Shown: positions 1 to 64,000 of the stretch, one piece after another
How positions within the stretch are numbered: the first letter of the stretch is position 1
How the letters are laid out: every line of letters starts with the position of its first letter
Assembly (NCBI GenBank): GCA_014685065.1
Contig: GCA_014685065.1_4092.1
Reading direction: 5' to 3' (one strand)
From: a phage
DNA length: 64,000 nt
Program-made: the position numbers and the translations under genes
The notes under the pieces: model-generated
The model's database searches: none
Told to the model about the DNA's origin: nothing
What the model saw: only the letters and a program-made list of their open reading frames with translations

Positions 1-753
1 ACAATTGACCAACATGACGTTCCACAAGAAGGTCAAGAAGGTGGTTCTAGTGAACAACAAAAACGCGATTATATGGATGATTTCAAAACAGCAATGATGA
101 ATGCTGCACGTGCAGGTGGTACACCAGCAGAAATCGCTCGTATGATTAACAACTTCAAAGAACCAAAGATTGACTGGCGTTCAAAACTTCAACGTACTCT
201 TCGTAGTTGGTTGAAGTCTGATGCAACTTATCAAAATCCAAATCGCCGTTCATGGGGTGCTGGTTTTGGTTCTAATGGTTCATTCTATGGTAATCCAATT
301 TACCCAGGGATGAAACCAGATGATGATATTGATATTGCGATTGCACTAGATGCTTCTGGGTCTATTTCTGAAGATATGCTTCGTGATTTCATTAGTGAAG
401 TTCTTGGCATCACTAAACAATTCAAACAGTTTAAGATTCGTATCATGACTTTTGATACTGAAGTTTATACTGTAAAGGATTACAAAACTGGCGAAGAACG
501 TAAGATTCTGGAATATCCAGTAAAAGGTGGTGGTGGTACTGACTTTGAAGCAGTATGGGTTCATATGAAGAACGACAACTACAAGCCTAAACAGCTTGTA
601 ATGTTTACTGATGGTGAACCGTGGCAGTCATGGGGTGATCCAAACTACTGTAAAACATTGTTCGTGATTCACAGTAACCCAAATAAAGTTGCACCATTTG
701 GTGAGACTGTACACTACGAATATGAAGCTGATAAAAAGCGTCAACGTAGTTAA
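1..753 (+). CDS. von Willebrand factor A (VWA) domain protein, 5' partial
   Basis: Reading frame is open to the window start (no in-frame stop upstream of the ATG at 73); MIDAS-like DxSxS motif (IALDASGSISEDM); intrinsic terminator follows. Confidence 0.6.
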   Translation, partial: TIDQHDVPQEGQEGGSSEQQKRDYMDDFKTAMMNAARAGGTPAEIARMINNFKEPKIDWRSKLQRTLRSWLKSDATYQNPNRRSWGAGFGSNGSFYGNPIYPGMKPDDDIDIAIALDASGSISEDMLRDFISEVLGITKQFKQFKIRIMTFDTEVYTVKDYKTGEERKILEYPVKGGGGTDFEAVWVHMKNDNYKPKQLVMFTDGEPWQSWGDPNYCKTLFVIHSNPNKVAPFGETVHYEYEADKKRQRS

Positions 754-765
754 GTACTAAATAAT

Positions 766-796
766 GAGAACGGAATTTTCCGTTCTCTTCTTTTAT
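766..796 (+). terminator. intrinsic terminator
   Basis: Perfect 8-bp stem GAGAACGG/CCGTTCTC with 6-nt loop followed by TTCTTTTAT. Confidence 0.6.
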
Positions 797-800
797 AAGT

Positions 801-828
801 GGGACAACTTATAAAAATATGATATAAT
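801..828 (+). promoter_or_regulatory. sigma70-type early promoter (GGGACA, 16 nt, TGaTATAAT)
   Basis: -35-like GGGACA 801-806, 16-nt spacer, extended -10 TGATATAAT ending at 828; same architecture recurs at 23342, 46315, 52039. Confidence 0.55.
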
Positions 829-862
829 AGTTAATGTACCAATATACATGGAGAGTATTAAA

Positions 863-1108
863 ATGGAACAAGAAAATAATCAAATTCAACTAACCCTTCT
901 AGACCTAATCAATGCTGCAAAAATCATGGAAGCTGCTGTTGCACGAAACACCTTTAAAGTTGAAGAACTCGTTGAGGTTGCTCCAGTTGTATCTAAATTT
1001 GTTTCTTTTGCAAATGTAGCTCTTGAAGATATTAAAGCACAAGAAGATGCAGCTAAAGAAGAAGCTGAATCACAAGATAGTGAAACTCAAGAAGATAAAG
1101 GAGAATAA
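863..1108 (+). CDS. hypothetical small acidic protein
   Basis: ORF-track frame 848-1108; the ATG at 863 is preferred because GGAGAG sits 7 nt upstream of it, while the ATG at 848 lies inside that RBS. Confidence 0.5.
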   Translation: MEQENNQIQLTLLDLINAAKIMEAAVARNTFKVEELVEVAPVVSKFVSFANVALEDIKAQEDAAKEEAESQDSETQEDKGE

Positions 1109-1110
1109 TT

Positions 1111-1767
1111 ATGGCAGCTATTCGTCATGTTGGTGTAATGCGTAATACAGGTTCTCGTGTTTTTGTTGTTTGGCGTTCACTACCAGATGATCCTGAACAC
1201 TGCCTTATTGTTTATCGTGATTCACTACCAGAAGCATATGTTCACGCAGTAACTGATATTGTTATGGGTCATGGTCAATCTAATATTGATTTGTGGGAAG
1301 TAATGCATAAAATTGGTTATCTCGATGGACGCAAAATGCTAGATGTTCTACACAATATGCAGCATCTACGTCGCGTTCGTACTTGTGACATTGATATGCA
1401 CACTGGTGGTAATAATAAAATTTCTCTTGATGTTCTAAACAAAGCATTAGATGAAAATCAAGCAAAAGTACAAGAAGATGGTAAAGTAAAAGACTTTAAC
1501 CCATTCAATCCACAAGAAGCGGACACTAAAGTAGAAGAAGCTACTATTGTAGAACAACTTCTCACTGATGCACAAAAATATGAAAAACTGGCTAAAGAAC
1601 ATTATGAACGTGCATATAATTTAGAGCCAAGTTTGCGTCCACAAACACAAGTTGTTGAACAACCGAAAGATAGTAAAACAATTTATCTAGAAATTCCAGA
1701 AGGTATTTCACAGACTAAAGCTATTGAGAAAGTAAAACAACTATTTGCAGAACGTAAAGCAAAATAA
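1111..1767 (+). CDS. hypothetical protein
   Basis: 218-aa ORF with AGGAG RBS upstream (aaaggagaataatt ATG); no family recognised. Confidence 0.5.
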   Translation: MAAIRHVGVMRNTGSRVFVVWRSLPDDPEHCLIVYRDSLPEAYVHAVTDIVMGHGQSNIDLWEVMHKIGYLDGRKMLDVLHNMQHLRRVRTCDIDMHTGGNNKISLDVLNKALDENQAKVQEDGKVKDFNPFNPQEADTKVEEATIVEQLLTDAQKYEKLAKEHYERAYNLEPSLRPQTQVVEQPKDSKTIYLEIPEGISQTKAIEKVKQLFAERKAK

Positions 1768-1770
1768 AAT

Positions 1771-2364
1771 ATGAAAAAGAATGAATTAGATGAAGCAATA
1801 AAAGGTTTATCTAATGTATGTTTTAGTGGCGGGGCAGCAGGTGCTGACCGCCTTTTTTCTATCTATGCAAAAAATAATGGATTTGAAGTTATTAATTTTT
1901 CATTCAAAGGTCATGAGCATAGTGTAGATGAAAGTACTATATTAGAAATACCATCCAATATTCTATCTGATATTTCTATATTAAATCAACTAAACATTGC
2001 ATGTTACTCGTTACAGCGAAAAGTACCGAAGCCTGGTTCTTATGTTTACAACTTACTTGCAAGGAATAGTTATCAGATACTTAATACAGAAAGAATATAT
2101 TGTATTGCAAATATCACATCACCAACTAAGGTAAGTGGTGGTACTGCATGGGCAGTACAGATGTATATGGATTCAGTTGAAAATCCTGAAATTTATTGTT
2201 ATGATATGAATTCACGTTCAGTATTTTATTTCGATACAGTACTGAAAGAGTTCACACAAACATTCGTCGTTCCAGCACCACATGGTAACTGGACTGGTAT
2301 TGGTTCACGCAATGCCACCGAAAAACATATGGAACATTTTATTACATTTTTCAAGGAAGAATAA
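1771..2364 (+). CDS. hypothetical protein with glycine-rich Rossmann-like motif (possible SLOG/DprA/LOG-like nucleotide-binding fold)
   Basis: FSGGAAGADRLF glycine-rich motif near the N-terminus and a second SGGTAWAVQ motif; immediately upstream of thymidylate synthase, overlapping its start by 1 nt. Confidence 0.4.
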   Translation: MKKNELDEAIKGLSNVCFSGGAAGADRLFSIYAKNNGFEVINFSFKGHEHSVDESTILEIPSNILSDISILNQLNIACYSLQRKVPKPGSYVYNLLARNSYQILNTERIYCIANITSPTKVSGGTAWAVQMYMDSVENPEIYCYDMNSRSVFYFDTVLKEFTQTFVVPAPHGNWTGIGSRNATEKHMEHFITFFKEE

Positions 2365-3293
2365 TGAAACAACTACAAGAACTATATCAAAAAATTCTAG
2401 ATGAAGGCGTAGAAAGCGTTGACCGTACTGGTGTTGGGACAATCAAACTTATCGGTCAACAAATGCGTTTCGACCTTAACGATGGTTTCCCAGCAGTGAC
2501 GACAAAACGTCTAGCTTGGAAAGCAATGACTTCAGAATTACTATGGTTTATTGAAGGTTCCCATGATGAGCGTCGCCTTTGTGAAATTTTGCATGGAACT
2601 CGTGATACCGAAAAGAAAACAATTTGGACAGATAATTACCTAAATCAAGGCGTTGCTCTTGGTTATACTGGTGGTGAATTGGGTCCAGTGTATGGTAAGC
2701 AATGGCGTGAATGGGAAGATTATAAATTTAGTTCCAGTACTGAAGAAATTCAAGAATTAAAAGATAAAGGATACAAAGTTATCGATTATACTGGTTCACA
2801 TGGTGTTGTTATGAAACGTACAACTGACCAATTACAAGAACTAATCAAAGGTATAAAGTCCGATCCATATGGTCGTCGCCACATTCTAAGTGCATGGAAC
2901 GTTGGTGAGCTTGATGATATGACGTTGCCACCTTGTCATAGCTTTGTGCAATTTTGTGTAGTACAAGGGAAACTAAGCTGCATTCTACATCAAAGATCCG
3001 CTGATCTATTTTTGGGAGTTCCATTTAATATCAGTAGTTATTCACTACTAACTCATATGATTGCACAAATTACTGGTTTAGATGTTGGTGAATTTATTTG
3101 GAATGGTGGTGATTGTCACATTTATAAAAACCACGTTGAACAAGTAAAAGAACAACTACAGCGAAAACCTCGTGAATTACCTGAATTGTGGCTTGATCCT
3201 ACAATTACTAATATTGAAGATTTCACAATGGATTCTTTCAAATTAGTGAATTACAACCCAATGCCTACAATTAAAGCACCGATGGCTGTATAA
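2364..3293 (+). CDS. thyA: thymidylate synthase (ThyA type)
   Basis: Full-length match to ThyA hallmarks: RTGVGT, WFIEGS, active-site PPCHSFVQF, HQRSADLFLGVPFNISSYSLLTHMIAQ. Confidence 0.9.
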   Translation: MKQLQELYQKILDEGVESVDRTGVGTIKLIGQQMRFDLNDGFPAVTTKRLAWKAMTSELLWFIEGSHDERRLCEILHGTRDTEKKTIWTDNYLNQGVALGYTGGELGPVYGKQWREWEDYKFSSSTEEIQELKDKGYKVIDYTGSHGVVMKRTTDQLQELIKGIKSDPYGRRHILSAWNVGELDDMTLPPCHSFVQFCVVQGKLSCILHQRSADLFLGVPFNISSYSLLTHMIAQITGLDVGEFIWNGGDCHIYKNHVEQVKEQLQRKPRELPELWLDPTITNIEDFTMDSFKLVNYNPMPTIKAPMAV

Positions 3294-3300
3294 ACGAAAA

Positions 3301-3327
3301 GGGAGAACTAATGTTCTCCCTTTTTTT
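3301..3327. terminator. bidirectional intrinsic terminator
   Basis: GGGAGAAC-TAAT-GTTCTCCC hairpin followed by TTTTTTT; sits between convergent genes. Confidence 0.7.
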
Positions 3328-3328
3328 A

Positions 3329-5293
3329 TTATCTAATTGTTACCAATGTTCTTCCGTCGAAACGTACATCAGGAGTTGAAGGTATACTAAACACTACGTT
3401 AGTGCCGTTAAACGTAACGCTATCGACCTCAACACGAGTATAGACACCAGGACTAACCTGTTCCTGTATCTCTGCTGTGACGATGTTTGAGGCTGTTACA
3501 GTAAGGGTGTAGTAGTTACCACTTAATACCCAAGATGAAATGGTAAAAGCATCGGTTCTCACTGAACCTGAACCAATCGGAACCCATTGACCTTGAACTT
3601 TTTGCATTGAAGTACGCTCGGTATTTGAGTATGCAATCATACCATCAACGCCAACAGAGTTATCAATAGTTGCTAGTACTGGTAATTGGATACCATATCT
3701 ATTAAAACGTGTTCTTATAGTTCCATTATCATAGATACTTACATCAGCATAATTACCCATTGATAGTTTTAAATCAGAACTAACTAATTGGATTGTACTT
3801 TGATTAGTAGTACTTTCTAATGTAATTATACCATTAGCTAATAGATTTATATTTTTAAATTTATTAGTTGTTCCATTGAAATTAGTGTTTGCTGTAAACG
3901 TACTAACTCCATTAACTGTAATTGTATCTGATGCAGCATCGCCTAATATGGTATTACCTTGAATGTTCAAATTACCACTAGCAGTGATATTACTAGCTGA
4001 TGTATCACCAGTCAATGTGCTTGTACCATCAACCACAATATTACCATGAAACGCACTTTCACCATTTTTAAATTCAACTTGTACTTTATTCATTGAACTA
4101 AATGAAATAATATTACTACTAGCACTTAGTCCAACATTAGTATTGGTTGCATTATCAAATCTTAGTACTGGGGTTGATGCTGGGGTTGAAGTTGTTTGGT
4201 ATAATGTTAATGTTGAATTATTAATTCTAATACGTTCAGTTCCCGCAGTACTGAAACCAATTGCATCATCTGCTGGATGAAACATACCAGTATTAGCGTC
4301 TGACCATTTTGCAGGATCATTACCTGGGTTATTGGTTGGATCAAATGGATTGTTATTAAATGTCAATGCTGGTGCTGCTGCACTACCATACACCACACCA
4401 AAACGCCCTGAGCCGCTTGTTCCATCATTATACATGGAATCACCAGTTCTACGTAAACATTCAATCACAACGTTATCTATGGATGTTTGTACGGTTCCTG
4501 CGTTCGTTCTAAATTGACGATGGTTTGCAATCATTACTGTATTGTCATATAATACAGAAGCAGCAGAAATGCTTGTTCTTGACTGGCGTAGACGTATGTT
4601 TTTATCTTCAGTTATAATGATCCAATCACCATCTGATAGTGCGGTTTGGTTCATTGGAACGCCTGAAGCAAATGGTTTGGTTAAGTCAGCATCTGTTGCT
4701 AAATTTTTAAGACCATCATGACCAGTACTAGGAATAGATGCAGTAATAATTCTTGCAAAAGCGTATGTTACAAGTTTAGCACCAGATATATTTGGATTGG
4801 AGTCAACATAATATAAAATTTCAATCCAATTACCTTGACCAGTTGGGTTCGTAGGTGTAAATGTAACCGGACTTGTTTGTGGGTTATTTGCTTCAAAGTG
4901 TGCTTGTGCTGCATCCATAATACCACGAACAACATAATAATCACCATTTAGTGATGCTGCTGGTGCTGGTAGTGGCGTTTGTGCTAAAGGTGGGTCAATA
5001 TCATCTGGAATAGGATTATATGTACCAACAAACTGCAAACCACTAGTTACTGAATCTGGTAATTGGGAAGTAAGAAGTTTACCATTTGCATCTAAGTTTG
5101 CAAAGCGGCGATATGCCATAGTACCATCTTCAAAATCCAGAACACCTTCAAATGATTTCCATTCCTTATTGTATCTAATCATCCCTGATCTTATTACATC
5201 AGCGGTTTCTTTTGATGGTGCTTTCGGTAACTCTAAAAAAGATTTACTATCAATAATTACACCACCATCACCTCTAATTCGATTTATACTCAT
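3329..5293 (-). CDS. tail fibre protein
   Basis: 654 aa, T/S/G/N-rich beta-rich composition typical of phage fibres; lies in a cluster of fibre genes. Confidence 0.55.
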   Translation of the reverse strand: MSINRIRGDGGVIIDSKSFLELPKAPSKETADVIRSGMIRYNKEWKSFEGVLDFEDGTMAYRRFANLDANGKLLTSQLPDSVTSGLQFVGTYNPIPDDIDPPLAQTPLPAPAASLNGDYYVVRGIMDAAQAHFEANNPQTSPVTFTPTNPTGQGNWIEILYYVDSNPNISGAKLVTYAFARIITASIPSTGHDGLKNLATDADLTKPFASGVPMNQTALSDGDWIIITEDKNIRLRQSRTSISAASVLYDNTVMIANHRQFRTNAGTVQTSIDNVVIECLRRTGDSMYNDGTSGSGRFGVVYGSAAAPALTFNNNPFDPTNNPGNDPAKWSDANTGMFHPADDAIGFSTAGTERIRINNSTLTLYQTTSTPASTPVLRFDNATNTNVGLSASSNIISFSSMNKVQVEFKNGESAFHGNIVVDGTSTLTGDTSASNITASGNLNIQGNTILGDAASDTITVNGVSTFTANTNFNGTTNKFKNINLLANGIITLESTTNQSTIQLVSSDLKLSMGNYADVSIYDNGTIRTRFNRYGIQLPVLATIDNSVGVDGMIAYSNTERTSMQKVQGQWVPIGSGSVRTDAFTISSWVLSGNYYTLTVTASNIVTAEIQEQVSPGVYTRVEVDSVTFNGTNVVFSIPSTPDVRFDGRTLVTIR

Positions 5294-5340
5294 TTAAATA
5301 TTTCCTCAGAATAGATTTATATGATGTATTTATTTTAGTT

Positions 5341-5371
5341 AAAAGAAAAGGCCAAGCATAGACTTGACCTT
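5341..5371 (-). terminator. intrinsic terminator (minus strand)
   Basis: 9-bp stem with one G-U pair (AAGGCCAAG/CTTGACCTT on plus) with T-run on the minus strand; near-identical copy at 6888-6920. Confidence 0.45.
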
Positions 5372-5380
5372 AATATGTTA

Positions 5381-6871
5381 TTAAACTACAGAAACCCCAC
5401 TCATTGAAGGTGGAACGATTTGCTCAGCAATTAATAATAAATTAGTGACTGTAAACTTGCCACCATGTGACATTAACGTAATAGGTGTTCCATTAGTTAC
5501 TAGGTTACCATTTTCATCAACACTTAAAAATGTATTAAATGAAATAGTATCAACTGTGATTGTTGGTGTTCTAACTTGGTTAATATTATTAAATTGAGTA
5601 TTTGTAAAATTAATAGCAAAACTCATATTAGATGAACTAGTAGTCCATGTACCGTATATATTTAATTTGAAATTTAGAGATGAATTGAAATTATAAACAT
5701 TTAGCTTATTACTTGTTGTATTGAAGAAACTATCTAGTGTTCCACTAGTGGGGGTCAATGATTTAAGTATTTGAATTAAATTCTGTTCAATACCATCTGT
5801 GAATTGTATATTTAAGTTTGAATAATATAATTCTCTTTTTCTACGAACTAGGTTAGTAGTATTATTACCATTAACAAATAATCCAGAACTATCTGATGTT
5901 AATATATTACCAGAGGTATTACTTATTTTAGACGAAATAACATTACTGTCAATAGTTATACCATTTCCAGCAGTATATGAGGATGGTCCAGTCGGTACAT
6001 ATAACCCATTTACGTCAGTTGTTAAAGTATTTCCTGGTGTTGTGCTTATTTTGGTTGAAATTGTTTCTGAACTAATTGATATACCAGTACCACCAACGTA
6101 ATTTATTCTTGTATTAGGCACAAACAATCCAGTACTGTCAGTAGATAGTATATTACCAGAAGTAGAACTAATTTTAGCACTTATTATATCAGAATTAATT
6201 GAAATTCCGTTACCAGCATTATAAGTTACAGTATTGTTAGGAACAAATAAACCATTGCTAGTAGAAGATAATATATTTTCTGGCGTAGGGTCAACCTCAA
6301 CACTAATCACTTCATCACTAATTACAATCCCATTACCCGCATTGTACGTTATCGAATTATCAGGTACGAATAGACCCGTACTATCAGTTGTAAGGATATT
6401 TCCTAAAGATGTGCTTACTTTTGATGATATAATATTATTATCTATTTTAATACTGTCACTACCTGTATATGTTACTGTATTATCAGGTACATATAAACCA
6501 TCTTCGGCAATAGTAAGGATGTTATTAGGTGATGTACTTATTTTAGTTGAGATAGTATTATCACTTATTGTCACACCAGTGCCACCAGAATACACAATTG
6601 ATGTATTAGGAACATATAAACCATTAGAATCATTACTAAGAATATTTCCTTGTGTTGAACTGATTTTTGTTGATATTAAATTAGAGGTTATTGATATACC
6701 AGTACCACCTTGATAGTTAATAGTGTTATCTGGAACATATAAACCATCACTTTCATGAATTAAAATATTTTTATTTTTAGAACTAATATCAGGTACTGGA
6801 ATCTTACCTATTAGAACACCGTCATAACTGATATCACCATTTACAATAATATCTGTTCTTATATTATACAT
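5381..6871 (-). CDS. tail fibre protein with tandem ~30-aa repeats
   Basis: At least 9 tandem repeats of the pattern NILSxDSxGL(F/Y)VPxNxxxYxxGxGIxIxxxxISxKIS. Confidence 0.6.
   Translation of the reverse strand: MYNIRTDIIVNGDISYDGVLIGKIPVPDISSKNKNILIHESDGLYVPDNTINYQGGTGISITSNLISTKISSTQGNILSNDSNGLYVPNTSIVYSGGTGVTISDNTISTKISTSPNNILTIAEDGLYVPDNTVTYTGSDSIKIDNNIISSKVSTSLGNILTTDSTGLFVPDNSITYNAGNGIVISDEVISVEVDPTPENILSSTSNGLFVPNNTVTYNAGNGISINSDIISAKISSTSGNILSTDSTGLFVPNTRINYVGGTGISISSETISTKISTTPGNTLTTDVNGLYVPTGPSSYTAGNGITIDSNVISSKISNTSGNILTSDSSGLFVNGNNTTNLVRRKRELYYSNLNIQFTDGIEQNLIQILKSLTPTSGTLDSFFNTTSNKLNVYNFNSSLNFKLNIYGTWTTSSSNMSFAINFTNTQFNNINQVRTPTITVDTISFNTFLSVDENGNLVTNGTPITLMSHGGKFTVTNLLLIAEQIVPPSMSGVSVV
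5560..6780 (-). repeat. in-frame tandem repeat array (~90 bp unit) inside the fibre gene
   Basis: Periodic protein repeats map to this DNA span; the boundaries are approximate. Confidence 0.5.
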
Positions 6872-6887
6872 ATATTTTCCTTATATT

Positions 6888-6920
6888 GAAACAAATAAAG
6901 GCCAACCATAGTTGACCTTT
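6888..6920 (-). terminator. intrinsic terminator (minus strand), paralogous to 5341-5371
   Basis: AAAGGCCAAC-CATA-GTTGACCTTT hairpin with T-rich tract on the minus strand. Confidence 0.45.
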
Positions 6921-6928
6921 ATTATTAA

Positions 6929-7708
6929 TTAACGTATACGTTCAGGAATATCAATACCTTCATATACCCAAGTTGCAGCTTGTTGTGCTTTATAAATTGC
7001 ATCAGGATCTAAATCATTAACTGCATCAATTGCAGCACACTGACGATCACATTCAGCAAACAACTGTTCTACCATCGCAAATGCTTCAGTATATAGTTGT
7101 GTCATTTCAGCAGCAGATAGTTTAACTATTGCATCATCGAGAAATATAGAGACAGTTTCAGCACCAGAAGTTACTTGAGTATAATAATTAAGTAACATTT
7201 GACGACCAGCTAGATCAGTACTATAACGTTGTCCTTTAAACAAATAACCACGATTAATACGTTCACCACGTTCTGCTACAGTTCTGGATTTTAAATCATA
7301 TTTCACATCAGTGATATTCATATCAACGTAATGGTATGTTTTCAGTACTGTTAATGCTTTATACTCTGATGTAGCTTCTTCAATAAATTCAACAACTGGT
7401 TGATTATCATCTTTTAACTTAATAAACTCCAATGGTTGTTCAATAGCATTAACATTGCCAATATTTTTATACACTAACCACCAAAAACCTTCTTCTTTTC
7501 TAACAGCATCATTAGGTTCCACTGGAGAACCATCTTTACTTGAAATACCATAAAGAGTTCTAATATCACTATAAAGATAACGATAGGTTTGTGGATCTTC
7601 TGGTGTAGCACCTGGACGTTCTTTCAATCCTTTTACACCAATTGGGTTAGAAATAATGCTACCCAATTCATAATTTTCTTTTGAATTTCCTTTCACATAT
7701 GTGAACAT
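6929..7708 (-). CDS. hypothetical protein, possibly a tail fibre assembly/chaperone protein
   Basis: 259-aa non-repetitive protein wedged between fibre genes; the role is inferred from position only. Confidence 0.3.
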   Translation of the reverse strand: MFTYVKGNSKENYELGSIISNPIGVKGLKERPGATPEDPQTYRYLYSDIRTLYGISSKDGSPVEPNDAVRKEEGFWWLVYKNIGNVNAIEQPLEFIKLKDDNQPVVEFIEEATSEYKALTVLKTYHYVDMNITDVKYDLKSRTVAERGERINRGYLFKGQRYSTDLAGRQMLLNYYTQVTSGAETVSIFLDDAIVKLSAAEMTQLYTEAFAMVEQLFAECDRQCAAIDAVNDLDPDAIYKAQQAATWVYEGIDIPERIR

Positions 7709-7771
7709 ATAACTACCTCACTTGTTATGATGGTGTCACCCAAAAGAGTGACACCTTTATTATTATAATTA

Positions 7772-10700
7772 TTAAGCTGTACGTTGTGCAATAAACATAT
7801 CTACAACTGGACTTACACCATCATAAATGACTTGGTAAATGGTCACAGAGTTTGCAGTTTTGTTTAGAGTGCCATCAACAACCGCATAAGTACCATCAGT
7901 AGTAAAGTTTCTGTTACCAGTTGCATCTTGTTTCACATAAATGTATACTGAAGATGCTTTACCACCACCGATTAGACCAGTGATTGGTGCTAGAGTTGTA
8001 TCTTGATCAAGGGTGATAAAGTATACGTTGCTAGTACCATCAGGAGTCCAAGTACCAGTTGGTGCAATAACAGAAGAAGTTACTTGATTAGGAATAACAT
8101 CATATTTTTTAGTAGTTACAGTAGTAGTAGTTAAATCAGCATTAGTTGTTGTTAGTTGACCAGTAACTGTTACATTTTTGTCAAACACAGCATTTTCTTT
8201 GAAAGAAGATGTTGCATTAACAGTTAATGTATCAGCAGCAGCGTCACCTAGAACAACACTACCATTTGCAGTCATTAAACCAGTAACAGTTAAAGTACCA
8301 CCTACGGTTGCTGCACCAGTTACAGATGCACTAGCAAGAGTAGCTGCACCAGAAGTAGTAATTGTAGTTACAGAAGTAGCACCAAGGGTAGCAGTACCAG
8401 TTGCAGAAATATCACCACCGACAGTTAGGTTACCAGAAGTAATACCAACAGTTCCTGTGATATTCGCACCACTTGACATAGTAACTGCACCACCGAATGA
8501 ACCAGTAGTAGTTACTTCAAGAGTGTTACCTTTTAGTAAACCAGTTGCAGTAATGCTTGTTCCTGCGGTAATACTAGTACCAGCAGCAACACTGTTAGTT
8601 GCAGTTAAAGATTTAACAGCCACATCAGAGTTAGCTTGGTTTAGCGTTGCGTTTAGAACACCCGTTACTGTAAAGTTACCATTGTTAACTACGTTACCAT
8701 TGATGGTTAAGTTGTTGTTTTGTGAACCAACATCACCAATAGTTGCAGATTTAGAAATCAATTCTGCACCAGATGTGATATTACCTGCTGCACTAATAGT
8801 ATCAGCAGCAACAACAGCATATGGTTCGATAGTTTGACCACTAACATCGATATCAGCGTTGATACCACCGTCTACACGCAAGGAACCTGCGATGTAAGTG
8901 TTAGGGAAAATCTGAACTGTTTCTGGTTGATCACCAATTTTTGTACCAATTACAACGTTCGCACCAGTTTTAACTGCACCAGATGTTGTTAGTGAACCTA
9001 AAGTTGCTTCACCAACTACACCTAATGTACCACCTACGGTTGCGTTATTAGTAACTGCCAAAGCTGTTCCTTCACCGTTAAGGGTGATAGATGGAGCAGT
9101 CGCTGCACCAGTTACGCCCAATGTACCACCTACGGTTGCGTTGCCATCAGAATGTAGTGTAGTAGCTACAGAAAGACTGTTTGCAACTACATCAGTACTT
9201 GCAAGATCCAATGCACCTGGTGTTAATGTACCAGTAATGTTAACATTATTACCAAAGGTTGCTGCACCAGTAACATCTAGAGTTGTACTAAATGTACCAG
9301 AAGTTGCAGAAACAGCACCAGAATCTAGTGAACCGACAGTTGCTTTTCCAGTTACACCTAGTGTACCACCTACAGTTGCGTCGGTTGTTACACCTAATGT
9401 ACCAGTACTAACTTCTTGAGCGGTTGCTTTACCAGATGCAGTAATAGTTGAAGTAGATACTCCCCCAGTTAATGTGCTTGCACCAGTTACTGCTAAAGTT
9501 GTTGCTGCTGTTACGCTGTTCACGTTAAGGTCAGCACCAGCTAGGTTCAAACCACCTTCAGGAATAAATTCACCCTTCACTGTTAGTTTTTGTACTGTAC
9601 TATCACCAGTGACTGCTAGTGTAGATGCAGTTAAACCACCATTCATACTAGCTGCACCAGTTACACCGAGTGTAGTGGTTACAACAGCACTATTAAGAGT
9701 AGCAGTGTCGGAAATATTAGCACTTGGTGCAGCAATAGTCCCAGCATCAACTTGAATACCACCAGTAACAACTTGGATACCACCAGCATTAACAGTGAGT
9801 TTACCAGCAGTGTTTAAGGTATTTGATACAGTTGTAGCACCAGATAGTGTACTTGTACCAGTAACACTTAGATTACCAGAAATTATTGGGCTACCAGTTA
9901 CATTACCAGTTGTTAGAATTAAATCAGTACCTACAGTTGTAGAACCAGTACTTTCTAATGTTACACCAACAATGTTAGAAGAACTTAGGTTAATTGAACC
10001 TGTTACAGTCAAGTCACCATTAACAGTTGCGTTACCTAGTGAATTTAATGATTTCACTGAAACATCAGTAGTGCTAAGGTCAATTACACCCGCAGTTAAT
10101 GTACCAGATACAGCCAAATCACCAGTGATTGCAGTGTTTTTAGTAATAGAAACACTTTCAGCAGCAGAAGTTAGAGAACCAACAGTCAAAGCACCGCCGA
10201 CAGTGGCGTTATTAGTAACGTTAAGTGCAGTACCAACACCAGATAGTGTTGCAGACGCACCATTAACAGCACCAGAGATATTTGCATTTGCAGCAGATAC
10301 ATCACCTGAAACAGCCGCAGTTGTTGCATTTACTGTAGTTGCGGTAATATCAGTACTTTGTACTTTTGGTAGTAGGTTAACACCTTCAGCACTACTAACA
10401 GTGATGATTCCAGCACTTGTTAGAGATTTTACTGATACATCAGCAGCAGATAGGTCTACAGTACCAGAAACAACAAGGTCACCACCAATATTTGCACCAG
10501 CAGTTGTTGTGATTGATTTAGCATTAACATCAGTTGTTGTTAAATCAATAGCACCTGGTGTTACTGTACCAGAAACTGTTAGGTCACCAGTAATAGATGT
10601 ATTATTAGCAATAGATACACCCGCAGTATTACCAATGGTTGGAACTTCAATAGAAACTGCTGTAACTTTACCAGAAGATGTTACATCAGCAACAGAAGTT

Positions 10701-13297
10701 GCACCAGTTACATTCAAATTAGTAATATTCGCAGTAGTAGAACCTAGAGTTGCAATTGTCGCATCAGTACTTTGTAGTTTAGGTAGAACACTACTAATAG
10801 TTGATTCATTACTAACGATTGCACCAGTACTGGTTAGAGATTTAACTGTTACATCAGCAGCAGTTAGGTCTACTGTACCGTTAACGGTTAAGTTTCCACC
10901 AATTGTTGCACCAGCAGTTGTTGTGATTGATTTAGCGTTAACATCAGTTGATGCTAGGTCGATAGATCCAGGAATCACAGCACCACTAACAGTTAAGTCA
11001 CCAGTGATAGAAGTATTATTACCAATTGTAACACCAGTTACATTGGAAATAGATGGAGTAACTAGAGATGCAGTTGTTGTTTCACCACTTACATTTAAAG
11101 TTGTTCCGACTACAACATCAGCACTTGTACGAACAGATGCTAGATTAGATGGACCTGTTACCGCAAGTTCAGTTGCATTAACAGTATTAATTGTTGCAGT
11201 AGTACTATTAAGTACTGGTAAAACGTTGGCGTTAACCAAATCATTACTTTTAACAATACCAGAAGTTGTTACAGATTTAACGTTAAGGTCAGCGGCTGAT
11301 AAATCAAATGACCCTTGAACAACTAAATCACCACCAATTGTTGCACCAGCAGTTGTTGTAATAGAGTTTGCATTAATATCAGTAGTGCTTAGATCTAAAG
11401 AACCTACAGTTAAACTACCAGTAATATCAACGTTTTCAGTAAAGTTAGTATTTCCAGTAATAGTTGGAGCAGAAAGACTTGTAGCACTAATAGTTGTACC
11501 ATTAATAGTTCCACCACTTAGTATACCACTTGCAGTAATAGTTGGAGCACTTACTTCAGTGGATGCAGTAATAGATGGTGCAGATACAGATGTTGTACCA
11601 GTAATAACACCAGCATTAATAGAACCAGCAGATAATGCACCAGATAGATTTGCAGTAGTACCTGCAATATCACCTGTAACGGTTAGTTTAGCACCTACAG
11701 TAGTATTTCCAGTACTTTCAAGAGTTGCACCTTTCACGTTTGCAGCAGCTACAACAGAGTTAGGAGTTAAGTTTTGACCACTAACATCAACAGTTAGGCC
11801 AGTAACAGTACCAGTGAAATCAACATCATTAAGAATAGTTTTACCACCAACTTGTAGGAATGGTGTACCTGGGGCTTGTGTTTCATTACCAGTGATAGTT
11901 AGGTAATCTAGTTTGTTAAGACCGTTACCAGTAATACCATAGGTAGATAGTGAAGCATTACCAAAAGTTGCGGTTTTTAGAACATTCAATGTTGCAGGTG
12001 AAACAACTTCTGATTGAACTTCGTTAGGTAAAATAACAGTTGGGCGTTGGCCTGGTGCTGTATATCCAAATCCTAATTTAACTGCTGCATCTTGACTGTT
12101 TTGACCCAAGCTAATGGATTTGAAAGAAGCAGTACTATTAAAGCCAGTGATATTTGAACCTAAAGTTACTGCACCAGTTAGTGAAGATGTACCAGTAACA
12201 TTCAATGAAACTGCATTAATATCGTCAAGTTGGAATGTACCACCTAGTAGACCAGAAACGTTAATGTTATTAAAGTTTGCGGTTCCTGTACTTTCAATAT
12301 TTGGAATAGTTGCTGTACCAGTAACTTCAAAGTCAGCAACTTTGGTTTTACCCTTTTGAACTTCCAATAGTGGGGTGTCTGGTGATTGAGTATTGTTACC
12401 AGATACAGTTAGGTAATCTAGTTTGTTAAGACCGTTACCAGTAATACCATAAGAAGAAAGAGAAGCGTTACCAAATGTTGCAGATGTCAAAACTGTTAAA
12501 TTTGCAGGTGACATTAATTCAGATTGAATTTCGTTTTGAAGAACTACAGTAGGACGTTTACCCGGAGCACTGTAAGGGAAGCTTAGTCTGAAGGTTTGAG
12601 ATTCAGAGTTGGAACCAATACGAATGTCTTTAAAAGTAGCAGTACTGTTAATACCAGTTACGTTAGCACCGAAAGTCACTGCACCTTGTTGGTTAGATGC
12701 ACCAGAAACGTTCAATGTTACTGCATTTAAGTCAGAAAGATTAAACTGACCACCTAATGTACCACTAATGGTTACATCTTTAAAAGTAGCAGTTCCAGTA
12801 CTACTAATATCGGTTGTACTTACATTAGTAATTTCTGCGGTATTAGCAGTAATTTTATCAAATGCAGCAGTAGTACCAACATCAGCAGTAATATTACCTT
12901 TAAATGCTGTTGTTTCAGCAACTTCTAAGTTTTTAACTTTAGTTGCTTGTAGAGTGGTTGTACCAGCAGTTTGTGTAAAATCAGAACCAACTGATACAGT
13001 ACCGTTAAAGGTAGCGTTTGAATTAATTGTTGCTGTATCAGACCCGACAACTGCACTACCGATTGTAGTATTACCCTCAACACCAAGACCACCAGAAAGT
13101 GTTGCTTTGCCACCAACATCTAAAGTAGATGTAATGTTGGCAGTTGATGATTCAATGGCAGTAAAAGTTGCATTTGCAAAAGTTACAGTACCATTTACAG
13201 TTAGGTTATTATTGAAAACAGCATTTCCTTTGACTAAAAGATCCTTACCAACCGTACCAGCACCAGTAATATCTAAGTCAGTTTTTATTGAGTACAT
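7772..13297 (-). CDS. giant tail fibre protein (1841 aa) with internal duplications
   Basis: Extremely T/G/S/A/V-rich; repeated ~45-aa modules (AIDLxxTDVNAKSITTTAGAxIGGxL) and a duplicated ~170-aa N-terminal segment; GGAGGG RBS before the ATG. Confidence 0.65.
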   Translation of the reverse strand: MYSIKTDLDITGAGTVGKDLLVKGNAVFNNNLTVNGTVTFANATFTAIESSTANITSTLDVGGKATLSGGLGVEGNTTIGSAVVGSDTATINSNATFNGTVSVGSDFTQTAGTTTLQATKVKNLEVAETTAFKGNITADVGTTAAFDKITANTAEITNVSTTDISSTGTATFKDVTISGTLGGQFNLSDLNAVTLNVSGASNQQGAVTFGANVTGINSTATFKDIRIGSNSESQTFRLSFPYSAPGKRPTVVLQNEIQSELMSPANLTVLTSATFGNASLSSYGITGNGLNKLDYLTVSGNNTQSPDTPLLEVQKGKTKVADFEVTGTATIPNIESTGTANFNNINVSGLLGGTFQLDDINAVSLNVTGTSSLTGAVTLGSNITGFNSTASFKSISLGQNSQDAAVKLGFGYTAPGQRPTVILPNEVQSEVVSPATLNVLKTATFGNASLSTYGITGNGLNKLDYLTITGNETQAPGTPFLQVGGKTILNDVDFTGTVTGLTVDVSGQNLTPNSVVAAANVKGATLESTGNTTVGAKLTVTGDIAGTTANLSGALSAGSINAGVITGTTSVSAPSITASTEVSAPTITASGILSGGTINGTTISATSLSAPTITGNTNFTENVDITGSLTVGSLDLSTTDINANSITTTAGATIGGDLVVQGSFDLSAADLNVKSVTTSGIVKSNDLVNANVLPVLNSTTATINTVNATELAVTGPSNLASVRTSADVVVGTTLNVSGETTTASLVTPSISNVTGVTIGNNTSITGDLTVSGAVIPGSIDLASTDVNAKSITTTAGATIGGNLTVNGTVDLTAADVTVKSLTSTGAIVSNESTISSVLPKLQSTDATIATLGSTTANITNLNVTGATSVADVTSSGKVTAVSIEVPTIGNTAGVSIANNTSITGDLTVSGTVTPGAIDLTTTDVNAKSITTTAGANIGGDLVVSGTVDLSAADVSVKSLTSAGIITVSSAEGVNLLPKVQSTDITATTVNATTAAVSGDVSAANANISGAVNGASATLSGVGTALNVTNNATVGGALTVGSLTSAAESVSITKNTAITGDLAVSGTLTAGVIDLSTTDVSVKSLNSLGNATVNGDLTVTGSINLSSSNIVGVTLESTGSTTVGTDLILTTGNVTGSPIISGNLSVTGTSTLSGATTVSNTLNTAGKLTVNAGGIQVVTGGIQVDAGTIAAPSANISDTATLNSAVVTTTLGVTGAASMNGGLTASTLAVTGDSTVQKLTVKGEFIPEGGLNLAGADLNVNSVTAATTLAVTGASTLTGGVSTSTITASGKATAQEVSTGTLGVTTDATVGGTLGVTGKATVGSLDSGAVSATSGTFSTTLDVTGAATFGNNVNITGTLTPGALDLASTDVVANSLSVATTLHSDGNATVGGTLGVTGAATAPSITLNGEGTALAVTNNATVGGTLGVVGEATLGSLTTSGAVKTGANVVIGTKIGDQPETVQIFPNTYIAGSLRVDGGINADIDVSGQTIEPYAVVAADTISAAGNITSGAELISKSATIGDVGSQNNNLTINGNVVNNGNFTVTGVLNATLNQANSDVAVKSLTATNSVAAGTSITAGTSITATGLLKGNTLEVTTTGSFGGAVTMSSGANITGTVGITSGNLTVGGDISATGTATLGATSVTTITTSGAATLASASVTGAATVGGTLTVTGLMTANGSVVLGDAAADTLTVNATSSFKENAVFDKNVTVTGQLTTTNADLTTTTVTTKKYDVIPNQVTSSVIAPTGTWTPDGTSNVYFITLDQDTTLAPITGLIGGGKASSVYIYVKQDATGNRNFTTDGTYAVVDGTLNKTANSVTIYQVIYDGVSPVVDMFIAQRTA
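11800..12800 (-). repeat. tandem ~0.5 kb duplication within the giant fibre gene
   Basis: DNA string GTTAGGTAATCTAGTTTGTTAAGACCGTTACCAGTAATACCATA occurs at ~11898 and ~12408; matching duplicated protein segments (GNASLSxYGITGNGLNKLDYLT). Confidence 0.6.
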
Positions 13298-13394
13298 TTA
13301 TACCCTCCATTATAACCTTGTTAATATGTATATATTTAGTTTTATTATGCTGTTATCCAACAATTAATACATTATTTGACAAAAGCAAATATAA

Positions 13395-13436
13395 TAAAAA
13401 ACCAGACTTATTTAGAACAAGTCTGGTTAATTTTTT
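13395..13436. terminator. bidirectional intrinsic terminator
   Basis: CCAGACTT-9 nt-AAGTCTGG hairpin flanked by A-run upstream and T-run downstream. Confidence 0.55.
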
Positions 13437-14331
13437 ACTTACCGGAGATGACAATCTTACCACTGAAAGAAATATCAGAAGTGAAGATTACATCACCAGT
13501 ACTACTAATTTGTGTATCAGTCACTACCAACTCGAATGGAGATGACGCAACACTTCCAGGTGTTTTATTTGCATAAATTGAAATATACAAATTATCTGGG
13601 GTTTGATTGTGTTCGGATGCTGGAATAGTGATTGTGAAATCACCAGCACTAGAAACCCAATCTGCTTGGTTTACTAATTTACTATAAGGTACTGTCATTG
13701 TGGTTGCTCCTATAATGTTTACTTTAACACTTGCATAATCTGTGATTTGACCAATCACATCAATTGTTATATCCCCAATACCACTAACTGTTACTGTGGT
13801 TTGGAATACTGATTCCAATGCAACATTACCTGGGTCACCTTGTAGTTGAATCATAATATCAGAACCTCTACCATGAACTGATTCTGGTAGTGTGTAAGTA
13901 TAATGATCAGTAGTATCTGGTACTAATGTAAATGCAGAAACAGGAACTATTTCAGTAGTTACATATGAGCTATCAGTTCCAGGTGAGCTACCTTTAAATG
14001 GTTTCCAAATACCAAGATCTTTAATATAAATTTGAAGAACATTAGTACTATCAACCAAAAAGTAAACGTCACCATCTAGACCAATAGAATCGGATGGTGC
14101 TGTTGTTCCACGTAAGATACCAGAACTACCACCACCACTGTGTGCGTTTAAATATCCCAATGTAACCAAGTGTGTGTTTGCAGTTGGTTCACCTGCTGAA
14201 ATTGGAAGAAGTTGTGTTCCTGAGTAGTTTTGAATTTGCACAACACTACCATTTGTGGTAATCTGTGCACCATTCTTCCCAAGAATGAAGGACTTCTTCA
14301 TGGTTCCTTCTAAATTAGAAAAAACTGCCAT
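13435..14331 (-). CDS. tail spike/fibre protein sharing an N-terminal module with the next gene
   Basis: N-terminus MAVFSNLEGTMKKSFILGKNGA is near-identical to that of the 14348-16489 product; GGAG RBS. Confidence 0.55.
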   Translation of the reverse strand: MAVFSNLEGTMKKSFILGKNGAQITTNGSVVQIQNYSGTQLLPISAGEPTANTHLVTLGYLNAHSGGGSSGILRGTTAPSDSIGLDGDVYFLVDSTNVLQIYIKDLGIWKPFKGSSPGTDSSYVTTEIVPVSAFTLVPDTTDHYTYTLPESVHGRGSDIMIQLQGDPGNVALESVFQTTVTVSGIGDITIDVIGQITDYASVKVNIIGATTMTVPYSKLVNQADWVSSAGDFTITIPASEHNQTPDNLYISIYANKTPGSVASSPFELVVTDTQISSTGDVIFTSDISFSGKIVISGK

Positions 14332-14347
14332 TTTAATATAATCTCCT

Positions 14348-16489
14348 TTATGGTAGGGTTATGTAAGTTACGGGTTGGGCGGCTTTTAATGCTGCACCAG
14401 CGGCAGTTGCTGTTATGATAGGATCTGCAATATCAATTCTATATACGTTGTTTACAACATACACTGCACGAGTTATATACGTTCTCAAATCACCACCATT
14501 TTCACCAGCACCAGATATAATAATCTCAGTACCAGCAGCTTTTGCATATTGGTTTTCACCCCATGACACACCCAATGCTTCTATATATGTTTGTCCTACT
14601 ACGGTTTGTCTAATAGTGTCGTATTTTCCGAAAAAAGAACCACCAACGGTCACAATATATTTTCCACCAGATTGCTTATGTATAATAGTACCTTCTGGGA
14701 AATAACGACCACCCGGAAAAGTGTCGTAGGGAATATAATATTGTTCAACTACTGGTATCAGTACTGGGCCACGGTGACCTGTACCATCGATTGCAGTTGT
14801 AACTTTAAAGTTATTAGATGATTGGTCTATTCTGTCTACATACATTTTAGAAAAACTATATTTTGAAACATTACAATCATCTTGAACAACACAGTTAGTC
14901 CAATTAGTATAAGTATATTTAGAGCGAGTATAGATACCACCACCTTCGCCTTCTGTAGAGAGATGTTGACCAATTACGTCTAATTCTTTAGTTCTAATAT
15001 CACTAAATTTAGATGATGATGGTAAACCACGCCAAAGAATTTTAGAACAGGTGATATTGCTCAATTCTGTATTATTTAACCAATTGTCAGAACCGGAAGT
15101 ATAAACAAGTATAGAAGACTCTGGAATATAGAGATTAGAAATTTTAAAGTTTCTAGGTGGTCCAGCAAAACGACCAGAAGTTACACCCCAGTTTATTGAA
15201 ACCATTCTATTTGTGATAGAAGGATCATTAAGCAAATGACCAGTCAACCCATCAATAATGAATTCTTTAGAACCATAAGTTATAACACCAGCAGTGGTTA
15301 ATCCAGTACCGACAGAAACTAAAGATGATGGATAAACTTCATTATTAAGTATTTTAAAGTCCATGCCTAATTCAACGTGGATACATTGTCTAACATTATA
15401 TAGTCTGTTATTTTTAATAACAAAGTTTCTGACATATTGTGTATCTGGTGCATCTAAACCATAAGGACCAGAACCAGCAACACCAATACCAATACCCCAG
15501 TTTGAAAGTGGGATTGGAGCGTTAGAACCATCAACGTTTTCAATTATGTTCCCTTCAATAACAAAACCATCAGGATAGTGTGAGTTAATTACGTTTAGTT
15601 CAATTGCATCACCATATATATCATGTATGTGGTTATATGAATATCTACCAACCTTCATTTTCTCACCAGTACCTTGTTGAAGAACACCATACTTACATTG
15701 GGTCATTTCATTAAAGCAAAAATCTATTGTACCTGGTTGTGTCATGCCTTGCATTAAAAATGCAGCAGTACTTGTGATGTTTATAAATTTATTAAAATAA
15801 AACTTACCATCGCCACCGAAGAATTTTAAATAACATCCAGTAAGTGTTGCAAATTGTATTTGGGAATTAATAACGGATACCATAGTACCACCGTTACCAG
15901 TAATAGTTCCCCCAAACCAAGTTACATCTTCCAGATATATTGCCGTTTTGATACGGTAATTACCACCAGCCTGAATTTGTATTTTATTTTCTTTAGCATA
16001 CGCAGCACATAAATTTACAGCAGCAGTGTCATCAGTTTCGCCATCACCTTTAGCACCAAATTCTTCTGGTGTTATATAAAACTGTGCCTGTTGAACTGTA
16101 CCTCCAGTAATAAGTCCGATGAAATCTCCACCATTTTTACTGGATAGAACTTTTTTATTAATGTATAATGATTTTACCCATGTACCATTGCTTTTTGCAA
16201 AAATATCAACAATACCATCTTCATCAATTTGAAAATACGTATTATTGTTCTTTCCTATATCATCGGTAGGTGGTACAACACCAAATAATGCATTAGGGTT
16301 ATCTTCAAGATATTTTACGTTAACTGCTGAATTAGGATCAGATGAAGTTCCTACCTTCAGTGGTAGGAACTGTTCTCCTAGATAATCTTTTATAGAAACT
16401 GAATCATTGATAAAATTTATTGAAGCACCTTTTTTCCCCAATATGAATTTGGGCTGCATAGTTCCTTCAAAATTAGAAAATACTGCCAT
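14348..16489 (-). CDS. tail spike protein, probable beta-helix glycanase/depolymerase-like
   Basis: 713 aa; shared N-terminal module MAVFSNFEGTMQPKFILGKKGA; G/N/T-rich central region consistent with a parallel beta-helix (inference); GGGAGG RBS. Confidence 0.5.
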   Translation of the reverse strand: MAVFSNFEGTMQPKFILGKKGASINFINDSVSIKDYLGEQFLPLKVGTSSDPNSAVNVKYLEDNPNALFGVVPPTDDIGKNNNTYFQIDEDGIVDIFAKSNGTWVKSLYINKKVLSSKNGGDFIGLITGGTVQQAQFYITPEEFGAKGDGETDDTAAVNLCAAYAKENKIQIQAGGNYRIKTAIYLEDVTWFGGTITGNGGTMVSVINSQIQFATLTGCYLKFFGGDGKFYFNKFINITSTAAFLMQGMTQPGTIDFCFNEMTQCKYGVLQQGTGEKMKVGRYSYNHIHDIYGDAIELNVINSHYPDGFVIEGNIIENVDGSNAPIPLSNWGIGIGVAGSGPYGLDAPDTQYVRNFVIKNNRLYNVRQCIHVELGMDFKILNNEVYPSSLVSVGTGLTTAGVITYGSKEFIIDGLTGHLLNDPSITNRMVSINWGVTSGRFAGPPRNFKISNLYIPESSILVYTSGSDNWLNNTELSNITCSKILWRGLPSSSKFSDIRTKELDVIGQHLSTEGEGGGIYTRSKYTYTNWTNCVVQDDCNVSKYSFSKMYVDRIDQSSNNFKVTTAIDGTGHRGPVLIPVVEQYYIPYDTFPGGRYFPEGTIIHKQSGGKYIVTVGGSFFGKYDTIRQTVVGQTYIEALGVSWGENQYAKAAGTEIIISGAGENGGDLRTYITRAVYVVNNVYRIDIADPIITATAAGAALKAAQPVTYITLP

Positions 16490-16503
16490 TATGACATCCT
16501 CCC

Positions 16504-17619
16504 TTAAATATTATCTTGAATCGGTTGGATAGGAGCTTGCCATGAAAGAGTACAAATAATTTCCATTTTTCCATAAGGACTGTTGTTAACAGAATCGTTG
16601 AATACACATGAAATAATTTCATCAACATCGGATGCTGCATGATTAGTTTCATTAACAATAAAACGCATCTGACGATTGATATCAAAGTAGGAAGTTGGTG
16701 CAATTACAGTCCCACCAATATCTTCTTGTGCTTCACCACCAAAACGTACAAACATATCAGTTACAGGAAGAGAATAAGGTTGTATAACGTTTACATCAAT
16801 ATTAGAAACTACATATCCAGCAGGACACGTACCAATAACTAATAGTGCGTTAGTCCATGAGCTATCTATTGTATTTCTAATAGAAATTGTATCTTTACCT
16901 GGTGCACCTGGTTCGCCTTGTATACCTTGAATACCTTGCTGACCTTCTTTACCACGGAATAGAATACCATCACTCCACTCTTTTGAAGGAGGGGTAGTTG
17001 TAGTTACTTCATCAACATAATATAGTTTTCCATCAGTGTTGTTATAAAAACAATAATCAACTGGAAGATTTTCAATACTTGGAAATTGATCACCACTGCT
17101 ATCAATATGGAAACGACCACGCGGACCTTGTTCACCACGGAAAGGGATACCATCACTCCAAGTGGCAGTTACACTTTGATAGAAATAAAGCTTACCATCT
17201 TGAGTATTATAAAATGTATAGTTATTAAAAAGACCAGTTGTTGGGAAAGAAGTCCCAGCACTATCAATGTGGAACGGCTTACCCGCTTCACCAGTATCAC
17301 CTTTACCAAACTCAACACTAATCCATGTACTTGTCGGATCTTGTGCATCGTTTGATTTAAAGTATAGAGTACTGGTATTGTTAGCCAAGCTTAAGTAGCA
17401 CCACCCAAGTGGTTCACCAACTTTAAATTGTTCGGAAGGAATTTCAAAACCAATCTCATTAGGATAAAAGTTTTTACCATTCTCGCCATTCTGTCCTACA
17501 ACAAGACCTAAATCTTGAATTGTGTTATCTGCATAGGTTACAATTAAATGCCCAGCACCATTAATAACTAGACTTTTGATGCCGGAGTTATTACATGAAC
17601 CATTAAATGAAATTGTCAT
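16504..17619 (-). CDS. tail fibre-like protein with a short collagen-like Gly-X-Y tract
   Basis: GKEGQQGIQGIQGEPGAPGKD tract and repeated DGKLY(F/Y) modules; start set at the internal ATG (AAGGGA RBS), ORF-track start is 17655. Confidence 0.45.
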   Translation of the reverse strand: MTISFNGSCNNSGIKSLVINGAGHLIVTYADNTIQDLGLVVGQNGENGKNFYPNEIGFEIPSEQFKVGEPLGWCYLSLANNTSTLYFKSNDAQDPTSTWISVEFGKGDTGEAGKPFHIDSAGTSFPTTGLFNNYTFYNTQDGKLYFYQSVTATWSDGIPFRGEQGPRGRFHIDSSGDQFPSIENLPVDYCFYNNTDGKLYYVDEVTTTTPPSKEWSDGILFRGKEGQQGIQGIQGEPGAPGKDTISIRNTIDSSWTNALLVIGTCPAGYVVSNIDVNVIQPYSLPVTDMFVRFGGEAQEDIGGTVIAPTSYFDINRQMRFIVNETNHAASDVDEIISCVFNDSVNNSPYGKMEIICTLSWQAPIQPIQDNI

Positions 17620-17729
17620 AATATTTCCCTTGTATGAGTTAATGTCATATACCAATATTTATCAGTACAAAATACATTTCGTTATCATTAATAAATAAAT
17701 GAAAGTTCACTACTAAAAGGGCTTAAACA

Positions 17730-18227
17730 ATGGCATTAAGATCAAAAGACTTTCTCTTCAGAAGAAAAACAAAAGATGGTTCATGGCAAGATTTTCCTGA
17801 ATCTGATAGCTGGTATCCAGCTAACTTGGATTATCACTGGAATGAACAAACGTTACCACTAGCAAGTGGTGGCTACTATGGCTGTACTACAGGTTTACAT
17901 ACGATTTCATTTACACTACGTAATTTTATTGGTAGAATTTATGTGTTAGCTACATTAGCTAGTAATCCTACTGATGATGATTGGTTTCCAATTAAATTCA
18001 CTGAAAGTTGTAATTATTATCTTGAATTTACTGATATGGTTATTTTAAATCCAAATGGTGGGGATTTAATTAGACAACAAGGAACAACCGGAACATTTGC
18101 TGAAACAGTAACTGGTAATTTTACTTACCTTAAAGTTGGTATAGACCGTGATTATATTAGTAAGTATCCATCAGATGTCCAAAAAAGTTTAGCTGGGAAG
18201 TTAGAACAAATTTTAATTAACTACTAA
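17730..18227 (+). CDS. hypothetical protein
   Basis: 165-aa ORF, first of three plus-strand genes inserted between minus-strand structural blocks. Confidence 0.4.
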   Translation: MALRSKDFLFRRKTKDGSWQDFPESDSWYPANLDYHWNEQTLPLASGGYYGCTTGLHTISFTLRNFIGRIYVLATLASNPTDDDWFPIKFTESCNYYLEFTDMVILNPNGGDLIRQQGTTGTFAETVTGNFTYLKVGIDRDYISKYPSDVQKSLAGKLEQILINY

Positions 18228-18236
18228 GGATTAGAA

Positions 18237-18845
18237 ATGAAATTAGAAACAGAACAACCAAAACTATTTGTTAAAGGTCATGTCCTAATTACTGACGTTA
18301 CTGATCCATCAAATCAAAAAATCGTTTTAGATAAATCTAACGCTATTCACCCTGAAAATATGAGTACTGCCATTGCTAATGCGTTAGCATATAATCAAGA
18401 CAGTACTGGTATTCCTATTGGTTCTATTAGCGAGATGCGTTTTGGTAATGGTGGTACAGTAGTTTTAAGTACTGGGCGTGTTACTTATAAAAAACCACGT
18501 GTTACATCATTTGGTGGTTTGTATTCACAAACATATTTGAAAAAAATCAACCCAAGAATTACGGCTGGTATCGATTCACAATATAATAATATTACGACTG
18601 TTCATATTCCAGGACAATCCTATACTGACATCGTGTGTATTTGTACTTTAGGCTTAGGTGAACCATCAGATCAAGGTGTGAGTTCAGGGACAAGCATGGA
18701 CGGAACATATGTGTTTGATGAATTGGGATTATACACCGATGGTGATAGTGGTATTCCTTTAACACATATTATTTTCCACCCAGTTGAAAAAAGTGCAAAC
18801 CGTGTTTTGCAAATTAAATACACTGTGCGTGTACAACTACAATAA
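18237..18845 (+). CDS. hypothetical protein
   Basis: 202-aa ORF with AAGGA RBS. Confidence 0.4.
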   Translation: MKLETEQPKLFVKGHVLITDVTDPSNQKIVLDKSNAIHPENMSTAIANALAYNQDSTGIPIGSISEMRFGNGGTVVLSTGRVTYKKPRVTSFGGLYSQTYLKKINPRITAGIDSQYNNITTVHIPGQSYTDIVCICTLGLGEPSDQGVSSGTSMDGTYVFDELGLYTDGDSGIPLTHIIFHPVEKSANRVLQIKYTVRVQLQ

Positions 18846-18857
18846 TGGGGTCATATA

Positions 18858-19958
18858 ATGAGTGTTAACTATACAATTTATCGAAGTAATGGTAGTGTTT
18901 ATGCTACCATTCCAAATAACGTTATTTTAGGTCCAAATCAGCCAGGTAGTAACCCAGTTCCATTAAATTTAGTTGGTAGAAACAAAGTAAGTTATGGTCA
19001 AGCATGGAATGAAAACTTTTTACATTTAGTTGAAAACTTCAGTTCAGCTTCAGCACCACGTGGTAACGTAAATGGTCAACTTTGGTATCGAAATACTGGA
19101 AGTACTGGTGAGTTATTAATATCATTAGTGGATAATGCTAGACAACCAGCAGATATGGTAAGTGAAGCGGAATGGGCTTCTATTCCAATGATAACTGTAT
19201 TCAACACTGTACCAGATGGTGAAAACAGTGTTATGGGTCGTATGGTATTAACCAGCAATGGTGATTCACTTCGTGTTTTGATGAAAAACAAAGAATGGCG
19301 TGAAATTCAAACATCTCGACCAGAAAACAAAGAATATACATCATTATTAGATATTAACTATGATAATGGAAAAAAATACATAGAGTTTACACAAAGTAAC
19401 AGTACTAAACCAATTGCGTATTTTAACTTAGGTGGTACTTCACAAGTAGATACAAATAACTGGACAACATTAACTAATGGTACTGGTGTCTTTGAATTTG
19501 GTAGCAACTATTTCTATGAATTAAAAATTATGATTAGAGAAGTAAATGATTCTTCTGGTGAGATAGTTTCTCTTCCCTATAATTCAAAAACCTTTTTTAT
19601 AAAAGGGCAATTCTATGTAGATAATCAAGGAACTTTTGTTCCTGGTTCGGTTGGGGCAAGTCAAATGCCAGACCCACGTAGGATTACACAATTAGAATCC
19701 ATAAAAGATGTTATTACCAGTAGTCGCCCAAACTGGGACGTAAATATTGTTATTAATGGTGTAGATCCATCTATCCCAAATCCTAATGGAACATCTAAAG
19801 CTGATTATGAAAATTGGGTTATCAATTCTCTAAACTCAAATAAAAATTTAGGTTTTCGAGTTGATGGTAGCATTAGTAATCTAACTGCTGGTGAATCCGT
19901 TAAACTACAAGCATCCGTGTTGTTAAATATCACAGGTATTCCGATTATTGGAGTATAA
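18858..19958 (+). CDS. hypothetical protein
   Basis: 366-aa ORF directly following the previous gene. Confidence 0.4.
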   Translation: MSVNYTIYRSNGSVYATIPNNVILGPNQPGSNPVPLNLVGRNKVSYGQAWNENFLHLVENFSSASAPRGNVNGQLWYRNTGSTGELLISLVDNARQPADMVSEAEWASIPMITVFNTVPDGENSVMGRMVLTSNGDSLRVLMKNKEWREIQTSRPENKEYTSLLDINYDNGKKYIEFTQSNSTKPIAYFNLGGTSQVDTNNWTTLTNGTGVFEFGSNYFYELKIMIREVNDSSGEIVSLPYNSKTFFIKGQFYVDNQGTFVPGSVGASQMPDPRRITQLESIKDVITSSRPNWDVNIVINGVDPSIPNPNGTSKADYENWVINSLNSNKNLGFRVDGSISNLTAGESVKLQASVLLNITGIPIIGV

Positions 19959-19962
19959 AAAA

Positions 19963-19988
19963 AGGAGCCACACGGCTCCTTTTTGTTT
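19963..19988. terminator. bidirectional intrinsic terminator
   Basis: AGGAGCC-ACAC-GGCTCCT hairpin with A-run before and T-run after; between convergent genes. Confidence 0.7.
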
Positions 19989-20452
19989 TAATATCTATAT
20001 GGTAAACTGTTGACAAACTGTGTACCTTCACGTATACTTTCCCATAGTGAGTAAAAATCTTTCATTAAGTTTGTGTTAAGTAAAGTATTTTTAGCACCAG
20101 GGTGTAATGGTTTAGGCCAAGAACCAATTCTAACCCAAGCATAACCAGAGCTTTCATGATTTAAAGTTGGTACAAATTCATTCTCAACTACAATAACAAA
20201 TGAATAATATTTAAATTTACCATTTTTTGTACAAAATACATCAAACGGTATAATATCAATAATGTTAGGTATTGAGTTGCCCAACTCTTCTTTAATTTCT
20301 CTCATCAGACCTTGTAATGGTGTTTCGTTATGTTCAAGCTTTCCACCAACAAATGCCCAGTTGTTAGAATAGGTACTTCTTTCAGAACGCAAGTTTAACA
20401 TCATATGTCCAGTACTTTTTGATAAAAATATAGCACCAACCGCTTCATTCAT
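19988..20452 (-). CDS. Nudix hydrolase
   Basis: Canonical Nudix box GGKLEHNETPLQGLMREIKEELG (Gx5Ex7REUxEExGU). Confidence 0.75.
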   Translation of the reverse strand: MNEAVGAIFLSKSTGHMMLNLRSERSTYSNNWAFVGGKLEHNETPLQGLMREIKEELGNSIPNIIDIIPFDVFCTKNGKFKYYSFVIVVENEFVPTLNHESSGYAWVRIGSWPKPLHPGAKNTLLNTNLMKDFYSLWESIREGTQFVNSLPYRY

Positions 20453-20465
20453 AACAACACCTCCT

Positions 20466-21809
20466 TTATTTGTCAGTGAAAGTTATTTTCCAATATCCCT
20501 GACGATACACAGGCATGATACTTTTATGCCATTTAAATTTGTCATTATATCTATAATAACCATTGTCTTCTTTATTATAAATGTAATTTCGTACAGTAGA
20601 TGGTTCAATTAATTGTGCACCATCATTTGTAATTTTAAACAAATAATTTGATGGGATTTCGGTTTCTTTATAAATGATGTTATGTATACTGTTATTTACA
20701 TAATATTGTTCAGGTAATGCATTTGAAAGTACTGAATCTTTCTGCACAAACCCATGTATAGTGTAATCAACAGTATAATTTGTATTATCAAGCTGTACTA
20801 TAATTTTGTTGGCATCTTCATTTTCACCATACGACGCTATATGACCTTTTAGTGGGTTGTCTTCTTCAATAGATTGTTGAAATTTAATCCCTACTTTTTT
20901 ATCATCAAAATTTGGTTCTAGATATTTAAGATATTTTTCCCATGAATATATTCCACCGTTGGGAGAAACCGCAGATAGCGATTGGCTAACCAAGGTAAGT
21001 TGGTATGTATCAGGTAAATTATACTTGGAATTAGTAATTTCTTCAACTTTAATACATAAGTTCTTTGGTGTAAAAACATCTGTTATTATATCTGAATAAT
21101 TTCCCATTTCAAAATCAAATTCGTCACGAGCACCTTTAATATTTGTAGTAATCTGTTGAATTAATTTTGGTTTTTCAACAATAGCTGGTAAAGAAAACCA
21201 TATTGTCGTTTCAAATGTTAAAACCATTATATCCAAATCTGGGTCAGTTCCTTGTGGAAAACCACGAGTAGAAAACTGACAATCTATTAGTTCAACATCA
21301 CTAAGCGATGTCCAATCTAACGGGTTATCAGATAATTGAAGTTGTATACTAGGTGCAAACAAAGTTGAGATTTGTTCGAATAATTCCATTTTAGTTTGAG
21401 TTTGAGTTACCCAAATATTCAAATCAAACGTAAAAGTCCAAGGTACTGGGTTATGTCTTACAATTTTGTATTGTGTGTCAAGATCTTTTGTGTACTCATT
21501 AATAGCAGGGGACTTGTTAGACCCCATTACTATAGTTTCGTTGGCATTAGAACGAATATTTTTACGATCCAACTTTAGTTGATTAACACTTATGGTCATT
21601 ATAGGTGCTGATGGGAGAACATTTTCACTATTCCCATTTATAATTGCTGCTGCCATTCTTGAAATATCGGCATAGCGACATGGAACCTTTTTGTATTTTG
21701 GGTTTCCATTAGCATCAACACCATTTTGTACTTGAAATTCACCAAAAACTCTGATAAGATGTTTCAGTACTCTGCGAAATTGACCGTCATAATAATAATC
21801 TATTTTCAT
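20466..21809 (-). CDS. hypothetical protein (possibly virion structural)
   Basis: 447-aa ORF, start/stop overlap (ATGA) with the upstream gene suggests translational coupling. Confidence 0.4.
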   Translation of the reverse strand: MKIDYYYDGQFRRVLKHLIRVFGEFQVQNGVDANGNPKYKKVPCRYADISRMAAAIINGNSENVLPSAPIMTISVNQLKLDRKNIRSNANETIVMGSNKSPAINEYTKDLDTQYKIVRHNPVPWTFTFDLNIWVTQTQTKMELFEQISTLFAPSIQLQLSDNPLDWTSLSDVELIDCQFSTRGFPQGTDPDLDIMVLTFETTIWFSLPAIVEKPKLIQQITTNIKGARDEFDFEMGNYSDIITDVFTPKNLCIKVEEITNSKYNLPDTYQLTLVSQSLSAVSPNGGIYSWEKYLKYLEPNFDDKKVGIKFQQSIEEDNPLKGHIASYGENEDANKIIVQLDNTNYTVDYTIHGFVQKDSVLSNALPEQYYVNNSIHNIIYKETEIPSNYLFKITNDGAQLIEPSTVRNYIYNKEDNGYYRYNDKFKWHKSIMPVYRQGYWKITFTDK

Positions 21810-23311
21810 TCTGTGTCCTTATGTATGCGATAAACAGTATTAGGTTTAACTGCGTCATGTAATGGAACTTTGTTATCACTATTTACAAACTGTGTAAGTG
21901 CTAAGTCTGCACCTTCCCACGGTTTTCTTCCACCATAATCAAAAATAACCCATGAATTCTTAGTTGCATTGAATTCCCATAACGTAACTGGAGTATAATC
22001 GGTGCGATAGAAATAGTCACCATCTACTGCATCAGTTGGGAACATATTTCCTTCAGGGACTGTACCTCGTGCTGGTGGAATTTTAGGACGATAATCTTGT
22101 TGCGAATCAATATTACCATATACACAATTGGACGTGAATGGTTCATTGACATAAGTTACCTTTGGTTCCCCCCACTTGTCATCATTATACTGATAAATGT
22201 GTGGTTCTTTATAAAAAATACAAAAATCTTCCACATCTTCTGGTGGAACATCACTGGTAGTATATTCTACATCACAATTTAACCATTTTTTAGCACTTTT
22301 ATCATATTGATACAACGTATAACCTGTCACATCTGCGTCATTTTCTTTAAAGAAGAAGTCACCATCCATTGGTTTTCTGGGAAAGATGGTTCCACGCTTG
22401 ACTTCCACAGAAATCCATGTATCATTAACAAACTCTTTGAGTACTGGGTATGTTTTTTTCAAAAAATACATTCCATCGGCAGGTTCTTCTGGAAAATCAT
22501 AACCGTTAAGCATATATTTTGATAAATCTACTGTATCAGGTCGATCATCATACAAATGTTCATTTGTATAATGAATATAGGGTACTTCATCATCAGCTTG
22601 CATGATGATACGGTTCATGATATCCATTTCATTGCCATAGTTACTGTTTTCCGACGAACCATCATCGGTATTTCCATTACCATTATTAGGGTCATCTGGA
22701 TTATCAGGATAATTATTGTTACCGAGTAAATCGGAGTACTCAGGTGAGTCGGTTAGCGGTTTAACTCTAAGTTTATAAATGTGATGTTGCCACGTAACCG
22801 AGTATCCCTCAGATGTACGAAATGCATCTTGGACGACATAGAAGCGGTTTAGACCTGTATCTTTACCCAATACATCAAAATCACGTAAATTTGGTAGTTC
22901 TATCACATCCCCTGGCATGATTTTTCTACCTAAACGCTGCATCATTGTATTATAATGGATTGTGATGTCCATAGTGTTGAAATTAAAGAACAATCCTGGG
23001 ATTTTCAAGTCTGGAGTTGCTTCTTGAACTTGATAGACACAACTAAGTGTGATAGCTTCAAGGTTGTAGTTTCTGTTTGGTGTGTCACCAAAAATTAAAT
23101 CGCCAATACTTGACACAACTGATCCTGAAGATGTATAATCACCTCCATAGGATAAGTCAGTGTTGTCAGCAACTTGTTTTGGACCGACATATGCATAAAG
23201 CCACATGTCAACTCCACCAATGTTGTATTGTTCAGCAATGGCAGAATCAATGAACTTGTAATCATTGGTTCTCCCTTTTTTCCACATTCTATATGTCATG
23301 TTTGTCTCCAA
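21806..23311 (-). CDS. hypothetical protein (possibly virion structural)
   Basis: 501-aa ORF; N/D/P-rich low-complexity linker (NNYPDNPDDPNNGNGNTDDGSSENSNYGN). Confidence 0.4.
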   Translation of the reverse strand: METNMTYRMWKKGRTNDYKFIDSAIAEQYNIGGVDMWLYAYVGPKQVADNTDLSYGGDYTSSGSVVSSIGDLIFGDTPNRNYNLEAITLSCVYQVQEATPDLKIPGLFFNFNTMDITIHYNTMMQRLGRKIMPGDVIELPNLRDFDVLGKDTGLNRFYVVQDAFRTSEGYSVTWQHHIYKLRVKPLTDSPEYSDLLGNNNYPDNPDDPNNGNGNTDDGSSENSNYGNEMDIMNRIIMQADDEVPYIHYTNEHLYDDRPDTVDLSKYMLNGYDFPEEPADGMYFLKKTYPVLKEFVNDTWISVEVKRGTIFPRKPMDGDFFFKENDADVTGYTLYQYDKSAKKWLNCDVEYTTSDVPPEDVEDFCIFYKEPHIYQYNDDKWGEPKVTYVNEPFTSNCVYGNIDSQQDYRPKIPPARGTVPEGNMFPTDAVDGDYFYRTDYTPVTLWEFNATKNSWVIFDYGGRKPWEGADLALTQFVNSDNKVPLHDAVKPNTVYRIHKDTE

Positions 23312-23341
23312 AATAAATCGGGTATATCTTTATTTACCTTG

Positions 23342-23369
23342 TAGACAAACCGTAAGAATGTGATATAAT
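23342..23369 (+). promoter_or_regulatory. sigma70-type early promoter (TAGACA, 16 nt, TGaTATAAT)
   Basis: Same architecture as 801-828; lies 40 nt upstream of the ClpA-like start codon. Confidence 0.55.
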
Positions 23370-23409
23370 GTTTATTAATTAGAGTGACGTGAATCACATA
23401 GGAGAATAC

Positions 23410-25698
23410 ATGAATCTTACTCAATTGTTCAAAAAAAGCGACGAACTGGCAACATCTCTAGGTCATACATTCTTGACTATTGACCACGTAAGTGCCACAG
23501 TACTGACTATTGATAGCATCAAGAACGTATTTGAAGATATGAACATTGATGCAGACAAACTGCACAACCGCCTGATGAACTATCTTAAAAATACAACAGT
23601 TCCACATGCACCAAAAAGTGTTAAAGATGAAGACGCGAATCGCACTTCACTTCTAGTGAATCGCGTTGTACATGAGCTTTCTAAAAAATCAGTTATTGAA
23701 CAACTAAAAAGTGATGATTTTTCGATTGATGCATATTTTGTTCTATTCGAATGTCTGTCTTTCCCTAACACAGCACTAGAAGCTGCGTTGAAAGAAGAAG
23801 GTGTTAGCTGTACTGAAGCTGCACGTGCATTGCAAAAACACGTTGAGTCACTTGATAAGGGTATCAACTTACAAAGTATTAATGACGAACCGATTGGAGA
23901 TAAAAAAGTGGCCCAACAGCAGCAATCATCTAAACAAAAAGGTTTGGAAGACTATACAACGAATCTAACTGCTCTTGCAAAAGAAGGCAAACTAGATCCT
24001 ATGATTGGTCGCCAGAAAGAATTGTCTGCATTGATTGAGACTCTTGCTCGCAAAACCAAAAAGAATGCTATTCTTACTGGTGAAGCTGGTGTAGGTAAAA
24101 CACAAATCATCGACGGTCTTGCACAAGCTATTGCTGACGGCAACGTACCTGAACACCTGAAAGACGTTGAAATTCTTTCACTAAATGTTGGTGCATTGAC
24201 TGCTGGTACTAAGTATCGTGGTGAGTTTGAAGAACGCATCGACAATTTGCTAAAAGAACTAAAGAAACGTGAAAATACTATTGTTTTCATTGATGAAATT
24301 CATATTATGGTTGGGGCTGGTTCCGCAAGTAATGGTTCTATGGACATGAGCAATATGCTTAAGCCAGCACTTTCACGTGGTGAGATTCGTGTAATTGGTG
24401 CAACAACATATGATGAATATCGTAAAAATATCGAGAAAGATAGTGCATTAACTCGTCGTTTTATGAAAATTGATGTAGTTGAGCCGTCAATTGATGAAAC
24501 TCGTGCAATTGTTAATGGTTTGAAACCAACTTATGAAAAATTCCATAATGTTGAGTTCACAACTGATGCAATGGATGCTGTAATTTCTCTCAGTGATAAA
24601 TTCCTGAAGAATAAGCACTTCCCAGATAAAGCAATTGATCTAATGGACGCTGCTGCTGCAAAAGTTCGTTCACGTGACAACAATAGTAAGCTTATTACTG
24701 CCAATTTGATTCAAGAAGTTGTTGCTGGTATTGCCAATTTGGATATCAACGTGGTTGCATGTACTGAAAGTGATCGTATGCGTAATCTACCAGATGCACT
24801 ACGCTCACGTGTATACGGTCAAGAGGAAGCTATTCAAAAATTAGTTGATAACGTGATGGTAGCTCGTGCAGGACTGCGTGACAAATCTAGTGTTCAGGGT
24901 GCATTTATGTTTGTTGGACCATCTGGTACTGGTAAAACAGAAATTACCAAAGCATTAGCAGATGCAACTGGTGCGGAACTGATTCGCTTTGATATGTCAG
25001 AATTTTCTCAAGAACATACTGTTTCTAAACTAATTGGTTCACCTCCAGGTTATGTTGGTCATGATTCTGGTAACGGTTTACTGTTGGATAAAATTGAGCA
25101 GTTCCCTAATGCAGTACTGTTACTTGATGAAATTGAAAAAGCAGATCGTAAAGTACTACTAACCTTCCTACAGGTTTTGGATGAAGGTCGCCTGACTGGT
25201 TCACAAGGTAAAACTGTATATTTTAATAACGTAACTGTTATTATGACTACAAACCTTGGTGCGGCAGATTCAACGAAGCGTAGCATTGGTATGAGCGGTA
25301 GTGATACTGCACAAGACAAGGCAATTAAAGCATTCTTGCCACCAGAGTTTATTAACCGTATTGATAGTATCGTTACGTTTAAAGACCTAAGCAGTGAAGC
25401 TATTGACAGCATCATTGATAAGTTCATGGGCAGTTTGAATGAACAAGTCAAAGACCGCAATGTTAAAGTTACATTGACAAAAGCTGCACGTGAATGGCTT
25501 GCGAAAAATGGGGTAAAAGTTGGCATGGGTGCACGTCCAATGAAACGTACCATTGAACAAAACATTCGTGTACCACTAGCTAAAGAAATGTTGTGTGGTT
25601 CACTTGTGAATGGTGGTAACATTACATTTGATGTTATTGATGGTAAAATCGGTATTAAACCGAAACGTACCAAAGCTGTAGATAAAGCACTGGCATAA
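23410..25698 (+). CDS. clpA: ClpA-like AAA+ unfoldase (two ATPase domains)
   Basis: Collinear with ClpA: D1 Walker A GEAGVGKT (24079-24102), Walker B FIDEIH; D2 Walker A GPSGTGKT (24916-24939), Walker [13 protein letters not shown]-track start is GTG 23389; ATG 23410 with AGGAG RBS preferred. Confidence 0.85.
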
Positions 25699-25706
25699 AA
25701 AAAGAA

Positions 25707-25735
25707 AAGGAGAGCAATATGCTCTCCTTTTTTAT
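25707..25735. terminator. bidirectional intrinsic terminator
   Basis: AAGGAGAGC-AATAT-GCTCTCCTT hairpin followed by TTTTTTATT; between convergent clpA-like and giant gene. Confidence 0.7.
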
Positions 25736-28700
25736 TACTTAACTAATAATATATTTTTAATATCATTACCACTAACTTGTAGACTATCAGTGTATACTGA
25801 AAGATCTATAGTGTAACTATTTTGTGTGTAACGTTTTAACATATCATAATTACCTAAATTAATTCCATTGAATGAATATGTAGTATTAAGTTTAAAATCA
25901 TGTTCTGCACTATACATTACTCCACGGAGTAAATTATTTGCATTTCTAACTTCAACTTTTTCATATCCAATCGATATAATATCATTCATGTTCGCGGCAG
26001 AACCGGATAAAACATTATTTCTAATACTATAAGGACTTATTGATTTAGGTTGAGAAACATAGGTTGTATTTTCTTCACTAATGGTTGTGATGTTAGTAAC
26101 CGTGCCACCAACAACACCGATGTACATACCGTCAACCATTGGATATCCATAAACCCATATACCTTCATTATTTCTAAACGGTTGAATAACACTTGAATCA
26201 TATTCAATAACGTTGATTTCTAAACTATCAGTCATTTTAGTTCTTGCTAATTCACTAAGAACTCCCGCACCAGTAATTGGTAGGTTATAACCGTTGTCGA
26301 TAGTAATTCCATCAACATCAAATATTTCGTTAGAGATTATCCAAACGTCAACGTCATCTGGTGTTATTCCGTCATTGTACTTACCACCATTTAAAGTAGT
26401 ATCGTAGAAAACATCATAATTAATTACATCAATTGTGTAATTTCTATTTTGTTCGTACAATTTGATACCATTCTTCACAAATTCTGGGTCAGCAAATGTT
26501 CTAACACGAACAATGTTCAATGCAAGAGGCTGTACTGGCTCATTTTGTTGTGCAAGAGTGATATTATCATAACGGAGAACTGCACCAGTACTCTCATCAA
26601 TCAATTCAATCGTTTCTTTACCTGTATTTCTTACAGTGAATAGGATCGGAGTTGTATTGTTTTTGATGTTAGATACACGCAAGATTGTTTCCCATGTGTG
26701 ATTTTGATATCTCACGAAATCTTCACCATCAGGAGTGAAAATCATCACCTTATCACCATCAGATAGGTCATTGTCAACTATTTCTGCTTCAGTTAAGCTA
26801 TTAATAGATCTCACACGATAGAAATATTTTTCATCAAACTTCGATGTTGTTTTATTAATATCATTTTCAATCTTAGCATATGAAGGAATACTAACAATTG
26901 CTTCTGTATGTTTATATGGATTGATAATTGCCATACCTTCAGTTTGATATCTGCTGTTATCACGTAATTGTACAAGAGATACATTGTCAAACCCATATCC
27001 ATCAACTGTAAATCTAATTTGACCAACATCACGCCCAGAAGGGTTTATGTCAGATATATCCACAATATAAGGATCAACCTCATCATCTTTAACTTCCCAT
27101 TTTATTGAAGAAGTTTGAGATTCTAATGCTAGGTTATCAAATGCATTCATATCATTGAAGTACTTAGCTTCAGTAATACTATCAAGTATATATTGATAAT
27201 CTGAATACATTGGGTTATTTTGATCTAGTGGTAAATCATCTAGATTTATTTCAGCTAGTTCAATCATTTCACCATTTGTGATAAAATAATCTTCCATGAA
27301 ATCATCAATACTTTGTTCATCAGGTATACTTTGATATACACCGTTAACATTTAAGTAAACATATTTTCGTGGAATCATTGTAATTGCATAGATATCAATT
27401 GGGGTTTTACTAAGAATCTCTTCAGCTTTTTCGTACTTATCAGTAGCGTCTTTGTCGAATAACCCTCTCATACCTGCTAATACGTGAATAGCATCAGTAT
27501 AGAAACGGGTATCACCACCGACTTCATCATAACGATAAACATATACACCATACTCAACTTCAAGTTTAACTTTTACTTCATAGTCTGATGCGTCAGGATT
27601 TTTATCTTTAATTAATGAAATATATTTTTGATACAGTTCACTGCTTATTTCAAAATATCCATAGTTATAATCATTACTAGAAGAAAAGCCTAATGGAAGT
27701 CTAGTACTAGGATTGTCATTATAAGTAAGTCCACTAAATCCACAACCAACTTCATCGTGAATTTTCTCATCACTTATATCTTTATAAAGTTTCAAACGGT
27801 TTGCCAATGTGTTATACTGAACATATTGTCTAAGGTCAGTAAACATATCGTTCTGCGTTGATTCTTTATAAACACGCTCCAATGTAGCAGTAAATTCATC
27901 TGTTGCTTCTAAATCTTCCGCATGGTCTTTATACCACTGGTTAACACCATATGCTGTTCCTAATGTTACATCCAATTCTGGATAGTAGATTTGCATTTGA
28001 TAAGCAATAAGAAGATCGAAAGTTTCTTCACTATATTCTGGGAAAGAATATATATAACGTTGTAATTCATAGTTACTAACAGCATCCTTTTCATTGGATT
28101 GATATTTGTTATTAACACTTACTAATTCATTTATGCTTGCCAAATCTGCATTTGGTTTACATTGAATGTTATCGTAATGCATAATAATATCAATTTCTTG
28201 GAATCTTCTATTTGGTGTAATGAAATCACTTGGTAGTGAACCTACCTGTTCCCATTTTTGGGTAATTTCATTAAATTGAGCGTACTCATAATCCCAAATA
28301 TCTTTTTCAGTTTTGACCCAAGAACCGTCAACGAAAATATATCCATTAGGATCTAAATCATTACACAGACCTTTTATTAAATCATCATCAGATGTCTTTT
28401 GCTCTATTTGTGAACGAATTTTAGTTCTATAAGGTTTAACTTCTTCAAAATATTCAACAATTTGATTAATCAAATTATCGTTTGAATAGTTTTGAACTAA
28501 TGATTGTTCCAAACCAACAATATAGATATATGATGTTTTAAATACCCAATCCACAACACTTTGTTCAACATGTACATATTTGACCATATCAAAAACAATT
28601 TCGCTTTGATGTAAATCGAAAGAATTTTTGAGTAAAGCTAGTGCTTTACGAACGTTGATTTCACGATTGCTTAGTGAACCATTATCATTATGAACACTAT

Positions 28701-31700
28701 AATCTGCGTAAAGCATATCATTGAGTTCAACTGTACTGTTTTCACGACCAATCGCTTTCCAATAAATTGAATCGCGTGATTGTGATTTAATATACAATGT
28801 CCAAATGTTTTCACTATCGGTAACTCTGATAATATCGCCAACTTGGTAGTTTTTAGTATTAGCATCTTCTAAGCTTGACTCTTGAGTATAAGTCGTGTTA
28901 CTATCATACCCAACATCATACCAATCAGCATATGACCAGTACTGAGTCATGTCCAATGAAGTTCCCAGTGATTCAACATAATCAGATTGTTTAATCATTT
29001 TATGTTGACCCTCACCTTTGTTCTCTAACGTTATAGTAACAACACTACCCGCGTTTGCTGGACTATTCATTAACTGAATATATCCATTTTCGTCGAAGTG
29101 AATAAAATAAACAGCACTAGAAGTTAATGGATTTGGTAGATATCCACTAGTACTTAAAATAACAGCGTCATTTTCTTTAAATTTATCACTTTCAACTGCA
29201 ATAACTAATTCATTATTGTAAGACAATACACGGAAAGAAACTTCATTCGGATTAACTTCAGTGGTTTTAACATTAAACACATCTTCCATAACAACACTAT
29301 TAGTGGTTATGTTTTGTGACCTATAATAATTATTAGCACTTTCTACAAAGTTTCTACGAGCTTCTATAACATTTTGGAACCAAGTTTTGTTTGAACCTAA
29401 ACCGTTATCAACATCTGGATATAATAAATTAATCACAGAACCTGATTCAGTTGTTTCTTGACCAATTAGTGAGTTCCACATTGAATCCCAAATTAGTGGG
29501 TTAAAGTTATAGCTGTCACCTTCTTTACATAGTTGATACTGGTCATGTTTAACAACTTCAGTACTATCCATATAATAAGAAACAGTTAAAATACTGGTAT
29601 CATCATTCACTTTAAATTGCATATTACTAAGAATAAACGAGTTTTCATTGATTGGAGCGAACCAAGGAATGTTTAGCTGTGTTGGATCTTTAATAATACG
29701 AGCAATGTCAGTACATGATTTTGTTCTGGTATGTAGTGGTGGTACATAAATTGTATCACGTACCCAGAAATAGTATTTTGTCACATAACTATCAGTTGAA
29801 CTATCATATTCCAAAAATGTACTATAATTATCTTCAAGTGCAGTTCCACTTGGTAGATACATAGTATTATTTTTGTTTTTCTTAGCAACATCTTTACAGT
29901 ATTTGTCCCAGTTATATGGCTCAACTGGTGAACAAACCCACTCTAACACATCAATTGTACTATGTGGTAATAAACGACCCCAGTTGTAACGTTTGTATTC
30001 ATTGGTTGCATCAATGTCAACATTACCGTCTGCGTCATAAATTGCACGAGTATAATCCAAATAAAATGCAGTGCTAGTGTTCCACCATACTTGACCAACT
30101 TTATCAGCACCCCAAGCCTGGATTAACTCTCCATTACTATTATACTGTGCAGGATCAACTGGTGAAGTATATGTTACGTTTTGCATAGCCGCACCTGGAA
30201 TAACACCATTAATTGGGTCATAAACGTTTAGATATAGCTCAGTAATGTTAGTACGTTCATCATATGTCGTTGGACGATCAAATAAAGTACTTTGTGGTGC
30301 TTTAAAACTATATTTCTTGTCAATGTAAGCTTGACGTTCATCAGTACTGGCAAAACGTGATACATAACGATACAAACGTGGACGTGTATCTGGATCAGTA
30401 AATTCAATATCAATAGAAGTATCAAATGGAACTACCATAACTTTAGGATCAGAACCAGCAGTATAATATTGACTTTCTACTGTTAAAGTATCTGGCATAA
30501 AGTTAGTTTCATCAACAAAATAATAATAATCACCATCTTCAAGTGGTACATTATCAGTTAAAGTTACTTTACAAAATTGTTCAGCATACACATCGGTATT
30601 TTCAATAGGTGTTATAGAAACCATTTGCACATTAGTATCAACCAATTCAAAAATGTTCCACAAACCATTACCGTCTTTAAACATCCACACAGATTCAGGA
30701 TTTTCACCTTTACCATTAGTATAAGTTATGCGGTCATTATATGCAGTACTGAAATCTTTTGTTGTGTACGATACTTCATCCAATGTTACTGGACCAATAT
30801 CTGGAAGTTGGATATTTTCACTTCTTCCACTACGCATTGGGAATGAGAACTTACCATTTGGACGTGTAATCCAACGAGGATCTTTACCCTGCTCACCGAA
30901 GTATACAATATGATTACCATTACCATTTGAAGTTGCATTTACATCAAAAGAAACCATTTGAGGTTGTTGTTTAAATTGGTCATTGATTAGTTTAAATTGA
31001 AGGTTTTTCTTACCATCAATATTACCATATGTACCAATTTTAAATGCCCATTCTTGTAATGCTTTATATTCATCAGTGTCATATGATTTAGAAACACGAA
31101 GTACACGTTCTAAAACTTGGTTAGTACCTTTATCGTGAATGAATCCTTTATAGAAATCAACACGACTAACATCACTACTAATCATACGCTGTAGATAATC
31201 ACGAGATTGATAACCAATCAAATGGTTTGACAACTCTTGTAATTGTACATCACTTACTGGAGTTTCACTATCATAATAATGTTGGAAATCCGACACTAAT
31301 TTTTCAAATGATGGTAGTGTTCCAGCTTCCAAGATAATAAATCCAGGAGCTTGTAGGCGACCAGTCCATGAACCAGTAATATATCCATACATTTTAATTA
31401 GTTCTTGAATAGAACCATATGTTGGCTGATAAATGTAATCACCAAAAATAGTTTTATCATCAAAAATAACAGCATGTTCATATGAACACAAACTTAAACG
31501 AATCAATGCAATGCGTTTATTAGATTCTAAAGTTCTAACAGTGAAGATATTTCCAATACGAGAAGTTTCAATTTCATATTGGCGAATACCTTGGTTATTA
31601 TCATCAAGTAATGACCATACACCACCATTATTTTGCGTAATAGATTGTACTGAACCAAAGTCTGCCCCAAATTTAGCGTTTGCAGCACTTGGGGTACAAG

Positions 31701-34700
31701 AAATAAATTCACCAGTTACTAGAGAATTCTGACTCCAGATCACGAAATCTTTAGCAATAGTGTTCCAATCTTGTTGAGCACCACTATCATTTACATCTTC
31801 AAAAATCCAACCATGTTCTTTAAGATATTCACCATATCCACAAATAAAAGTATAAACTTCTTGGTAACTATTGAAAACTTTACCATATTCAATTGAAGCT
31901 TCAGACTTCCATTCATTATAATGAACAACATTACGGTTTTCCAATTTAAGAGTTACTTTTCTACCATTTTTTACGGGAAGTTTATATTTAAATTTAGCAC
32001 CAACTAGATCATATCCATCAATCTGATATGCACTACCATTCCAAGTAATTTTGATCGCACTCATTTGCTCATCACGGATATTATTAGAACGAACAAGACC
32101 AATGGTTTGGTTTTCTTGTGAAATAAGACCGAAAGATTTAGCATTGAATGTTAGCTGATCTGCTTTAGTAAATCCTCCAATTTTATGACCAACATTTATA
32201 TAAGAAGAACGAACTACATCCCCATACTTGGTGGTAATATTTTTATTTTGATACATCAAATGGTCACTTACAAACATTTGATAACCAATTGTTCTTGTGC
32301 TATTTTCACCATGAACTACTGTATTTTTATCAAAATTAATACGCTTACGTGTATCACCATAAAGGAATTGTGAACCATCAGTGAATACTTCTTTTAAGTT
32401 ATCATTGCGGGTATCCCAGAAATAGTTAGCAAATTGTGCTGGTTTAGCTTTATACAAAAGCATCATTTGGTCATATGCAAACAATGTAGTGTTCATGTAT
32501 GTAAATTCCATGTCACCCATATCACCATATGTCCAAGGTTCTGCTCTATGATTTAAAGATCCAGACACTAAACCTAAAATTTCAGGTGCAATATATTCAA
32601 CCACACAAATATCAATACCAGAAGATGTTTTATTTCCAGTTTTTGTAATTTTGAATGGCTGTACACCAAATCTTTTATATTTGTCATATTGACCACGACG
32701 ATCACCAAATAAAATAGTTCCAGTACTGCTATCGCCAATAGTTCCGTCAATATCCCAAAGACCACTAGGAACTAAATCACCTTGCTCATTCATAACAAGT
32801 GCTTCATATACATATACAACATCACTATCACGTTCACCAACTTGAACAGCCGTTGGTTCGTATTCTTGGTTCCACCAAGTTGGACGTTGTGTAAAGCCAA
32901 ACATTTCCCACGGATGGGTAGCTGGGCGATATGTACCATATTGGTCAGTGTAAATGGCACGCCATGAACCACGTGCAGGAATTTCAGTACTTTGACCATT
33001 AACTACATAATAAGTGCCAGTATAGTTCCAAGTTCTCCAATTGTTAGGATCATAATCATGTGTACTATTACTGATACCATTAGTTGCGGTGAAGTTAATG
33101 TATCCACGTAGTAATAATGTTTGTTTCTCTTCAGCACTATATTCAGTTTTAGTGAAATATGGTGTAGGGAAAAGGTCATCACTATTCAATACTGGTACGT
33201 AATCAACATCTTTGAATTTATTATCAATACTATTAAAAATTCTATTTTCTAATTCATATACAACATCATCCATTTTATCAACACCATTGATAACACGGTA
33301 TGCTTTGGAAATAATACCAGTATGACTGATGTTATAACAGCTTGGTTTACTACCAGCAGTGAGGAATGTCGCTTTTTCTGGTACATATGCTTGAAGAATA
33401 CCTAAGAACTGTGGTGTTGGTGGTATAAATGCACGAATGAATCCAGAAGTACTTCCAACATTATCATAATAGAATGGGAATGAACTATCACGTCCCATAT
33501 TAATAGTAGTTAAAATTGCATCAACAATGTTTGCAGCACTATTTTGTAAAAAGTCTGATGGATTTTCATCATACATACGAAGCATTTGTGTATTAAATTT
33601 ATTAATGAATCTAAAATATTCAGATTGCATAAACATAGTTGCTTCAAATAAATCAATATCTTCATTTGCAGTATGTGCCATCAATGGAAGCATAGATGCT
33701 TCATTTTGGATAATTTTAGTACCTACGCCATTATTAACCAATCCTTTAGCCAAACGTTCTTCATAGTCATTGAAATCATCAGAAGAACCACGTGTAATGT
33801 TCTTTTGAATAATATCCTGAAAATGTAAAGTGTAGTCACCTTGGTTAATGTATATAATATTGGAATTGTATGGGTTATTTTGTAAGTTAATTGGAACTTC
33901 ATATGCACCTAATTCTTTATTAGGAGTTACAGTACTGCTATAAGTTCTAATTTGAATAACTGAATCTTCATCCAAATCTACAGTGCTATCTAAGGTGATA
34001 CTTTGAACTTGACCTTTTGATACATTTTTGGTATATTTTGATACATCAACACCATCAACAACAACTTCAATTATGTCAGAATCATTATCTAAAACTTTTT
34101 GTGCTAATTCGAATGTGTGGTCATATTTTACAATCTGAACACCATCACCAGTGATTGGATGCCAGTCTAGATAAGTTTCGCGGTCTGCTTTATAGTACTG
34201 ATAGGTTCTATCAACTTCAATAACATATGCATACATACCATCAACTGGTTCTTTAAAAACTTCCATATCATAAACAGTACTGAATACACGATACATATCA
34301 GTACGTTTGACTTGTGGAGTTTGTTTTACAAATTGTTTAGAGTACTCTTCTGAACGAACCCAATCGGTTTGAAGATTCATTTCATTATTTTCATCAATAA
34401 TGTTATAATAGTATAAACCATCAATTTCAACTTCTTTTCCAAGATGGTCATAGGTATAACGTTGGGATTGTAAAAAGTTTTCATAAATGTAATAATTATA
34501 ATCACCAAGTTCAATGTTATATCCATATACACTATCAGTTGCATAGTTGTAATTTATTTTAAAACCAAACAACTCTGAACCTTTAAAGTTACTTGATGGA
34601 TATGTAGTACTGTTGTCAAGTTTGATACCATTACGATCATAAAGTTGGAATTTAGGGAATACGTTAACACTAGTTTTTGATTGTGCACGAACCCACAAAG

Positions 34701-35706
34701 AACCATTCCAGTACATAGAACTATTACCATACTCATTACCTTTAGTGATTAGAACAACATCACCATCTTGAGGTTCACCACTTGGGCGTGATTCGGTTTC
34801 TTCTTCTGGATCTAGTGCTAAACCATAAACACGAGTACCATCTTGCATTTTTTTCACATATACATTATAAATTCTATTGTTTTCACCATTGTTACCAATA
34901 CTGGTGAATAGAATACGCATTCCATCTTGCGGAATAATACCATCAATACGTATACCACTATTAATATCTTTTTGAACGATATCTTCAGGTTTAATAATAT
35001 CAGAGAACAGATCAACAGTTCCACGGAATTTTGTACCGTAGTTAATTAGCTCAATATTTTTATTATATTCAATAATTGGTGCACGTGCACGAATAAAACG
35101 TGAATCTTGCATTAATTCTTCAGTTAATATTGAGCCATCTTCTAATGTTTCACCTAAAGTATACCAAAAGTTTTGTAGTGACCATGTATTACCATTAAGT
35201 GCTCCACGTTCCATTACAATGTAATCAGGTGAAGTAATATTATAAGAGTTTTTAGTATCCCAAAGATATGAGCTAAAATTGTTCATTTTATTTGGGTTAA
35301 TAGCTGGAGTCCATGCATAAAACTTACCGTTGAACAAACGGCTTTCATTATCGGTTAGTGCTCCATAATGATTCATGTATCCAACTAGATCATCATAAAA
35401 TTGAATTGAACGAATTGTCGAATCATCATTTTTTGAGACGTAAGCAGTGGACAACTGATAAAGTTGACGTGCTACAGTACTTTCATGTAAGAAGATATTA
35501 CCAGCAGCGGCAGGAGAACCCATATCACCAATATAGCCGTCAACTAATTCGTTTTCAGCCGGATTAAACCATTGTTGAATAACATCATCACTGACTTTTT
35601 GAATATCTTCTAAGCCTTGCATCCACTCAGGCAATCTTTTAATAAAAAGCTTCTTCTGTACTGCTTCAGCCATCTGTGTAGGTTGAAACTTAAAATTATT
35701 AGTCAT
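25735..35706 (-). CDS. giant virion protein (~3323 aa), probably baseplate/fibre-associated
   Basis: Uninterrupted ORF on the ORF track (25735-35736); start set at the second ATG because GGAG lies 8 nt upstream; sits downstream of the gp25-like and 1153-aa genes. Confidence 0.55.
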   Translation of the reverse strand: MTNNFKFQPTQMAEAVQKKLFIKRLPEWMQGLEDIQKVSDDVIQQWFNPAENELVDGYIGDMGSPAAAGNIFLHESTVARQLYQLSTAYVSKNDDSTIRSIQFYDDLVGYMNHYGALTDNESRLFNGKFYAWTPAINPNKMNNFSSYLWDTKNSYNITSPDYIVMERGALNGNTWSLQNFWYTLGETLEDGSILTEELMQDSRFIRARAPIIEYNKNIELINYGTKFRGTVDLFSDIIKPEDIVQKDINSGIRIDGIIPQDGMRILFTSIGNNGENNRIYNVYVKKMQDGTRVYGLALDPEEETESRPSGEPQDGDVVLITKGNEYGNSSMYWNGSLWVRAQSKTSVNVFPKFQLYDRNGIKLDNSTTYPSSNFKGSELFGFKINYNYATDSVYGYNIELGDYNYYIYENFLQSQRYTYDHLGKEVEIDGLYYYNIIDENNEMNLQTDWVRSEEYSKQFVKQTPQVKRTDMYRVFSTVYDMEVFKEPVDGMYAYVIEVDRTYQYYKADRETYLDWHPITGDGVQIVKYDHTFELAQKVLDNDSDIIEVVVDGVDVSKYTKNVSKGQVQSITLDSTVDLDEDSVIQIRTYSSTVTPNKELGAYEVPINLQNNPYNSNIIYINQGDYTLHFQDIIQKNITRGSSDDFNDYEERLAKGLVNNGVGTKIIQNEASMLPLMAHTANEDIDLFEATMFMQSEYFRFINKFNTQMLRMYDENPSDFLQNSAANIVDAILTTINMGRDSSFPFYYDNVGSTSGFIRAFIPPTPQFLGILQAYVPEKATFLTAGSKPSCYNISHTGIISKAYRVINGVDKMDDVVYELENRIFNSIDNKFKDVDYVPVLNSDDLFPTPYFTKTEYSAEEKQTLLLRGYINFTATNGISNSTHDYDPNNWRTWNYTGTYYVVNGQSTEIPARGSWRAIYTDQYGTYRPATHPWEMFGFTQRPTWWNQEYEPTAVQVGERDSDVVYVYEALVMNEQGDLVPSGLWDIDGTIGDSSTGTILFGDRRGQYDKYKRFGVQPFKITKTGNKTSSGIDICVVEYIAPEILGLVSGSLNHRAEPWTYGDMGDMEFTYMNTTLFAYDQMMLLYKAKPAQFANYFWDTRNDNLKEVFTDGSQFLYGDTRKRINFDKNTVVHGENSTRTIGYQMFVSDHLMYQNKNITTKYGDVVRSSYINVGHKIGGFTKADQLTFNAKSFGLISQENQTIGLVRSNNIRDEQMSAIKITWNGSAYQIDGYDLVGAKFKYKLPVKNGRKVTLKLENRNVVHYNEWKSEASIEYGKVFNSYQEVYTFICGYGEYLKEHGWIFEDVNDSGAQQDWNTIAKDFVIWSQNSLVTGEFISCTPSAANAKFGADFGSVQSITQNNGGVWSLLDDNNQGIRQYEIETSRIGNIFTVRTLESNKRIALIRLSLCSYEHAVIFDDKTIFGDYIYQPTYGSIQELIKMYGYITGSWTGRLQAPGFIILEAGTLPSFEKLVSDFQHYYDSETPVSDVQLQELSNHLIGYQSRDYLQRMISSDVSRVDFYKGFIHDKGTNQVLERVLRVSKSYDTDEYKALQEWAFKIGTYGNIDGKKNLQFKLINDQFKQQPQMVSFDVNATSNGNGNHIVYFGEQGKDPRWITRPNGKFSFPMRSGRSENIQLPDIGPVTLDEVSYTTKDFSTAYNDRITYTNGKGENPESVWMFKDGNGLWNIFELVDTNVQMVSITPIENTDVYAEQFCKVTLTDNVPLEDGDYYYFVDETNFMPDTLTVESQYYTAGSDPKVMVVPFDTSIDIEFTDPDTRPRLYRYVSRFASTDERQAYIDKKYSFKAPQSTLFDRPTTYDERTNITELYLNVYDPINGVIPGAAMQNVTYTSPVDPAQYNSNGELIQAWGADKVGQVWWNTSTAFYLDYTRAIYDADGNVDIDATNEYKRYNWGRLLPHSTIDVLEWVCSPVEPYNWDKYCKDVAKKNKNNTMYLPSGTALEDNYSTFLEYDSSTDSYVTKYYFWVRDTIYVPPLHTRTKSCTDIARIIKDPTQLNIPWFAPINENSFILSNMQFKVNDDTSILTVSYYMDSTEVVKHDQYQLCKEGDSYNFNPLIWDSMWNSLIGQETTESGSVINLLYPDVDNGLGSNKTWFQNVIEARRNFVESANNYYRSQNITTNSVVMEDVFNVKTTEVNPNEVSFRVLSYNNELVIAVESDKFKENDAVILSTSGYLPNPLTSSAVYFIHFDENGYIQLMNSPANAGSVVTITLENKGEGQHKMIKQSDYVESLGTSLDMTQYWSYADWYDVGYDSNTTYTQESSLEDANTKNYQVGDIIRVTDSENIWTLYIKSQSRDSIYWKAIGRENSTVELNDMLYADYSVHNDNGSLSNREINVRKALALLKNSFDLHQSEIVFDMVKYVHVEQSVVDWVFKTSYIYIVGLEQSLVQNYSNDNLINQIVEYFEEVKPYRTKIRSQIEQKTSDDDLIKGLCNDLDPNGYIFVDGSWVKTEKDIWDYEYAQFNEITQKWEQVGSLPSDFITPNRRFQEIDIIMHYDNIQCKPNADLASINELVSVNNKYQSNEKDAVSNYELQRYIYSFPEYSEETFDLLIAYQMQIYYPELDVTLGTAYGVNQWYKDHAEDLEATDEFTATLERVYKESTQNDMFTDLRQYVQYNTLANRLKLYKDISDEKIHDEVGCGFSGLTYNDNPSTRLPLGFSSSNDYNYGYFEISSELYQKYISLIKDKNPDASDYEVKVKLEVEYGVYVYRYDEVGGDTRFYTDAIHVLAGMRGLFDKDATDKYEKAEEILSKTPIDIYAITMIPRKYVYLNVNGVYQSIPDEQSIDDFMEDYFITNGEMIELAEINLDDLPLDQNNPMYSDYQYILDSITEAKYFNDMNAFDNLALESQTSSIKWEVKDDEVDPYIVDISDINPSGRDVGQIRFTVDGYGFDNVSLVQLRDNSRYQTEGMAIINPYKHTEAIVSIPSYAKIENDINKTTSKFDEKYFYRVRSINSLTEAEIVDNDLSDGDKVMIFTPDGEDFVRYQNHTWETILRVSNIKNNTTPILFTVRNTGKETIELIDESTGAVLRYDNITLAQQNEPVQPLALNIVRVRTFADPEFVKNGIKLYEQNRNYTIDVINYDVFYDTTLNGGKYNDGITPDDVDVWIISNEIFDVDGITIDNGYNLPITGAGVLSELARTKMTDSLEINVIEYDSSVIQPFRNNEGIWVYGYPMVDGMYIGVVGGTVTNITTISEENTTYVSQPKSISPYSIRNNVLSGSAANMNDIISIGYEKVEVRNANNLLRGVMYSAEHDFKLNTTYSFNGINLGNYDMLKRYTQNSYTIDLSVYTDSLQVSGNDIKNILLVK

Positions 35707-35754
35707 TTTTGGACTCCATATAATTCGTTCATTCATTTGATTTATTTATGATAT

Positions 35755-35778
35755 AAAAAAGGCGTTCCGAAGAACGCC
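35755..35778 (-). terminator. intrinsic terminator (minus strand)
   Basis: GGCGTTC-CGAA-GAACGCC hairpin with T-run on the minus strand. Confidence 0.55.
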
Positions 35779-35785
35779 CGTTATA

Positions 35786-38700
35786 TTAAGAACCGATATT
35801 AATATTACTTTTAGCTAGTGAGTTAACAATTTGAACATTTTCAACAGATGCAGTACTCAAGAATATTTGGTCTGAACGTGAAGGGATTTCAAATAGAGAA
35901 CCAAATTTCGAATTTGGATTTTGTGCAACTATAACAATAGTACTAATATGTCTACCTAACTGTGAGTGTATGTAAGTACACAAATCAGTATAATAGAAAC
36001 TTTCACCGAAATCCCAGTTATCAACATTGAAGTATTCATTAGTTAATGCTATGACATTTTGACGAATTTCATCATCACTCATTGTGCTGTTTGGTAATTT
36101 CACTACTTTAAAATCAGCTTTGTAATCTTCAGCAGCACTGTTTCCAAATAAAGGTAAGTACTCAGCACTATGCCAAATGATACTATCACTAATGACTATT
36201 TTTTGTTCAACATCTTTGAACATATCTTTTAATTCAACCGATGTTGGTGGTTTAGGAATACTACCAACAGCATTATTTTTCAACCAAACGTCAACTTCAG
36301 TTTTATATGAATTTGTTAATACATACATATCAATTAAGTTTGTTCTACTAGGATCAATGCGATTGTCGTCAGGTGCATAGTGTTTCCAATGGAAGTCTAT
36401 ACTAGTACGTGCATTAGTTTTAACAGTGTACTGTGAAGTAACATCTTTGTATCCATAATAATCTAGCTTCTGATTCTCGTCAGCATTAGTTCCCATGTTA
36501 TTAATTGCACGATAAAAAGCCAATTCAGGACTAACAGTGCCAGTATCATCGGAATAAGTTAAATTACTAATTAGTTGTCCCAAACGATCATTGTTATTGC
36601 CAACTGTTTGTTCAATAAAATAATATTTACCATCATAGTTAAAACCAACTAAAAATCCAGAACCTTTACTATATAATCCACTCAATGTGGTTGAACGAAT
36701 TGCGTTATTTCTAACAAATTCAGTTCTTTTATATGCATTCGGCTCTGCCAAAGCTTGTTCCATTGTATAAGACCACGATGAATCAAGAAGTGTGAAGGTA
36801 TCATTTGGTAAAGACAGTACTGATATAGTGAAATCACTATTTTCCTGAAATACCAAAATACCACCATATTTTAATGCATCGGTTCCAGTCCAAGTAGGAA
36901 CAATTTCTTTAAATTGGTTTGGTTCCAATGGTATACCATTACTATCTACTTTCCTAGATGTAACAATAACACGAGAACCATCTAGATAGCCATTCTCTTG
37001 TTGAATTGTGTCATAAATTTGAAAATCTATATTACTTGTCAATCCTGAATTACTACTACTAGTAGTGTTAGATGATAAAATTTCAATCTTATCACTTTGA
37101 ACTGTACCAGTACTTATATCAGTAATTTTTTTAGATGATACAAAGTAAAATCTTACTTTTTCTCCACCCACAAAAATATATTCAATACCGTTAGCATCAA
37201 ATTCCCAAGTTTCTGCTGTATATTTTACATTTATTATAATTAAAACTTCATTACCATTATACACAATAGTATCGTCATTAGTACTTGCTTCGATTGGAAC
37301 CCATGAAGTTGTTTCTTTATCATGTACAATTACAAAATCGGTTTTTTTATCCAACATAGCAGAAATAGACTGAACTTCAACTGTGTTAAATCTAGTTCTA
37401 TATGGTAATATGTACTCTATTGCTTGCATTCCACTAGGAACAGATGTGCTTAGTACATAAAAACCATTATCTAACACACTTACAACACTTGCCCATATCG
37501 TAGTACCAGAATTAGAAAATTTAATAAGAGTACCTACCTGATACGAACCATACACTGTTCCAGACGAACCCAAAATTCTGCCATATGTATTGGTTGTGTA
37601 ATTTGAATTGTACACTGGAGTCCATGCTTGTTGTATTTCAATACCAATTGTATTGGATGGATACGCTTGGTAACGTTGTATTACTGCATTTTCCCCAATC
37701 AATGGTTGAATATTGTCAATAACAATACTAGCATTTGTTTTTGTAGTTGGGAGCAATAACGATCTATTAAATTGCGTGTTTTCTTGATATAATGCACCAT
37801 CATCACTAAAAACGTCGGTATTCTGATACTTACCAGTAGGATCATTGATATCAATGAACCTTGATTGACCACTATAAATTCTATTAATAGCTTTAGATTT
37901 AAGTACTGTATTTCCTAAACTAAGTGGTGCTATATTATAATCTTCACCATTGACAAAACGGTTTTGGGTATAGTACATTTGTGGTGCACGTGCTTTAATC
38001 TGCTCAATAGTTTCAGCACTTTGTGCACGGTCGGATTCATATTGTAATGAAAAACGTATATCCAATGTACTAGATTCATAACTTGACTGTGTTTTTGTAC
38101 GATATGTATATTTTACGCTTTTGTTTTGAATTTCAGAAGTTTTAATGTTATATGTTTTACCATTACTAACACGATACCATACACGGAACGTCCCACGGGG
38201 AACAACACCACTTCTTGAGTCTGGGTACTTAATTGTTATTTGGTCTTTATCACGAGTAGTAACAGCAAAAATTGTTTTTAATTGACGATTAACAGTGTTA
38301 TATGCAATACTTTCCATTGATGGAACTTTTGTCCATTTGGTACGAACAATACCATCTTCATTTATTTCTTGAACCCATACATCAGTTTCGTTGATATTAT
38401 CAACGTTAATATCTTGTATACGGTTCTCTTCACGGATAGCATATTGATAATCTTGATATGTTAATGTACCTTGTACGAAATATACAAAAAACCCAGTATT
38501 TGGTGAGCTAAATCCATTACCATCATTTTGATAAACAATATATTTTTGCTCTTGTGGTTCTGGATGTCGTTCTTCAACACCAACAGACGTAATATCAGGA
38601 TTCACTACTTCAAATGTCATAGATTCACCATTGACAGTTGCAATAAATGGAATACTGGGTGCTGTCATTGGGATGGTGTTCATTCGATATAGTTGACGGG

Positions 38701-39247
38701 AGACACCATTAACATCAATACGCTTGACTGGATTACCAAATTGGTTAGTACTGACAAATGAACTGTTCATTACTAGAATAAAGTTTTCATACCAGTTAGC
38801 ATCCATCGGGTCATTCCAACGAATAATTTTATCTTTTAATGATTCATTAAAACTATTACGAACATCTTGGTTTGTTTTAATTTCGGTTAATTTAGCAACT
38901 GCACGACCTGGATATGAGCGGCGTGGTGAGTAAGAAATCATTTTAGCTAGTTTTAGTACTGATGCACGACGAGTTGCAGTATCTAAAAAGTTTTCACGTG
39001 TGTTCAAATCCATACGAAATGCCAAGTTCTGACCTAGCATAGAAATCGTATCTAAAATAAAAATAAACTGGTCGTTTTCGATCCAGTCATTGAATGAGTC
39101 TGGGTAAGTTGCACGTAGATAATCAATCATACTCTGACGGATAGTGTCGAAATCATAAGCTGTTAGATTGATTTTATAAAAACTTTCATATACTTGAGTC
39201 CAATCCTCACCAGCGTATAAATTTGATTGCCTTTTTTGTTGTGACAT
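35786..39247 (-). CDS. large baseplate protein, possibly gp6-like wedge
   Basis: 1153 aa immediately downstream of the gp25-like gene, the conserved position of gp6/J-like wedge proteins in contractile baseplates; assignment is positional. Confidence 0.4.
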   Translation of the reverse strand: MSQQKRQSNLYAGEDWTQVYESFYKINLTAYDFDTIRQSMIDYLRATYPDSFNDWIENDQFIFILDTISMLGQNLAFRMDLNTRENFLDTATRRASVLKLAKMISYSPRRSYPGRAVAKLTEIKTNQDVRNSFNESLKDKIIRWNDPMDANWYENFILVMNSSFVSTNQFGNPVKRIDVNGVSRQLYRMNTIPMTAPSIPFIATVNGESMTFEVVNPDITSVGVEERHPEPQEQKYIVYQNDGNGFSSPNTGFFVYFVQGTLTYQDYQYAIREENRIQDINVDNINETDVWVQEINEDGIVRTKWTKVPSMESIAYNTVNRQLKTIFAVTTRDKDQITIKYPDSRSGVVPRGTFRVWYRVSNGKTYNIKTSEIQNKSVKYTYRTKTQSSYESSTLDIRFSLQYESDRAQSAETIEQIKARAPQMYYTQNRFVNGEDYNIAPLSLGNTVLKSKAINRIYSGQSRFIDINDPTGKYQNTDVFSDDGALYQENTQFNRSLLLPTTKTNASIVIDNIQPLIGENAVIQRYQAYPSNTIGIEIQQAWTPVYNSNYTTNTYGRILGSSGTVYGSYQVGTLIKFSNSGTTIWASVVSVLDNGFYVLSTSVPSGMQAIEYILPYRTRFNTVEVQSISAMLDKKTDFVIVHDKETTSWVPIEASTNDDTIVYNGNEVLIIINVKYTAETWEFDANGIEYIFVGGEKVRFYFVSSKKITDISTGTVQSDKIEILSSNTTSSSNSGLTSNIDFQIYDTIQQENGYLDGSRVIVTSRKVDSNGIPLEPNQFKEIVPTWTGTDALKYGGILVFQENSDFTISVLSLPNDTFTLLDSSWSYTMEQALAEPNAYKRTEFVRNNAIRSTTLSGLYSKGSGFLVGFNYDGKYYFIEQTVGNNNDRLGQLISNLTYSDDTGTVSPELAFYRAINNMGTNADENQKLDYYGYKDVTSQYTVKTNARTSIDFHWKHYAPDDNRIDPSRTNLIDMYVLTNSYKTEVDVWLKNNAVGSIPKPPTSVELKDMFKDVEQKIVISDSIIWHSAEYLPLFGNSAAEDYKADFKVVKLPNSTMSDDEIRQNVIALTNEYFNVDNWDFGESFYYTDLCTYIHSQLGRHISTIVIVAQNPNSKFGSLFEIPSRSDQIFLSTASVENVQIVNSLAKSNINIGS

Positions 39248-39312
39248 AATTTATTCCTTTAAATCAGTAAAGTACTAGTTCAGTACTGGGAATTATATAT
39301 AGAAATATTTAT

Positions 39313-39346
39313 TCAAAAAGAAAAGCACTCCGAAGAGTGCTTTTAT
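39313..39346. terminator. intrinsic terminator
   Basis: AAGCACTC-CGAA-GAGTGCTT hairpin with A/T runs on both sides. Confidence 0.55.
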
Positions 39347-39348
39347 AA

Positions 39349-39744
39349 TTATAAAGACGAAACTGAATATGTTGCCATTCGATTATTACTTCTTGCATCA
39401 AATACTATAGTAAGTTCTTCTAATGTGTCCAATACTACGTACTGTAATACAATATTCATTTGGTATCCATATTCTATTCTTGAAATTTGTAATTTTTTAA
39501 GATTTAAACGTGGGTCTAAGCTAATTATTCTACGGGCATCTGCTTCTAAAAGGTTGATAGTATTATAACCTTCCAATTCAAATAGCAAATCCCATGCAAT
39601 AAACCCATAGTCAGCATCAAATGCTCGTTCACCTTTTTTTGTATTGAAATGATTCATTAAATCTTGGCGAACCAATTCACTATCATACAATGTTTCAGTT
39701 CTACCAACTACAGGGGTAGAAAACCCTTTAAAAACAACTGCCAT
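39349..39744 (-). CDS. baseplate wedge protein, gp25/W-like
   Basis: 131 aa; motif RAFDADYGFIAWDLLFE resembles the gp25 family core (T4 gp25, recalled from memory); position next to hub and lysozyme genes. Confidence 0.6.
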   Translation of the reverse strand: MAVVFKGFSTPVVGRTETLYDSELVRQDLMNHFNTKKGERAFDADYGFIAWDLLFELEGYNTINLLEADARRIISLDPRLNLKKLQISRIEYGYQMNIVLQYVVLDTLEELTIVFDARSNNRMATYSVSSL

Positions 39745-39759
39745 TGTCTATTTCCTTTA

Positions 39760-40248
39760 TTATACGGATTCAACGATACGTGCCATCTTTTCCGCTCGTG
39801 AAGTGGTTTGTTTATACCATGTACTATCACGCAATTCTTTACCAGCAGTTTTGTAATCAGCTTTACCTAATGCGGTCATTGCTTTTTTAAATTTCAAAAC
39901 TTTGGTTTTTCCCATTTGGAATACCATTAACCATAATACACGTTGTACCTGTACTGGTGCGGTCATACCGAATTGTTCATAAATTGATTTTGCATCATTG
40001 TACGCAGTTTGAGCATCTTTGAGAAGAAGTTGGTCAGCTTGAGCTTCGGTCAAACCATTCTTGAAATTTTCACCAGGAAGAACTAGATGACCATAACCAA
40101 TAGTATCAAGACCTAAACTGTCTTTATATACCCAAAACTTATCATTTTTAAAATAACCAAGTTTTTTCTGATAAGCAATAGTTCCTTCAAATTCTTTAAT
40201 TTCCTTAAAAAATTGCTCATCTGTATTTTTAATTTCCCATTTACTCAT
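39760..40248 (-). CDS. phage lysozyme (T4 e-like, GH24-type)
   Basis: 162 aa with DSLGLDTIGYGHL and following helical region typical of T4-type lysozymes; paralogous to the C-terminus of the adjacent hub protein. Confidence 0.7.
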   Translation of the reverse strand: MSKWEIKNTDEQFFKEIKEFEGTIAYQKKLGYFKNDKFWVYKDSLGLDTIGYGHLVLPGENFKNGLTEAQADQLLLKDAQTAYNDAKSIYEQFGMTAPVQVQRVLWLMVFQMGKTKVLKFKKAMTALGKADYKTAGKELRDSTWYKQTTSRAEKMARIVESV

Positions 40249-40284
40249 AAAGATATCCTCGTTTTATTTATAGTGCTAAAATAT

Positions 40285-42948
40285 TTATTGACATGCCTCC
40301 AAACGACGAGCCATTAACTCCGCACGGCGTGTGGTTTGGCGATACCAAGCAGAATTGCGGATTTGTGCCGCTGCTTGTTTATAATTACCTTTTGCCATTT
40401 CTGATAACATAGTTTTAAATTTCAATACACCACCTTTACCCATCTGAAATACCATTTGGCATAGTACTTGTTGAGCAAGATAAGGAGTTTTCATGTTATA
40501 TGAAGCATAAATTGATTTGGCATCATAAATTGCTTTACTACTATCACGAACTAACATATCATTTGCTTGTTGTTCAGTTATTCCATCAGAGAAGTTTTCA
40601 CCGCTAACAATTAAGTGACCGTAACCAATAGTTGGATATCCACGACTATCTAAATAACGCCAGAACTTACCATTACGATAATATCCCTTTGCTTGTTGAT
40701 ATTGTAATGTACCCTCATATTCTTTTAATTCAGAAATAAACTGAGCATCACCTGGAACAACTTTCCAATCTATGGCTGTTTTATCAACATTACCTATATT
40801 ATAAGTTGGTTGCTCAACTGGCGTAGTTGAAACACCACTTCTTTGTGTTCTTCTTCGACGAGGAACATGTCGTGAACCACGTTGTGAATAACCTGTACCA
40901 ATTGTTTTAATTTTTGTAGTAACTACTAATTCATCACTATCAACAGAAGGTTGCACTACTGCTTGAGGTGCAGATTGATTGGTTGCTTTTCCTGCAATTA
41001 ATGTTTTATTGGCTGCGTCAGAACCAGTACCAGTTTGAGATGCATAAAATAGACCCGGATCAACTGAACCGCTAAAACCAAGCACGTTAGCTGATGTAAC
41101 ACGTATTTCAAACTGTATAACACCATTTGCTTTACCAACAACTTGTCCTTTTTGAACAACATCTTTGTTTAATAAATCAGATTGAATATTATAAAATACA
41201 GATTTATATCCTGACTTATGTTGTATTAACAGTGCACCATTAGTAATTACTATTACACCACCATCGGGTGCAACTATGTCACCTTTACATTGTATTTCCC
41301 ATCCAGAACGATCTGACTTCCCACCACTTTGTGTTGGAACACCTTTCCCCCAATAACCATATTGGCGAATAGTACCACTACATGGCATGAACATATGTAA
41401 ACCTTCATATGTAATACTATATCCAGTCATCCCAGGGTCAGATGTCATTAAATCTTGAGATTGCACTTGTTCAGTTTCTGATGTATAGTTTACAAACTGA
41501 ACAGCTTCTGTATCTTGTGCAACTGGTAGTTCTGGCGATACATCGTTTGCTGGCTGTGGTTGAACTGGTGATTCACTTGAGCCACTCCCCCCACCTTGCC
41601 TTGGTGGTTCAACATAACTACCATGATTTTCAGCATTAACCCAAGCGGCAATATCATGAATGTGTTCATTAAGACCAGCAGATGGTGTTCTGAAATTTGG
41701 TGCAGTAAATTCAGCAGTACCGCTATTACCACCACTATTAACTGTTAATGTTTGACCTCCACCACTAACAATTGCTGAAGATGAACCAATTAAGTTTGCA
41801 GATGTAGAAGCAGAAATAGACGCATTTGAACCAGCAGTAATATCAGTACTGCTACCACTTTGCATACGTAATGATGCAGCAGTAACTAAACGAAGGTCTG
41901 CCCCAGAATTAACAACAACTTGTCCACCAACTTTTGCATCAAGAGCACCAATTAGATCTAATTTAGTATTTGCACCAACTCGTGCATTGAAATCTTGTCC
42001 GGTTTCAATATTATATGAACGTCCAGCAGTAATATTAATATCTTGACCAGCACGAATATTAATATTCTTATCACAGTGCATGTCAATATCACCTTCACCA
42101 GTGAATTTTATACGTGCAGTGCCATCACGGTTAATTAAAAGAACATCACCAGTAGCTTCTGATAAAAGAAGTTGTGCACCACTACGTGTTTTTATTACGA
42201 CACCTTCATTTTTACGAGAACCAACACGTGTATCGTTTACTGGGTTATTAAATTGTGTATCTTGATATCCATCTGGGTCTTGATCCCACGTTGGTGCTGT
42301 TAATTCCTCTTCAGTATATCCATCATCAATAATAAAACTATTACCACGTGGCGAAGACATACCATATACAGTACTGGTGGTTTGTCGAGTACTACTACGA
42401 TTCGCCAACCCAGCTTCTTCGTCATATAAAAGGTTTTGCTTTTTAAGACCTGCGATAATTGGAACGTTAGCATATTTGTCTTGCATATCGGTAGTGATAG
42501 TGTTACGATCATAGTCAGTAACAGGAAGTGGCATATCAGTTCCACCATAATTACTTACTTCAGTTGCCATGCCTGGAACCATAGTATTCATACGCTGGTC
42601 ATATACACAACCAATCCAATATGCTTGGAATGTACGGGCTTGTGCAAAAATTACAACAACTGTACACCCTACGTCTGGTGGTACTGCCCAAAAACCGTAT
42701 CCTTTTGGATATTGACCATATGCATCAGCACTTGGAATACCTGGTGTTTTACCAGCAAAAGGAGACATGTAAGATGCTTCTATCCATGATTCTTTTGAGT
42801 TTTTATCACTTTGAGAACCTTGTATCCAAACTTTCAGTTTTCCTGATTTAGTTGGATCTCTGTTATCCATAACAGTTGCTAACTGCGGATAAGATGGGTC
42901 AAAACGACCCAACTGCTGTTGTGCATACTTTTTACTTGTATCTGCCAT
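40285..42948 (-). CDS. baseplate hub/cell-puncturing protein (gp5-like) with C-terminal lysozyme domain
   Basis: 887 aa; N-terminal gp5/gpV-like OB region (GKLKVWIQG...); central degenerate M23-like segment; C-terminal ~160 aa lysozyme domain (GYPTIGYGHL...). Confidence 0.65.
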   Translation of the reverse strand: MADTSKKYAQQQLGRFDPSYPQLATVMDNRDPTKSGKLKVWIQGSQSDKNSKESWIEASYMSPFAGKTPGIPSADAYGQYPKGYGFWAVPPDVGCTVVVIFAQARTFQAYWIGCVYDQRMNTMVPGMATEVSNYGGTDMPLPVTDYDRNTITTDMQDKYANVPIIAGLKKQNLLYDEEAGLANRSSTRQTTSTVYGMSSPRGNSFIIDDGYTEEELTAPTWDQDPDGYQDTQFNNPVNDTRVGSRKNEGVVIKTRSGAQLLLSEATGDVLLINRDGTARIKFTGEGDIDMHCDKNINIRAGQDINITAGRSYNIETGQDFNARVGANTKLDLIGALDAKVGGQVVVNSGADLRLVTAASLRMQSGSSTDITAGSNASISASTSANLIGSSSAIVSGGGQTLTVNSGGNSGTAEFTAPNFRTPSAGLNEHIHDIAAWVNAENHGSYVEPPRQGGGSGSSESPVQPQPANDVSPELPVAQDTEAVQFVNYTSETEQVQSQDLMTSDPGMTGYSITYEGLHMFMPCSGTIRQYGYWGKGVPTQSGGKSDRSGWEIQCKGDIVAPDGGVIVITNGALLIQHKSGYKSVFYNIQSDLLNKDVVQKGQVVGKANGVIQFEIRVTSANVLGFSGSVDPGLFYASQTGTGSDAANKTLIAGKATNQSAPQAVVQPSVDSDELVVTTKIKTIGTGYSQRGSRHVPRRRRTQRSGVSTTPVEQPTYNIGNVDKTAIDWKVVPGDAQFISELKEYEGTLQYQQAKGYYRNGKFWRYLDSRGYPTIGYGHLIVSGENFSDGITEQQANDMLVRDSSKAIYDAKSIYASYNMKTPYLAQQVLCQMVFQMGKGGVLKFKTMLSEMAKGNYKQAAAQIRNSAWYRQTTRRAELMARRLEACQ

Positions 42949-42961
42949 AATATTTTATTCC

Positions 42962-45211
42962 TTAATCAACTATACTATCGTGACGTTTGAGTGCACGAAT
43001 TACAATTGCAGCTTGAATTTGTTGTGTAAAAGAACCACCTGCACCAAAATCATGAACAATTTTATTAACACGATAAATTGTTTGGTTAAATGTGGTTGGT
43101 GTATTAATATCCAAAACACCAGTGTTATCATTTATTGATATTACTGGTTGTAATTTTAGTAATAGATACGCTTCAGATGTTATATAATTTGCTACATGAT
43201 AATCATCTGGGTTAATTTCCATATCTTCACCATTAATTACTTGTTCTAGATATTGTAAGTAAGAGTAATCACTCCACCCTAACCAGTACGGGTCGCCTAC
43301 TACACGCATATCGAGTTTACACAAAAAAGGTCTATTGTAATAGTTGTCACGTATTTTACGTCTATCCATTTCATATGTGCTGCTGTTATCGTTTAACGAA
43401 GCGGATAAAGTTGTTTCATTGTTAGTTGCTTCGGTTGGCATTGTGAACACTTCACCATAACGGTGACCAACACCATCAGTACCGCCATCGTTTTCTTCAT
43501 AAGTGGTTACATAATCTTCAATATATTGAGGTAAAACATTGACTTGATAGTTATTATAACGGTCTTGTTCTTCTGCGTTACCAACCTGCATTTGATTTTT
43601 TGCTAAAGTTTCAACTTCAGTTAACAATTGTTGTTGGGCTTGTGTTAACATCCCTCCTAAATCACGAGTTACACGTAAATCACTTGTTTTTGCCCATGCG
43701 TCTGGTATACTATTGTATTGTACACCTTGAATATTGAGTTCTTGGGATGTATGTGTACCTGCATGGTTCGCTACATCTTGTATCGGACCAGGGTTACGTG
43801 TAGTGGCTACGAAAAATTGCTGATCAAATTTCAAATCCAAATCAAGTATCTCACTATTAAGCCCACTAAATTGATAATTATAAGTTTTCATGTTTATTTT
43901 TGGTTTTTGATCATTAGGATCTACGTATTTTTCTGCGTTCTCAAAAAAGTACTCAAATGTGAAATTTTCAGGTTGTAAATCCGATTCATGAACAATATCA
44001 CCTATTTTAAATCTAACAATATAAAAAATTACTTTATAAACAGAAGTATTACGATAATTATCAAAACCAACGTATTGTTTAACTGGTATAATGTTTACAA
44101 ATTGACGCACACTAGTACTATCATCGGCTTGTACAGTACATGTATCAATAACGTCATCAATAATTCGAGATATAGGAGTACTTGGGTTCCATGAAAAGTT
44201 TTTAGAACCTTGTGCACCACTTTTAGTTGTTCCGGCCTCTGCCATTTGTTTAGAATCATAGTTTATAAACAAATCTTGCAAATCAGGTGCTACTTTAAAT
44301 TCGAAAAATTTACCTTCGGATAATTCACCAAATTTATATCTAAGATAACCATATTGTTGGTCAGCCATCTGATTTAATTTATCTTCTAAATCAAAGCAGA
44401 AGTCACCAAAGTTTTCAGCAGTACAATTGAATGGTTCTTTTAAGGTCCATTCAATGTTATCAACTAAAGCTGCTCTATTATGAACTAAGTTCATAGTATA
44501 CATCATAGTACTACCACTTTGTGAAGCACTTGCAGTAACACTATTAATTTTAACTGACCAGCGTCTTGTTGTTTCTGGGATAATTTCAGGTATTCCATTT
44601 TTATTAAAGCCAATAAACTTTAATTCCAAGATCAATGGCAAGTCCATAAATTTATGATATCTAAGTTTGTTACTTAACGAAATTAATTCATCATATAGAC
44701 TCATACTATTATTTTCAGACATATTAAGTACTGCTGTATTAAAACAATAGTTTGTTGTCATTCCTGGTGTTGAAGGTCCAGCTTGTGTCATTTGTACACT
44801 AGTGATATTATATTTGCCAGTAACACCACTTTCTGATATCACATGTCGTTGCACTTCTGCATCTGGGTAAAGCCAAAAGTTTTTAAAATCATCTTTATCT
44901 AAGGCAAATAAACAAAAGTGCCAAGTTGGGTTATCATATTTCAATAATTTATTGTCATACGGTATTACAAATTGACTTAAATCGAGATCTTCATAAACTT
45001 GATCAACACTAGCACTTTGTTTTGGTAATGATACTACATTACTTACATTTGCTTTGTAATTATTTTTTGTAATAGTTTTTACATCATTTTGTAATGTATT
45101 TGCTGTAGCTTTCAAACTATCAAGTGCATTAGATGTGGTGGTTTTAGCCTTACCAGTAATACTTGTAATATCATTTTGAAAATTATCAACTGTACTTCGT
45201 AAATCTGCCAT
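42962..45211 (-). CDS. hypothetical baseplate protein (possibly hub, gp27-like by position)
   Basis: 749-aa ORF immediately upstream of the gp5-like gene; GGAG RBS; no motif recognised. Confidence 0.35.
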   Translation of the reverse strand: MADLRSTVDNFQNDITSITGKAKTTTSNALDSLKATANTLQNDVKTITKNNYKANVSNVVSLPKQSASVDQVYEDLDLSQFVIPYDNKLLKYDNPTWHFCLFALDKDDFKNFWLYPDAEVQRHVISESGVTGKYNITSVQMTQAGPSTPGMTTNYCFNTAVLNMSENNSMSLYDELISLSNKLRYHKFMDLPLILELKFIGFNKNGIPEIIPETTRRWSVKINSVTASASQSGSTMMYTMNLVHNRAALVDNIEWTLKEPFNCTAENFGDFCFDLEDKLNQMADQQYGYLRYKFGELSEGKFFEFKVAPDLQDLFINYDSKQMAEAGTTKSGAQGSKNFSWNPSTPISRIIDDVIDTCTVQADDSTSVRQFVNIIPVKQYVGFDNYRNTSVYKVIFYIVRFKIGDIVHESDLQPENFTFEYFFENAEKYVDPNDQKPKINMKTYNYQFSGLNSEILDLDLKFDQQFFVATTRNPGPIQDVANHAGTHTSQELNIQGVQYNSIPDAWAKTSDLRVTRDLGGMLTQAQQQLLTEVETLAKNQMQVGNAEEQDRYNNYQVNVLPQYIEDYVTTYEENDGGTDGVGHRYGEVFTMPTEATNNETTLSASLNDNSSTYEMDRRKIRDNYYNRPFLCKLDMRVVGDPYWLGWSDYSYLQYLEQVINGEDMEINPDDYHVANYITSEAYLLLKLQPVISINDNTGVLDINTPTTFNQTIYRVNKIVHDFGAGGSFTQQIQAAIVIRALKRHDSIVD

Positions 45212-45222
45212 ACGTTACTCCA

Positions 45223-45537
45223 TTAGCCTATGTTTCGAGTACCATTAAGATAATTCTGTACTCTTTGATTTGCTGGTATTCTAATTGTTACTCCACTTTT
45301 AAAATTATATATAGGATCTTCTCCTAGTATGTCTGGATTTAACAATGCGAAAATATAATATAAGCGTTCATTACCATACATTTCGTATGCTAAACGCCAA
45401 GGTTGATATTCATATTTCAATGGGATCTCATAAAAATCATCAGTATCAGCCGGAACAATATCACGTGGTAAATTATACCCAAGATACCATGTTTGTTTCA
45501 CCTTAGCGTAAGGTGAGTATTGACTATAGTTGGACAT
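45223..45537 (-). CDS. hypothetical protein
   Basis: 104-aa ORF, start overlaps the upstream stop by 1 nt. Confidence 0.4.
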   Translation of the reverse strand: MSNYSQYSPYAKVKQTWYLGYNLPRDIVPADTDDFYEIPLKYEYQPWRLAYEMYGNERLYYIFALLNPDILGEDPIYNFKSGVTIRIPANQRVQNYLNGTRNIG

Positions 45538-46268
45538 TAAATGAATCCTCCTTTACGTAATAGTTCACCACGTTTGAATGCATTGAGGTTGAACGTTTTA
45601 GTCATATAATCCGATGTTGGTTGTTCTTCAAGTTGTAACATAACTGAGATTTTTTGTGGAACCCAAACTTCATCTTGTGGGTTCATATATCCAGTACTTC
45701 TAAGTTGTTCGAAGAATTTTCTACTATCCATGTCGGATAAATTAAAAGTACTATCGCTACTATTCAACGGAACTTGAATATAAGAAACATCATTTGGGTA
45801 AGTAAAATTATAAGATTTTAAAATAACAGGAATATCATTATATGTATAACGACCATATCCACTTAGAAGTAAGATTGGTGGTGGTGCACCTGCAATTGCG
45901 AGTTCGGGGTTATTAGCCGAAGCAGCTTGTCTACCAAAATCCATCAATGAAACAGAACGTATAAAATGAACACATGCCAACGCATACATAGCTTCTGCTG
46001 CTGTATTTGCATAAAATTCACCCTGAATAGTGAAAACTGTATTAGTAGTGTTCTTATAGTTGTTATAGTTACTGTTGGTATGTATAGGAGACTGTGTTTC
46101 ATACTGAATTGACCTTTGTTCAGTAATTGTTGGTGTTACAGTCCAAACCAACCCATTAGTTGGACGCAGAAACGAAAGTAGTGTTGGTTCGGAGCTATCC
46201 CCGAAATCACCATATACATAGTTAGCACCTGCGGCTTTAGGTCGTAATCGAATTCTACGATCAATCAT
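45537..46268 (-). CDS. hypothetical protein (start shortened)
   Basis: ORF-track start 46358 would overlap the 46315-46342 promoter; internal ATG at 46268 has GGAG 9 nt upstream. Confidence 0.4.
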   Translation of the reverse strand: MIDRRIRLRPKAAGANYVYGDFGDSSEPTLLSFLRPTNGLVWTVTPTITEQRSIQYETQSPIHTNSNYNNYKNTTNTVFTIQGEFYANTAAEAMYALACVHFIRSVSLMDFGRQAASANNPELAIAGAPPPILLLSGYGRYTYNDIPVILKSYNFTYPNDVSYIQVPLNSSDSTFNLSDMDSRKFFEQLRSTGYMNPQDEVWVPQKISVMLQLEEQPTSDYMTKTFNLNAFKRGELLRKGGFI

Positions 46269-46314
46269 CTTTTTGATTCTCCATAATAAGGGAACATTTG
46301 ATGTATTTATACGT

Positions 46315-46342
46315 GGGACAAAATGCTTTTTGGTGCTATAAT
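46315..46342 (+). promoter_or_regulatory. sigma70-type early promoter (GGGACA, 16 nt, TGcTATAAT)
   Basis: Same architecture as 801-828; followed by perfect palindrome GGTACAA-gga-TTGTACC (46352-46368) and the gp55-like gene. Confidence 0.5.
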
Positions 46343-46399
46343 AACATTGATGGTACAAGGATTGTACCTATTGGATTTAAACATGGAGAGTAAAATACA

Positions 46400-47239
46400 A
46401 TGACAAATAGGCCAAAGCGTAAAAAGTATCTCAATAATGCTGATTTACTTCGTGAAATACAAAAAAGTAAGATTTCATACTGCTGGTTATTAGACAAATC
46501 ATATAGTATGTATGATTATATTGTTTTTCATGAGTCAGAAATTACTGCTGAGTTACTTGAAAAAGCCAAAGCAGCACGAATCAAACGACTAAACAATGAA
46601 ATGCTTGATAGTATTCGTGAAAAGGAAAGTATGAGTGCTAAAAAAGCTAAAGAATATGCAGATGAAAATAATTTAGTTATCACTGATGTTCCAATCGATG
46701 AAGTTGTTATTCGTGTTATCACTGATGAACATATTCCACCCGACACTAGAGTTAACTTTGAACCATTCAAGCATTACATTGTAGATAATGAAGGAATTCT
46801 CTATGAAGTATGTCGTTCTCATTGGAAAGGAGATCTTGAAACTGGTGAATTCAGTACTGTTCATGGTAAAATTACAAATGAACTAGGGAAGATGTTCATT
46901 AAACTTGCTGAGGAAATCTCTCATAAATCTAATTACAGAAACTATACATACTTAGATGAAATGATGGGTGATGCAAGAATACAATTAGTTAAAAACGCAC
47001 TTCTCTTTAAAGAGAGCATTCTTTATAAAAAAGATAAACCAGCAGTTCAGCTAAATCCTTTCTCTTACTATACATCATTCGTAAACAATAGTTTTCGTTC
47101 TATATTGAATAGTGAGAAAAATGTTCGAAATATACGTGATGATTTACTTGAAATGCATGGCTTTACGCCATCACATACACGTCAAATTGAGATTGAATTG
47201 AACATGATTGAAAGGAAAAATGAAGATGGCTCTGTTTGA
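46400..47239 (+). CDS. late-transcription sigma factor, gp55-like
   Basis: N-terminal KKYLNNADLLREIQ resembles T4 gp55 (recalled from memory) with further collinear segments; sits next to gp47/gp46 as in T4. Confidence 0.55.
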   Translation: MTNRPKRKKYLNNADLLREIQKSKISYCWLLDKSYSMYDYIVFHESEITAELLEKAKAARIKRLNNEMLDSIREKESMSAKKAKEYADENNLVITDVPIDEVVIRVITDEHIPPDTRVNFEPFKHYIVDNEGILYEVCRSHWKGDLETGEFSTVHGKITNELGKMFIKLAEEISHKSNYRNYTYLDEMMGDARIQLVKNALLFKESILYKKDKPAVQLNPFSYYTSFVNNSFRSILNSEKNVRNIRDDLLEMHGFTPSHTRQIEIELNMIERKNEDGSV

Positions 47240-48257
47240 TAAAGCAATTACATTCACTGATATTCACTTAGGTTTAAAGAATAACAGCAAGCAACACAAT
47301 GAAGATTGTTTAAACTTCATTAAATTCATGATTGATGTAGCTAAAAAAAATAATATCAAAGTTTGTGTTTTTATGGGAGATTATTTTCATAATAGAAGTA
47401 ATATCAATATTCAAACACTAAACTATGGTTTACAAATTCTTCAATTATTAAATGATAATTTTGAAAAAGTATATTTTTTAGTAGGCAACCATGATATGTA
47501 TCATAAAAACAAACGTGATATAACAAGTATCAATATGGCTCAAGTTTATGAAAATATAGAATTCATTAATGAAATTACAACATTTGATGATTGTACTTTC
47601 ATTCCATTTATGATTGAAGATGAATATAAGTTGTTACCTCAACTAAAAAGTAAGTATGTTTTTGGTCACTTAGAGTTACCAGGTTACTTGCTTAACAAAA
47701 TGGTAGAAATGCCTGATCATGGAAAAGAAACAGAAGGTTCTTTTGGTGGTTGTGAGTATGTTTTTAGTGGACATTTTCATAAAAGGCAGTCAAAAACAAC
47801 TTCAAAAGGAACTCGTGTAGTTTATACTGGTAATTGTTTTCCACATAATTTTTCCGATACATGGGATGATGCAAGAGGTGTGATGATTCTTGAACATGGA
47901 AAAGAACCTATTTTCAAGTCATGGGATAATGCACCAAAATATAGAACATTCACACTTTCTGAATTGTTGACTGATCCAAGCTATTATCTACAAGATAACA
48001 CAATATCAAAAGTTCAAGTTGATATATCAATAACAACTGATGAGATTAGTTTTATTCGTGATACATTTACTAAACTTTATAACATTAGGGAGTTTAATGT
48101 TGTAACTAGCAAGCAAAGTATTTCAGAATTAATCGAAGATGGTGTTAGTTTTGAAAGTACTGAATCAGTTGATGAGATAGTTTTACAGCAAATTATGGAA
48201 ATTGATTCACCAATGTTTGATAAAAATCTTCTAATCCAAATTTACAGATCGTTATAA
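47220..48257 (+). CDS. recombination nuclease subunit, SbcD/Mre11-like (T4 gp47-like)
   Basis: Calcineurin-like phosphoesterase motifs: GDYFH, GNHDM, GHLE, GHFH. ORF-track start 47208; ATG 47220 with AAAGGA RBS preferred. Confidence 0.8.
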   Translation: MKMALFDKAITFTDIHLGLKNNSKQHNEDCLNFIKFMIDVAKKNNIKVCVFMGDYFHNRSNINIQTLNYGLQILQLLNDNFEKVYFLVGNHDMYHKNKRDITSINMAQVYENIEFINEITTFDDCTFIPFMIEDEYKLLPQLKSKYVFGHLELPGYLLNKMVEMPDHGKETEGSFGGCEYVFSGHFHKRQSKTTSKGTRVVYTGNCFPHNFSDTWDDARGVMILEHGKEPIFKSWDNAPKYRTFTLSELLTDPSYYLQDNTISKVQVDISITTDEISFIRDTFTKLYNIREFNVVTSKQSISELIEDGVSFESTESVDEIVLQQIMEIDSPMFDKNLLIQIYRSL

Positions 48258-48265
48258 GGGACTAT

Positions 48266-50413
48266 ATGCTAAACATTACACGTATATCTATGAGGAACTT
48301 CTTTTCATTTGGTAATGCACCACAATCAATTGATTTGAATGGTTCCGACATTTCATTAGTACTGGGTCAAAATAATGATGCAGTTATTGAAGGTGGTGAC
48401 AGTACCGGACGTCGAAATGGTGTAGGGAAAAGTGCTATTATTCAAGGATTAGTTTTTGGATTATTTGGTAAAAGTATTGGTAATGATATTAAAATTCCGA
48501 ACCTAGTCAATAAAACTAATGGCAAAAATTGTGAAGTAGTTGTAGAGTTTGAAAAAGATGGTGTACAATATCTGGTTGAACGTGGGAGAAGTCCCACGTA
48601 TTTCAATTTTGTTACTTTAGGGAAAGATAATAAAATTGAAGATGAATCAAGGGGAGAAAAGAAAGACACACAAGAAGATTTGAATGAAATTCTTGGTATA
48701 TCTCAATTATTATTTGAACATATTGTAGTACTGAATGCTAACGTTGAACCTTTCTTAGCTTTATCCACACAAAAACAACGTGATATGATAGAAGAACTTC
48801 TTGGAATAACACAGTTGACGGAAAAAGCTGAAATGCTAAAGGAGATGTATAAGGATACTAAACGTTTAGCCGAACAAGAAAAGTTCAAAAATGAAACTGT
48901 AGCTGCAAGTAATGAACGTATTCAAAAAAGTATTGAGGCACTACAAGAACAGGCAAACCAGTTTGAAATTGATAAAAATAATAGAGTATCTAAGTTAAAT
49001 GAAGAGTTGAATATATATAAAACTTTAGACTTTAATGACCTCTATGAAGCTGCGGACATAAAAGAGAAAGCTCTTATTCATAACGCAAAGCGTGGTGAAA
49101 TCGAACGCCGTGTACAAGAGTTGGCTTTAAAATTTGATGCATATGACCGTGAACTTGAAAGATCTAAAAGAGCATTAAATCTAAGCATTGATAAGCTAAA
49201 AACTATTGATATTAGTGCAGAATTGGAAAATCATAATGAGTTGGAGATATGGAAACAGTTAGAGGGTATTCTAAAAGAGAATAATAACCAAAAACGTTTC
49301 AAAGAACAAAAACTAAACTCACTAAAAATAGCTTTAAAAGGATATGAATGTTCAATTAATGCTGAAATTGACAAATTATCAACAGTTGAAAACAGCAAAT
49401 GTCCACTTTGTATGTCTGAATTGGAACATAACGAACATACTTCTTCAATTAAAGACAAAATCCAAAGTACTATTAATGATCTTCAAGCTAAAATTGATAG
49501 TTCTTCTTCTGAAATTGAAACATTACTTCAAGAAATTGATAGTATTGAGATTTTTGATATGCCACCTAAGCCTGTGACATATTATAATACACTTTCAGAA
49601 GCACAAATGCATGAACATAAGCTTCAAGAATTGGTCAGAAAGAGTGAAGAAGAACAAATAAACATCTATGCAAATGAACTTATGTCATCATATGATGAAC
49701 TTAACTCATATGAACTAATGGAAGTTCCAGATACATTAAACAAATATGAAGTTAAAGAGTTAGAAATGACTGTAAATTCATTATCACAGCAATTAGATCG
49801 TGAATTGAAGACTACTAACACATTTATTAGCCAAATTAATACCCTGAAGACTGATTCTTTAGTACCAATTGATTATAGCGACTATAATAATCTTGATAAA
49901 ATGTCAAATCACCAAGATTTCTTGGTTAAATTACTTTTAAACAAGGATTCTTATGTCCGTAAACGTATTATTGAGCAAAATATATCATATTTGAATACAC
50001 GACTTCAGTACTATATCGATATGTGCGGTTCTGAGCATAATGTTGTGTTTTTGAATGATTTGAGTGTTGAAATTGAGAAGAGTGGACAGTACTTTGACTA
50101 TAAACAGCTTAGTAGAGGTGAGCGTACAAGGGTAAACATCGCATTATCTTGTGCTTTCCGTGATACATATGAGTCATTATACCAAAGTATTAATATTCTT
50201 ATCATTGATGAGATGATTGACCAAGGTCTTGACTCAAGTGGTGTTCTACGTGTGTGGTCTATCTTCCAAGATATGGCTGCTGTACGTGGTAAGAACGTTT
50301 ATGCTATTTCCCACAGAGAAGAGTTACTATCTAAGACTGAAAAAATCCTCAAAGTTGTTAAAGAGGACGGTTTCAGTACTGTTGAATATGCAACCCTTGA
50401 TGATGTTTTCTAA
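48266..50413 (+). CDS. recombination ATPase subunit, SbcC/Rad50-like (T4 gp46-like)
   Basis: N-terminal Walker A NGVGKSAIIQGLVFGLFGKS, long central coiled-coil, C-terminal Walker B ILIIDEMIDQGLD. Confidence 0.8.
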   Translation: MLNITRISMRNFFSFGNAPQSIDLNGSDISLVLGQNNDAVIEGGDSTGRRNGVGKSAIIQGLVFGLFGKSIGNDIKIPNLVNKTNGKNCEVVVEFEKDGVQYLVERGRSPTYFNFVTLGKDNKIEDESRGEKKDTQEDLNEILGISQLLFEHIVVLNANVEPFLALSTQKQRDMIEELLGITQLTEKAEMLKEMYKDTKRLAEQEKFKNETVAASNERIQKSIEALQEQANQFEIDKNNRVSKLNEELNIYKTLDFNDLYEAADIKEKALIHNAKRGEIERRVQELALKFDAYDRELERSKRALNLSIDKLKTIDISAELENHNELEIWKQLEGILKENNNQKRFKEQKLNSLKIALKGYECSINAEIDKLSTVENSKCPLCMSELEHNEHTSSIKDKIQSTINDLQAKIDSSSSEIETLLQEIDSIEIFDMPPKPVTYYNTLSEAQMHEHKLQELVRKSEEEQINIYANELMSSYDELNSYELMEVPDTLNKYEVKELEMTVNSLSQQLDRELKTTNTFISQINTLKTDSLVPIDYSDYNNLDKMSNHQDFLVKLLLNKDSYVRKRIIEQNISYLNTRLQYYIDMCGSEHNVVFLNDLSVEIEKSGQYFDYKQLSRGERTRVNIALSCAFRDTYESLYQSINILIIDEMIDQGLDSSGVLRVWSIFQDMAAVRGKNVYAISHREELLSKTEKILKVVKEDGFSTVEYATLDDVF

Positions 50414-50424
50414 TTAAAGTTAAA

Positions 50425-50447
50425 GGGAGCCTTAGCTCCCTTTTTTT
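50425..50447. terminator. bidirectional intrinsic terminator
   Basis: GGGAGC-CTTA-GCTCCC hairpin followed by TTTTTTT; the stop codon of the minus-strand gene lies in the loop. Confidence 0.65.
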
Positions 50448-50923
50448 ATATCTACCATATTTAATTTACCGTCCTTAATTAGCTTTCTAGCTTGTTTAGT
50501 TCTTTCCTTGACGTTACCTCCAGGAACTACTCCTAAATCGCTTAGAATGGCGTTCTGCTGCGTTGCTGGAAGCCTTTTAAACTTAGCTACGTCAACGGTT
50601 AATGCCGTGTGGTGAATGACCTGCTCATCTTCTGGTATATGATTGTTCCTTTCAAGATAATCTGCCAGATTACGCAATACTTCATGTAATGGCTTATCAG
50701 TTAAATGACTTAGGCATCGTTTATATGAGTTTGCTACTCTCCCTTCCCATCCATTCACTTCGTTTTGAAGAACCTGCCTACAATGTTGATTTCCACCATG
50801 ATAATGGTCCAGTACTGGTTTTGTTATTTCTATACCAATTATAGGGTCAATCCCATTCTGCTTCTTTAATAGTTCATTTCGATAAGATGCTGCTTCTTTA
50901 GGATTTTTTAATCTCTTTTTCAT
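50432..50923 (-). CDS. hypothetical protein, possible HNH/EndoVII-like nuclease
   Basis: 163 aa with LDHYHGGNQHCRQVLQNEVNGWEG (DHxH...N...EG) loosely resembling beta-beta-alpha-Me nucleases; no zinc-binding Cys quartet, so weak. Confidence 0.3.
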   Translation of the reverse strand: MKKRLKNPKEAASYRNELLKKQNGIDPIIGIEITKPVLDHYHGGNQHCRQVLQNEVNGWEGRVANSYKRCLSHLTDKPLHEVLRNLADYLERNNHIPEDEQVIHHTALTVDVAKFKRLPATQQNAILSDLGVVPGGNVKERTKQARKLIKDGKLNMVDIKKGS

Positions 50924-50983
50924 AGCTGTTTGTCCTGTTTTGTTAAATAAAGTATATTAAAAAGTTTTGTGAGGTACAATAGA

Positions 50984-51931
50984 ATGGCTAAAATGACACA
51001 ACAACAATTTATAGATAAATCAATTAATCTACATGGTAGTATTTACACCTACAATAACACCGTGTATGTTAATGCACATCAACCAGTGTCTATTACATGT
51101 AAAATTCATGGTGACTTTACGGTAGTTCCTAATAAACATATTTCCGCAAAGCAAGGTTGTCCGGTTTGTTCTGATATTGCAAAGAAAGAACGTAAATCTA
51201 AAAAGTCACTGGAGTCATTCTTTACTGAAGCAAAAGAAGTACACGGTGATAAGTATGATTACTCTAAAGTGTTTTTCAACATTCGTTCAGAGAAAATTAC
51301 TATCATATGCAAAGAAGAAGGTCATGGTGAATTTAATCAGGTAGTTAGTAATCACCTAGCTGGACAGGGTTGCCCTGAATGCTCCAAAGCACTTATTGGT
51401 TTAAAGAAAAGAACACCAGAAGATGTATTCTTTGAAGATTGTAAGTACATTCATATGGATGCATACGACTACTCCAATACAAAATATAATGGTATGTATG
51501 AAACAATTACACCAGTATGCAAACGTCATGGAGAATTCACAGTACTGGCAACTAAACATTATCATAGAAAGCAAGGTTGTCCGGTTTGTTCTGACATGGA
51601 ACTAAAGTCAAGACCAGTTATTGAAATTCAGAATTTTTTAAAAGAGTATGATATAATATTTGAAATGGAAAAGAAGTTTGATGGTTGTAAAAATATAAAC
51701 CATTTACCATTTGATTTTTATATTCCTTCACTGAATCTTCTAATAGAGTATGATGGTATTCAACACTTCAAACCAATAGAGTACTTTGGTGGTAAACAAG
51801 CTTTAGCTGAACAGCAAAGAAATGATGAAATAAAAAATCAATTCTGTTTTAATAACAACATTACTCTTCTTAGAATAAAGTATTTCGAAGATCATATTAA
51901 AATCATCAAAGACTATATATCAAAACTTTAA
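50984..51931 (+). CDS. free-standing nuclease: three Cys/His repeat units plus C-terminal DUF559/Vsr-like PD-(D/E)XK domain (putative homing endonuclease)
   Basis: Three ~45-aa repeats (YxYS...C..HGxF......H....QGCPxCS) then LPFDFYIPSLNLLIEYDGIQHF...LLRIKYFE. ORF-track start is GTG 50969; ATG 50984 with GAGGT RBS preferred. Confidence 0.55.
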   Translation: MAKMTQQQFIDKSINLHGSIYTYNNTVYVNAHQPVSITCKIHGDFTVVPNKHISAKQGCPVCSDIAKKERKSKKSLESFFTEAKEVHGDKYDYSKVFFNIRSEKITIICKEEGHGEFNQVVSNHLAGQGCPECSKALIGLKKRTPEDVFFEDCKYIHMDAYDYSNTKYNGMYETITPVCKRHGEFTVLATKHYHRKQGCPVCSDMELKSRPVIEIQNFLKEYDIIFEMEKKFDGCKNINHLPFDFYIPSLNLLIEYDGIQHFKPIEYFGGKQALAEQQRNDEIKNQFCFNNNITLLRIKYFEDHIKIIKDYISKL

Positions 51932-51954
51932 AATATGATATAGTTTTTTTAGAA

Positions 51955-51986
51955 CCAAGTAATAAAAATGTTACTTGGGTTTTTTA
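51955..51986 (+). terminator. intrinsic terminator
   Basis: 8-bp stem CCAAGTAA/TTACTTGG with 8-nt loop followed by GTTTTTT. Confidence 0.6.
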
Positions 51987-52038
51987 TATGTGTAAAAGTT
52001 GGAACTAAGTACTTAATGAATATTTTTATAAAAATAGT

Positions 52039-52066
52039 GAGACAACTTTAAAGTTTGTGCTATAAT
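52039..52066 (+). promoter_or_regulatory. sigma70-type early promoter (GAGACA, 16 nt, TGcTATAAT) with no protein gene downstream
   Basis: Same architecture as the promoters at 801, 23342 and 46315. Confidence 0.5.
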
Positions 52067-52072
52067 GTTTGT

Positions 52073-52526
52073 TGTAGTAATGACAATCCTGTTGAATGCA
52101 GAAATGCATATAAATTAGAACCTGATCCTATCGAAAATGTAGATGGCAGATGAGCAGTTCAACAGTGCGATGAGCAAAAGAAACCCGTTAGATGTGGGCA
52201 TAGTTTGAACCCCTCACGGCAATGCGGCTCAATAAAGAACTCCGATAAGCATACAGAGAGTTCCTCGATAGACATATAAGGATCGCACCTTACCAGATTT
52301 GCTAAGGGAGTTTATTAAGTGATTTTAATAAACAGCCTGAAGTTTGATTGTATAGACTTTCAGGTGAGTGTCAGGATGATTAAGACTGACGACCGTTGCA
52401 CATGACTGCGATAGAGAGAAACAGAGCAACCCGCTTTCGTTCTTAATATATTTTTAAGAAATTCGCAATACAATAAATGCTGAAACCATCAGCGTCAAGA
52501 AATAGAGACTTCATTGTCTCTTTTTT
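52073..52526 (+). ncRNA. candidate structured noncoding RNA (~450 nt), identity unknown
   Basis: Bounded by the promoter above and an intrinsic terminator (stem 52504-52521 plus T-run); no ORF of 60 aa or more; GC-rich hairpins. Confidence 0.3.
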
Positions 52527-52740
52527 ATTGTCTTCATTCCCCTGCGGGGGGATGAAAATGTCCTCAACAAATCCCGTCAAGTATTAAATCTTTTAAAGTT
52601 CTTTATAATTAATTTAATTAAATGAATATGAGTTACGTAGTAACGAATATTCTTCAGCTAACGAATGAAATGAGTTAGATGAATCCAATAATATTAAAAT
52701 TAATCCTTTCATAATTCAATTCAAATAATTCTGTAGTTTA

Positions 52741-52771
52741 AAACCAAAAAAAACCAGCAACAATGTGCTGG
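52741..52771 (-). terminator. intrinsic terminator (minus strand)
   Basis: CCAGCA-6 nt-TGCTGG hairpin; minus strand reads hairpin then TTTTTTTTGG. Confidence 0.6.
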
Positions 52772-52782
52772 CTATATGAAAA

Positions 52783-52992
52783 TTAGTGCTTCTCGTTTTG
52801 TTTTTTAATTTTTTTATTAAAAGACTTAACTAATAAGTCTCTATCTATTAATGGCATATTAAGGAGTGTTCCATAGTCAATGTTATCCATATATACAGAA
52901 CATTCCATTAGTGCATTTTTGATTTCTGACTTATTCAGTTCTATCTCCTTCAGTACTTCTTGTATTTCTTCAGGAGATGACTGGAGAAGCAT
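52783..52992 (-). CDS. hypothetical small protein
   Basis: 69-aa ORF, start overlaps the stop of the upstream gene by 1 nt. Confidence 0.4.
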   Translation of the reverse strand: MLLQSSPEEIQEVLKEIELNKSEIKNALMECSVYMDNIDYGTLLNMPLIDRDLLVKSFNKKIKKQNEKH

Positions 52993-53828
52993 TACTCGAA
53001 AAAATGACTAGGATCATATTTTAGTCCATCAATTTCCCATTGATGATTACATCCATCACATTCTACTTCCATACTATGTGATACTCCAATTTCAAGTACT
53101 TCATCCATTTTTTCACGAATTAGTTTAAGTACTCCCTTCGATTGTTGTCCAAGCCATTCATTAATAAATTCTTTTTCAACTACTTCATCACCATCTGGTG
53201 TTATAATTTTTGCAATAACTCCACCGATCATGTCGAAGTTAAGTTGAGCCATGTTTTCAAATACTTCAGAAAATATTTTTACTTTTTCATCTTTATCAAT
53301 ATCAGCAGTTTCAAGAAACTTAGTCTTCTGTTGCTCACTGAACATGCGTTCAGCAAACGATGAATATTCTTTCCATGTCAGTGGTCTAAATTCTAAACGG
53401 AGTCCATTATCTAAATCAATTGATGGGATTTCTTCAAATGCTTGTGCAGTTTCAAGAAGATATGATAGATTACGCTCAAATCGACCTTCTTTTTCACATT
53501 CAGGACATACAACGTTAATATCATATGTTTCTTCTTTAGAAGCAACTTTAATAGCAATAAGAAGCATTTCAACGTCATTTACATACAACTCATCAGCGTC
53601 AATTACATTAGGAACACAGTTTTCAATAACACGGGATACTGCATCTCCGTTTAGTAACATATCGGGGGTATTAAGTGTCATTTCATCACGTGCACTACGT
53701 GCACAAACTCCACATTTGACACCTTTTGGACCTAGGACTCCTTCTTTATAAGGAATAACGCCGTTTGTAACTAACTTAGTACTGATCTCTTCAATTTTAG
53801 TGTACTTAGCAAGTGGATTCATAGCCAT
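52992..53828 (-). CDS. hypothetical Cys-rich protein (possible zinc-binding virion/assembly protein)
   Basis: 278 aa with CGVC, CPEC and CDGC pairs; preceded by GGAG RBS and a TATAAATA late-type motif. Confidence 0.45.
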   Translation of the reverse strand: MAMNPLAKYTKIEEISTKLVTNGVIPYKEGVLGPKGVKCGVCARSARDEMTLNTPDMLLNGDAVSRVIENCVPNVIDADELYVNDVEMLLIAIKVASKEETYDINVVCPECEKEGRFERNLSYLLETAQAFEEIPSIDLDNGLRLEFRPLTWKEYSSFAERMFSEQQKTKFLETADIDKDEKVKIFSEVFENMAQLNFDMIGGVIAKIITPDGDEVVEKEFINEWLGQQSKGVLKLIREKMDEVLEIGVSHSMEVECDGCNHQWEIDGLKYDPSHFFE

Positions 53829-53862
53829 TTTATTAAATCTCCATGTAATAAATGTGTTTTAG

Positions 53863-53870
53863 TATTTATA
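53863..53870 (-). promoter_or_regulatory. T4-like late promoter motif TATAAATA (minus strand)
   Basis: Exact TATAAATA on the minus strand about 35 nt upstream of the 53828 start codon. Confidence 0.45.
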
Positions 53871-53958
53871 AGACCAAAAAAGATTAAATTAAACTAATTT
53901 TTATATTCTCTATAGTTTCATAAATATTTCTATAATACATCTATTAAAAGGGAATGTT

Positions 53959-56163
53959 ATGGCTGGAAATACAAGTGATTACCTACTCCAGCAGTTGGTT
54001 AATCAAACTAAAGATAACAACGATAGTTTGAGTGCTATACGTGAGTTATTGGCTGAAAATATAAAAAATGATAGAAAGAAATCCGGTTCTAAAAGTGGAA
54101 AACGTAATGGAAGTAATTCATCAAGTACTGGAAACCGTGGCTCTCGAACAAATAACAAAGCTGATGATGGTAAAGAATTTGGAAAAATATTTAAATCATT
54201 ATCATCTGAAGTATCGAATGTCGGCAAAACTATGATGAGTACGTCTGCAAACGTTAGCAATGTTGTAAACTCACTAGGAATGAGTGCATCTTCATTTGCT
54301 GGTTCATTAGCAATGATCCCAGGTCCAGTTGGTGCAGCAGCATCTGCCTTCAAATTGGTTGCTGACGCTGGTTTAGCAGTTTATAATGTGTTAAATGCAC
54401 AGCTTGAAGTTTATAATAGAATAAACAGTGCTGGTGTCGCTCTATCTGAAGGTTACGGCTCCATATTAAAAGGTGCTGGTGCATCAATGATGAGTATTGA
54501 TGCATTTGGTGAAGCATTACAAACTCATAGTGCCGTTGTTGCACAATTAGATGGTGCATATGGTGATGGTGTTTCTACATTTGGTAAATTATTGGGTACT
54601 GTGCAACAAGCACAAAATCAATTAGGTTTATATGGTGTTTCTCAAAAAACATTAACTGATTTAACTGCACGTAATATTAAATTCCAAAAGCAATTTGGTG
54701 GAAGAGAAATGTTACGTAGTATGGATCAAGCAAAAAGTACTGAACAGTTTATCATGAGCATGACTAAGTTCAGTAAAAGCATGGGTGAGTCAGTTGATGC
54801 ACTATTAAATAAAACACAAAACTTAGATAAATCATTAGACACACGTTCAATGCAAATCGCATTACAAAACTATTCTGGATTATCTAGTAAAGCAGCAGTT
54901 GCAACATCAAAAGCATTTAACGAAGCGGCTGCCAGTATGGGTGATGCTGGTGCAGATTTTCTACGTTTAATTTCACATCGTTTAACTATTGGTGGAGTAC
55001 CAGATGATTTATTGACTCCAGTACTGAACCAATTTGCTGATTTAGGTGAGAACTTGGTACGTAGTGGTGTTACTGATTCACAAGAAATTCGCCGTCAACA
55101 ATTGGAATTTGTTAAAAAGAACAAAGAACTAATAAAGCAAGATTTATTAAATCAGATACAATTAGGAAACACTACGGCAGCAACCTTCAACCAACAACTA
55201 CTTGATATGGAAGCTGCGATTAATGATCCTAAGAGTCAACCAGCAGATAAACTAACACAATTCACTGATAGATTCAATAGATGGATTAGTAAAGAATTTA
55301 CTGAACCATTTAATAAAATGTATGCAGATACACAAAATTCTATTGCGGATTACCTTACTGATATTGCAGACCGTACTGATGGTGCATGGGAATTTATCGG
55401 AGAGTTAGCACTTGATGGTTTTGGTTTGGTTCCTATTGCGAAAGATGCAGTTGCGTATTTGGATAGGATTGGTGGTGAGTTTGAGCAGTGGTTAGAAGGG
55501 TTAGGTACTGAAATTTTTGGTAGTGGATATAATAAAGTTTCAGAAGCATTTGATAGCTTTATGAATAACCTAATGGATCTTCCTGGTAAACTTTGGGATT
55601 CTGTTAAAGGTTGGTTTGGTGGTTCAGACGACAAAGTAAAAGTAGAAAACAATTCTGTTACCGATGGTGCAGAAAAAGTTAATAATTATTTTGAAGAAAA
55701 AATGAATTCATTTGGTGATTATATTTCTAGTTCATTTGATGGTTTTTTAAAATGGAATTCAAGTAGAAACTTTAAACAACCAAAACCCCTTGATGAATCA
55801 GTTGCTGAAAAACTTATTAGTAGTGGTCTTGAAAATAAGCCAAGAGCTACTGCGAGAATTGAAAAATCTGAACATGTTGCACCATATGTAACGATAACTC
55901 CAAAAACATTTGACAAATCAGCATGGGGACCAAATGATCTACCAATTCAAGCTGAACCGGACGATTATGAGTCCATGAAAGCGATGATAAATAGTGGTAG
56001 TAGTATGGCAAATGCTAATAATAATGCCACAATATCAGAAGACATGAAAGAGTTACTTAAAAAACTTGCTGATGTTAATGAGCAATCTCTATCTGCTGTG
56101 CAACAGACAAATAACTATCTAAGAACTATCTCTGAAAACACTCAAGGTGAGAGAAACAGTTAA
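53959..56163 (+). CDS. hypothetical virion protein
   Basis: 734 aa; basic S/G/N-rich low-complexity N-terminus, hydrophobic Gly/Ala-rich segment; immediately upstream of the portal gene. Confidence 0.45.
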   Translation: MAGNTSDYLLQQLVNQTKDNNDSLSAIRELLAENIKNDRKKSGSKSGKRNGSNSSSTGNRGSRTNNKADDGKEFGKIFKSLSSEVSNVGKTMMSTSANVSNVVNSLGMSASSFAGSLAMIPGPVGAAASAFKLVADAGLAVYNVLNAQLEVYNRINSAGVALSEGYGSILKGAGASMMSIDAFGEALQTHSAVVAQLDGAYGDGVSTFGKLLGTVQQAQNQLGLYGVSQKTLTDLTARNIKFQKQFGGREMLRSMDQAKSTEQFIMSMTKFSKSMGESVDALLNKTQNLDKSLDTRSMQIALQNYSGLSSKAAVATSKAFNEAAASMGDAGADFLRLISHRLTIGGVPDDLLTPVLNQFADLGENLVRSGVTDSQEIRRQQLEFVKKNKELIKQDLLNQIQLGNTTAATFNQQLLDMEAAINDPKSQPADKLTQFTDRFNRWISKEFTEPFNKMYADTQNSIADYLTDIADRTDGAWEFIGELALDGFGLVPIAKDAVAYLDRIGGEFEQWLEGLGTEIFGSGYNKVSEAFDSFMNNLMDLPGKLWDSVKGWFGGSDDKVKVENNSVTDGAEKVNNYFEEKMNSFGDYISSSFDGFLKWNSSRNFKQPKPLDESVAEKLISSGLENKPRATARIEKSEHVAPYVTITPKTFDKSAWGPNDLPIQAEPDDYESMKAMINSGSSMANANNNATISEDMKELLKKLADVNEQSLSAVQQTNNYLRTISENTQGERNS

Positions 56164-56174
56164 GGACGAAAATA

Positions 56175-57914
56175 ATGAGTTGGAAACGACATATGACAGT
56201 GGGAAGGTCTAAACTATCGACCATCCCAAATCAGTCCAGTAATAGCAATAAATCAACAGGAACGAAAACAAATTTCGCTTCCTATCTTCCTGTTGTATAT
56301 AATGGATTGGCAAATCGTACTGAGCGTTATAGTCAGTATGAGCAAATGGACCAAGATCCTGAAATTAGAACTGCATTGAATATAATTGCTGACTTTTGTA
56401 CTCAAAGTACTGAAGATTTTGGTTTACCATATAAAATCAAATATAAAGATGATATTGGTGATACTGAAGTAACGACTATTGAAGATCGTTTAGATGCATG
56501 GACTGAACAAAATGATTTTAAAACACGAATGTATGAAATTGTGCGTGGTCTTCTGAAATATGGTGATCAATTTTTCATTCGAGATCCAGAAACATTCGAT
56601 TGGTATTGGGTAAGTCCCAAAAATGTTGAGCAAGTATTTGTTAACGAAGCCACTGGTAAAACACCAGTAATTTATTATATACGTGACGTATCATTAAATT
56701 TGAAAGATAAAGTTTTTAGTAACCTTCAAGTAGGATTTGATAAAACCGCTTATCCAGGAGCTATTCCAACAACAATGGGTGGTGGTGGTTCAGTAGCTGC
56801 TGGTGGTGCATCTGGTTTTACAAGTCAAGGAAATACGGCTGACCCATTCAGTACTAATGGACAATTAGACGTTATTCCTGTTGGTGCAGAACACGTAATT
56901 CATCTAACACTAAATACAGGACAAGATGGGGTATGGCCTTTTGGTACTAGTATACTTGAGGACGTATTTAAAGTCTATAAGCAAAAAGAACTTCTGGAAG
57001 ATAGTATCATAATTTATCGTGTACAACGTGCACCTGAGCGTCGTGTATTTAAAATTGATGTTGGTGATATGCAAGCACACCAAGCGATGGCTTATGTTGA
57101 AAGATTTAAAAATGAAATCCACCAGCGTAGAATACCTTCAAACAAAGGTGGAAGTACTTCACTAATGGATGCAGCGTATAATCCATTAAGCATTTTAGAA
57201 GACTACTTTTTCCCACAAACTTCTGAAGGTCGTGGTTCAGATGTTCAAACATTACCAGGCGGTGATAACTTAGGACAAATTGATGACTTACGTTATTTCA
57301 ATAATAAATTGATTCGTGGTCTTCAAATACCAGCTTCATATCTACCACAAGGTCCAGATGATGGTGGTGTTTCATTATTTGGTGATGGTGCTACACAAGC
57401 TATGGCAAGTGAATTGCGATTCAATAATCAATGTATGCGTTATCAACGTTTAGTTGCAAAACATTTTGATGCTGAATTCAAAAGATTTATGGTTAAAAAT
57501 GGATATAACATTAGTACTTCATCTTTTGAAGTTATTATGAATCCACCTATTAACTTAGCTTCTTATCGTAAAGCTGAACTAGATGCTAAACTAATTAATA
57601 CATATCTTCCTCTTAATGACTTGCCTTATATGGCGAAACAAACAATTCTTGAAAAAATGGGCTTTTCTAAAGCTGATATTGTTAAGAATGAACAAATGTG
57701 GTTACAAGAGAATCCACAAGATGGTTCCCAACCTTCTGGTGGTGAAGAAGATTCCGCAGGATTGCAGTCTGTTGGTATTGATGCTCCAAATGATCCTGGA
57801 ATGGATCTTGGTATTGATGGAGAAGGTAATTTGGAAAGTGCTGATGCCGAATACCAAGAGCAACAGAGTGGAAGTGGTGGTTTCGACCCTAATAATTTAG
57901 GCAATTCTTTTTAA
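56175..57914 (+). CDS. portal protein (T4 gp20-like)
   Basis: LEDSIIIYRVQRAPERRVFKIDVGDM...TLPGGDNLGQIDDLRYF collinear with the T4 gp20 core (recalled from memory). Confidence 0.8.
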   Translation: MSWKRHMTVGRSKLSTIPNQSSNSNKSTGTKTNFASYLPVVYNGLANRTERYSQYEQMDQDPEIRTALNIIADFCTQSTEDFGLPYKIKYKDDIGDTEVTTIEDRLDAWTEQNDFKTRMYEIVRGLLKYGDQFFIRDPETFDWYWVSPKNVEQVFVNEATGKTPVIYYIRDVSLNLKDKVFSNLQVGFDKTAYPGAIPTTMGGGGSVAAGGASGFTSQGNTADPFSTNGQLDVIPVGAEHVIHLTLNTGQDGVWPFGTSILEDVFKVYKQKELLEDSIIIYRVQRAPERRVFKIDVGDMQAHQAMAYVERFKNEIHQRRIPSNKGGSTSLMDAAYNPLSILEDYFFPQTSEGRGSDVQTLPGGDNLGQIDDLRYFNNKLIRGLQIPASYLPQGPDDGGVSLFGDGATQAMASELRFNNQCMRYQRLVAKHFDAEFKRFMVKNGYNISTSSFEVIMNPPINLASYRKAELDAKLINTYLPLNDLPYMAKQTILEKMGFSKADIVKNEQMWLQENPQDGSQPSGGEEDSAGLQSVGIDAPNDPGMDLGIDGEGNLESADAEYQEQQSGSGGFDPNNLGNSF

Positions 57915-57927
57915 ACATAAATAACAG

Positions 57928-57952
57928 TGTATAAGAATGAGGGTTTATTTTT
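57928..57952 (+). terminator. putative intrinsic terminator
   Basis: TGAGGGT-8 nt-ACCCTCA hairpin followed by TTTATAAT (short T-run). Confidence 0.4.
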
Positions 57953-57987
57953 ACCCTCATTTATAATGCATATTTCAAGGAGATCAA

Positions 57988-58215
57988 ATGTTAAAGGACA
58001 TCTTTGAATCTAGCAGTGATTCAATGTACGACCCTGAAGATGATCAGAACGTATATAAAATTACTGATTCCAGAAAACCGAAACTAACATTACAAGTATT
58101 AAACAACTTAAGAAAGTACCGTGAATTTAAAGCACATGAAGAACAACGCCGCAAAAATGTGGTTGCAGTTGTTTATGCCGCTGCACCAACAGGTGACGGT
58201 TCTGGGTTAATGTAA
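57988..58215 (+). CDS. hypothetical small protein (possibly prohead core component by position)
   Basis: 75-aa ORF with AGGAG RBS, between the portal and head-core genes. Confidence 0.4.
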   Translation: MLKDIFESSSDSMYDPEDDQNVYKITDSRKPKLTLQVLNNLRKYREFKAHEEQRRKNVVAVVYAAAPTGDGSGLM

Positions 58216-58267
58216 ATCGAAAATCGCACTTTTTAAAGCTTTTAAAAAAGGCGATTTTATTCAGTAC

Positions 58268-58283
58268 TAAATAATATCATACT
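58268..58283 (+). promoter_or_regulatory. late-type promoter/leader element, variant of TATAAATA
   Basis: 16-mer TAAATAATATCATACT identical to 61032-61047; also shared downstream ACGAAT and GGAGxATATAATG start context. Confidence 0.4.
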
Positions 58284-58316
58284 TTATACGAATGTAATAT
58301 ATCTATGGAGGATATA

Positions 58317-59165
58317 ATGGCGAATTTAAAACTACTACAAGAAGCAATTGCGGCGTTTGCAAATGGCGAACAAGATATTGCTGATAAAAAAATGCGTAAG
58401 TATTTCGTTGAGCAAGCTCAAGAAATTAACAAACAACTAGAAGAAAGCATGGAAGATGAAGACGACGATGAAGATTGTGAAGTCGAAGTTAAAGTCAAAG
58501 ATGAAGAAAAGCTTGACGAAGATTTTGATGTACAACCAGACGAAGGTCTAAATGCTGAAATCGAATACACCCTTGGTGAAGAAGATGAAAGTGCAGAAGA
58601 AGAAGTTGAATTCTCTGCTGATGCAGATGGTGACGGTGAAGACGATGTTGACGTTGAAGTGAAAGCTGATGCTGATGTTCCTTCCGAAGACCAATGGGAA
58701 TCAATCCAAGATGCTTTCCGTGGCCTACAACAAATGTTTGATGAAATCGGTGACGGTGAAGTTGATCTAGATTCTGAAGAAGAAGTAGAAGATAGCGAAG
58801 AAGAAGTTGGTGTTGACGGTGACGACGAATTTGCTGATGTTGAATTCGGCGATGAAAAATTCGGTGAATCCTTCAAACTAGAAAAAGTTGCTCCAGTTGA
58901 TAAGAAAGAAAAAGCTGGCACTCATTCCAAATCTCCAGTAGCACCAGAAGCTAAATCTCCAGTAGCAGGAGCAGAGCCAGTTAAATTCGCTAAGAAAACT
59001 GACCAAGCACCACTACTAGACCTAGATGATAAATCTGTTCTACCAAAAGATAGCCTAGATCTTGGTAAAAATGCTCGCGGTGAAATGAAAGATGTTAAAG
59101 CACCAAAAACTACTGCATCTAATTCTAAATCACCACTAAGCAAAGCACAACCTAAACTAAAATAA
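58317..59165 (+). CDS. highly acidic protein, probable prohead core/scaffolding-type protein
   Basis: Long D/E-rich tracts (EDEDDDEDCEVEVKVKDEE, DGDGEDDVDVEVKADADV); position between portal and prohead protease. ORF-track start 58305; ATG 58317 with GGAGG RBS preferred. Confidence 0.45.
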   Translation: MANLKLLQEAIAAFANGEQDIADKKMRKYFVEQAQEINKQLEESMEDEDDDEDCEVEVKVKDEEKLDEDFDVQPDEGLNAEIEYTLGEEDESAEEEVEFSADADGDGEDDVDVEVKADADVPSEDQWESIQDAFRGLQQMFDEIGDGEVDLDSEEEVEDSEEEVGVDGDDEFADVEFGDEKFGESFKLEKVAPVDKKEKAGTHSKSPVAPEAKSPVAGAEPVKFAKKTDQAPLLDLDDKSVLPKDSLDLGKNARGEMKDVKAPKTTASNSKSPLSKAQPKLK

Positions 59166-59185
59166 ATATCTGAAAGGAGATCATT

Positions 59186-59809
59186 ATGAGTAGTATGATT
59201 CGTGAATGGTCTTCATTCAATGATTCTAAAGTTGTTTTGGAACATCGTGATAATGGATTTGGTGGGCGTGACTGCTATCTTCGTGGTATTGCTATTCAAG
59301 CCGACCAACGAAATTTGAACGAGAGAATTTACCCTTTATCTGAAATTACAAGGGCAGTAAATAACATGAACCAGCGTTTAGCTAAAGGTGAAAGCATTCT
59401 TGTTGAATGTGACCATCCAGAAACACTAACTATTAACCTAGACCGTGTAGCAGCAATGATTACTAAGGTTTGGATGGAAGGTGCTAATGGTATGGCAGAA
59501 ATCAAACTACTTGATACTGCACATGGTCAGAATATCCGTAAAATGCTAGAGGCTGGTGTAAAACTTGGTGTAAGTTCTCGCGGTTCCGGTAACGTTGATT
59601 ATAATGGAATAGTTTCTGATTTTGAAATTATCACTATTGATATTGTTGCTCAACCTAGTGCTCCAGAAGCATACCCAACAGCGGTATTTGAATCTCTGAT
59701 GAGTAAGTACGGATCACCTTGTAATAGTTCTAAAAAAATCACTGAATCTAAAAAAGTAAATAATTTAGATTCTGAAATATACGATTTTTTCAAGAAATTA
59801 AAAGGTTAA
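59186..59809 (+). CDS. prohead core protease (T4 gp21-like)
   Basis: Collinear with gp21-family pattern N.RIYP...CDHPE...AMITKVWMEG...GVKLGVSSRGSG...DFE...D.V.QPS.PEAY (T4 gp21 recalled from memory). Confidence 0.6.
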   Translation: MSSMIREWSSFNDSKVVLEHRDNGFGGRDCYLRGIAIQADQRNLNERIYPLSEITRAVNNMNQRLAKGESILVECDHPETLTINLDRVAAMITKVWMEGANGMAEIKLLDTAHGQNIRKMLEAGVKLGVSSRGSGNVDYNGIVSDFEIITIDIVAQPSAPEAYPTAVFESLMSKYGSPCNSSKKITESKKVNNLDSEIYDFFKKLKG

Positions 59810-59820
59810 CATTTTAAAAA

Positions 59821-59828
59821 TATAAATA
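59821..59828 (+). promoter_or_regulatory. T4-like late promoter motif TATAAATA
   Basis: Exact TATAAATA 48 nt upstream of the scaffold start; overlaps an 8-bp hairpin (59826-59849). Confidence 0.45.
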
Positions 59829-59875
59829 TCTGTATGTTGAAGTACAGATATTTCAGTACTTAAAGGAGAGAACGA

Positions 59876-60991
59876 ATGTCTAAATTAGAAAAGCTTCTAA
59901 AAGAATCATCTCTTTCTGATGAGGCAAAACAGCTAATTCAGGAAGCATGGAATGAAGAAAAGAATACACTAGCCGCAGAGATGCGTGAAGAAATGAAAGG
60001 CCGTTATCAGCAAGATTTGGCTGAACTAACCGAAGGTTTGAACACTATGGTTACTCAAGTCATTGCTGAAGAAATGGGTGCTGTATATGAAGAGAAAAAA
60101 CGTCTCGTTGAAGATCGTGTAACTCTACGTAAAACACTAAGCAATTTCTCTGCGTTTTCAAACTCTGTTTTGGCTGAAGAAGTTAAACAAATGCGTAAAG
60201 AACGTAAGCATCTTCATGAATGCATGGGTAAATTCGTTAATTTTTCTAACGGTATCCTAGCAGAAGAGCTAAAAGAATTCCACACTGAAAAACGCCAACT
60301 AGTAGAAACTCGCGTTAAACTACTTGCTGAAGGTTCACGTCAAATTGCTGAAGCTCGTAATAACTTCATCAAACGTACATCTGAAAGTGCTGCTAAATAT
60401 ATTGCAGAAACCACTCAGAAGAATCTATATGCGTTGAAACAAGATCTAGTGGAAGCAAAACAAAATATGTTTGGTCGTAAAATCTTTGAAGCATTTGCTC
60501 AAGAGTTTAATGTCAAACAATTTAATGAAAACTCATTGCTACGTTCCCTAACTGAATCAATTAAATCTAAAGAAGATGAAATTGCTCAAGTTAAGCAAGA
60601 ACTACATGAAACTGCTAATGCCGTTAAAGCTGCTAAAACCAAACTACGTATTATGGAAGATGCACAAGCACGTAATGCGATTATGTCTGAACTAGTAAAA
60701 CCACTAACTGCACAGCAAAAACAAATTATGGAATCCCTTCTAGCTACTTCACCTACTGAAAAGCTTAAAGAAGATTTCAGCAAGTACCATAAGTCAGTAC
60801 TTAACGGTACTAAAGTAAATGAATCTGCTACCACTCGTCAAGCAGTTCAGTCTTCCGCTAAGAAAACTCTTGCAGAAGGTAAAGTAATCACTGGCAACCG
60901 TCAGGCTATTGTTGAAAGCGAAGAAATGACCGCTGACGATATGGCATTCCTAAAAGAACTAGATGTTCTTTCAGGTATCAATAAAAAATAA
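59876..60991 (+). CDS. prohead scaffolding protein (gp22-like)
   Basis: 371 aa, A/E/K/Q-rich with heptad-like periodicity (predicted coiled coil); position between protease and capsid genes. Confidence 0.55.
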   Translation: MSKLEKLLKESSLSDEAKQLIQEAWNEEKNTLAAEMREEMKGRYQQDLAELTEGLNTMVTQVIAEEMGAVYEEKKRLVEDRVTLRKTLSNFSAFSNSVLAEEVKQMRKERKHLHECMGKFVNFSNGILAEELKEFHTEKRQLVETRVKLLAEGSRQIAEARNNFIKRTSESAAKYIAETTQKNLYALKQDLVEAKQNMFGRKIFEAFAQEFNVKQFNENSLLRSLTESIKSKEDEIAQVKQELHETANAVKAAKTKLRIMEDAQARNAIMSELVKPLTAQQKQIMESLLATSPTEKLKEDFSKYHKSVLNGTKVNESATTRQAVQSSAKKTLAEGKVITGNRQAIVESEEMTADDMAFLKELDVLSGINKK

Positions 60992-61029
60992 ACATTTTAA
61001 AGCATTTTAATAATCAAATTTTTCAGTTC

Positions 61030-61037
61030 TATAAATA
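61030..61037 (+). promoter_or_regulatory. T4-like late promoter motif TATAAATA
   Basis: Exact TATAAATA 46 nt upstream of the capsid start; extended block TAAATAATATCATACT shared with 58268-58283. Confidence 0.5.
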
Positions 61038-61082
61038 ATATCATACTGAAAAACGAATATAACATCTTTAAGGAGATATATA

Positions 61083-62258
61083 ATGTCACAACTACTAAAT
61101 GAATCCAAATGGGTAGCAGTAAAAGAGAAACTAGTTGAAGGTCTACAGGGTACTCGTAAGTCTGTAATGGAAACTGTTCTTGATAACCATCGTAAAGTTA
61201 TGCTAACTGAATCCGCAACTTCTGGTGCAACTACCGCTGGTAACATCGCTACTCTAAACAAAGTGATTCTACCAATTATGCGTCGTGTAATGCCAACCGT
61301 TATTGCTAACGAAATCATCGGTGTTCAACCTATGACTGGTCCAGTTGGTCAGATCCACACCCTACGTGTACAATATGCTGATAACGCACCTGGTGTAATC
61401 GCTGGTGAAGAAATGCTTTCTCCATACAAAATCGCTAAATCTTACTCTGGTGATCTAAATGCGGATAATAGCAACCCACAAGCTGCTCCTACTAGCCAAC
61501 TAGAAGGTACTATGGGTCGTCGCGTTAACATCCGTATTCTACGTGAAACTGTTGAAGCGAAATCTCGTCGTCTATCTGCACGTTGGACTGTTGAATCTGC
61601 ACAAGATGCTCAATCCCAACATGGTGTTGACGTTGAAGCAGAACTAATGGCTGCAATCGCTCAAGAAGTTACTGTAGAAATCGACCAAGAGCTACTAAGC
61701 CGTCTACGTGCACTACCTGGTGCTGCTGCTGTAACTTATGACCAATCTAAAGTTACTGGTGTTGCAACCTTCGTTGGTGATGAGCACGCTGCTCTAGCTA
61801 CTCTAATTAACCGTCAAGCAAACGAAGTTGCTCGTCGTACTAAGCGTGGTGCTGCAAACTGGGCTGTTGTTTCCCCAACTGCACTAACCATTCTACAATC
61901 TGCTACTACTTCTAGCTTTGCACGTACCACTGAAGGTACTTTTGAAGCACCAACTAACGTTAAGTTTGTAGGTACTCTAAACAGCACTATGCGTATTTTC
62001 GTTGATACCTATGCTAGTGATGCAGAAGATATTCTAATTGGTTATAAAGGAAATGCGGAAACTGATGCTGGTGTATTCTATTGCCCATACATCCCACTAA
62101 TGGCTTCCGGTACTGTAATGGACCCTAACACTGGGGAACTCGTTACAACTTTCTTAACCAGATACGGGTATGTTCAGTTGACCGATAGCACCAGTTCACT
62201 AGGTAACGCTGCGGACTACTACAGCAAAATCGCTATCAAAAACGTTACTTTCATGTAA
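61083..62258 (+). CDS. major capsid protein (gp23-like position)
   Basis: 391 aa directly after the scaffold gene; strongly biased codon usage suggests high expression; strong terminator follows. Confidence 0.6.
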   Translation: MSQLLNESKWVAVKEKLVEGLQGTRKSVMETVLDNHRKVMLTESATSGATTAGNIATLNKVILPIMRRVMPTVIANEIIGVQPMTGPVGQIHTLRVQYADNAPGVIAGEEMLSPYKIAKSYSGDLNADNSNPQAAPTSQLEGTMGRRVNIRILRETVEAKSRRLSARWTVESAQDAQSQHGVDVEAELMAAIAQEVTVEIDQELLSRLRALPGAAAVTYDQSKVTGVATFVGDEHAALATLINRQANEVARRTKRGAANWAVVSPTALTILQSATTSSFARTTEGTFEAPTNVKFVGTLNSTMRIFVDTYASDAEDILIGYKGNAETDAGVFYCPYIPLMASGTVMDPNTGELVTTFLTRYGYVQLTDSTSSLGNAADYYSKIAIKNVTFM

Positions 62259-62302
62259 TTGTAATAGATTTAAAAGATTTAATCAAAAAAAATAAAAACA
62301 AA

Positions 62303-62333
62303 AGGGACTCTTCGGAGTCCCTTTTCTTTTTAT
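62303..62333 (+). terminator. intrinsic terminator
   Basis: AGGGACTC-TTCG-GAGTCCCT hairpin followed by TTTCTTTTTATT. Confidence 0.75.
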
Positions 62334-62404
62334 TAAAAAACCCTTTACACAATGTTCTGGAATGTATATAATACGCACATACACGAAAATAAAGAGACAA
62401 AATT

Positions 62405-63502
62405 ATGCCAAACGTAAGTATCAACAAAGAAGAGTTTATCAGCAAAATGACTGCTAAGTATGGTGAATTTGATTTCAGTACTTTAGTATTCAAAGCAAGT
62501 AAAACAACTGTGAAATGTAACAAGTGTGGAAAAGAAAACATAAAATCTGCACTTCGTCACATTGCATGTACATGTGCATCATGTTATTCAAACATGTCGC
62601 AACGTTCAAACAACGACACATTCATCAGCACGGTAGAAAATAAATTTGGTAAAGATAAATTCAAATTTGATAAACTAAATTACACTAACGCTATAACAAA
62701 AGTAACACTCTTTTGCACTGATGAAGAGCACAACGATTACTTTGAAATAACACCAAACAAATTTCTTTCTGGTAAGGGATGTCCTGTGTGTAATAAAAAT
62801 GAAGCATACAGTACTGAATCATTCACTGCAAAAGTAAAAGAAAACTATGGTGATGCATTGGATTTGACAAATACTGTTTATGTCAATCAGAAAACTAAAG
62901 TAACGGTTCATTGCACAAAAGGACATCACGACTGGACAGTAGATCCAAAAACTTTAATCGTCGGTAAAACTGGCTGTGGTACATGCTCTGGTAAAGGTGG
63001 ACGAAGTACTGAGCGTTTCATTGAACTAGTATCACCAATTCATAACCATAAGTATGATTATAGCTTGGTGGATTATACAACAAGTGAGAAGTATGTGGAT
63101 ATTGTGTGTCCGACGCATGGTGTTTTTTCCCAACAACCAAAAGCACATATGGCGGGTAAAGGATGTCCATCATGTGGTGAATATGGATATCAACCATCAA
63201 AACCTGGATATTTCTATGTTCAAAAACTAACTAACAATGACAAGACGGTGTACAAATATGGAATCACTGGTGATATGAAACGCCGTGTAAACGAACAAAG
63301 TCGTAATTCTGGGTTCGAACATGAAGTACTAGTAGAACGCTACTTTGAAGATGGAAATCAACCATTACTGTTGGAAAAGTTCATAAAGAAATACATTGAA
63401 AGTGGAGTAGTAAGTACTGAAGAGTTGCCGTCAGGATTTACTGAAACGTTTGATGAAAAGTATCTAAAATCTGTACTGGAAATTGTAAATAACTTTAAGT
63501 AA
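62405..63502 (+). CDS. free-standing nuclease: four Cys/His repeat units plus C-terminal GIY-YIG-like domain (putative homing endonuclease)
   Basis: Four repeats ending in GKGCPxC-type motifs, then GYFYVQKL...YKYGITGDMKRRVNEQ (GIY...YIG...R...E) at 63216-63275. Confidence 0.55.
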   Translation: MPNVSINKEEFISKMTAKYGEFDFSTLVFKASKTTVKCNKCGKENIKSALRHIACTCASCYSNMSQRSNNDTFISTVENKFGKDKFKFDKLNYTNAITKVTLFCTDEEHNDYFEITPNKFLSGKGCPVCNKNEAYSTESFTAKVKENYGDALDLTNTVYVNQKTKVTVHCTKGHHDWTVDPKTLIVGKTGCGTCSGKGGRSTERFIELVSPIHNHKYDYSLVDYTTSEKYVDIVCPTHGVFSQQPKAHMAGKGCPSCGEYGYQPSKPGYFYVQKLTNNDKTVYKYGITGDMKRRVNEQSRNSGFEHEVLVERYFEDGNQPLLLEKFIKKYIESGVVSTEELPSGFTETFDEKYLKSVLEIVNNFK

Positions 63503-63525
63503 ACAATCTAAAGGAGTTGACACGG

Positions 63526-63876
63526 ATGTTAACTGTATACAAATTTAATAGAGAAGAGTACTTAAAGAGTCAGTACTCAAACATAGAAATAAATGTTCCT
63601 TATGGGACATTAGTTGGTTATGATGAATCCACCGAAACTTTATATTATAATGATGATAGATTGGATTATAGTTTAGATTCTTTTATAGAAGATATACTAA
63701 ACACACATACTGAAGATATGTTATATGAAGAATACATAGATCATTATAGGGAACGTATGTCACAATTACACTCGGACGCTCCAGTACTAAACATTACACA
63801 AGAACCTTCTGAATTTCAGCCCCATAATCCTTTTCAACGTTTAATAGATATTGGTTTGAAATTCACTATTAGTTGA
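63526..63876 (+). CDS. hypothetical protein
   Basis: ORF-track start is TTG 63517; ATG 63526 with AAGGAG RBS preferred; 116 aa. Confidence 0.45.
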   Translation: MLTVYKFNREEYLKSQYSNIEINVPYGTLVGYDESTETLYYNDDRLDYSLDSFIEDILNTHTEDMLYEEYIDHYRERMSQLHSDAPVLNITQEPSEFQPHNPFQRLIDIGLKFTIS

Positions 63877-63915
63877 TAGATAAATATCTCCATATTAATG
63901 ATGGAGATTGAATCT

Positions 63916-64000
63916 ATGTCACAGATATGTTATGTTATAATAAATTCTGCATGGCCTGAGTATGTTAAAATTGGTTTTACTTCAAAATCAGAAATGACAG
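63916..64000 (+). CDS. 3' partial ORF, N-terminus resembles GIY-YIG/T5orf172-type nuclease fold
   Basis: MSQICYVIINSAWPEYVKIGFTS fits the YVI...KIG(F/I)T start of T5orf172/GIY-YIG-like domains; runs off the window end. Confidence 0.3.
   Translation, partial: MSQICYVIINSAWPEYVKIGFTSKSEMT

Follow-up and report, generated by a model that had tools for sequence, protein, structure and literature searches.

The locus behind the major capsid gene

The window, by which we mean the whole stretch of 64,000 nucleotides of phage DNA that was analysed, is 100% identical between positions 60900 and 64000 to Escherichia phage 121Q, a jumbo coliphage of ~348 kb that belongs to Asteriusvirus (Rak2-like), and elsewhere differs from the deposited 121Q record. 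The features of the locus are listed in Table 1. At its centre is an open reading frame that starts with ATG, encodes a protein of 365 aa and corresponds to gp604 of 121Q, a gene that carries the label 'hypothetical protein' in GenBank and 'endonuclease' in RefSeq. The first-pass annotation had placed this frame directly behind the capsid gene and its terminator, and both could be located there: the gp604 start codon lies 146 nt 3' of the stop codon of the major capsid gene (MCP), with an intrinsic terminator in between.

Table 1. Coordinates of features at the gp604 locus, given as positions in the window.
Feature	Position	Strand	Remarks
Major capsid gene (MCP)	61083..62258		upstream neighbour of gp604
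Synonymous-difference block, MCP nt 1057-1143	62139..62225	+	putative co-conversion tract, candidate target region
Intrinsic terminator of the capsid gene	62300..62333	+	stem-loop (62300-62325) plus T-run
Optional cassette, ~1.18 kb (promoter, RBS, endonuclease ORF)	62334..63509	+	junction alignments, gap lengths; boundaries approximate, within about 10 nt
Putative sigma70-like promoter, TTTACA-17 nt-TATAAT	62344..62372	+	11/12 positions match
Endonuclease ORF, gp604 of 121Q	62405..63502	+	PHROG 681 'endonuclease', E 1e-78, aa 17-364
Zinc-finger module 1, aa 5-66	62417..62602	+	C38, C41 ... C55/C57, C60; CapR-like CxxC...CxC pattern
Zinc-finger module 2, aa 67-131	62603..62797	+	C104, H109 ... 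C126, C129
Zinc-finger module 3, aa 132-197	62798..62995	+	C170, H174/H175 ... C191, C194
Zinc-finger module 4, aa 198-261	62996..63187	+	C235, H238 ... C254, C257
T5orf172-type GIY-YIG nuclease domain, aa 262-365	63188..63499	+	
Conserved residues of the nuclease domain	Y271 63215; K284 63254; G286 63260; R294 63284-63286; E324 63374-63376; E347 63443-63445	+	

The terminator is conserved in genomes that carry a gene at this position and also in those that do not, and the cassette-specific sequence begins directly after its T-run; on its left side the inserted cassette is bounded by the terminator. Within the cassette, the candidate promoter is the best sigma70-like site between 62000 and 64000, a region in which the number of such sites is not above chance. 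Most of the other cassette alleles (UB, A4, BF17, slurp01, E9.1 and ph0011) have a TTGACA...TATAAT-like element at the equivalent position, and from its sequence the element at 62344-62372 may well serve as a promoter for the cassette. A second zinc-finger nuclease gene is present in the window at 50969..51931 and is absent from the deposited 121Q genome.

Domain architecture of gp604

The N-terminal part of gp604 (aa 1-261) is made up of four tandem modules of ~62-66 aa, which share 18-29% pairwise identity. Each of them carries a C(x2-4)[CH]...CxxC four-ligand set and, in the AF2 model, consists of a helix and then a beta-hairpin. Across 38 aligned homologs the cysteines of modules 2-4 do not vary; the slurp01, E9.1 and Munch alleles lack module 1. 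A search against Pfam matched DUF4379, a probable treble clef zinc finger, at aa 156-197 with an E-value of 3.8e-6, above the cutoff, while DUF723 (aa 218-258, E 5e-4) and CapR (E 0.005) fell just below theirs. The repeat array that had been noticed at the N-terminus from the sequence is thus borne out as four modules, each with its own ligand set. The AF2 model of the whole protein has a pLDDT of 85 and a pTM of 0.36, and we therefore regard the individual domains as well defined and their mutual arrangement as not defined, in the manner of beads on a string. Searching this 365-aa model against the PDB with Foldseek returned only multi-domain matches, which are meaningless because the inter-domain geometry is undefined.

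The C-terminal domain (aa 262-365) was also modelled alone with 22 homologs, giving a pLDDT of 95 and a pTM of 0.86. It can be seen that the modelled domain has a beta1-beta2-helix-beta3-helix topology with a three-stranded sheet, as in the GIY-YIG superfamily. When a profile of the domain was compared with the PDB, the best sequence was the GIY-YIG protein 1zg2 (E 0.11), in an alignment that pairs Y271, G286, R294 and E324 with motif residues of 1zg2; the best Foldseek match of the domain model was also 1zg2, at a non-significant level. In Pfam, gp604 scored 18.5-19.1 bits against T5orf172 (PF10544, aa 268-312), for which the cutoff is 20, and E 0.045 against MUG113 (PF13455), with no match to the canonical GIY-YIG model (PF01541) and none to NUMOD. 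When the 22 homologous domains were scanned singly, T5orf172 matched 15 (best E 1.5e-11), MUG113 matched 16 and PF01541 matched one, and the SHEFM2K allele, which occupies the same position in its genome, reached 26 bits with T5orf172 and so lies above the cutoff. No match to gp604 was found among the NCBIfam models, nor did the PADLOC defence-system models give any family at E <= 0.01.

Residues conserved in the domain are G268, Y271, K284, G286, I287, R294, E324, G344 and E347. In the first strand, within the motif G268-Y-F-Y271, Y271 is at least 90% conserved among the 38 homologs and invariant in the alignment of 22 domain sequences. In the second strand motif, Y-K-Y-G-I-T, G286 is conserved and I287 invariant, the flanking Y283 and Y285 vary, and an invariant lysine, K284, stands two residues before G286 in place of the second motif tyrosine. 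Such a departure from the canonical motif has been reported for the T5orf172 family (PMC8096241). R294, eight residues beyond G286, lies where helix 1 begins. It does not vary among the aligned domains and is the residue paired with the arginine of 1zg2. E324, invariant among the 38 homologs, lies in a helix (318-330) that follows the strand at 305-314, and is paired with the 1zg2 glutamate; from its position in the fold and the alignment with 1zg2, E324 is the equivalent of E75 in I-TevI.

We conclude from the profiles and the predicted fold that the C-terminal domain of gp604 belongs to the GIY-YIG superfamily and, within it, to the T5orf172/MUG113 branch. The suggestion of a GIY-YIG module at this end of the protein therefore stands, with the arginine and glutamate both conserved; however, the interval in which the complete motif set had been placed, 63216-63275 (aa 271-290), contains the G-Y-F-Y and Y-K-Y-G-I-T motifs but not R294, E324 or E347, all of which lie downstream.

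The second invariant glutamate, E347, stands in a T-E-T-F motif that matches T-E-W-F in gp606, a small T5orf172 protein encoded nearby, and gp606, which itself matches T5orf172 strongly, has the same K-I-G pattern in the second strand. BLASTP of the gp604 nuclease domain against gp606 found nothing and only profile comparison aligned their motifs, so that a recent duplication of gp606 is not the origin of gp604. As a stand-alone gene gp606 is conserved in all of the relatives.

Occupancy of the slot and the 3' end of the capsid gene

We define the slot as the interval from the capsid terminator to the start codon of gp605. The capsid gene region has matches in 63 records of the phage collection; these were grouped by span length and the loci of representatives were fetched. 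The slot measures 11-56 nt where it is empty as against 1018-1707 nt where it is occupied. It was checked directly and found empty in PBECO4, fEgEco12, SD-6_S16 and CMSTMSU, and other SD phages look empty too, giving ~7 empty genomes in all, where the additional ones are judged from span lengths only. In SD-6_S16 there is neither a spacer nor a ribosome-binding site ahead of gp605.

Six different cassette types were found in this one slot, five of them zinc-finger/T5orf172 mosaics and one an unrelated nuclease. A gene of the 121Q type, encoding 365-368 aa, is present in 13 records representing 12 phages, and an allele of 307 aa in the eight records of the slurp01 group; further alleles encode 306 aa in E9.1, 332 aa in SHEFM2K and 304 aa in Munch. 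The sixth type, in ph0011, encodes an unrelated protein of 532 aa with DUF7487 and a weak match to an MTES_1575-like nuclease. These differences are seen even within the species Asteriusvirus PBECO4, to which PBECO4 itself (empty), UB and SP27 (121Q-type) and slurp01 (307-aa allele) all belong. In the Cronobacter phage GAP32 the slot holds an ORF of 77 aa that is 38% identical over 52 aa to the nuclease domain (E 3e-13), and since it corresponds to the C-terminal half of that domain and lies in the same place, we take it to be a decayed copy. In this comparison with relatives, which the first-pass annotation had suggested as a check, the gene is thus lacking, replaced or reduced to a remnant at the same site in close relatives; it is optional and not a syntenic core gene.

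Comparison of the alleles revealed that similarity to the 121Q protein is very unevenly distributed along the sequence. The nuclease domains of slurp01 and E9.1 are 96% and 94% identical to that of 121Q, respectively, whereas for modules 2 and 3 of both alleles the identity is only 42-47%, and for module 4 it is 84% (slurp01) and 50% (E9.1). On these sequence comparisons, the two alleles are products of module exchange on a common nuclease domain. For the whole gene, dN/dS among the 121Q-type alleles is 0.09-0.11, with values of 0.08 in the zinc-finger array and 0.12 in the nuclease domain, and the gene is intact in all 12 of the carrier genomes; these low ratios, together with the intact reading frames, indicate that where the gene is present it is kept by selection and is not decaying.

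The capsid gene next to the slot shows a pattern of its own. The last 63 residues of the protein (~nt 990-1176 of the MCP gene) are invariant across the 12 genomes that were compared, and the last 125 residues differ by a single substitution, which is found in five of these genomes and is encoded upstream of the block described here. At the nucleotide level, BF17, which has the cassette, and fEgEco12, which is empty, differ at 20 positions in 1676 nt, and 18 of these fall inside a block of 87 nt (binomial p 1e-21). The block lies at MCP nt 1057-1143, within the final ~120 nt of the gene; all of its changes are synonymous, and it is linked to the 121Q-type cassette. Similarly, 18 of the 20 differences between UB, a cassette carrier, and E9.1 are inside the block, while UB and 121Q have no differences within it and 14 upstream. 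In a search with a 136-nt block the 13 cassette-carrying records were the top 13 of the 63. The 121Q-type cassette is itself found on at least three capsid-gene backgrounds, 121Q-like, PBECO4-like and fEgEco12-like, with A4 standing apart. A second synonymous block is present at nt 927-954 of the MCP gene.

The left end of the block is variable. It lies at or before nt 1057 in UB, JP4, WPEC3, BF17 and A4, between nt 1086 and 1092 in CRJP21 and Turkey3, and at ~nt 1092-1095 in ELP-22 and Ec-M-J, and in SP27 and phAPEC6, both of which have the cassette, the linked block is essentially absent and the sequence is mostly that of the non-carrier block. A core haplotype at nt 1110-1119 is present in 10 of the 12 carriers and in none of the seven non-carriers (Fisher p 7e-4, ignoring kinship), although association statistics of this kind overstate independence because the genomes compared are related. 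On the right-hand side, we saw no co-conversion in gp605, which tracks the genomic background.

One-sided tracts of variable length are the expected product of gene conversion from a break on the capsid side, and the block looks like co-conversion in this sense. Ordinary recombination could also have produced the linkage between cassette and block. We looked for a position in the capsid gene that separates all 12 carriers from all seven non-carriers, as a candidate immunity site, and found none, the nearest being nt 1101, which distinguishes 12/12 carriers from all but one of the seven non-carriers. Since no single site is diagnostic, and since SP27 and phAPEC6 break the pattern, the block cannot be taken as the determinant of immunity. 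Alternatively, the target may be the empty intergenic spacer, which would be destroyed by the insertion.

gp604 as a probable member of the T5orf172 homing endonuclease genes

The order of domains in gp604 is the reverse of that in I-TevI and the T4 Seg proteins, as had been pointed out from the sequence: in those enzymes the catalytic domain is N-terminal and DNA-binding modules of the NUMOD, IENR1 or HTH type are C-terminal, whereas in gp604 an N-terminal zinc-finger array makes up the DNA-binding part and the nuclease domain follows it. gp604 differs from them further in having an invariant lysine for the second motif tyrosine and in failing to match the canonical Pfam GIY-YIG model. However, the reversed order is not unusual, but is the normal published architecture of the T5orf172 homing endonuclease genes (HEGs). 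Netter et al. (2021) described proteins of phage ICP1 in which a CapR-like zinc-finger domain at the N-terminus is combined with a conserved T5orf172 domain at the C-terminus, and suggested that they are HEGs (PMC8096241). In a survey of 229 T5orf172 HEGs by Barth, Dunham and Seed (2023), CapR/DUF723/DUF4379 zinc-finger modules were present in 87%, often several in tandem, the modules were shuffled between HEGs, and a capsid gene was in 31% of the neighbourhoods; the authors state explicitly that homing of these genes is unverified (PMC10448857).

The features of the class covered by that survey are also those of gp604, namely a C-terminal T5orf172 domain combined with CapR/DUF723/DUF4379 modules, an adjoining essential gene (here the capsid gene), and variable presence among close relatives together with a decayed form. 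With the T5orf172 HEGs of ICP1 and other phages it shares the tandem arrangement of the N-terminal modules, the free-standing position, the shuffling of modules between alleles and the location at a boundary of genetic exchange. It differs from the published examples in its host genome, an Asteriusvirus jumbo coliphage, in its divergent domain just under the Pfam cutoff, and in a locus with a documented synonymous block of variable endpoints in the capsid gene. In its main text the 2023 survey (PMC10448857) mentions neither 121Q, PBECO4, Asteriusvirus nor jumbo phages, and our literature searches gave no paper in which gp604 is discussed. By its architecture gp604 falls into an HEG class that was described recently, and RefSeq has it as an endonuclease.

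We conclude that gp604 is probably, at a likelihood that we put at roughly 80%, a free-standing homing endonuclease gene of the T5orf172 class, carried as a self-contained cassette in the slot between the capsid terminator and gp605. This conclusion draws on the architecture, fold and conservation of the protein, on the presence and absence, mosaicism and purifying selection of its gene, and on the linkage between cassette and block. If it is correct, transcription of the cassette would start at a promoter of its own, the four treble-clef zinc-finger modules in tandem would read a long DNA site, and the GIY-YIG-type domain, with a predicted active site that includes Y271, R294 and E324 and in which K284 replaces the second motif tyrosine, would cut a co-infecting relative that lacks the cassette. 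The likeliest position of the cut would be within or close to the capsid gene 3' end, or else at the empty intergenic site, and repair by recombination from the cassette-bearing genome would then copy the cassette along with a variable stretch of the capsid gene 3' end. New specificities may arise by swaps of zinc-finger modules between alleles with a common nuclease domain.

A potential explanation for the patchy distribution that would not need to invoke homing is that gp604 is a nuclease of competition that cuts the DNA of rival phages or satellites, as in marker exclusion or defence against parasites, with ecological selection determining which genomes retain it. The precedent is Odn of ICP1 (gp88), which, like gp604, has a C-terminal T5orf172 nuclease domain with conserved arginine and glutamate, and whose nuclease activity, the only demonstrated cleavage among the T5orf172 proteins considered here, is abolished by the E180A substitution; Odn shows that nucleases of this family can act as sequence-specific weapons (PMC8263062). 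The occurrence of several different nuclease cassettes in the slot, and the sigma70-like and potentially early promoter of the cassette, would also be in keeping with such a role. Odn differs from gp604 in its defensive role against a satellite and in its DNA-binding domain, which is of the RepA_N type, where gp604 has a zinc-finger array. However, the PADLOC search mentioned above gave no match. In addition, the cassette moves with adjacent capsid sequence, on different backgrounds and always at one site, which homing with co-conversion predicts and which a pure weapon need not do. We therefore consider this explanation unlikely, with the qualification that marker exclusion and homing are compatible, as SegG illustrates.

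It might also be supposed that gp604 is a domesticated DNA-binding regulator, which binds near the capsid gene and tunes late expression while its nuclease domain is inactive or vestigial. CapR of the PLE satellites provides the model, since it is a zinc-finger domain derived from this HEG family and represses the capsid operon of ICP1 (PMC8096241); gp604 has the same type of zinc-finger module, with the weak similarity to CapR noted above (Pfam CapR, E 0.005), and the capsid gene adjoins it, while a dN/dS of ~0.1 would fit any selected function. CapR, however, is a satellite-encoded repressor that consists of the zinc-finger domain without a nuclease domain, whereas gp604 is phage-encoded, goes beyond a zinc-finger domain alone and has a complete nuclease domain that is under purifying selection (dN/dS 0.12) and keeps Y271, R294 and E324. 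The gene is, moreover, dispensable, being wholly absent from close relatives, and in ph0011 an unrelated nuclease takes its place; a regulatory role of this kind is thus very unlikely. Finally, that the GIY-YIG likeness is a chance motif match and the C-terminus no nuclease domain, as could be argued from single-sequence Pfam scores below the cutoffs, a non-significant Foldseek match and a profile E-value against the PDB of only 0.11, is hardly credible for a domain placed in the superfamily by profiles and predicted fold.

A wider and decidedly tentative reading, to which we would not give even odds, takes the homing endonuclease interpretation of gp604 further. The junction between the capsid gene and gp605 may be a contested hotspot of homing, at which at least six cassettes replace one another and each invasion rewrites only synonymous sites within the final ~100-250 nt of the capsid gene, with the 121Q-type enzyme possibly cutting cassette-less genomes at nt ~1050-1130 of the MCP gene.

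As an annotation the gain is routine, the 'endonuclease' label being already in place, and the value of the locus lies in its being a tractable test case and not in any surprise. It offers a clean natural test system for the proposed homing of this HEG class: among cultivable coliphages there are some with an empty site (PBECO4 and fEgEco12), some that carry the 121Q-type cassette on one of several backgrounds and some whose alleles have swapped modules, and the capsid gene presents a short and defined candidate target region. Such a system could reveal how the specificity of a GIY-YIG-type nuclease is determined by zinc-finger modules in tandem, and to what extent HEGs drive localised exchange in the structural genes of jumbo phages. 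If the junction is indeed a homing hotspot, the dense wobble recoding of the capsid gene, including its AGY-to-TCN serine switches, would be the footprint of repeated target-site escape and co-conversion, and the evolution of silent sites behind a capsid protein that is otherwise invariant would be driven mainly by HEGs.

A second zinc-finger nuclease gene in the window

In addition to gp604, the window carries a second gene resembling a homing endonuclease gene (HEG), with the endonuclease VII gene and gp595 as its neighbours. In the encoded protein, three zinc-finger modules (DUF723, E 4e-7; DUF4379, E 4e-6) that resemble those of gp604 and are 30-37% identical to them are fused to a C-terminal domain that differs from that of gp604. 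This domain gives a weak match to DUF2726 and resembles the Vsr/PD-(D/E)xK type. The 1,081-nt stretch harbouring this gene is found in ECO103 4-12-1 and EC22.5-2 at approximately 90% identity, and in the deposited 121Q genome 59 nt are present at that place instead. Identity to 121Q is also lower to the left of the stretch (96.6% over window 47001-50924) than to its right (99.7%). Since the 1,081-nt stretch is missing from deposited 121Q, we conclude that the window represents a 121Q-like phage that is distinct from the deposited record.

Features discussed in this part, with their coordinates
Feature	Location	Strand	Remarks
Second HEG-like gene	window 50969..51931, within 50925-52005	+	320 aa; zinc-finger modules plus other C-terminal domain
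Second dense synonymous cluster in capsid gene	window 62009-62036 (MCP nt 927-954)
96-aa ORF	window 62251..62541	minus	antisense to terminator, promoter and gp604 start
gp606	window 63916-64000, continuing past window end; complete gene L002 (phage locus) 7017-7325		102 aa
Terminator/gp605 junction of empty-site phage	L007 1720-1770		Salmonella phage SD-6_S16
Unrelated protein in post-capsid-terminator slot	L006 1819-3417		532 aa; phage ph0011
GAP32 gp251, 3' of capsid terminator	L009 4266-4499		77 aa; Cronobacter phage GAP32, genus Mimasvirus

A stand-alone T5orf172 protein

The gp606 protein consists of T5orf172 alone (Pfam E 5.6e-13) and has no DNA-binding domain. It is syntenic in all of the relatives compared, Munch, GAP32 and the empty-site phages among them, whereas gp604 is not, and gp606 therefore behaves like a core gene. 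Although the two proteins have the motifs K-I-G ... R ... E ... T-E-W-F in common, neither is a recent duplicate of the other.

The capsid gene and the post-capsid slot

The second synonymous cluster in the capsid gene, with about 10 synonymous changes in 28 nt, among them a serine codon switch from AGT to TCA, is common to PBECO4 and SD-6_S16, both of which have an empty site, and to SHEFM2K, which has the 332-aa allele; it may be the conversion-tract footprint of a different cassette. The antisense ORF would encode a hydrophobic, low-complexity product, and none of the relatives has it annotated; most likely it is spurious.

The spacer preceding gp605 is 56 nt in PBECO4 and 48 nt in fEgEco12. 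In SD-6_S16, where the interval is 11 nt, the gp605 start codon directly adjoins the T-run of the terminator, with neither a spacer nor a ribosome-binding site, which could be a deletion scar of cassette loss or an assembly issue.

The slot of ph0011, and likewise that of UE-S1 as judged by span length, is occupied by an unrelated protein. In ph0011 this matches DUF7487 (E 1e-13) and, weakly, an MTES_1575-like nuclease, and its gene has its own promoter-like element (TTGACA/TATGCT). From this nuclease-like occupant we conclude that the site is used by different nuclease families. GAP32 gp251 corresponds to the C-terminal half of a nuclease domain of the gp604 type, with 38% identity (E 3e-13). 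The part bearing GIY, YIG and the arginine is missing, and gp251 is therefore the remains of a HEG that decayed at the homologous site in a phage of a different genus.

Follow-up and report, generated by a model that had tools for sequence, protein, structure and literature searches.

A hairpin that sequesters the Shine-Dalgarno (SD) sequence of gene e, which encodes the lysozyme of bacteriophage T4, was reportedly described by McPheeters et al. in 1986. In the T4 genes e, soc, 49, and I-TevI, a hairpin holds the SD and the AUG, and a late promoter lies in, or next to, the 5' strand of that hairpin (PMC3014915). In this scheme, early and middle promoters that lie upstream feed read-through RNA in which the start region is occluded. 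Late transcripts, in turn, lack the 5' arm of the hairpin. The T4 late promoter itself is an 8-bp TATA box, and transcription starts approximately one helical turn downstream of it (PMC2988020).

Hairpins of this kind are not confined to these genes. Hairpins that sequester the ribosome binding site are also cited for mobE of Aeromonas phage Aeh1 and segB of T4, both of which encode free-standing homing endonucleases (PMC3014915).

Here, we compare these systems with the start region of gp606, a gene found in jumbo phages related to Escherichia phage 121Q. The leader of gp606 is a new, well-conserved example of a regulatory design already known from T4, and it opens no new class of mechanism. 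We consider it probable, if by no means certain, that this start region is a promoter-dependent switch of the T4 e/soc/49/I-TevI kind.

The Window and Its Reference Phage

The window (the whole stretch of 64,000 nucleotides that was analyzed) comes from a 121Q/PBECO4-like jumbo phage, an Asteriusvirus whose host is E. coli. Between positions 61000 and 64000, it matches Escherichia phage 121Q (NC_025447.1, Asteriusvirus) with 100% identity. An identification of the window as a whole with 121Q was considered and rejected; k-mer mapping delivered offset-free collinearity only over 52001–64000, with approximately 90% identity and indels elsewhere. Because the window is not 121Q throughout, the promoter statistics were redone on the DNA of the window itself, and 121Q serves as a proxy for the part of the gene that is missing.

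That gene begins at the very end of the window. An ATG at position 63916 on the plus strand opens the translation MSQICYVIINSAWPEYVKIGFTSKSEMT, and its frame stays open to the window end, giving the first 28 codons (63916–64000) of an orthologue of gp606 before the window cuts it. In 121Q, gp606 has 102 amino acids, and a tail fiber gene comes next. The initial annotation had placed a partial open reading frame at 63916; its start and its coordinates were exact. The start codon is fixed by the N-terminus M(S)QICYVI, shared by all gp606 orthologues.

A Hairpin Over the Ribosome Binding Site

Just upstream of this start codon stand two arms, ATCTCCAT at 63886–63893 and ATGGAGAT at 63901–63908, which are 100% complementary over 8 bp and enclose a loop of 7 nucleotides (63894–63900). 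The right arm contains the SD of gp606, GGAG at 63903–63906, placed 9 nucleotides 5' of the ATG; the left arm is the anti-SD arm. This is precisely the perfect 8-bp hairpin, with GGAG in its right arm, that had been noticed in the initial annotation.

The minimum free energy fold of 63870–63935 has −14.2 kcal/mol. Both this fold and the centroid fold add an outer helix of 6 A/U pairs, where AUAGAU (63876–63881) pairs with AUCUAU (63912–63917). This outer helix, predicted only in RNA that reads through from upstream, also pairs the A and the U of the start codon. The inner stem is short (8 bp, with 3 G-C pairs), and occlusion may therefore be partial.

A hairpin of this size is, by itself, not beyond chance. 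The folding z-score, calculated on the single sequence, is −1.56, and 12 of 200 shuffled sequences fold as well. A Markov-1 simulation of the window (64 kb, with loops of 4–10 nucleotides) gives approximately 14 perfect 8-bp hairpins, of which approximately 4 have at least 3 G-C pairs. A search of Rfam found no matching family. These numbers would suit a functionless hairpin, in which the complementarity between the SD and a C/T-rich tract is accidental. Two features set the hairpin apart from chance: it stands between a promoter box and the SD, and it is conserved.

Conservation and Covariation of the Leader

Among the gp606 leaders of 15 GenBank phages and 18 IMG/VR contigs, 21 sequences are distinct, and these come from several genera. 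In all 21, the same elements come in the same order: a promoter box, a pyrimidine-rich arm directly after it, and then its purine complement, with the SD inside. The box is ATAAATA in 17 leaders and CTAAATA in 4.

The arms themselves differ. In 121Q and in the window, TCTCCAT faces ATGGAGA. In vB_Ec-M-J and Turkey5, TCTTCAT faces ATGGAGA with the help of G-U pairing; in Hallingskeid, CTTCCAT faces ATGGAGG, again with G-U, and CTTCC/GGAGG is thereby among the arm pairs seen. Phage A4 has ATATCTCC and GGAGATAT, EJP2 has TCCCA and TGGGA, XaC1 and leader L025 have TAACTC and GAGTTA, leader L019 has CCTCC and GGAGG, and leaders L029–L032 have ACCC and GGGT. In Eneladusvirus and Mimasvirus, CCCC is paired with an SD that reads GGGG, even though the neighboring gene there uses GGAG.

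Loop lengths differ between leaders, and this put the right arms of a MAFFT alignment out of register. That alignment was therefore not used to count pairs. Instead, counts were anchored on the structures of individually folded sequences, with related leaders counted as they stand, and arms were permuted between phages. By these counts, each of the four bases that follow the box (+1 to +4) pairs with the SD region in 19–21 of the 21 leaders, and at +1 to +3 there are 2–3 types of Watson-Crick pair. Native arms pair with a mean of −9.4 kcal/mol, compared to −6.1 kcal/mol for arms swapped between phages; in 10,000 permutations, uncorrected for sequence relatedness, the native mean was never reached.

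Thus, the helix is kept, with compensatory changes on both of its arms, in at least four named genera and in metagenomic relatives, while its loops and flanks diverge. A relative that keeps the gene and lacks the hairpin had been set beforehand as the observation that would speak against the initial annotation; all relatives examined keep a helix that sequesters the SD. It is hard to see a coincidence behaving in this way, especially one that preserves GGGG opposite CCCC in two genera having GGAG close at hand. A hairpin arising by chance is disfavored, and we give it very little credence.

An inverted repeat might, of course, act as DNA rather than as RNA structure. Here, it would be an operator for a dimeric regulator, overlapping the late promoter. 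A perfect DNA palindrome does abut the box, half-sites would be expected to covary as well, and I-TevI represses its own late promoter (PMC10448857; reference list of PMC3014915). The covariation has features, however, that an operator does not lead one to expect. In 5 of the 21 leaders, pairing is kept only via G-U, a combination that mispairs both in DNA and on the antisense strand. Since G-U pairs are valid only in the RNA of the sense strand, they speak against both an operator in DNA and an antisense element. Further, the loop varies from 6 to 22 nucleotides and the arm from 4 to 12 bp, and through all of this the right arm coincides with the SD. An operator is, in our judgment, highly improbable.

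The same stem could be thought to terminate or to process RNA, either for the upstream gene gp605 (plus strand) or for antisense transcription (minus strand). A consensus scan does call the hairpin terminator-like, on the minus strand only. That call arises because the complement of the promoter box places ATTTAT after the stem. On the plus strand, the stem is followed by TTGAATCT, which has no T run, and the scan makes no call. In 121Q, no minus-strand gene is annotated within approximately 10 kb upstream or 9 kb downstream, and the orthologous CCCC/GGGG hairpins are followed by TGAACT or TGATGT. A helix of 8 bp is, moreover, too short for RNase III. Termination or processing as the role of this hairpin seems to us scarcely credible.

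A Putative Late Promoter Box That Abuts the Stem

The left arm of the hairpin starts at the last A of the sequence ATAAATA (63880–63886, plus strand), which is a putative T4-like late promoter box of the −10 type. Motif statistics and a published prediction both point to this assignment. In the Rak2-like phages CBB and GAP32, ATAAATA was predicted to be the late promoter, accompanied by a gp55-like sigma factor (PMC5259590).

The statistics are those of a sequence kept out of genes and placed in front of them. The window has 16 copies of ATAAATA, compared to 37.3 ± 6.9 expected, and the box is thus depleted. Thirteen of these lie wholly within non-coding DNA, which makes up 4.6% of the window. 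Without exception, the 16 copies have the orientation of the gene that follows, and most stand 6–64 nucleotides before its start. Across 74 kb of 121Q, 18 of 21 copies are intergenic, and copies stand upstream of the portal-region, protease, scaffold, major capsid, baseplate, and tail fiber genes.

The window also encodes a late sigma factor of the gp55 type (46400–47239, plus strand). Its match to phrog_12791, "sigma factor for late transcription," has an E-value of 2.7e-154, and its match to phrog_234, "late sigma transcription factor," has an E-value of 8.4e-18. The orthologue in 121Q, gp591, is annotated likewise. Going by these matches, the product of this gene is the factor that would be expected to read ATAAATA boxes.

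By analogy with the T4 spacing, transcription is predicted to start at approximately 63892–63893, which is the 3' end of the left arm. A start near 63892 would fall past the anti-SD bases CUCC, leaving the late mRNA unable to form the hairpin. No transcript maps, 5' ends, or expression data for Rak2-like phages were found in the searched literature, and for this reason we infer both where transcription starts and that read-through RNA is made. Immediately past the box at 63880–63886, the DNA is C-rich; at the same place, T4 late promoters (PMC2988020) and the CBB motif (PMC5259590) are A/T-rich. Because of its C-rich segment, this box may be a weak promoter.

The initial annotation had passed over the box that abuts the left arm. 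It had also passed over the status of gp606 as a core gene and the stop codon that lies shortly upstream, both of which are discussed below.

A Probable Switch That Depends on the Promoter

A box that abuts the left arm supplies a way for occlusion to be relieved. The switch would work as follows. Transcripts that enter from upstream would carry the anti-SD arm UCUCCAU. Such read-through RNA might come from a sigma-70-type promoter before gp604, from capsid mRNA leaking past its terminator, or, in other genera, from a promoter of the middle type that precedes gp605. These transcripts would fold to pair GGAG and part of the AUG, and ribosomes would load on them poorly. RNA polymerase with the late sigma factor of the phage, in contrast, would start approximately 6 nucleotides downstream of the box, at approximately 63892. 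The late mRNA would then be made without the left arm, its SD would be free, and it would be translated. As the net result, gp606 would be translated mainly late, and mainly from its own promoter.

Calculated costs of opening the SD agree with this scheme. They are 8.8 kcal/mol in the read-through RNA (taken from −100 to +40) versus 3.5 kcal/mol in the predicted late RNA (taken to start 6 nucleotides after the box). This difference is the largest among the 18 genes preceded by ATAAATA in 74 kb of 121Q, and every orthologue has such a difference, ranging from 2.4 to 10.2 kcal/mol. The predicted fold, the opening cost, and the covariation all support the suggestion, made in the initial annotation from the hairpin, that translation may be occluded.

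The design is not peculiar to gp606. Across 173 kb of 121Q, the opening cost differs by at least 5 kcal/mol in 4 of the 32 genes preceded by a box: gp606, gp49, gp551 (the tail sheath gene), and gp17. In gp49, gp551, and gp17, the box lies inside a hairpin that sequesters the SD, or in its loop; gp49, for example, has a 14-bp stem (AAAAACUCCAAGAU/AUCUUGGAGUUUUU) with the box in the loop. With boxes nested in this way in the SD hairpins of three further genes, the design recurs in 121Q.

What might feed the read-through RNA? Immediately after the major capsid gene comes a strong bidirectional intrinsic terminator (62300–62325), with an 11-bp stem containing 5 G-C pairs and then a T run. Right after this terminator, a consensus scan finds a sigma-70-type promoter on the plus strand, TTTACA-17-TATAAT (62344–62372), with 11 of 12 consensus positions matched. 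To judge from that match, this promoter is a likely source of early transcripts that would run through gp604 and gp605 into the hairpin. In GAP32, BF, and XbC2, consensus matches to TGAAAC(G/A)-N17-18-TATAAT stand directly 5' of gp605, and Yen9-04 has a variant with GGAACG. For CBB and GAP32, a class of promoters other than the late ones has been described (PMC5259590), and the TGAAAC(G/A) type fits it.

The parallel with T4 e, soc, 49, and I-TevI can now be drawn point by point. In both, the SD and part of the AUG are in a helix. In both, a late box of the TATAAATA type stands at the 5' arm; late transcripts lack that arm in T4 and, from the predicted start, would lack it in gp606. In both, early or middle promoters upstream would feed an occluded read-through RNA, those of gp606 being consensus matches, and in both the phage encodes a late sigma factor of the gp55 type. 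With I-TevI, gp606 further shares that the regulated gene is of the nuclease type.

There are differences as well. The phages that carry gp606 are Rak2/121Q-like jumbo phages rather than T-even phages, and their switch is a computational prediction. The consensus of their box is ATAAATA, without the first T. In gp606, the anti-SD arm comes after the box and before the predicted start, rather than upstream of the box. In the related phage CBB, no homologue of gp33 or gp45 was detected (PMC5259590).

The Upstream Gene and the Case for Coupling

Directly upstream of the hairpin is an orthologue of gp605 (63526–63876, plus strand), which encodes an acidic protein of 116 amino acids with a pI of 4.4. 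Its family assignment is phrog_15724 only; searches of Pfam and NCBIfam gave no match and no known domain. The exact protein is also found in 121Q and in short metagenomic contigs. Its stop codon, TGA at 63874–63876, lies 9 nucleotides 5' of the hairpin.

The position of this stop codon raises a second way to open the stem. In the RNA phage MS2, replicase is coupled to coat protein through a hairpin that is opened by the ribosome terminating upstream. By the same logic, the SD of gp606 would stay closed until a ribosome terminating on gp605 melts the left arm, and gp606 would be made after gp605 and in proportion to it, whether by this route alone or together with the late promoter. Like the MS2 case, gp606 has an upstream stop near the base of its SD helix. 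The distance between the stop and the first paired base is 9 nucleotides in the window and 0–10 nucleotides across phages; in Hallingskeid, Munch, Yen9-04, BF, GAP32, and XbC2, it is 0–5 nucleotides. In Yen9-04, BF, GAP32, and XbC2, the stop codon is in fact the TAA within the box itself (A-TAA-ATA). Further, gp605 and gp606 are adjacent in all 15 loci that were fetched.

The stop and the stem stand, in several genera, near enough that a ribosome terminating on gp605 could melt the stem; the read-through RNA would then not be silent. As the main function of the arrangement, however, coupling leaves something unexplained. Gp606 adds to the MS2 arrangement an embedded promoter box, and a box otherwise confined to positions upstream of genes is kept here in all genera. 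The footprint of a ribosome would barely reach the stem in the window. Moreover, 121Q genes such as gp49, where the box is nested in the SD hairpin, show a promoter-based design in use. We therefore regard coupling as an unlikely main function. As a second route, compatible with the late-promoter switch, it is plausible.

The Protein Encoded by gp606

The family of gp606 was examined using the full-length protein from 121Q, as the window holds only 28 codons. Over profile positions 2–98 of 101, this protein matches the Pfam family T5orf172 (PF10544) with 49.7 bits (E = 5.6e-13), the gathering cut-off being 20 bits. Its match to MUG113 (PF13455) has 49.2 bits against a cut-off of 22.3 (E = 8.3e-13), and in PHROG it belongs to phrog_15085 (E = 1.8e-58). 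The T5orf172 domain covers residues 4–91 of the 102. Searches of NCBIfam and of PDB sequences gave nothing meaningful.

An alignment of 42 sequences, including relatives down to approximately 30% identity, holds G20, R30, E58, E77, and W78 invariant, and Y6, N10, K18, Y34, Q35, T36, P39, and R41 at least 90% conserved. Among gp606 orthologues, all of these core residues, from Y6 to W78, are invariant. An AlphaFold2 model of the orthologue P0004, which is 89% identical to gp606, has a pLDDT of 83 and a beta-beta-alpha-beta-alpha-beta-alpha topology. It found 106 matches in BFVD at E ≤ 0.001, the best being predicted T5orf172 proteins (E approximately 1e-6, TM 0.66–0.81). Profile score, core residues, and fold thus all place gp606 in the T5orf172 family, and the call of a T5orf172-type gene in the initial annotation is borne out by the full-length profile search and by the fold matches.

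T5orf172 is considered to be a subfamily of GIY-YIG, with Glu-dependent nuclease activity in one case (PMC10448857). A Foldseek search of PDB structures with the P0004 model found no match at E ≤ 0.001. The top matches, all weak at E > 0.001, are enriched for GIY-YIG proteins: 1zg2, Slx1 (TM up to 0.59), At-HIGLE, and the N-terminal domain of UvrC. When T5orf172 profiles were aligned by hhalign with the catalytic domain of I-TevI, whose sequence was checked against 1mk0 and 1ln0, no significant alignment was obtained (probability <1%). For this reason, mapping Y6, R30, and E77 onto the catalytic residues of GIY-YIG enzymes is an analogy only. The suggested link between gp606 and the GIY-YIG fold proper comes from the literature and from weak structural matches. 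Gp606 is best described as a predicted nuclease-type domain, one whose nuclease activity we infer.

A Core Gene Rather Than a Mobile One

T5orf172 homing endonucleases are known from ICP1, T5-like phages, and other phages (PMC10448857, PMC8263062). They have the same T5orf172/MUG113 domain as gp606, and a site beside the major capsid gene, which is where the block of gp604 and gp606 is found, is typical of them. A homing endonuclease is, of course, expected to join its nuclease to a DNA-binding domain, and to be sporadic among relatives. Gp606 has no DNA-binding domain; it is the nuclease-type domain alone, in 102 amino acids. Nor is it sporadic. A match to the gp606 region is present in all 63 records of related phages that were returned by a DNA search. 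In each of the 15 fetched loci, which come from Asteriusvirus, Eneladusvirus, Mimasvirus, and unclassified relatives, the gene order is the same: major capsid, a variable slot, gp605, gp606, tail fiber. Across genera, the amino acid identity of gp606 is 69–94%, where that of gp605 falls to approximately 30% across relatives.

The occupant of the variable slot presents a contrast. In the window, it is an orthologue of gp604 (62405–63502, plus strand), where Pfam and PHROG find zinc-finger repeats of the DUF4379/DUF723/CapR-like type followed by a C-terminal T5orf172-like domain, the Pfam match to T5orf172 being sub-threshold. PBECO4 has no gene in this slot after the major capsid gene, whereas other relatives have genes of 924–1599 bp there. 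The zinc-finger plus T5orf172 architecture matches that of canonical mobile T5orf172 endonucleases (PMC10448857). By its domains and its distribution, gp604 is a homing-endonuclease-type gene in a variable slot.

The initial annotation had counted gp606 as the third T5orf172-like gene of the window. This count could not be reproduced; only one other was found in the window, at 62405–63502, with its sub-threshold match. Phmmer and an HMM of orthologues found no second gp606-like gene among the six-frame open reading frames of the window.

In a representative library of 1.84 billion proteins, a gp606 profile found 1893 relatives at E ≤ 0.001, with only 2 at E ≤ 1e-30, indicating that gp606 orthologues are a tight clade. 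Among its best-scoring relatives, many have 30–140 extra N-terminal residues; others stand alone, with approximately 90–120 amino acids. As far as gene content and sequence can tell, gp606 is a conserved single-domain core gene and not a typical mobile homing endonuclease.

This also sets gp606 apart from mobE of Aeh1 and segB of T4. Like these, it is a free-standing gene of a nuclease family, sits in a block of essential genes, and has its SD in a hairpin that would limit translation. Unlike these, it lacks a DNA-binding domain, it is found in all relatives, and strong purifying selection acts on it.

One might go further, and see in gp605 and gp606 a conserved module. Here, gp606 would be a domesticated T5orf172 nuclease without a DNA-binding domain that has come to serve all Rak2-like jumbo phages in a core late role. 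Two gates would act on its synthesis: the late promoter embedded in its leader would set the time, and melting of the hairpin near the stop codon would require that gp605, which is acidic and evolves fast, be translated first. Gp605 would be a specificity subunit or an inhibitor, and candidate functions include DNA processing around packaging and exclusion of competing DNA. We offer this picture as a speculation that is rather improbable as a whole.

Implications for Rak2/121Q-Like Phages

The leader of gp606 extends the T4 design, a late promoter inside a hairpin that hides a ribosome binding site, to the distantly related jumbo phages of the Rak2/121Q-like group. It also supplies for this design the comparative support, from covariation, that the original T4 cases largely lacked. 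In turn, it gives independent support to the view that ATAAATA is a working late promoter in these phages.

From this comes a simple rule for reading sequences. A search for boxes that lie within or beside an anti-SD arm should find genes in which selection acts against early translation. In 121Q, the set found by this rule includes, besides gp606, the tail sheath gene, gp49, and gp17. As for gp606 itself, its domain is kept by every member of the group and appears to be tightly regulated, which makes it a reasonable target for functional work.

The gp606 start codon and similar hairpins in 121Q

The hairpin that holds the SD of gp606, the T5orf172/MUG113 gene at the window end, contains two in-frame ATGs in its loop and right arm, at 63898 and 63901 (window 63898-63903). 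Some annotations and gene calls begin at these codons, giving proteins of 107-108 amino acids (PBECO4 RefSeq; orthologue clusters P0001-P0003). Neither ATG has an SD, and neither is present in other genera. For these reasons both are disfavoured as the start of gp606, and the true start is likely the ATG at 63916.

Three more genes, found in Escherichia phage 121Q and all outside the window, have a late-promoter box nested in an SD-pairing hairpin. The predicted SD-opening difference (the cost of unpairing the SD in the read-through RNA versus the late RNA) is 9.2 kcal/mol for gp49 (121Q ATG 35078), 7.7 kcal/mol for gp551, the tail sheath (121Q ATG 262851), and 6.4 kcal/mol for gp17 (121Q ATG 14260, minus strand). 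With its 14-bp stem followed by a T run, the gp49 hairpin looks as if it doubles as the terminator of the upstream gene.

Late-promoter boxes in the window

ATAAATA boxes stand back-to-back on opposite strands in two places, at 17656-17697 and 53863-53926, with spacings of 28 bp and 50 bp. Each pair serves divergent clusters of structural genes and so resembles a compact region of bidirectional late promoters. For the prohead-protease gene (ATG 59186), the ATAAATA box is just 17 nt upstream, within the end of the preceding ORF (region 59162-59185). Here, unlike in the other late genes, the predicted cost of opening the SD is high whichever transcript form is considered, at 9.6 and 6.9 kcal/mol.

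Relation to phage 121Q and endonuclease-type genes

Window 52001-64000 is collinear with 121Q without offset, and 61000-64000 is 100% identical to it. The rest matches at ~90% identity with several indels, which rejects the view that the window is 121Q itself. For the tail-fibre region (4000-14000), every record in the phage collection stays at or below 89.9% identity. The window looks like part of a mosaic Asteriusvirus that has either not been sequenced or not entered the collection.

Between 50 and 52 kb, the window has hardly any match to 121Q, whose counterpart is an interval of ~840 bp without annotation. This stretch surrounds a plus-strand ORF of 320 amino acids (50969-51931) that combines DUF723/DUF4379 zinc-finger repeats with a DUF2726-like region at the C-terminus (a sub-threshold match). 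It is probably a further endonuclease-type insertion, with a nuclease domain unlike that of gp604, the homing-endonuclease-type gene upstream of gp605. The HNH endonuclease gene gp584 (121Q 314100-314864) appears to be missing from the window at ~39300, because near 39 kb the collinearity offset shifts by 737 bp. An ATAAATA box is still present there, at 39306-39312.

The major capsid gene and gp605 are separated by a slot (window 62259-63502, compared with loci L002-L007) that is a hotspot for homing-endonuclease-type genes. PBECO4 has no gene there, and other relatives carry genes of 924, 1098, 1107, 1221 or 1599 bp. In the window, the insert comes with its own putative sigma-70 promoter, close to consensus, at 62344-62372; this promoter immediately follows the capsid terminator (62300-62325).

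A putative non-late promoter ahead of gp605

Upstream of the gp605 orthologue, GAP32, BF and XbC2 carry TGAAAC(G/A)-N17-18-TATAAT, and Yen9-04 carries a related GGAACG variant (read in loci L010, L012, L014 and L015). For CBB and GAP32, TGAAACG has been reported as the "-35" of a second class of promoters (PMC5259590). This puts a predicted non-late promoter within the late structural cluster.
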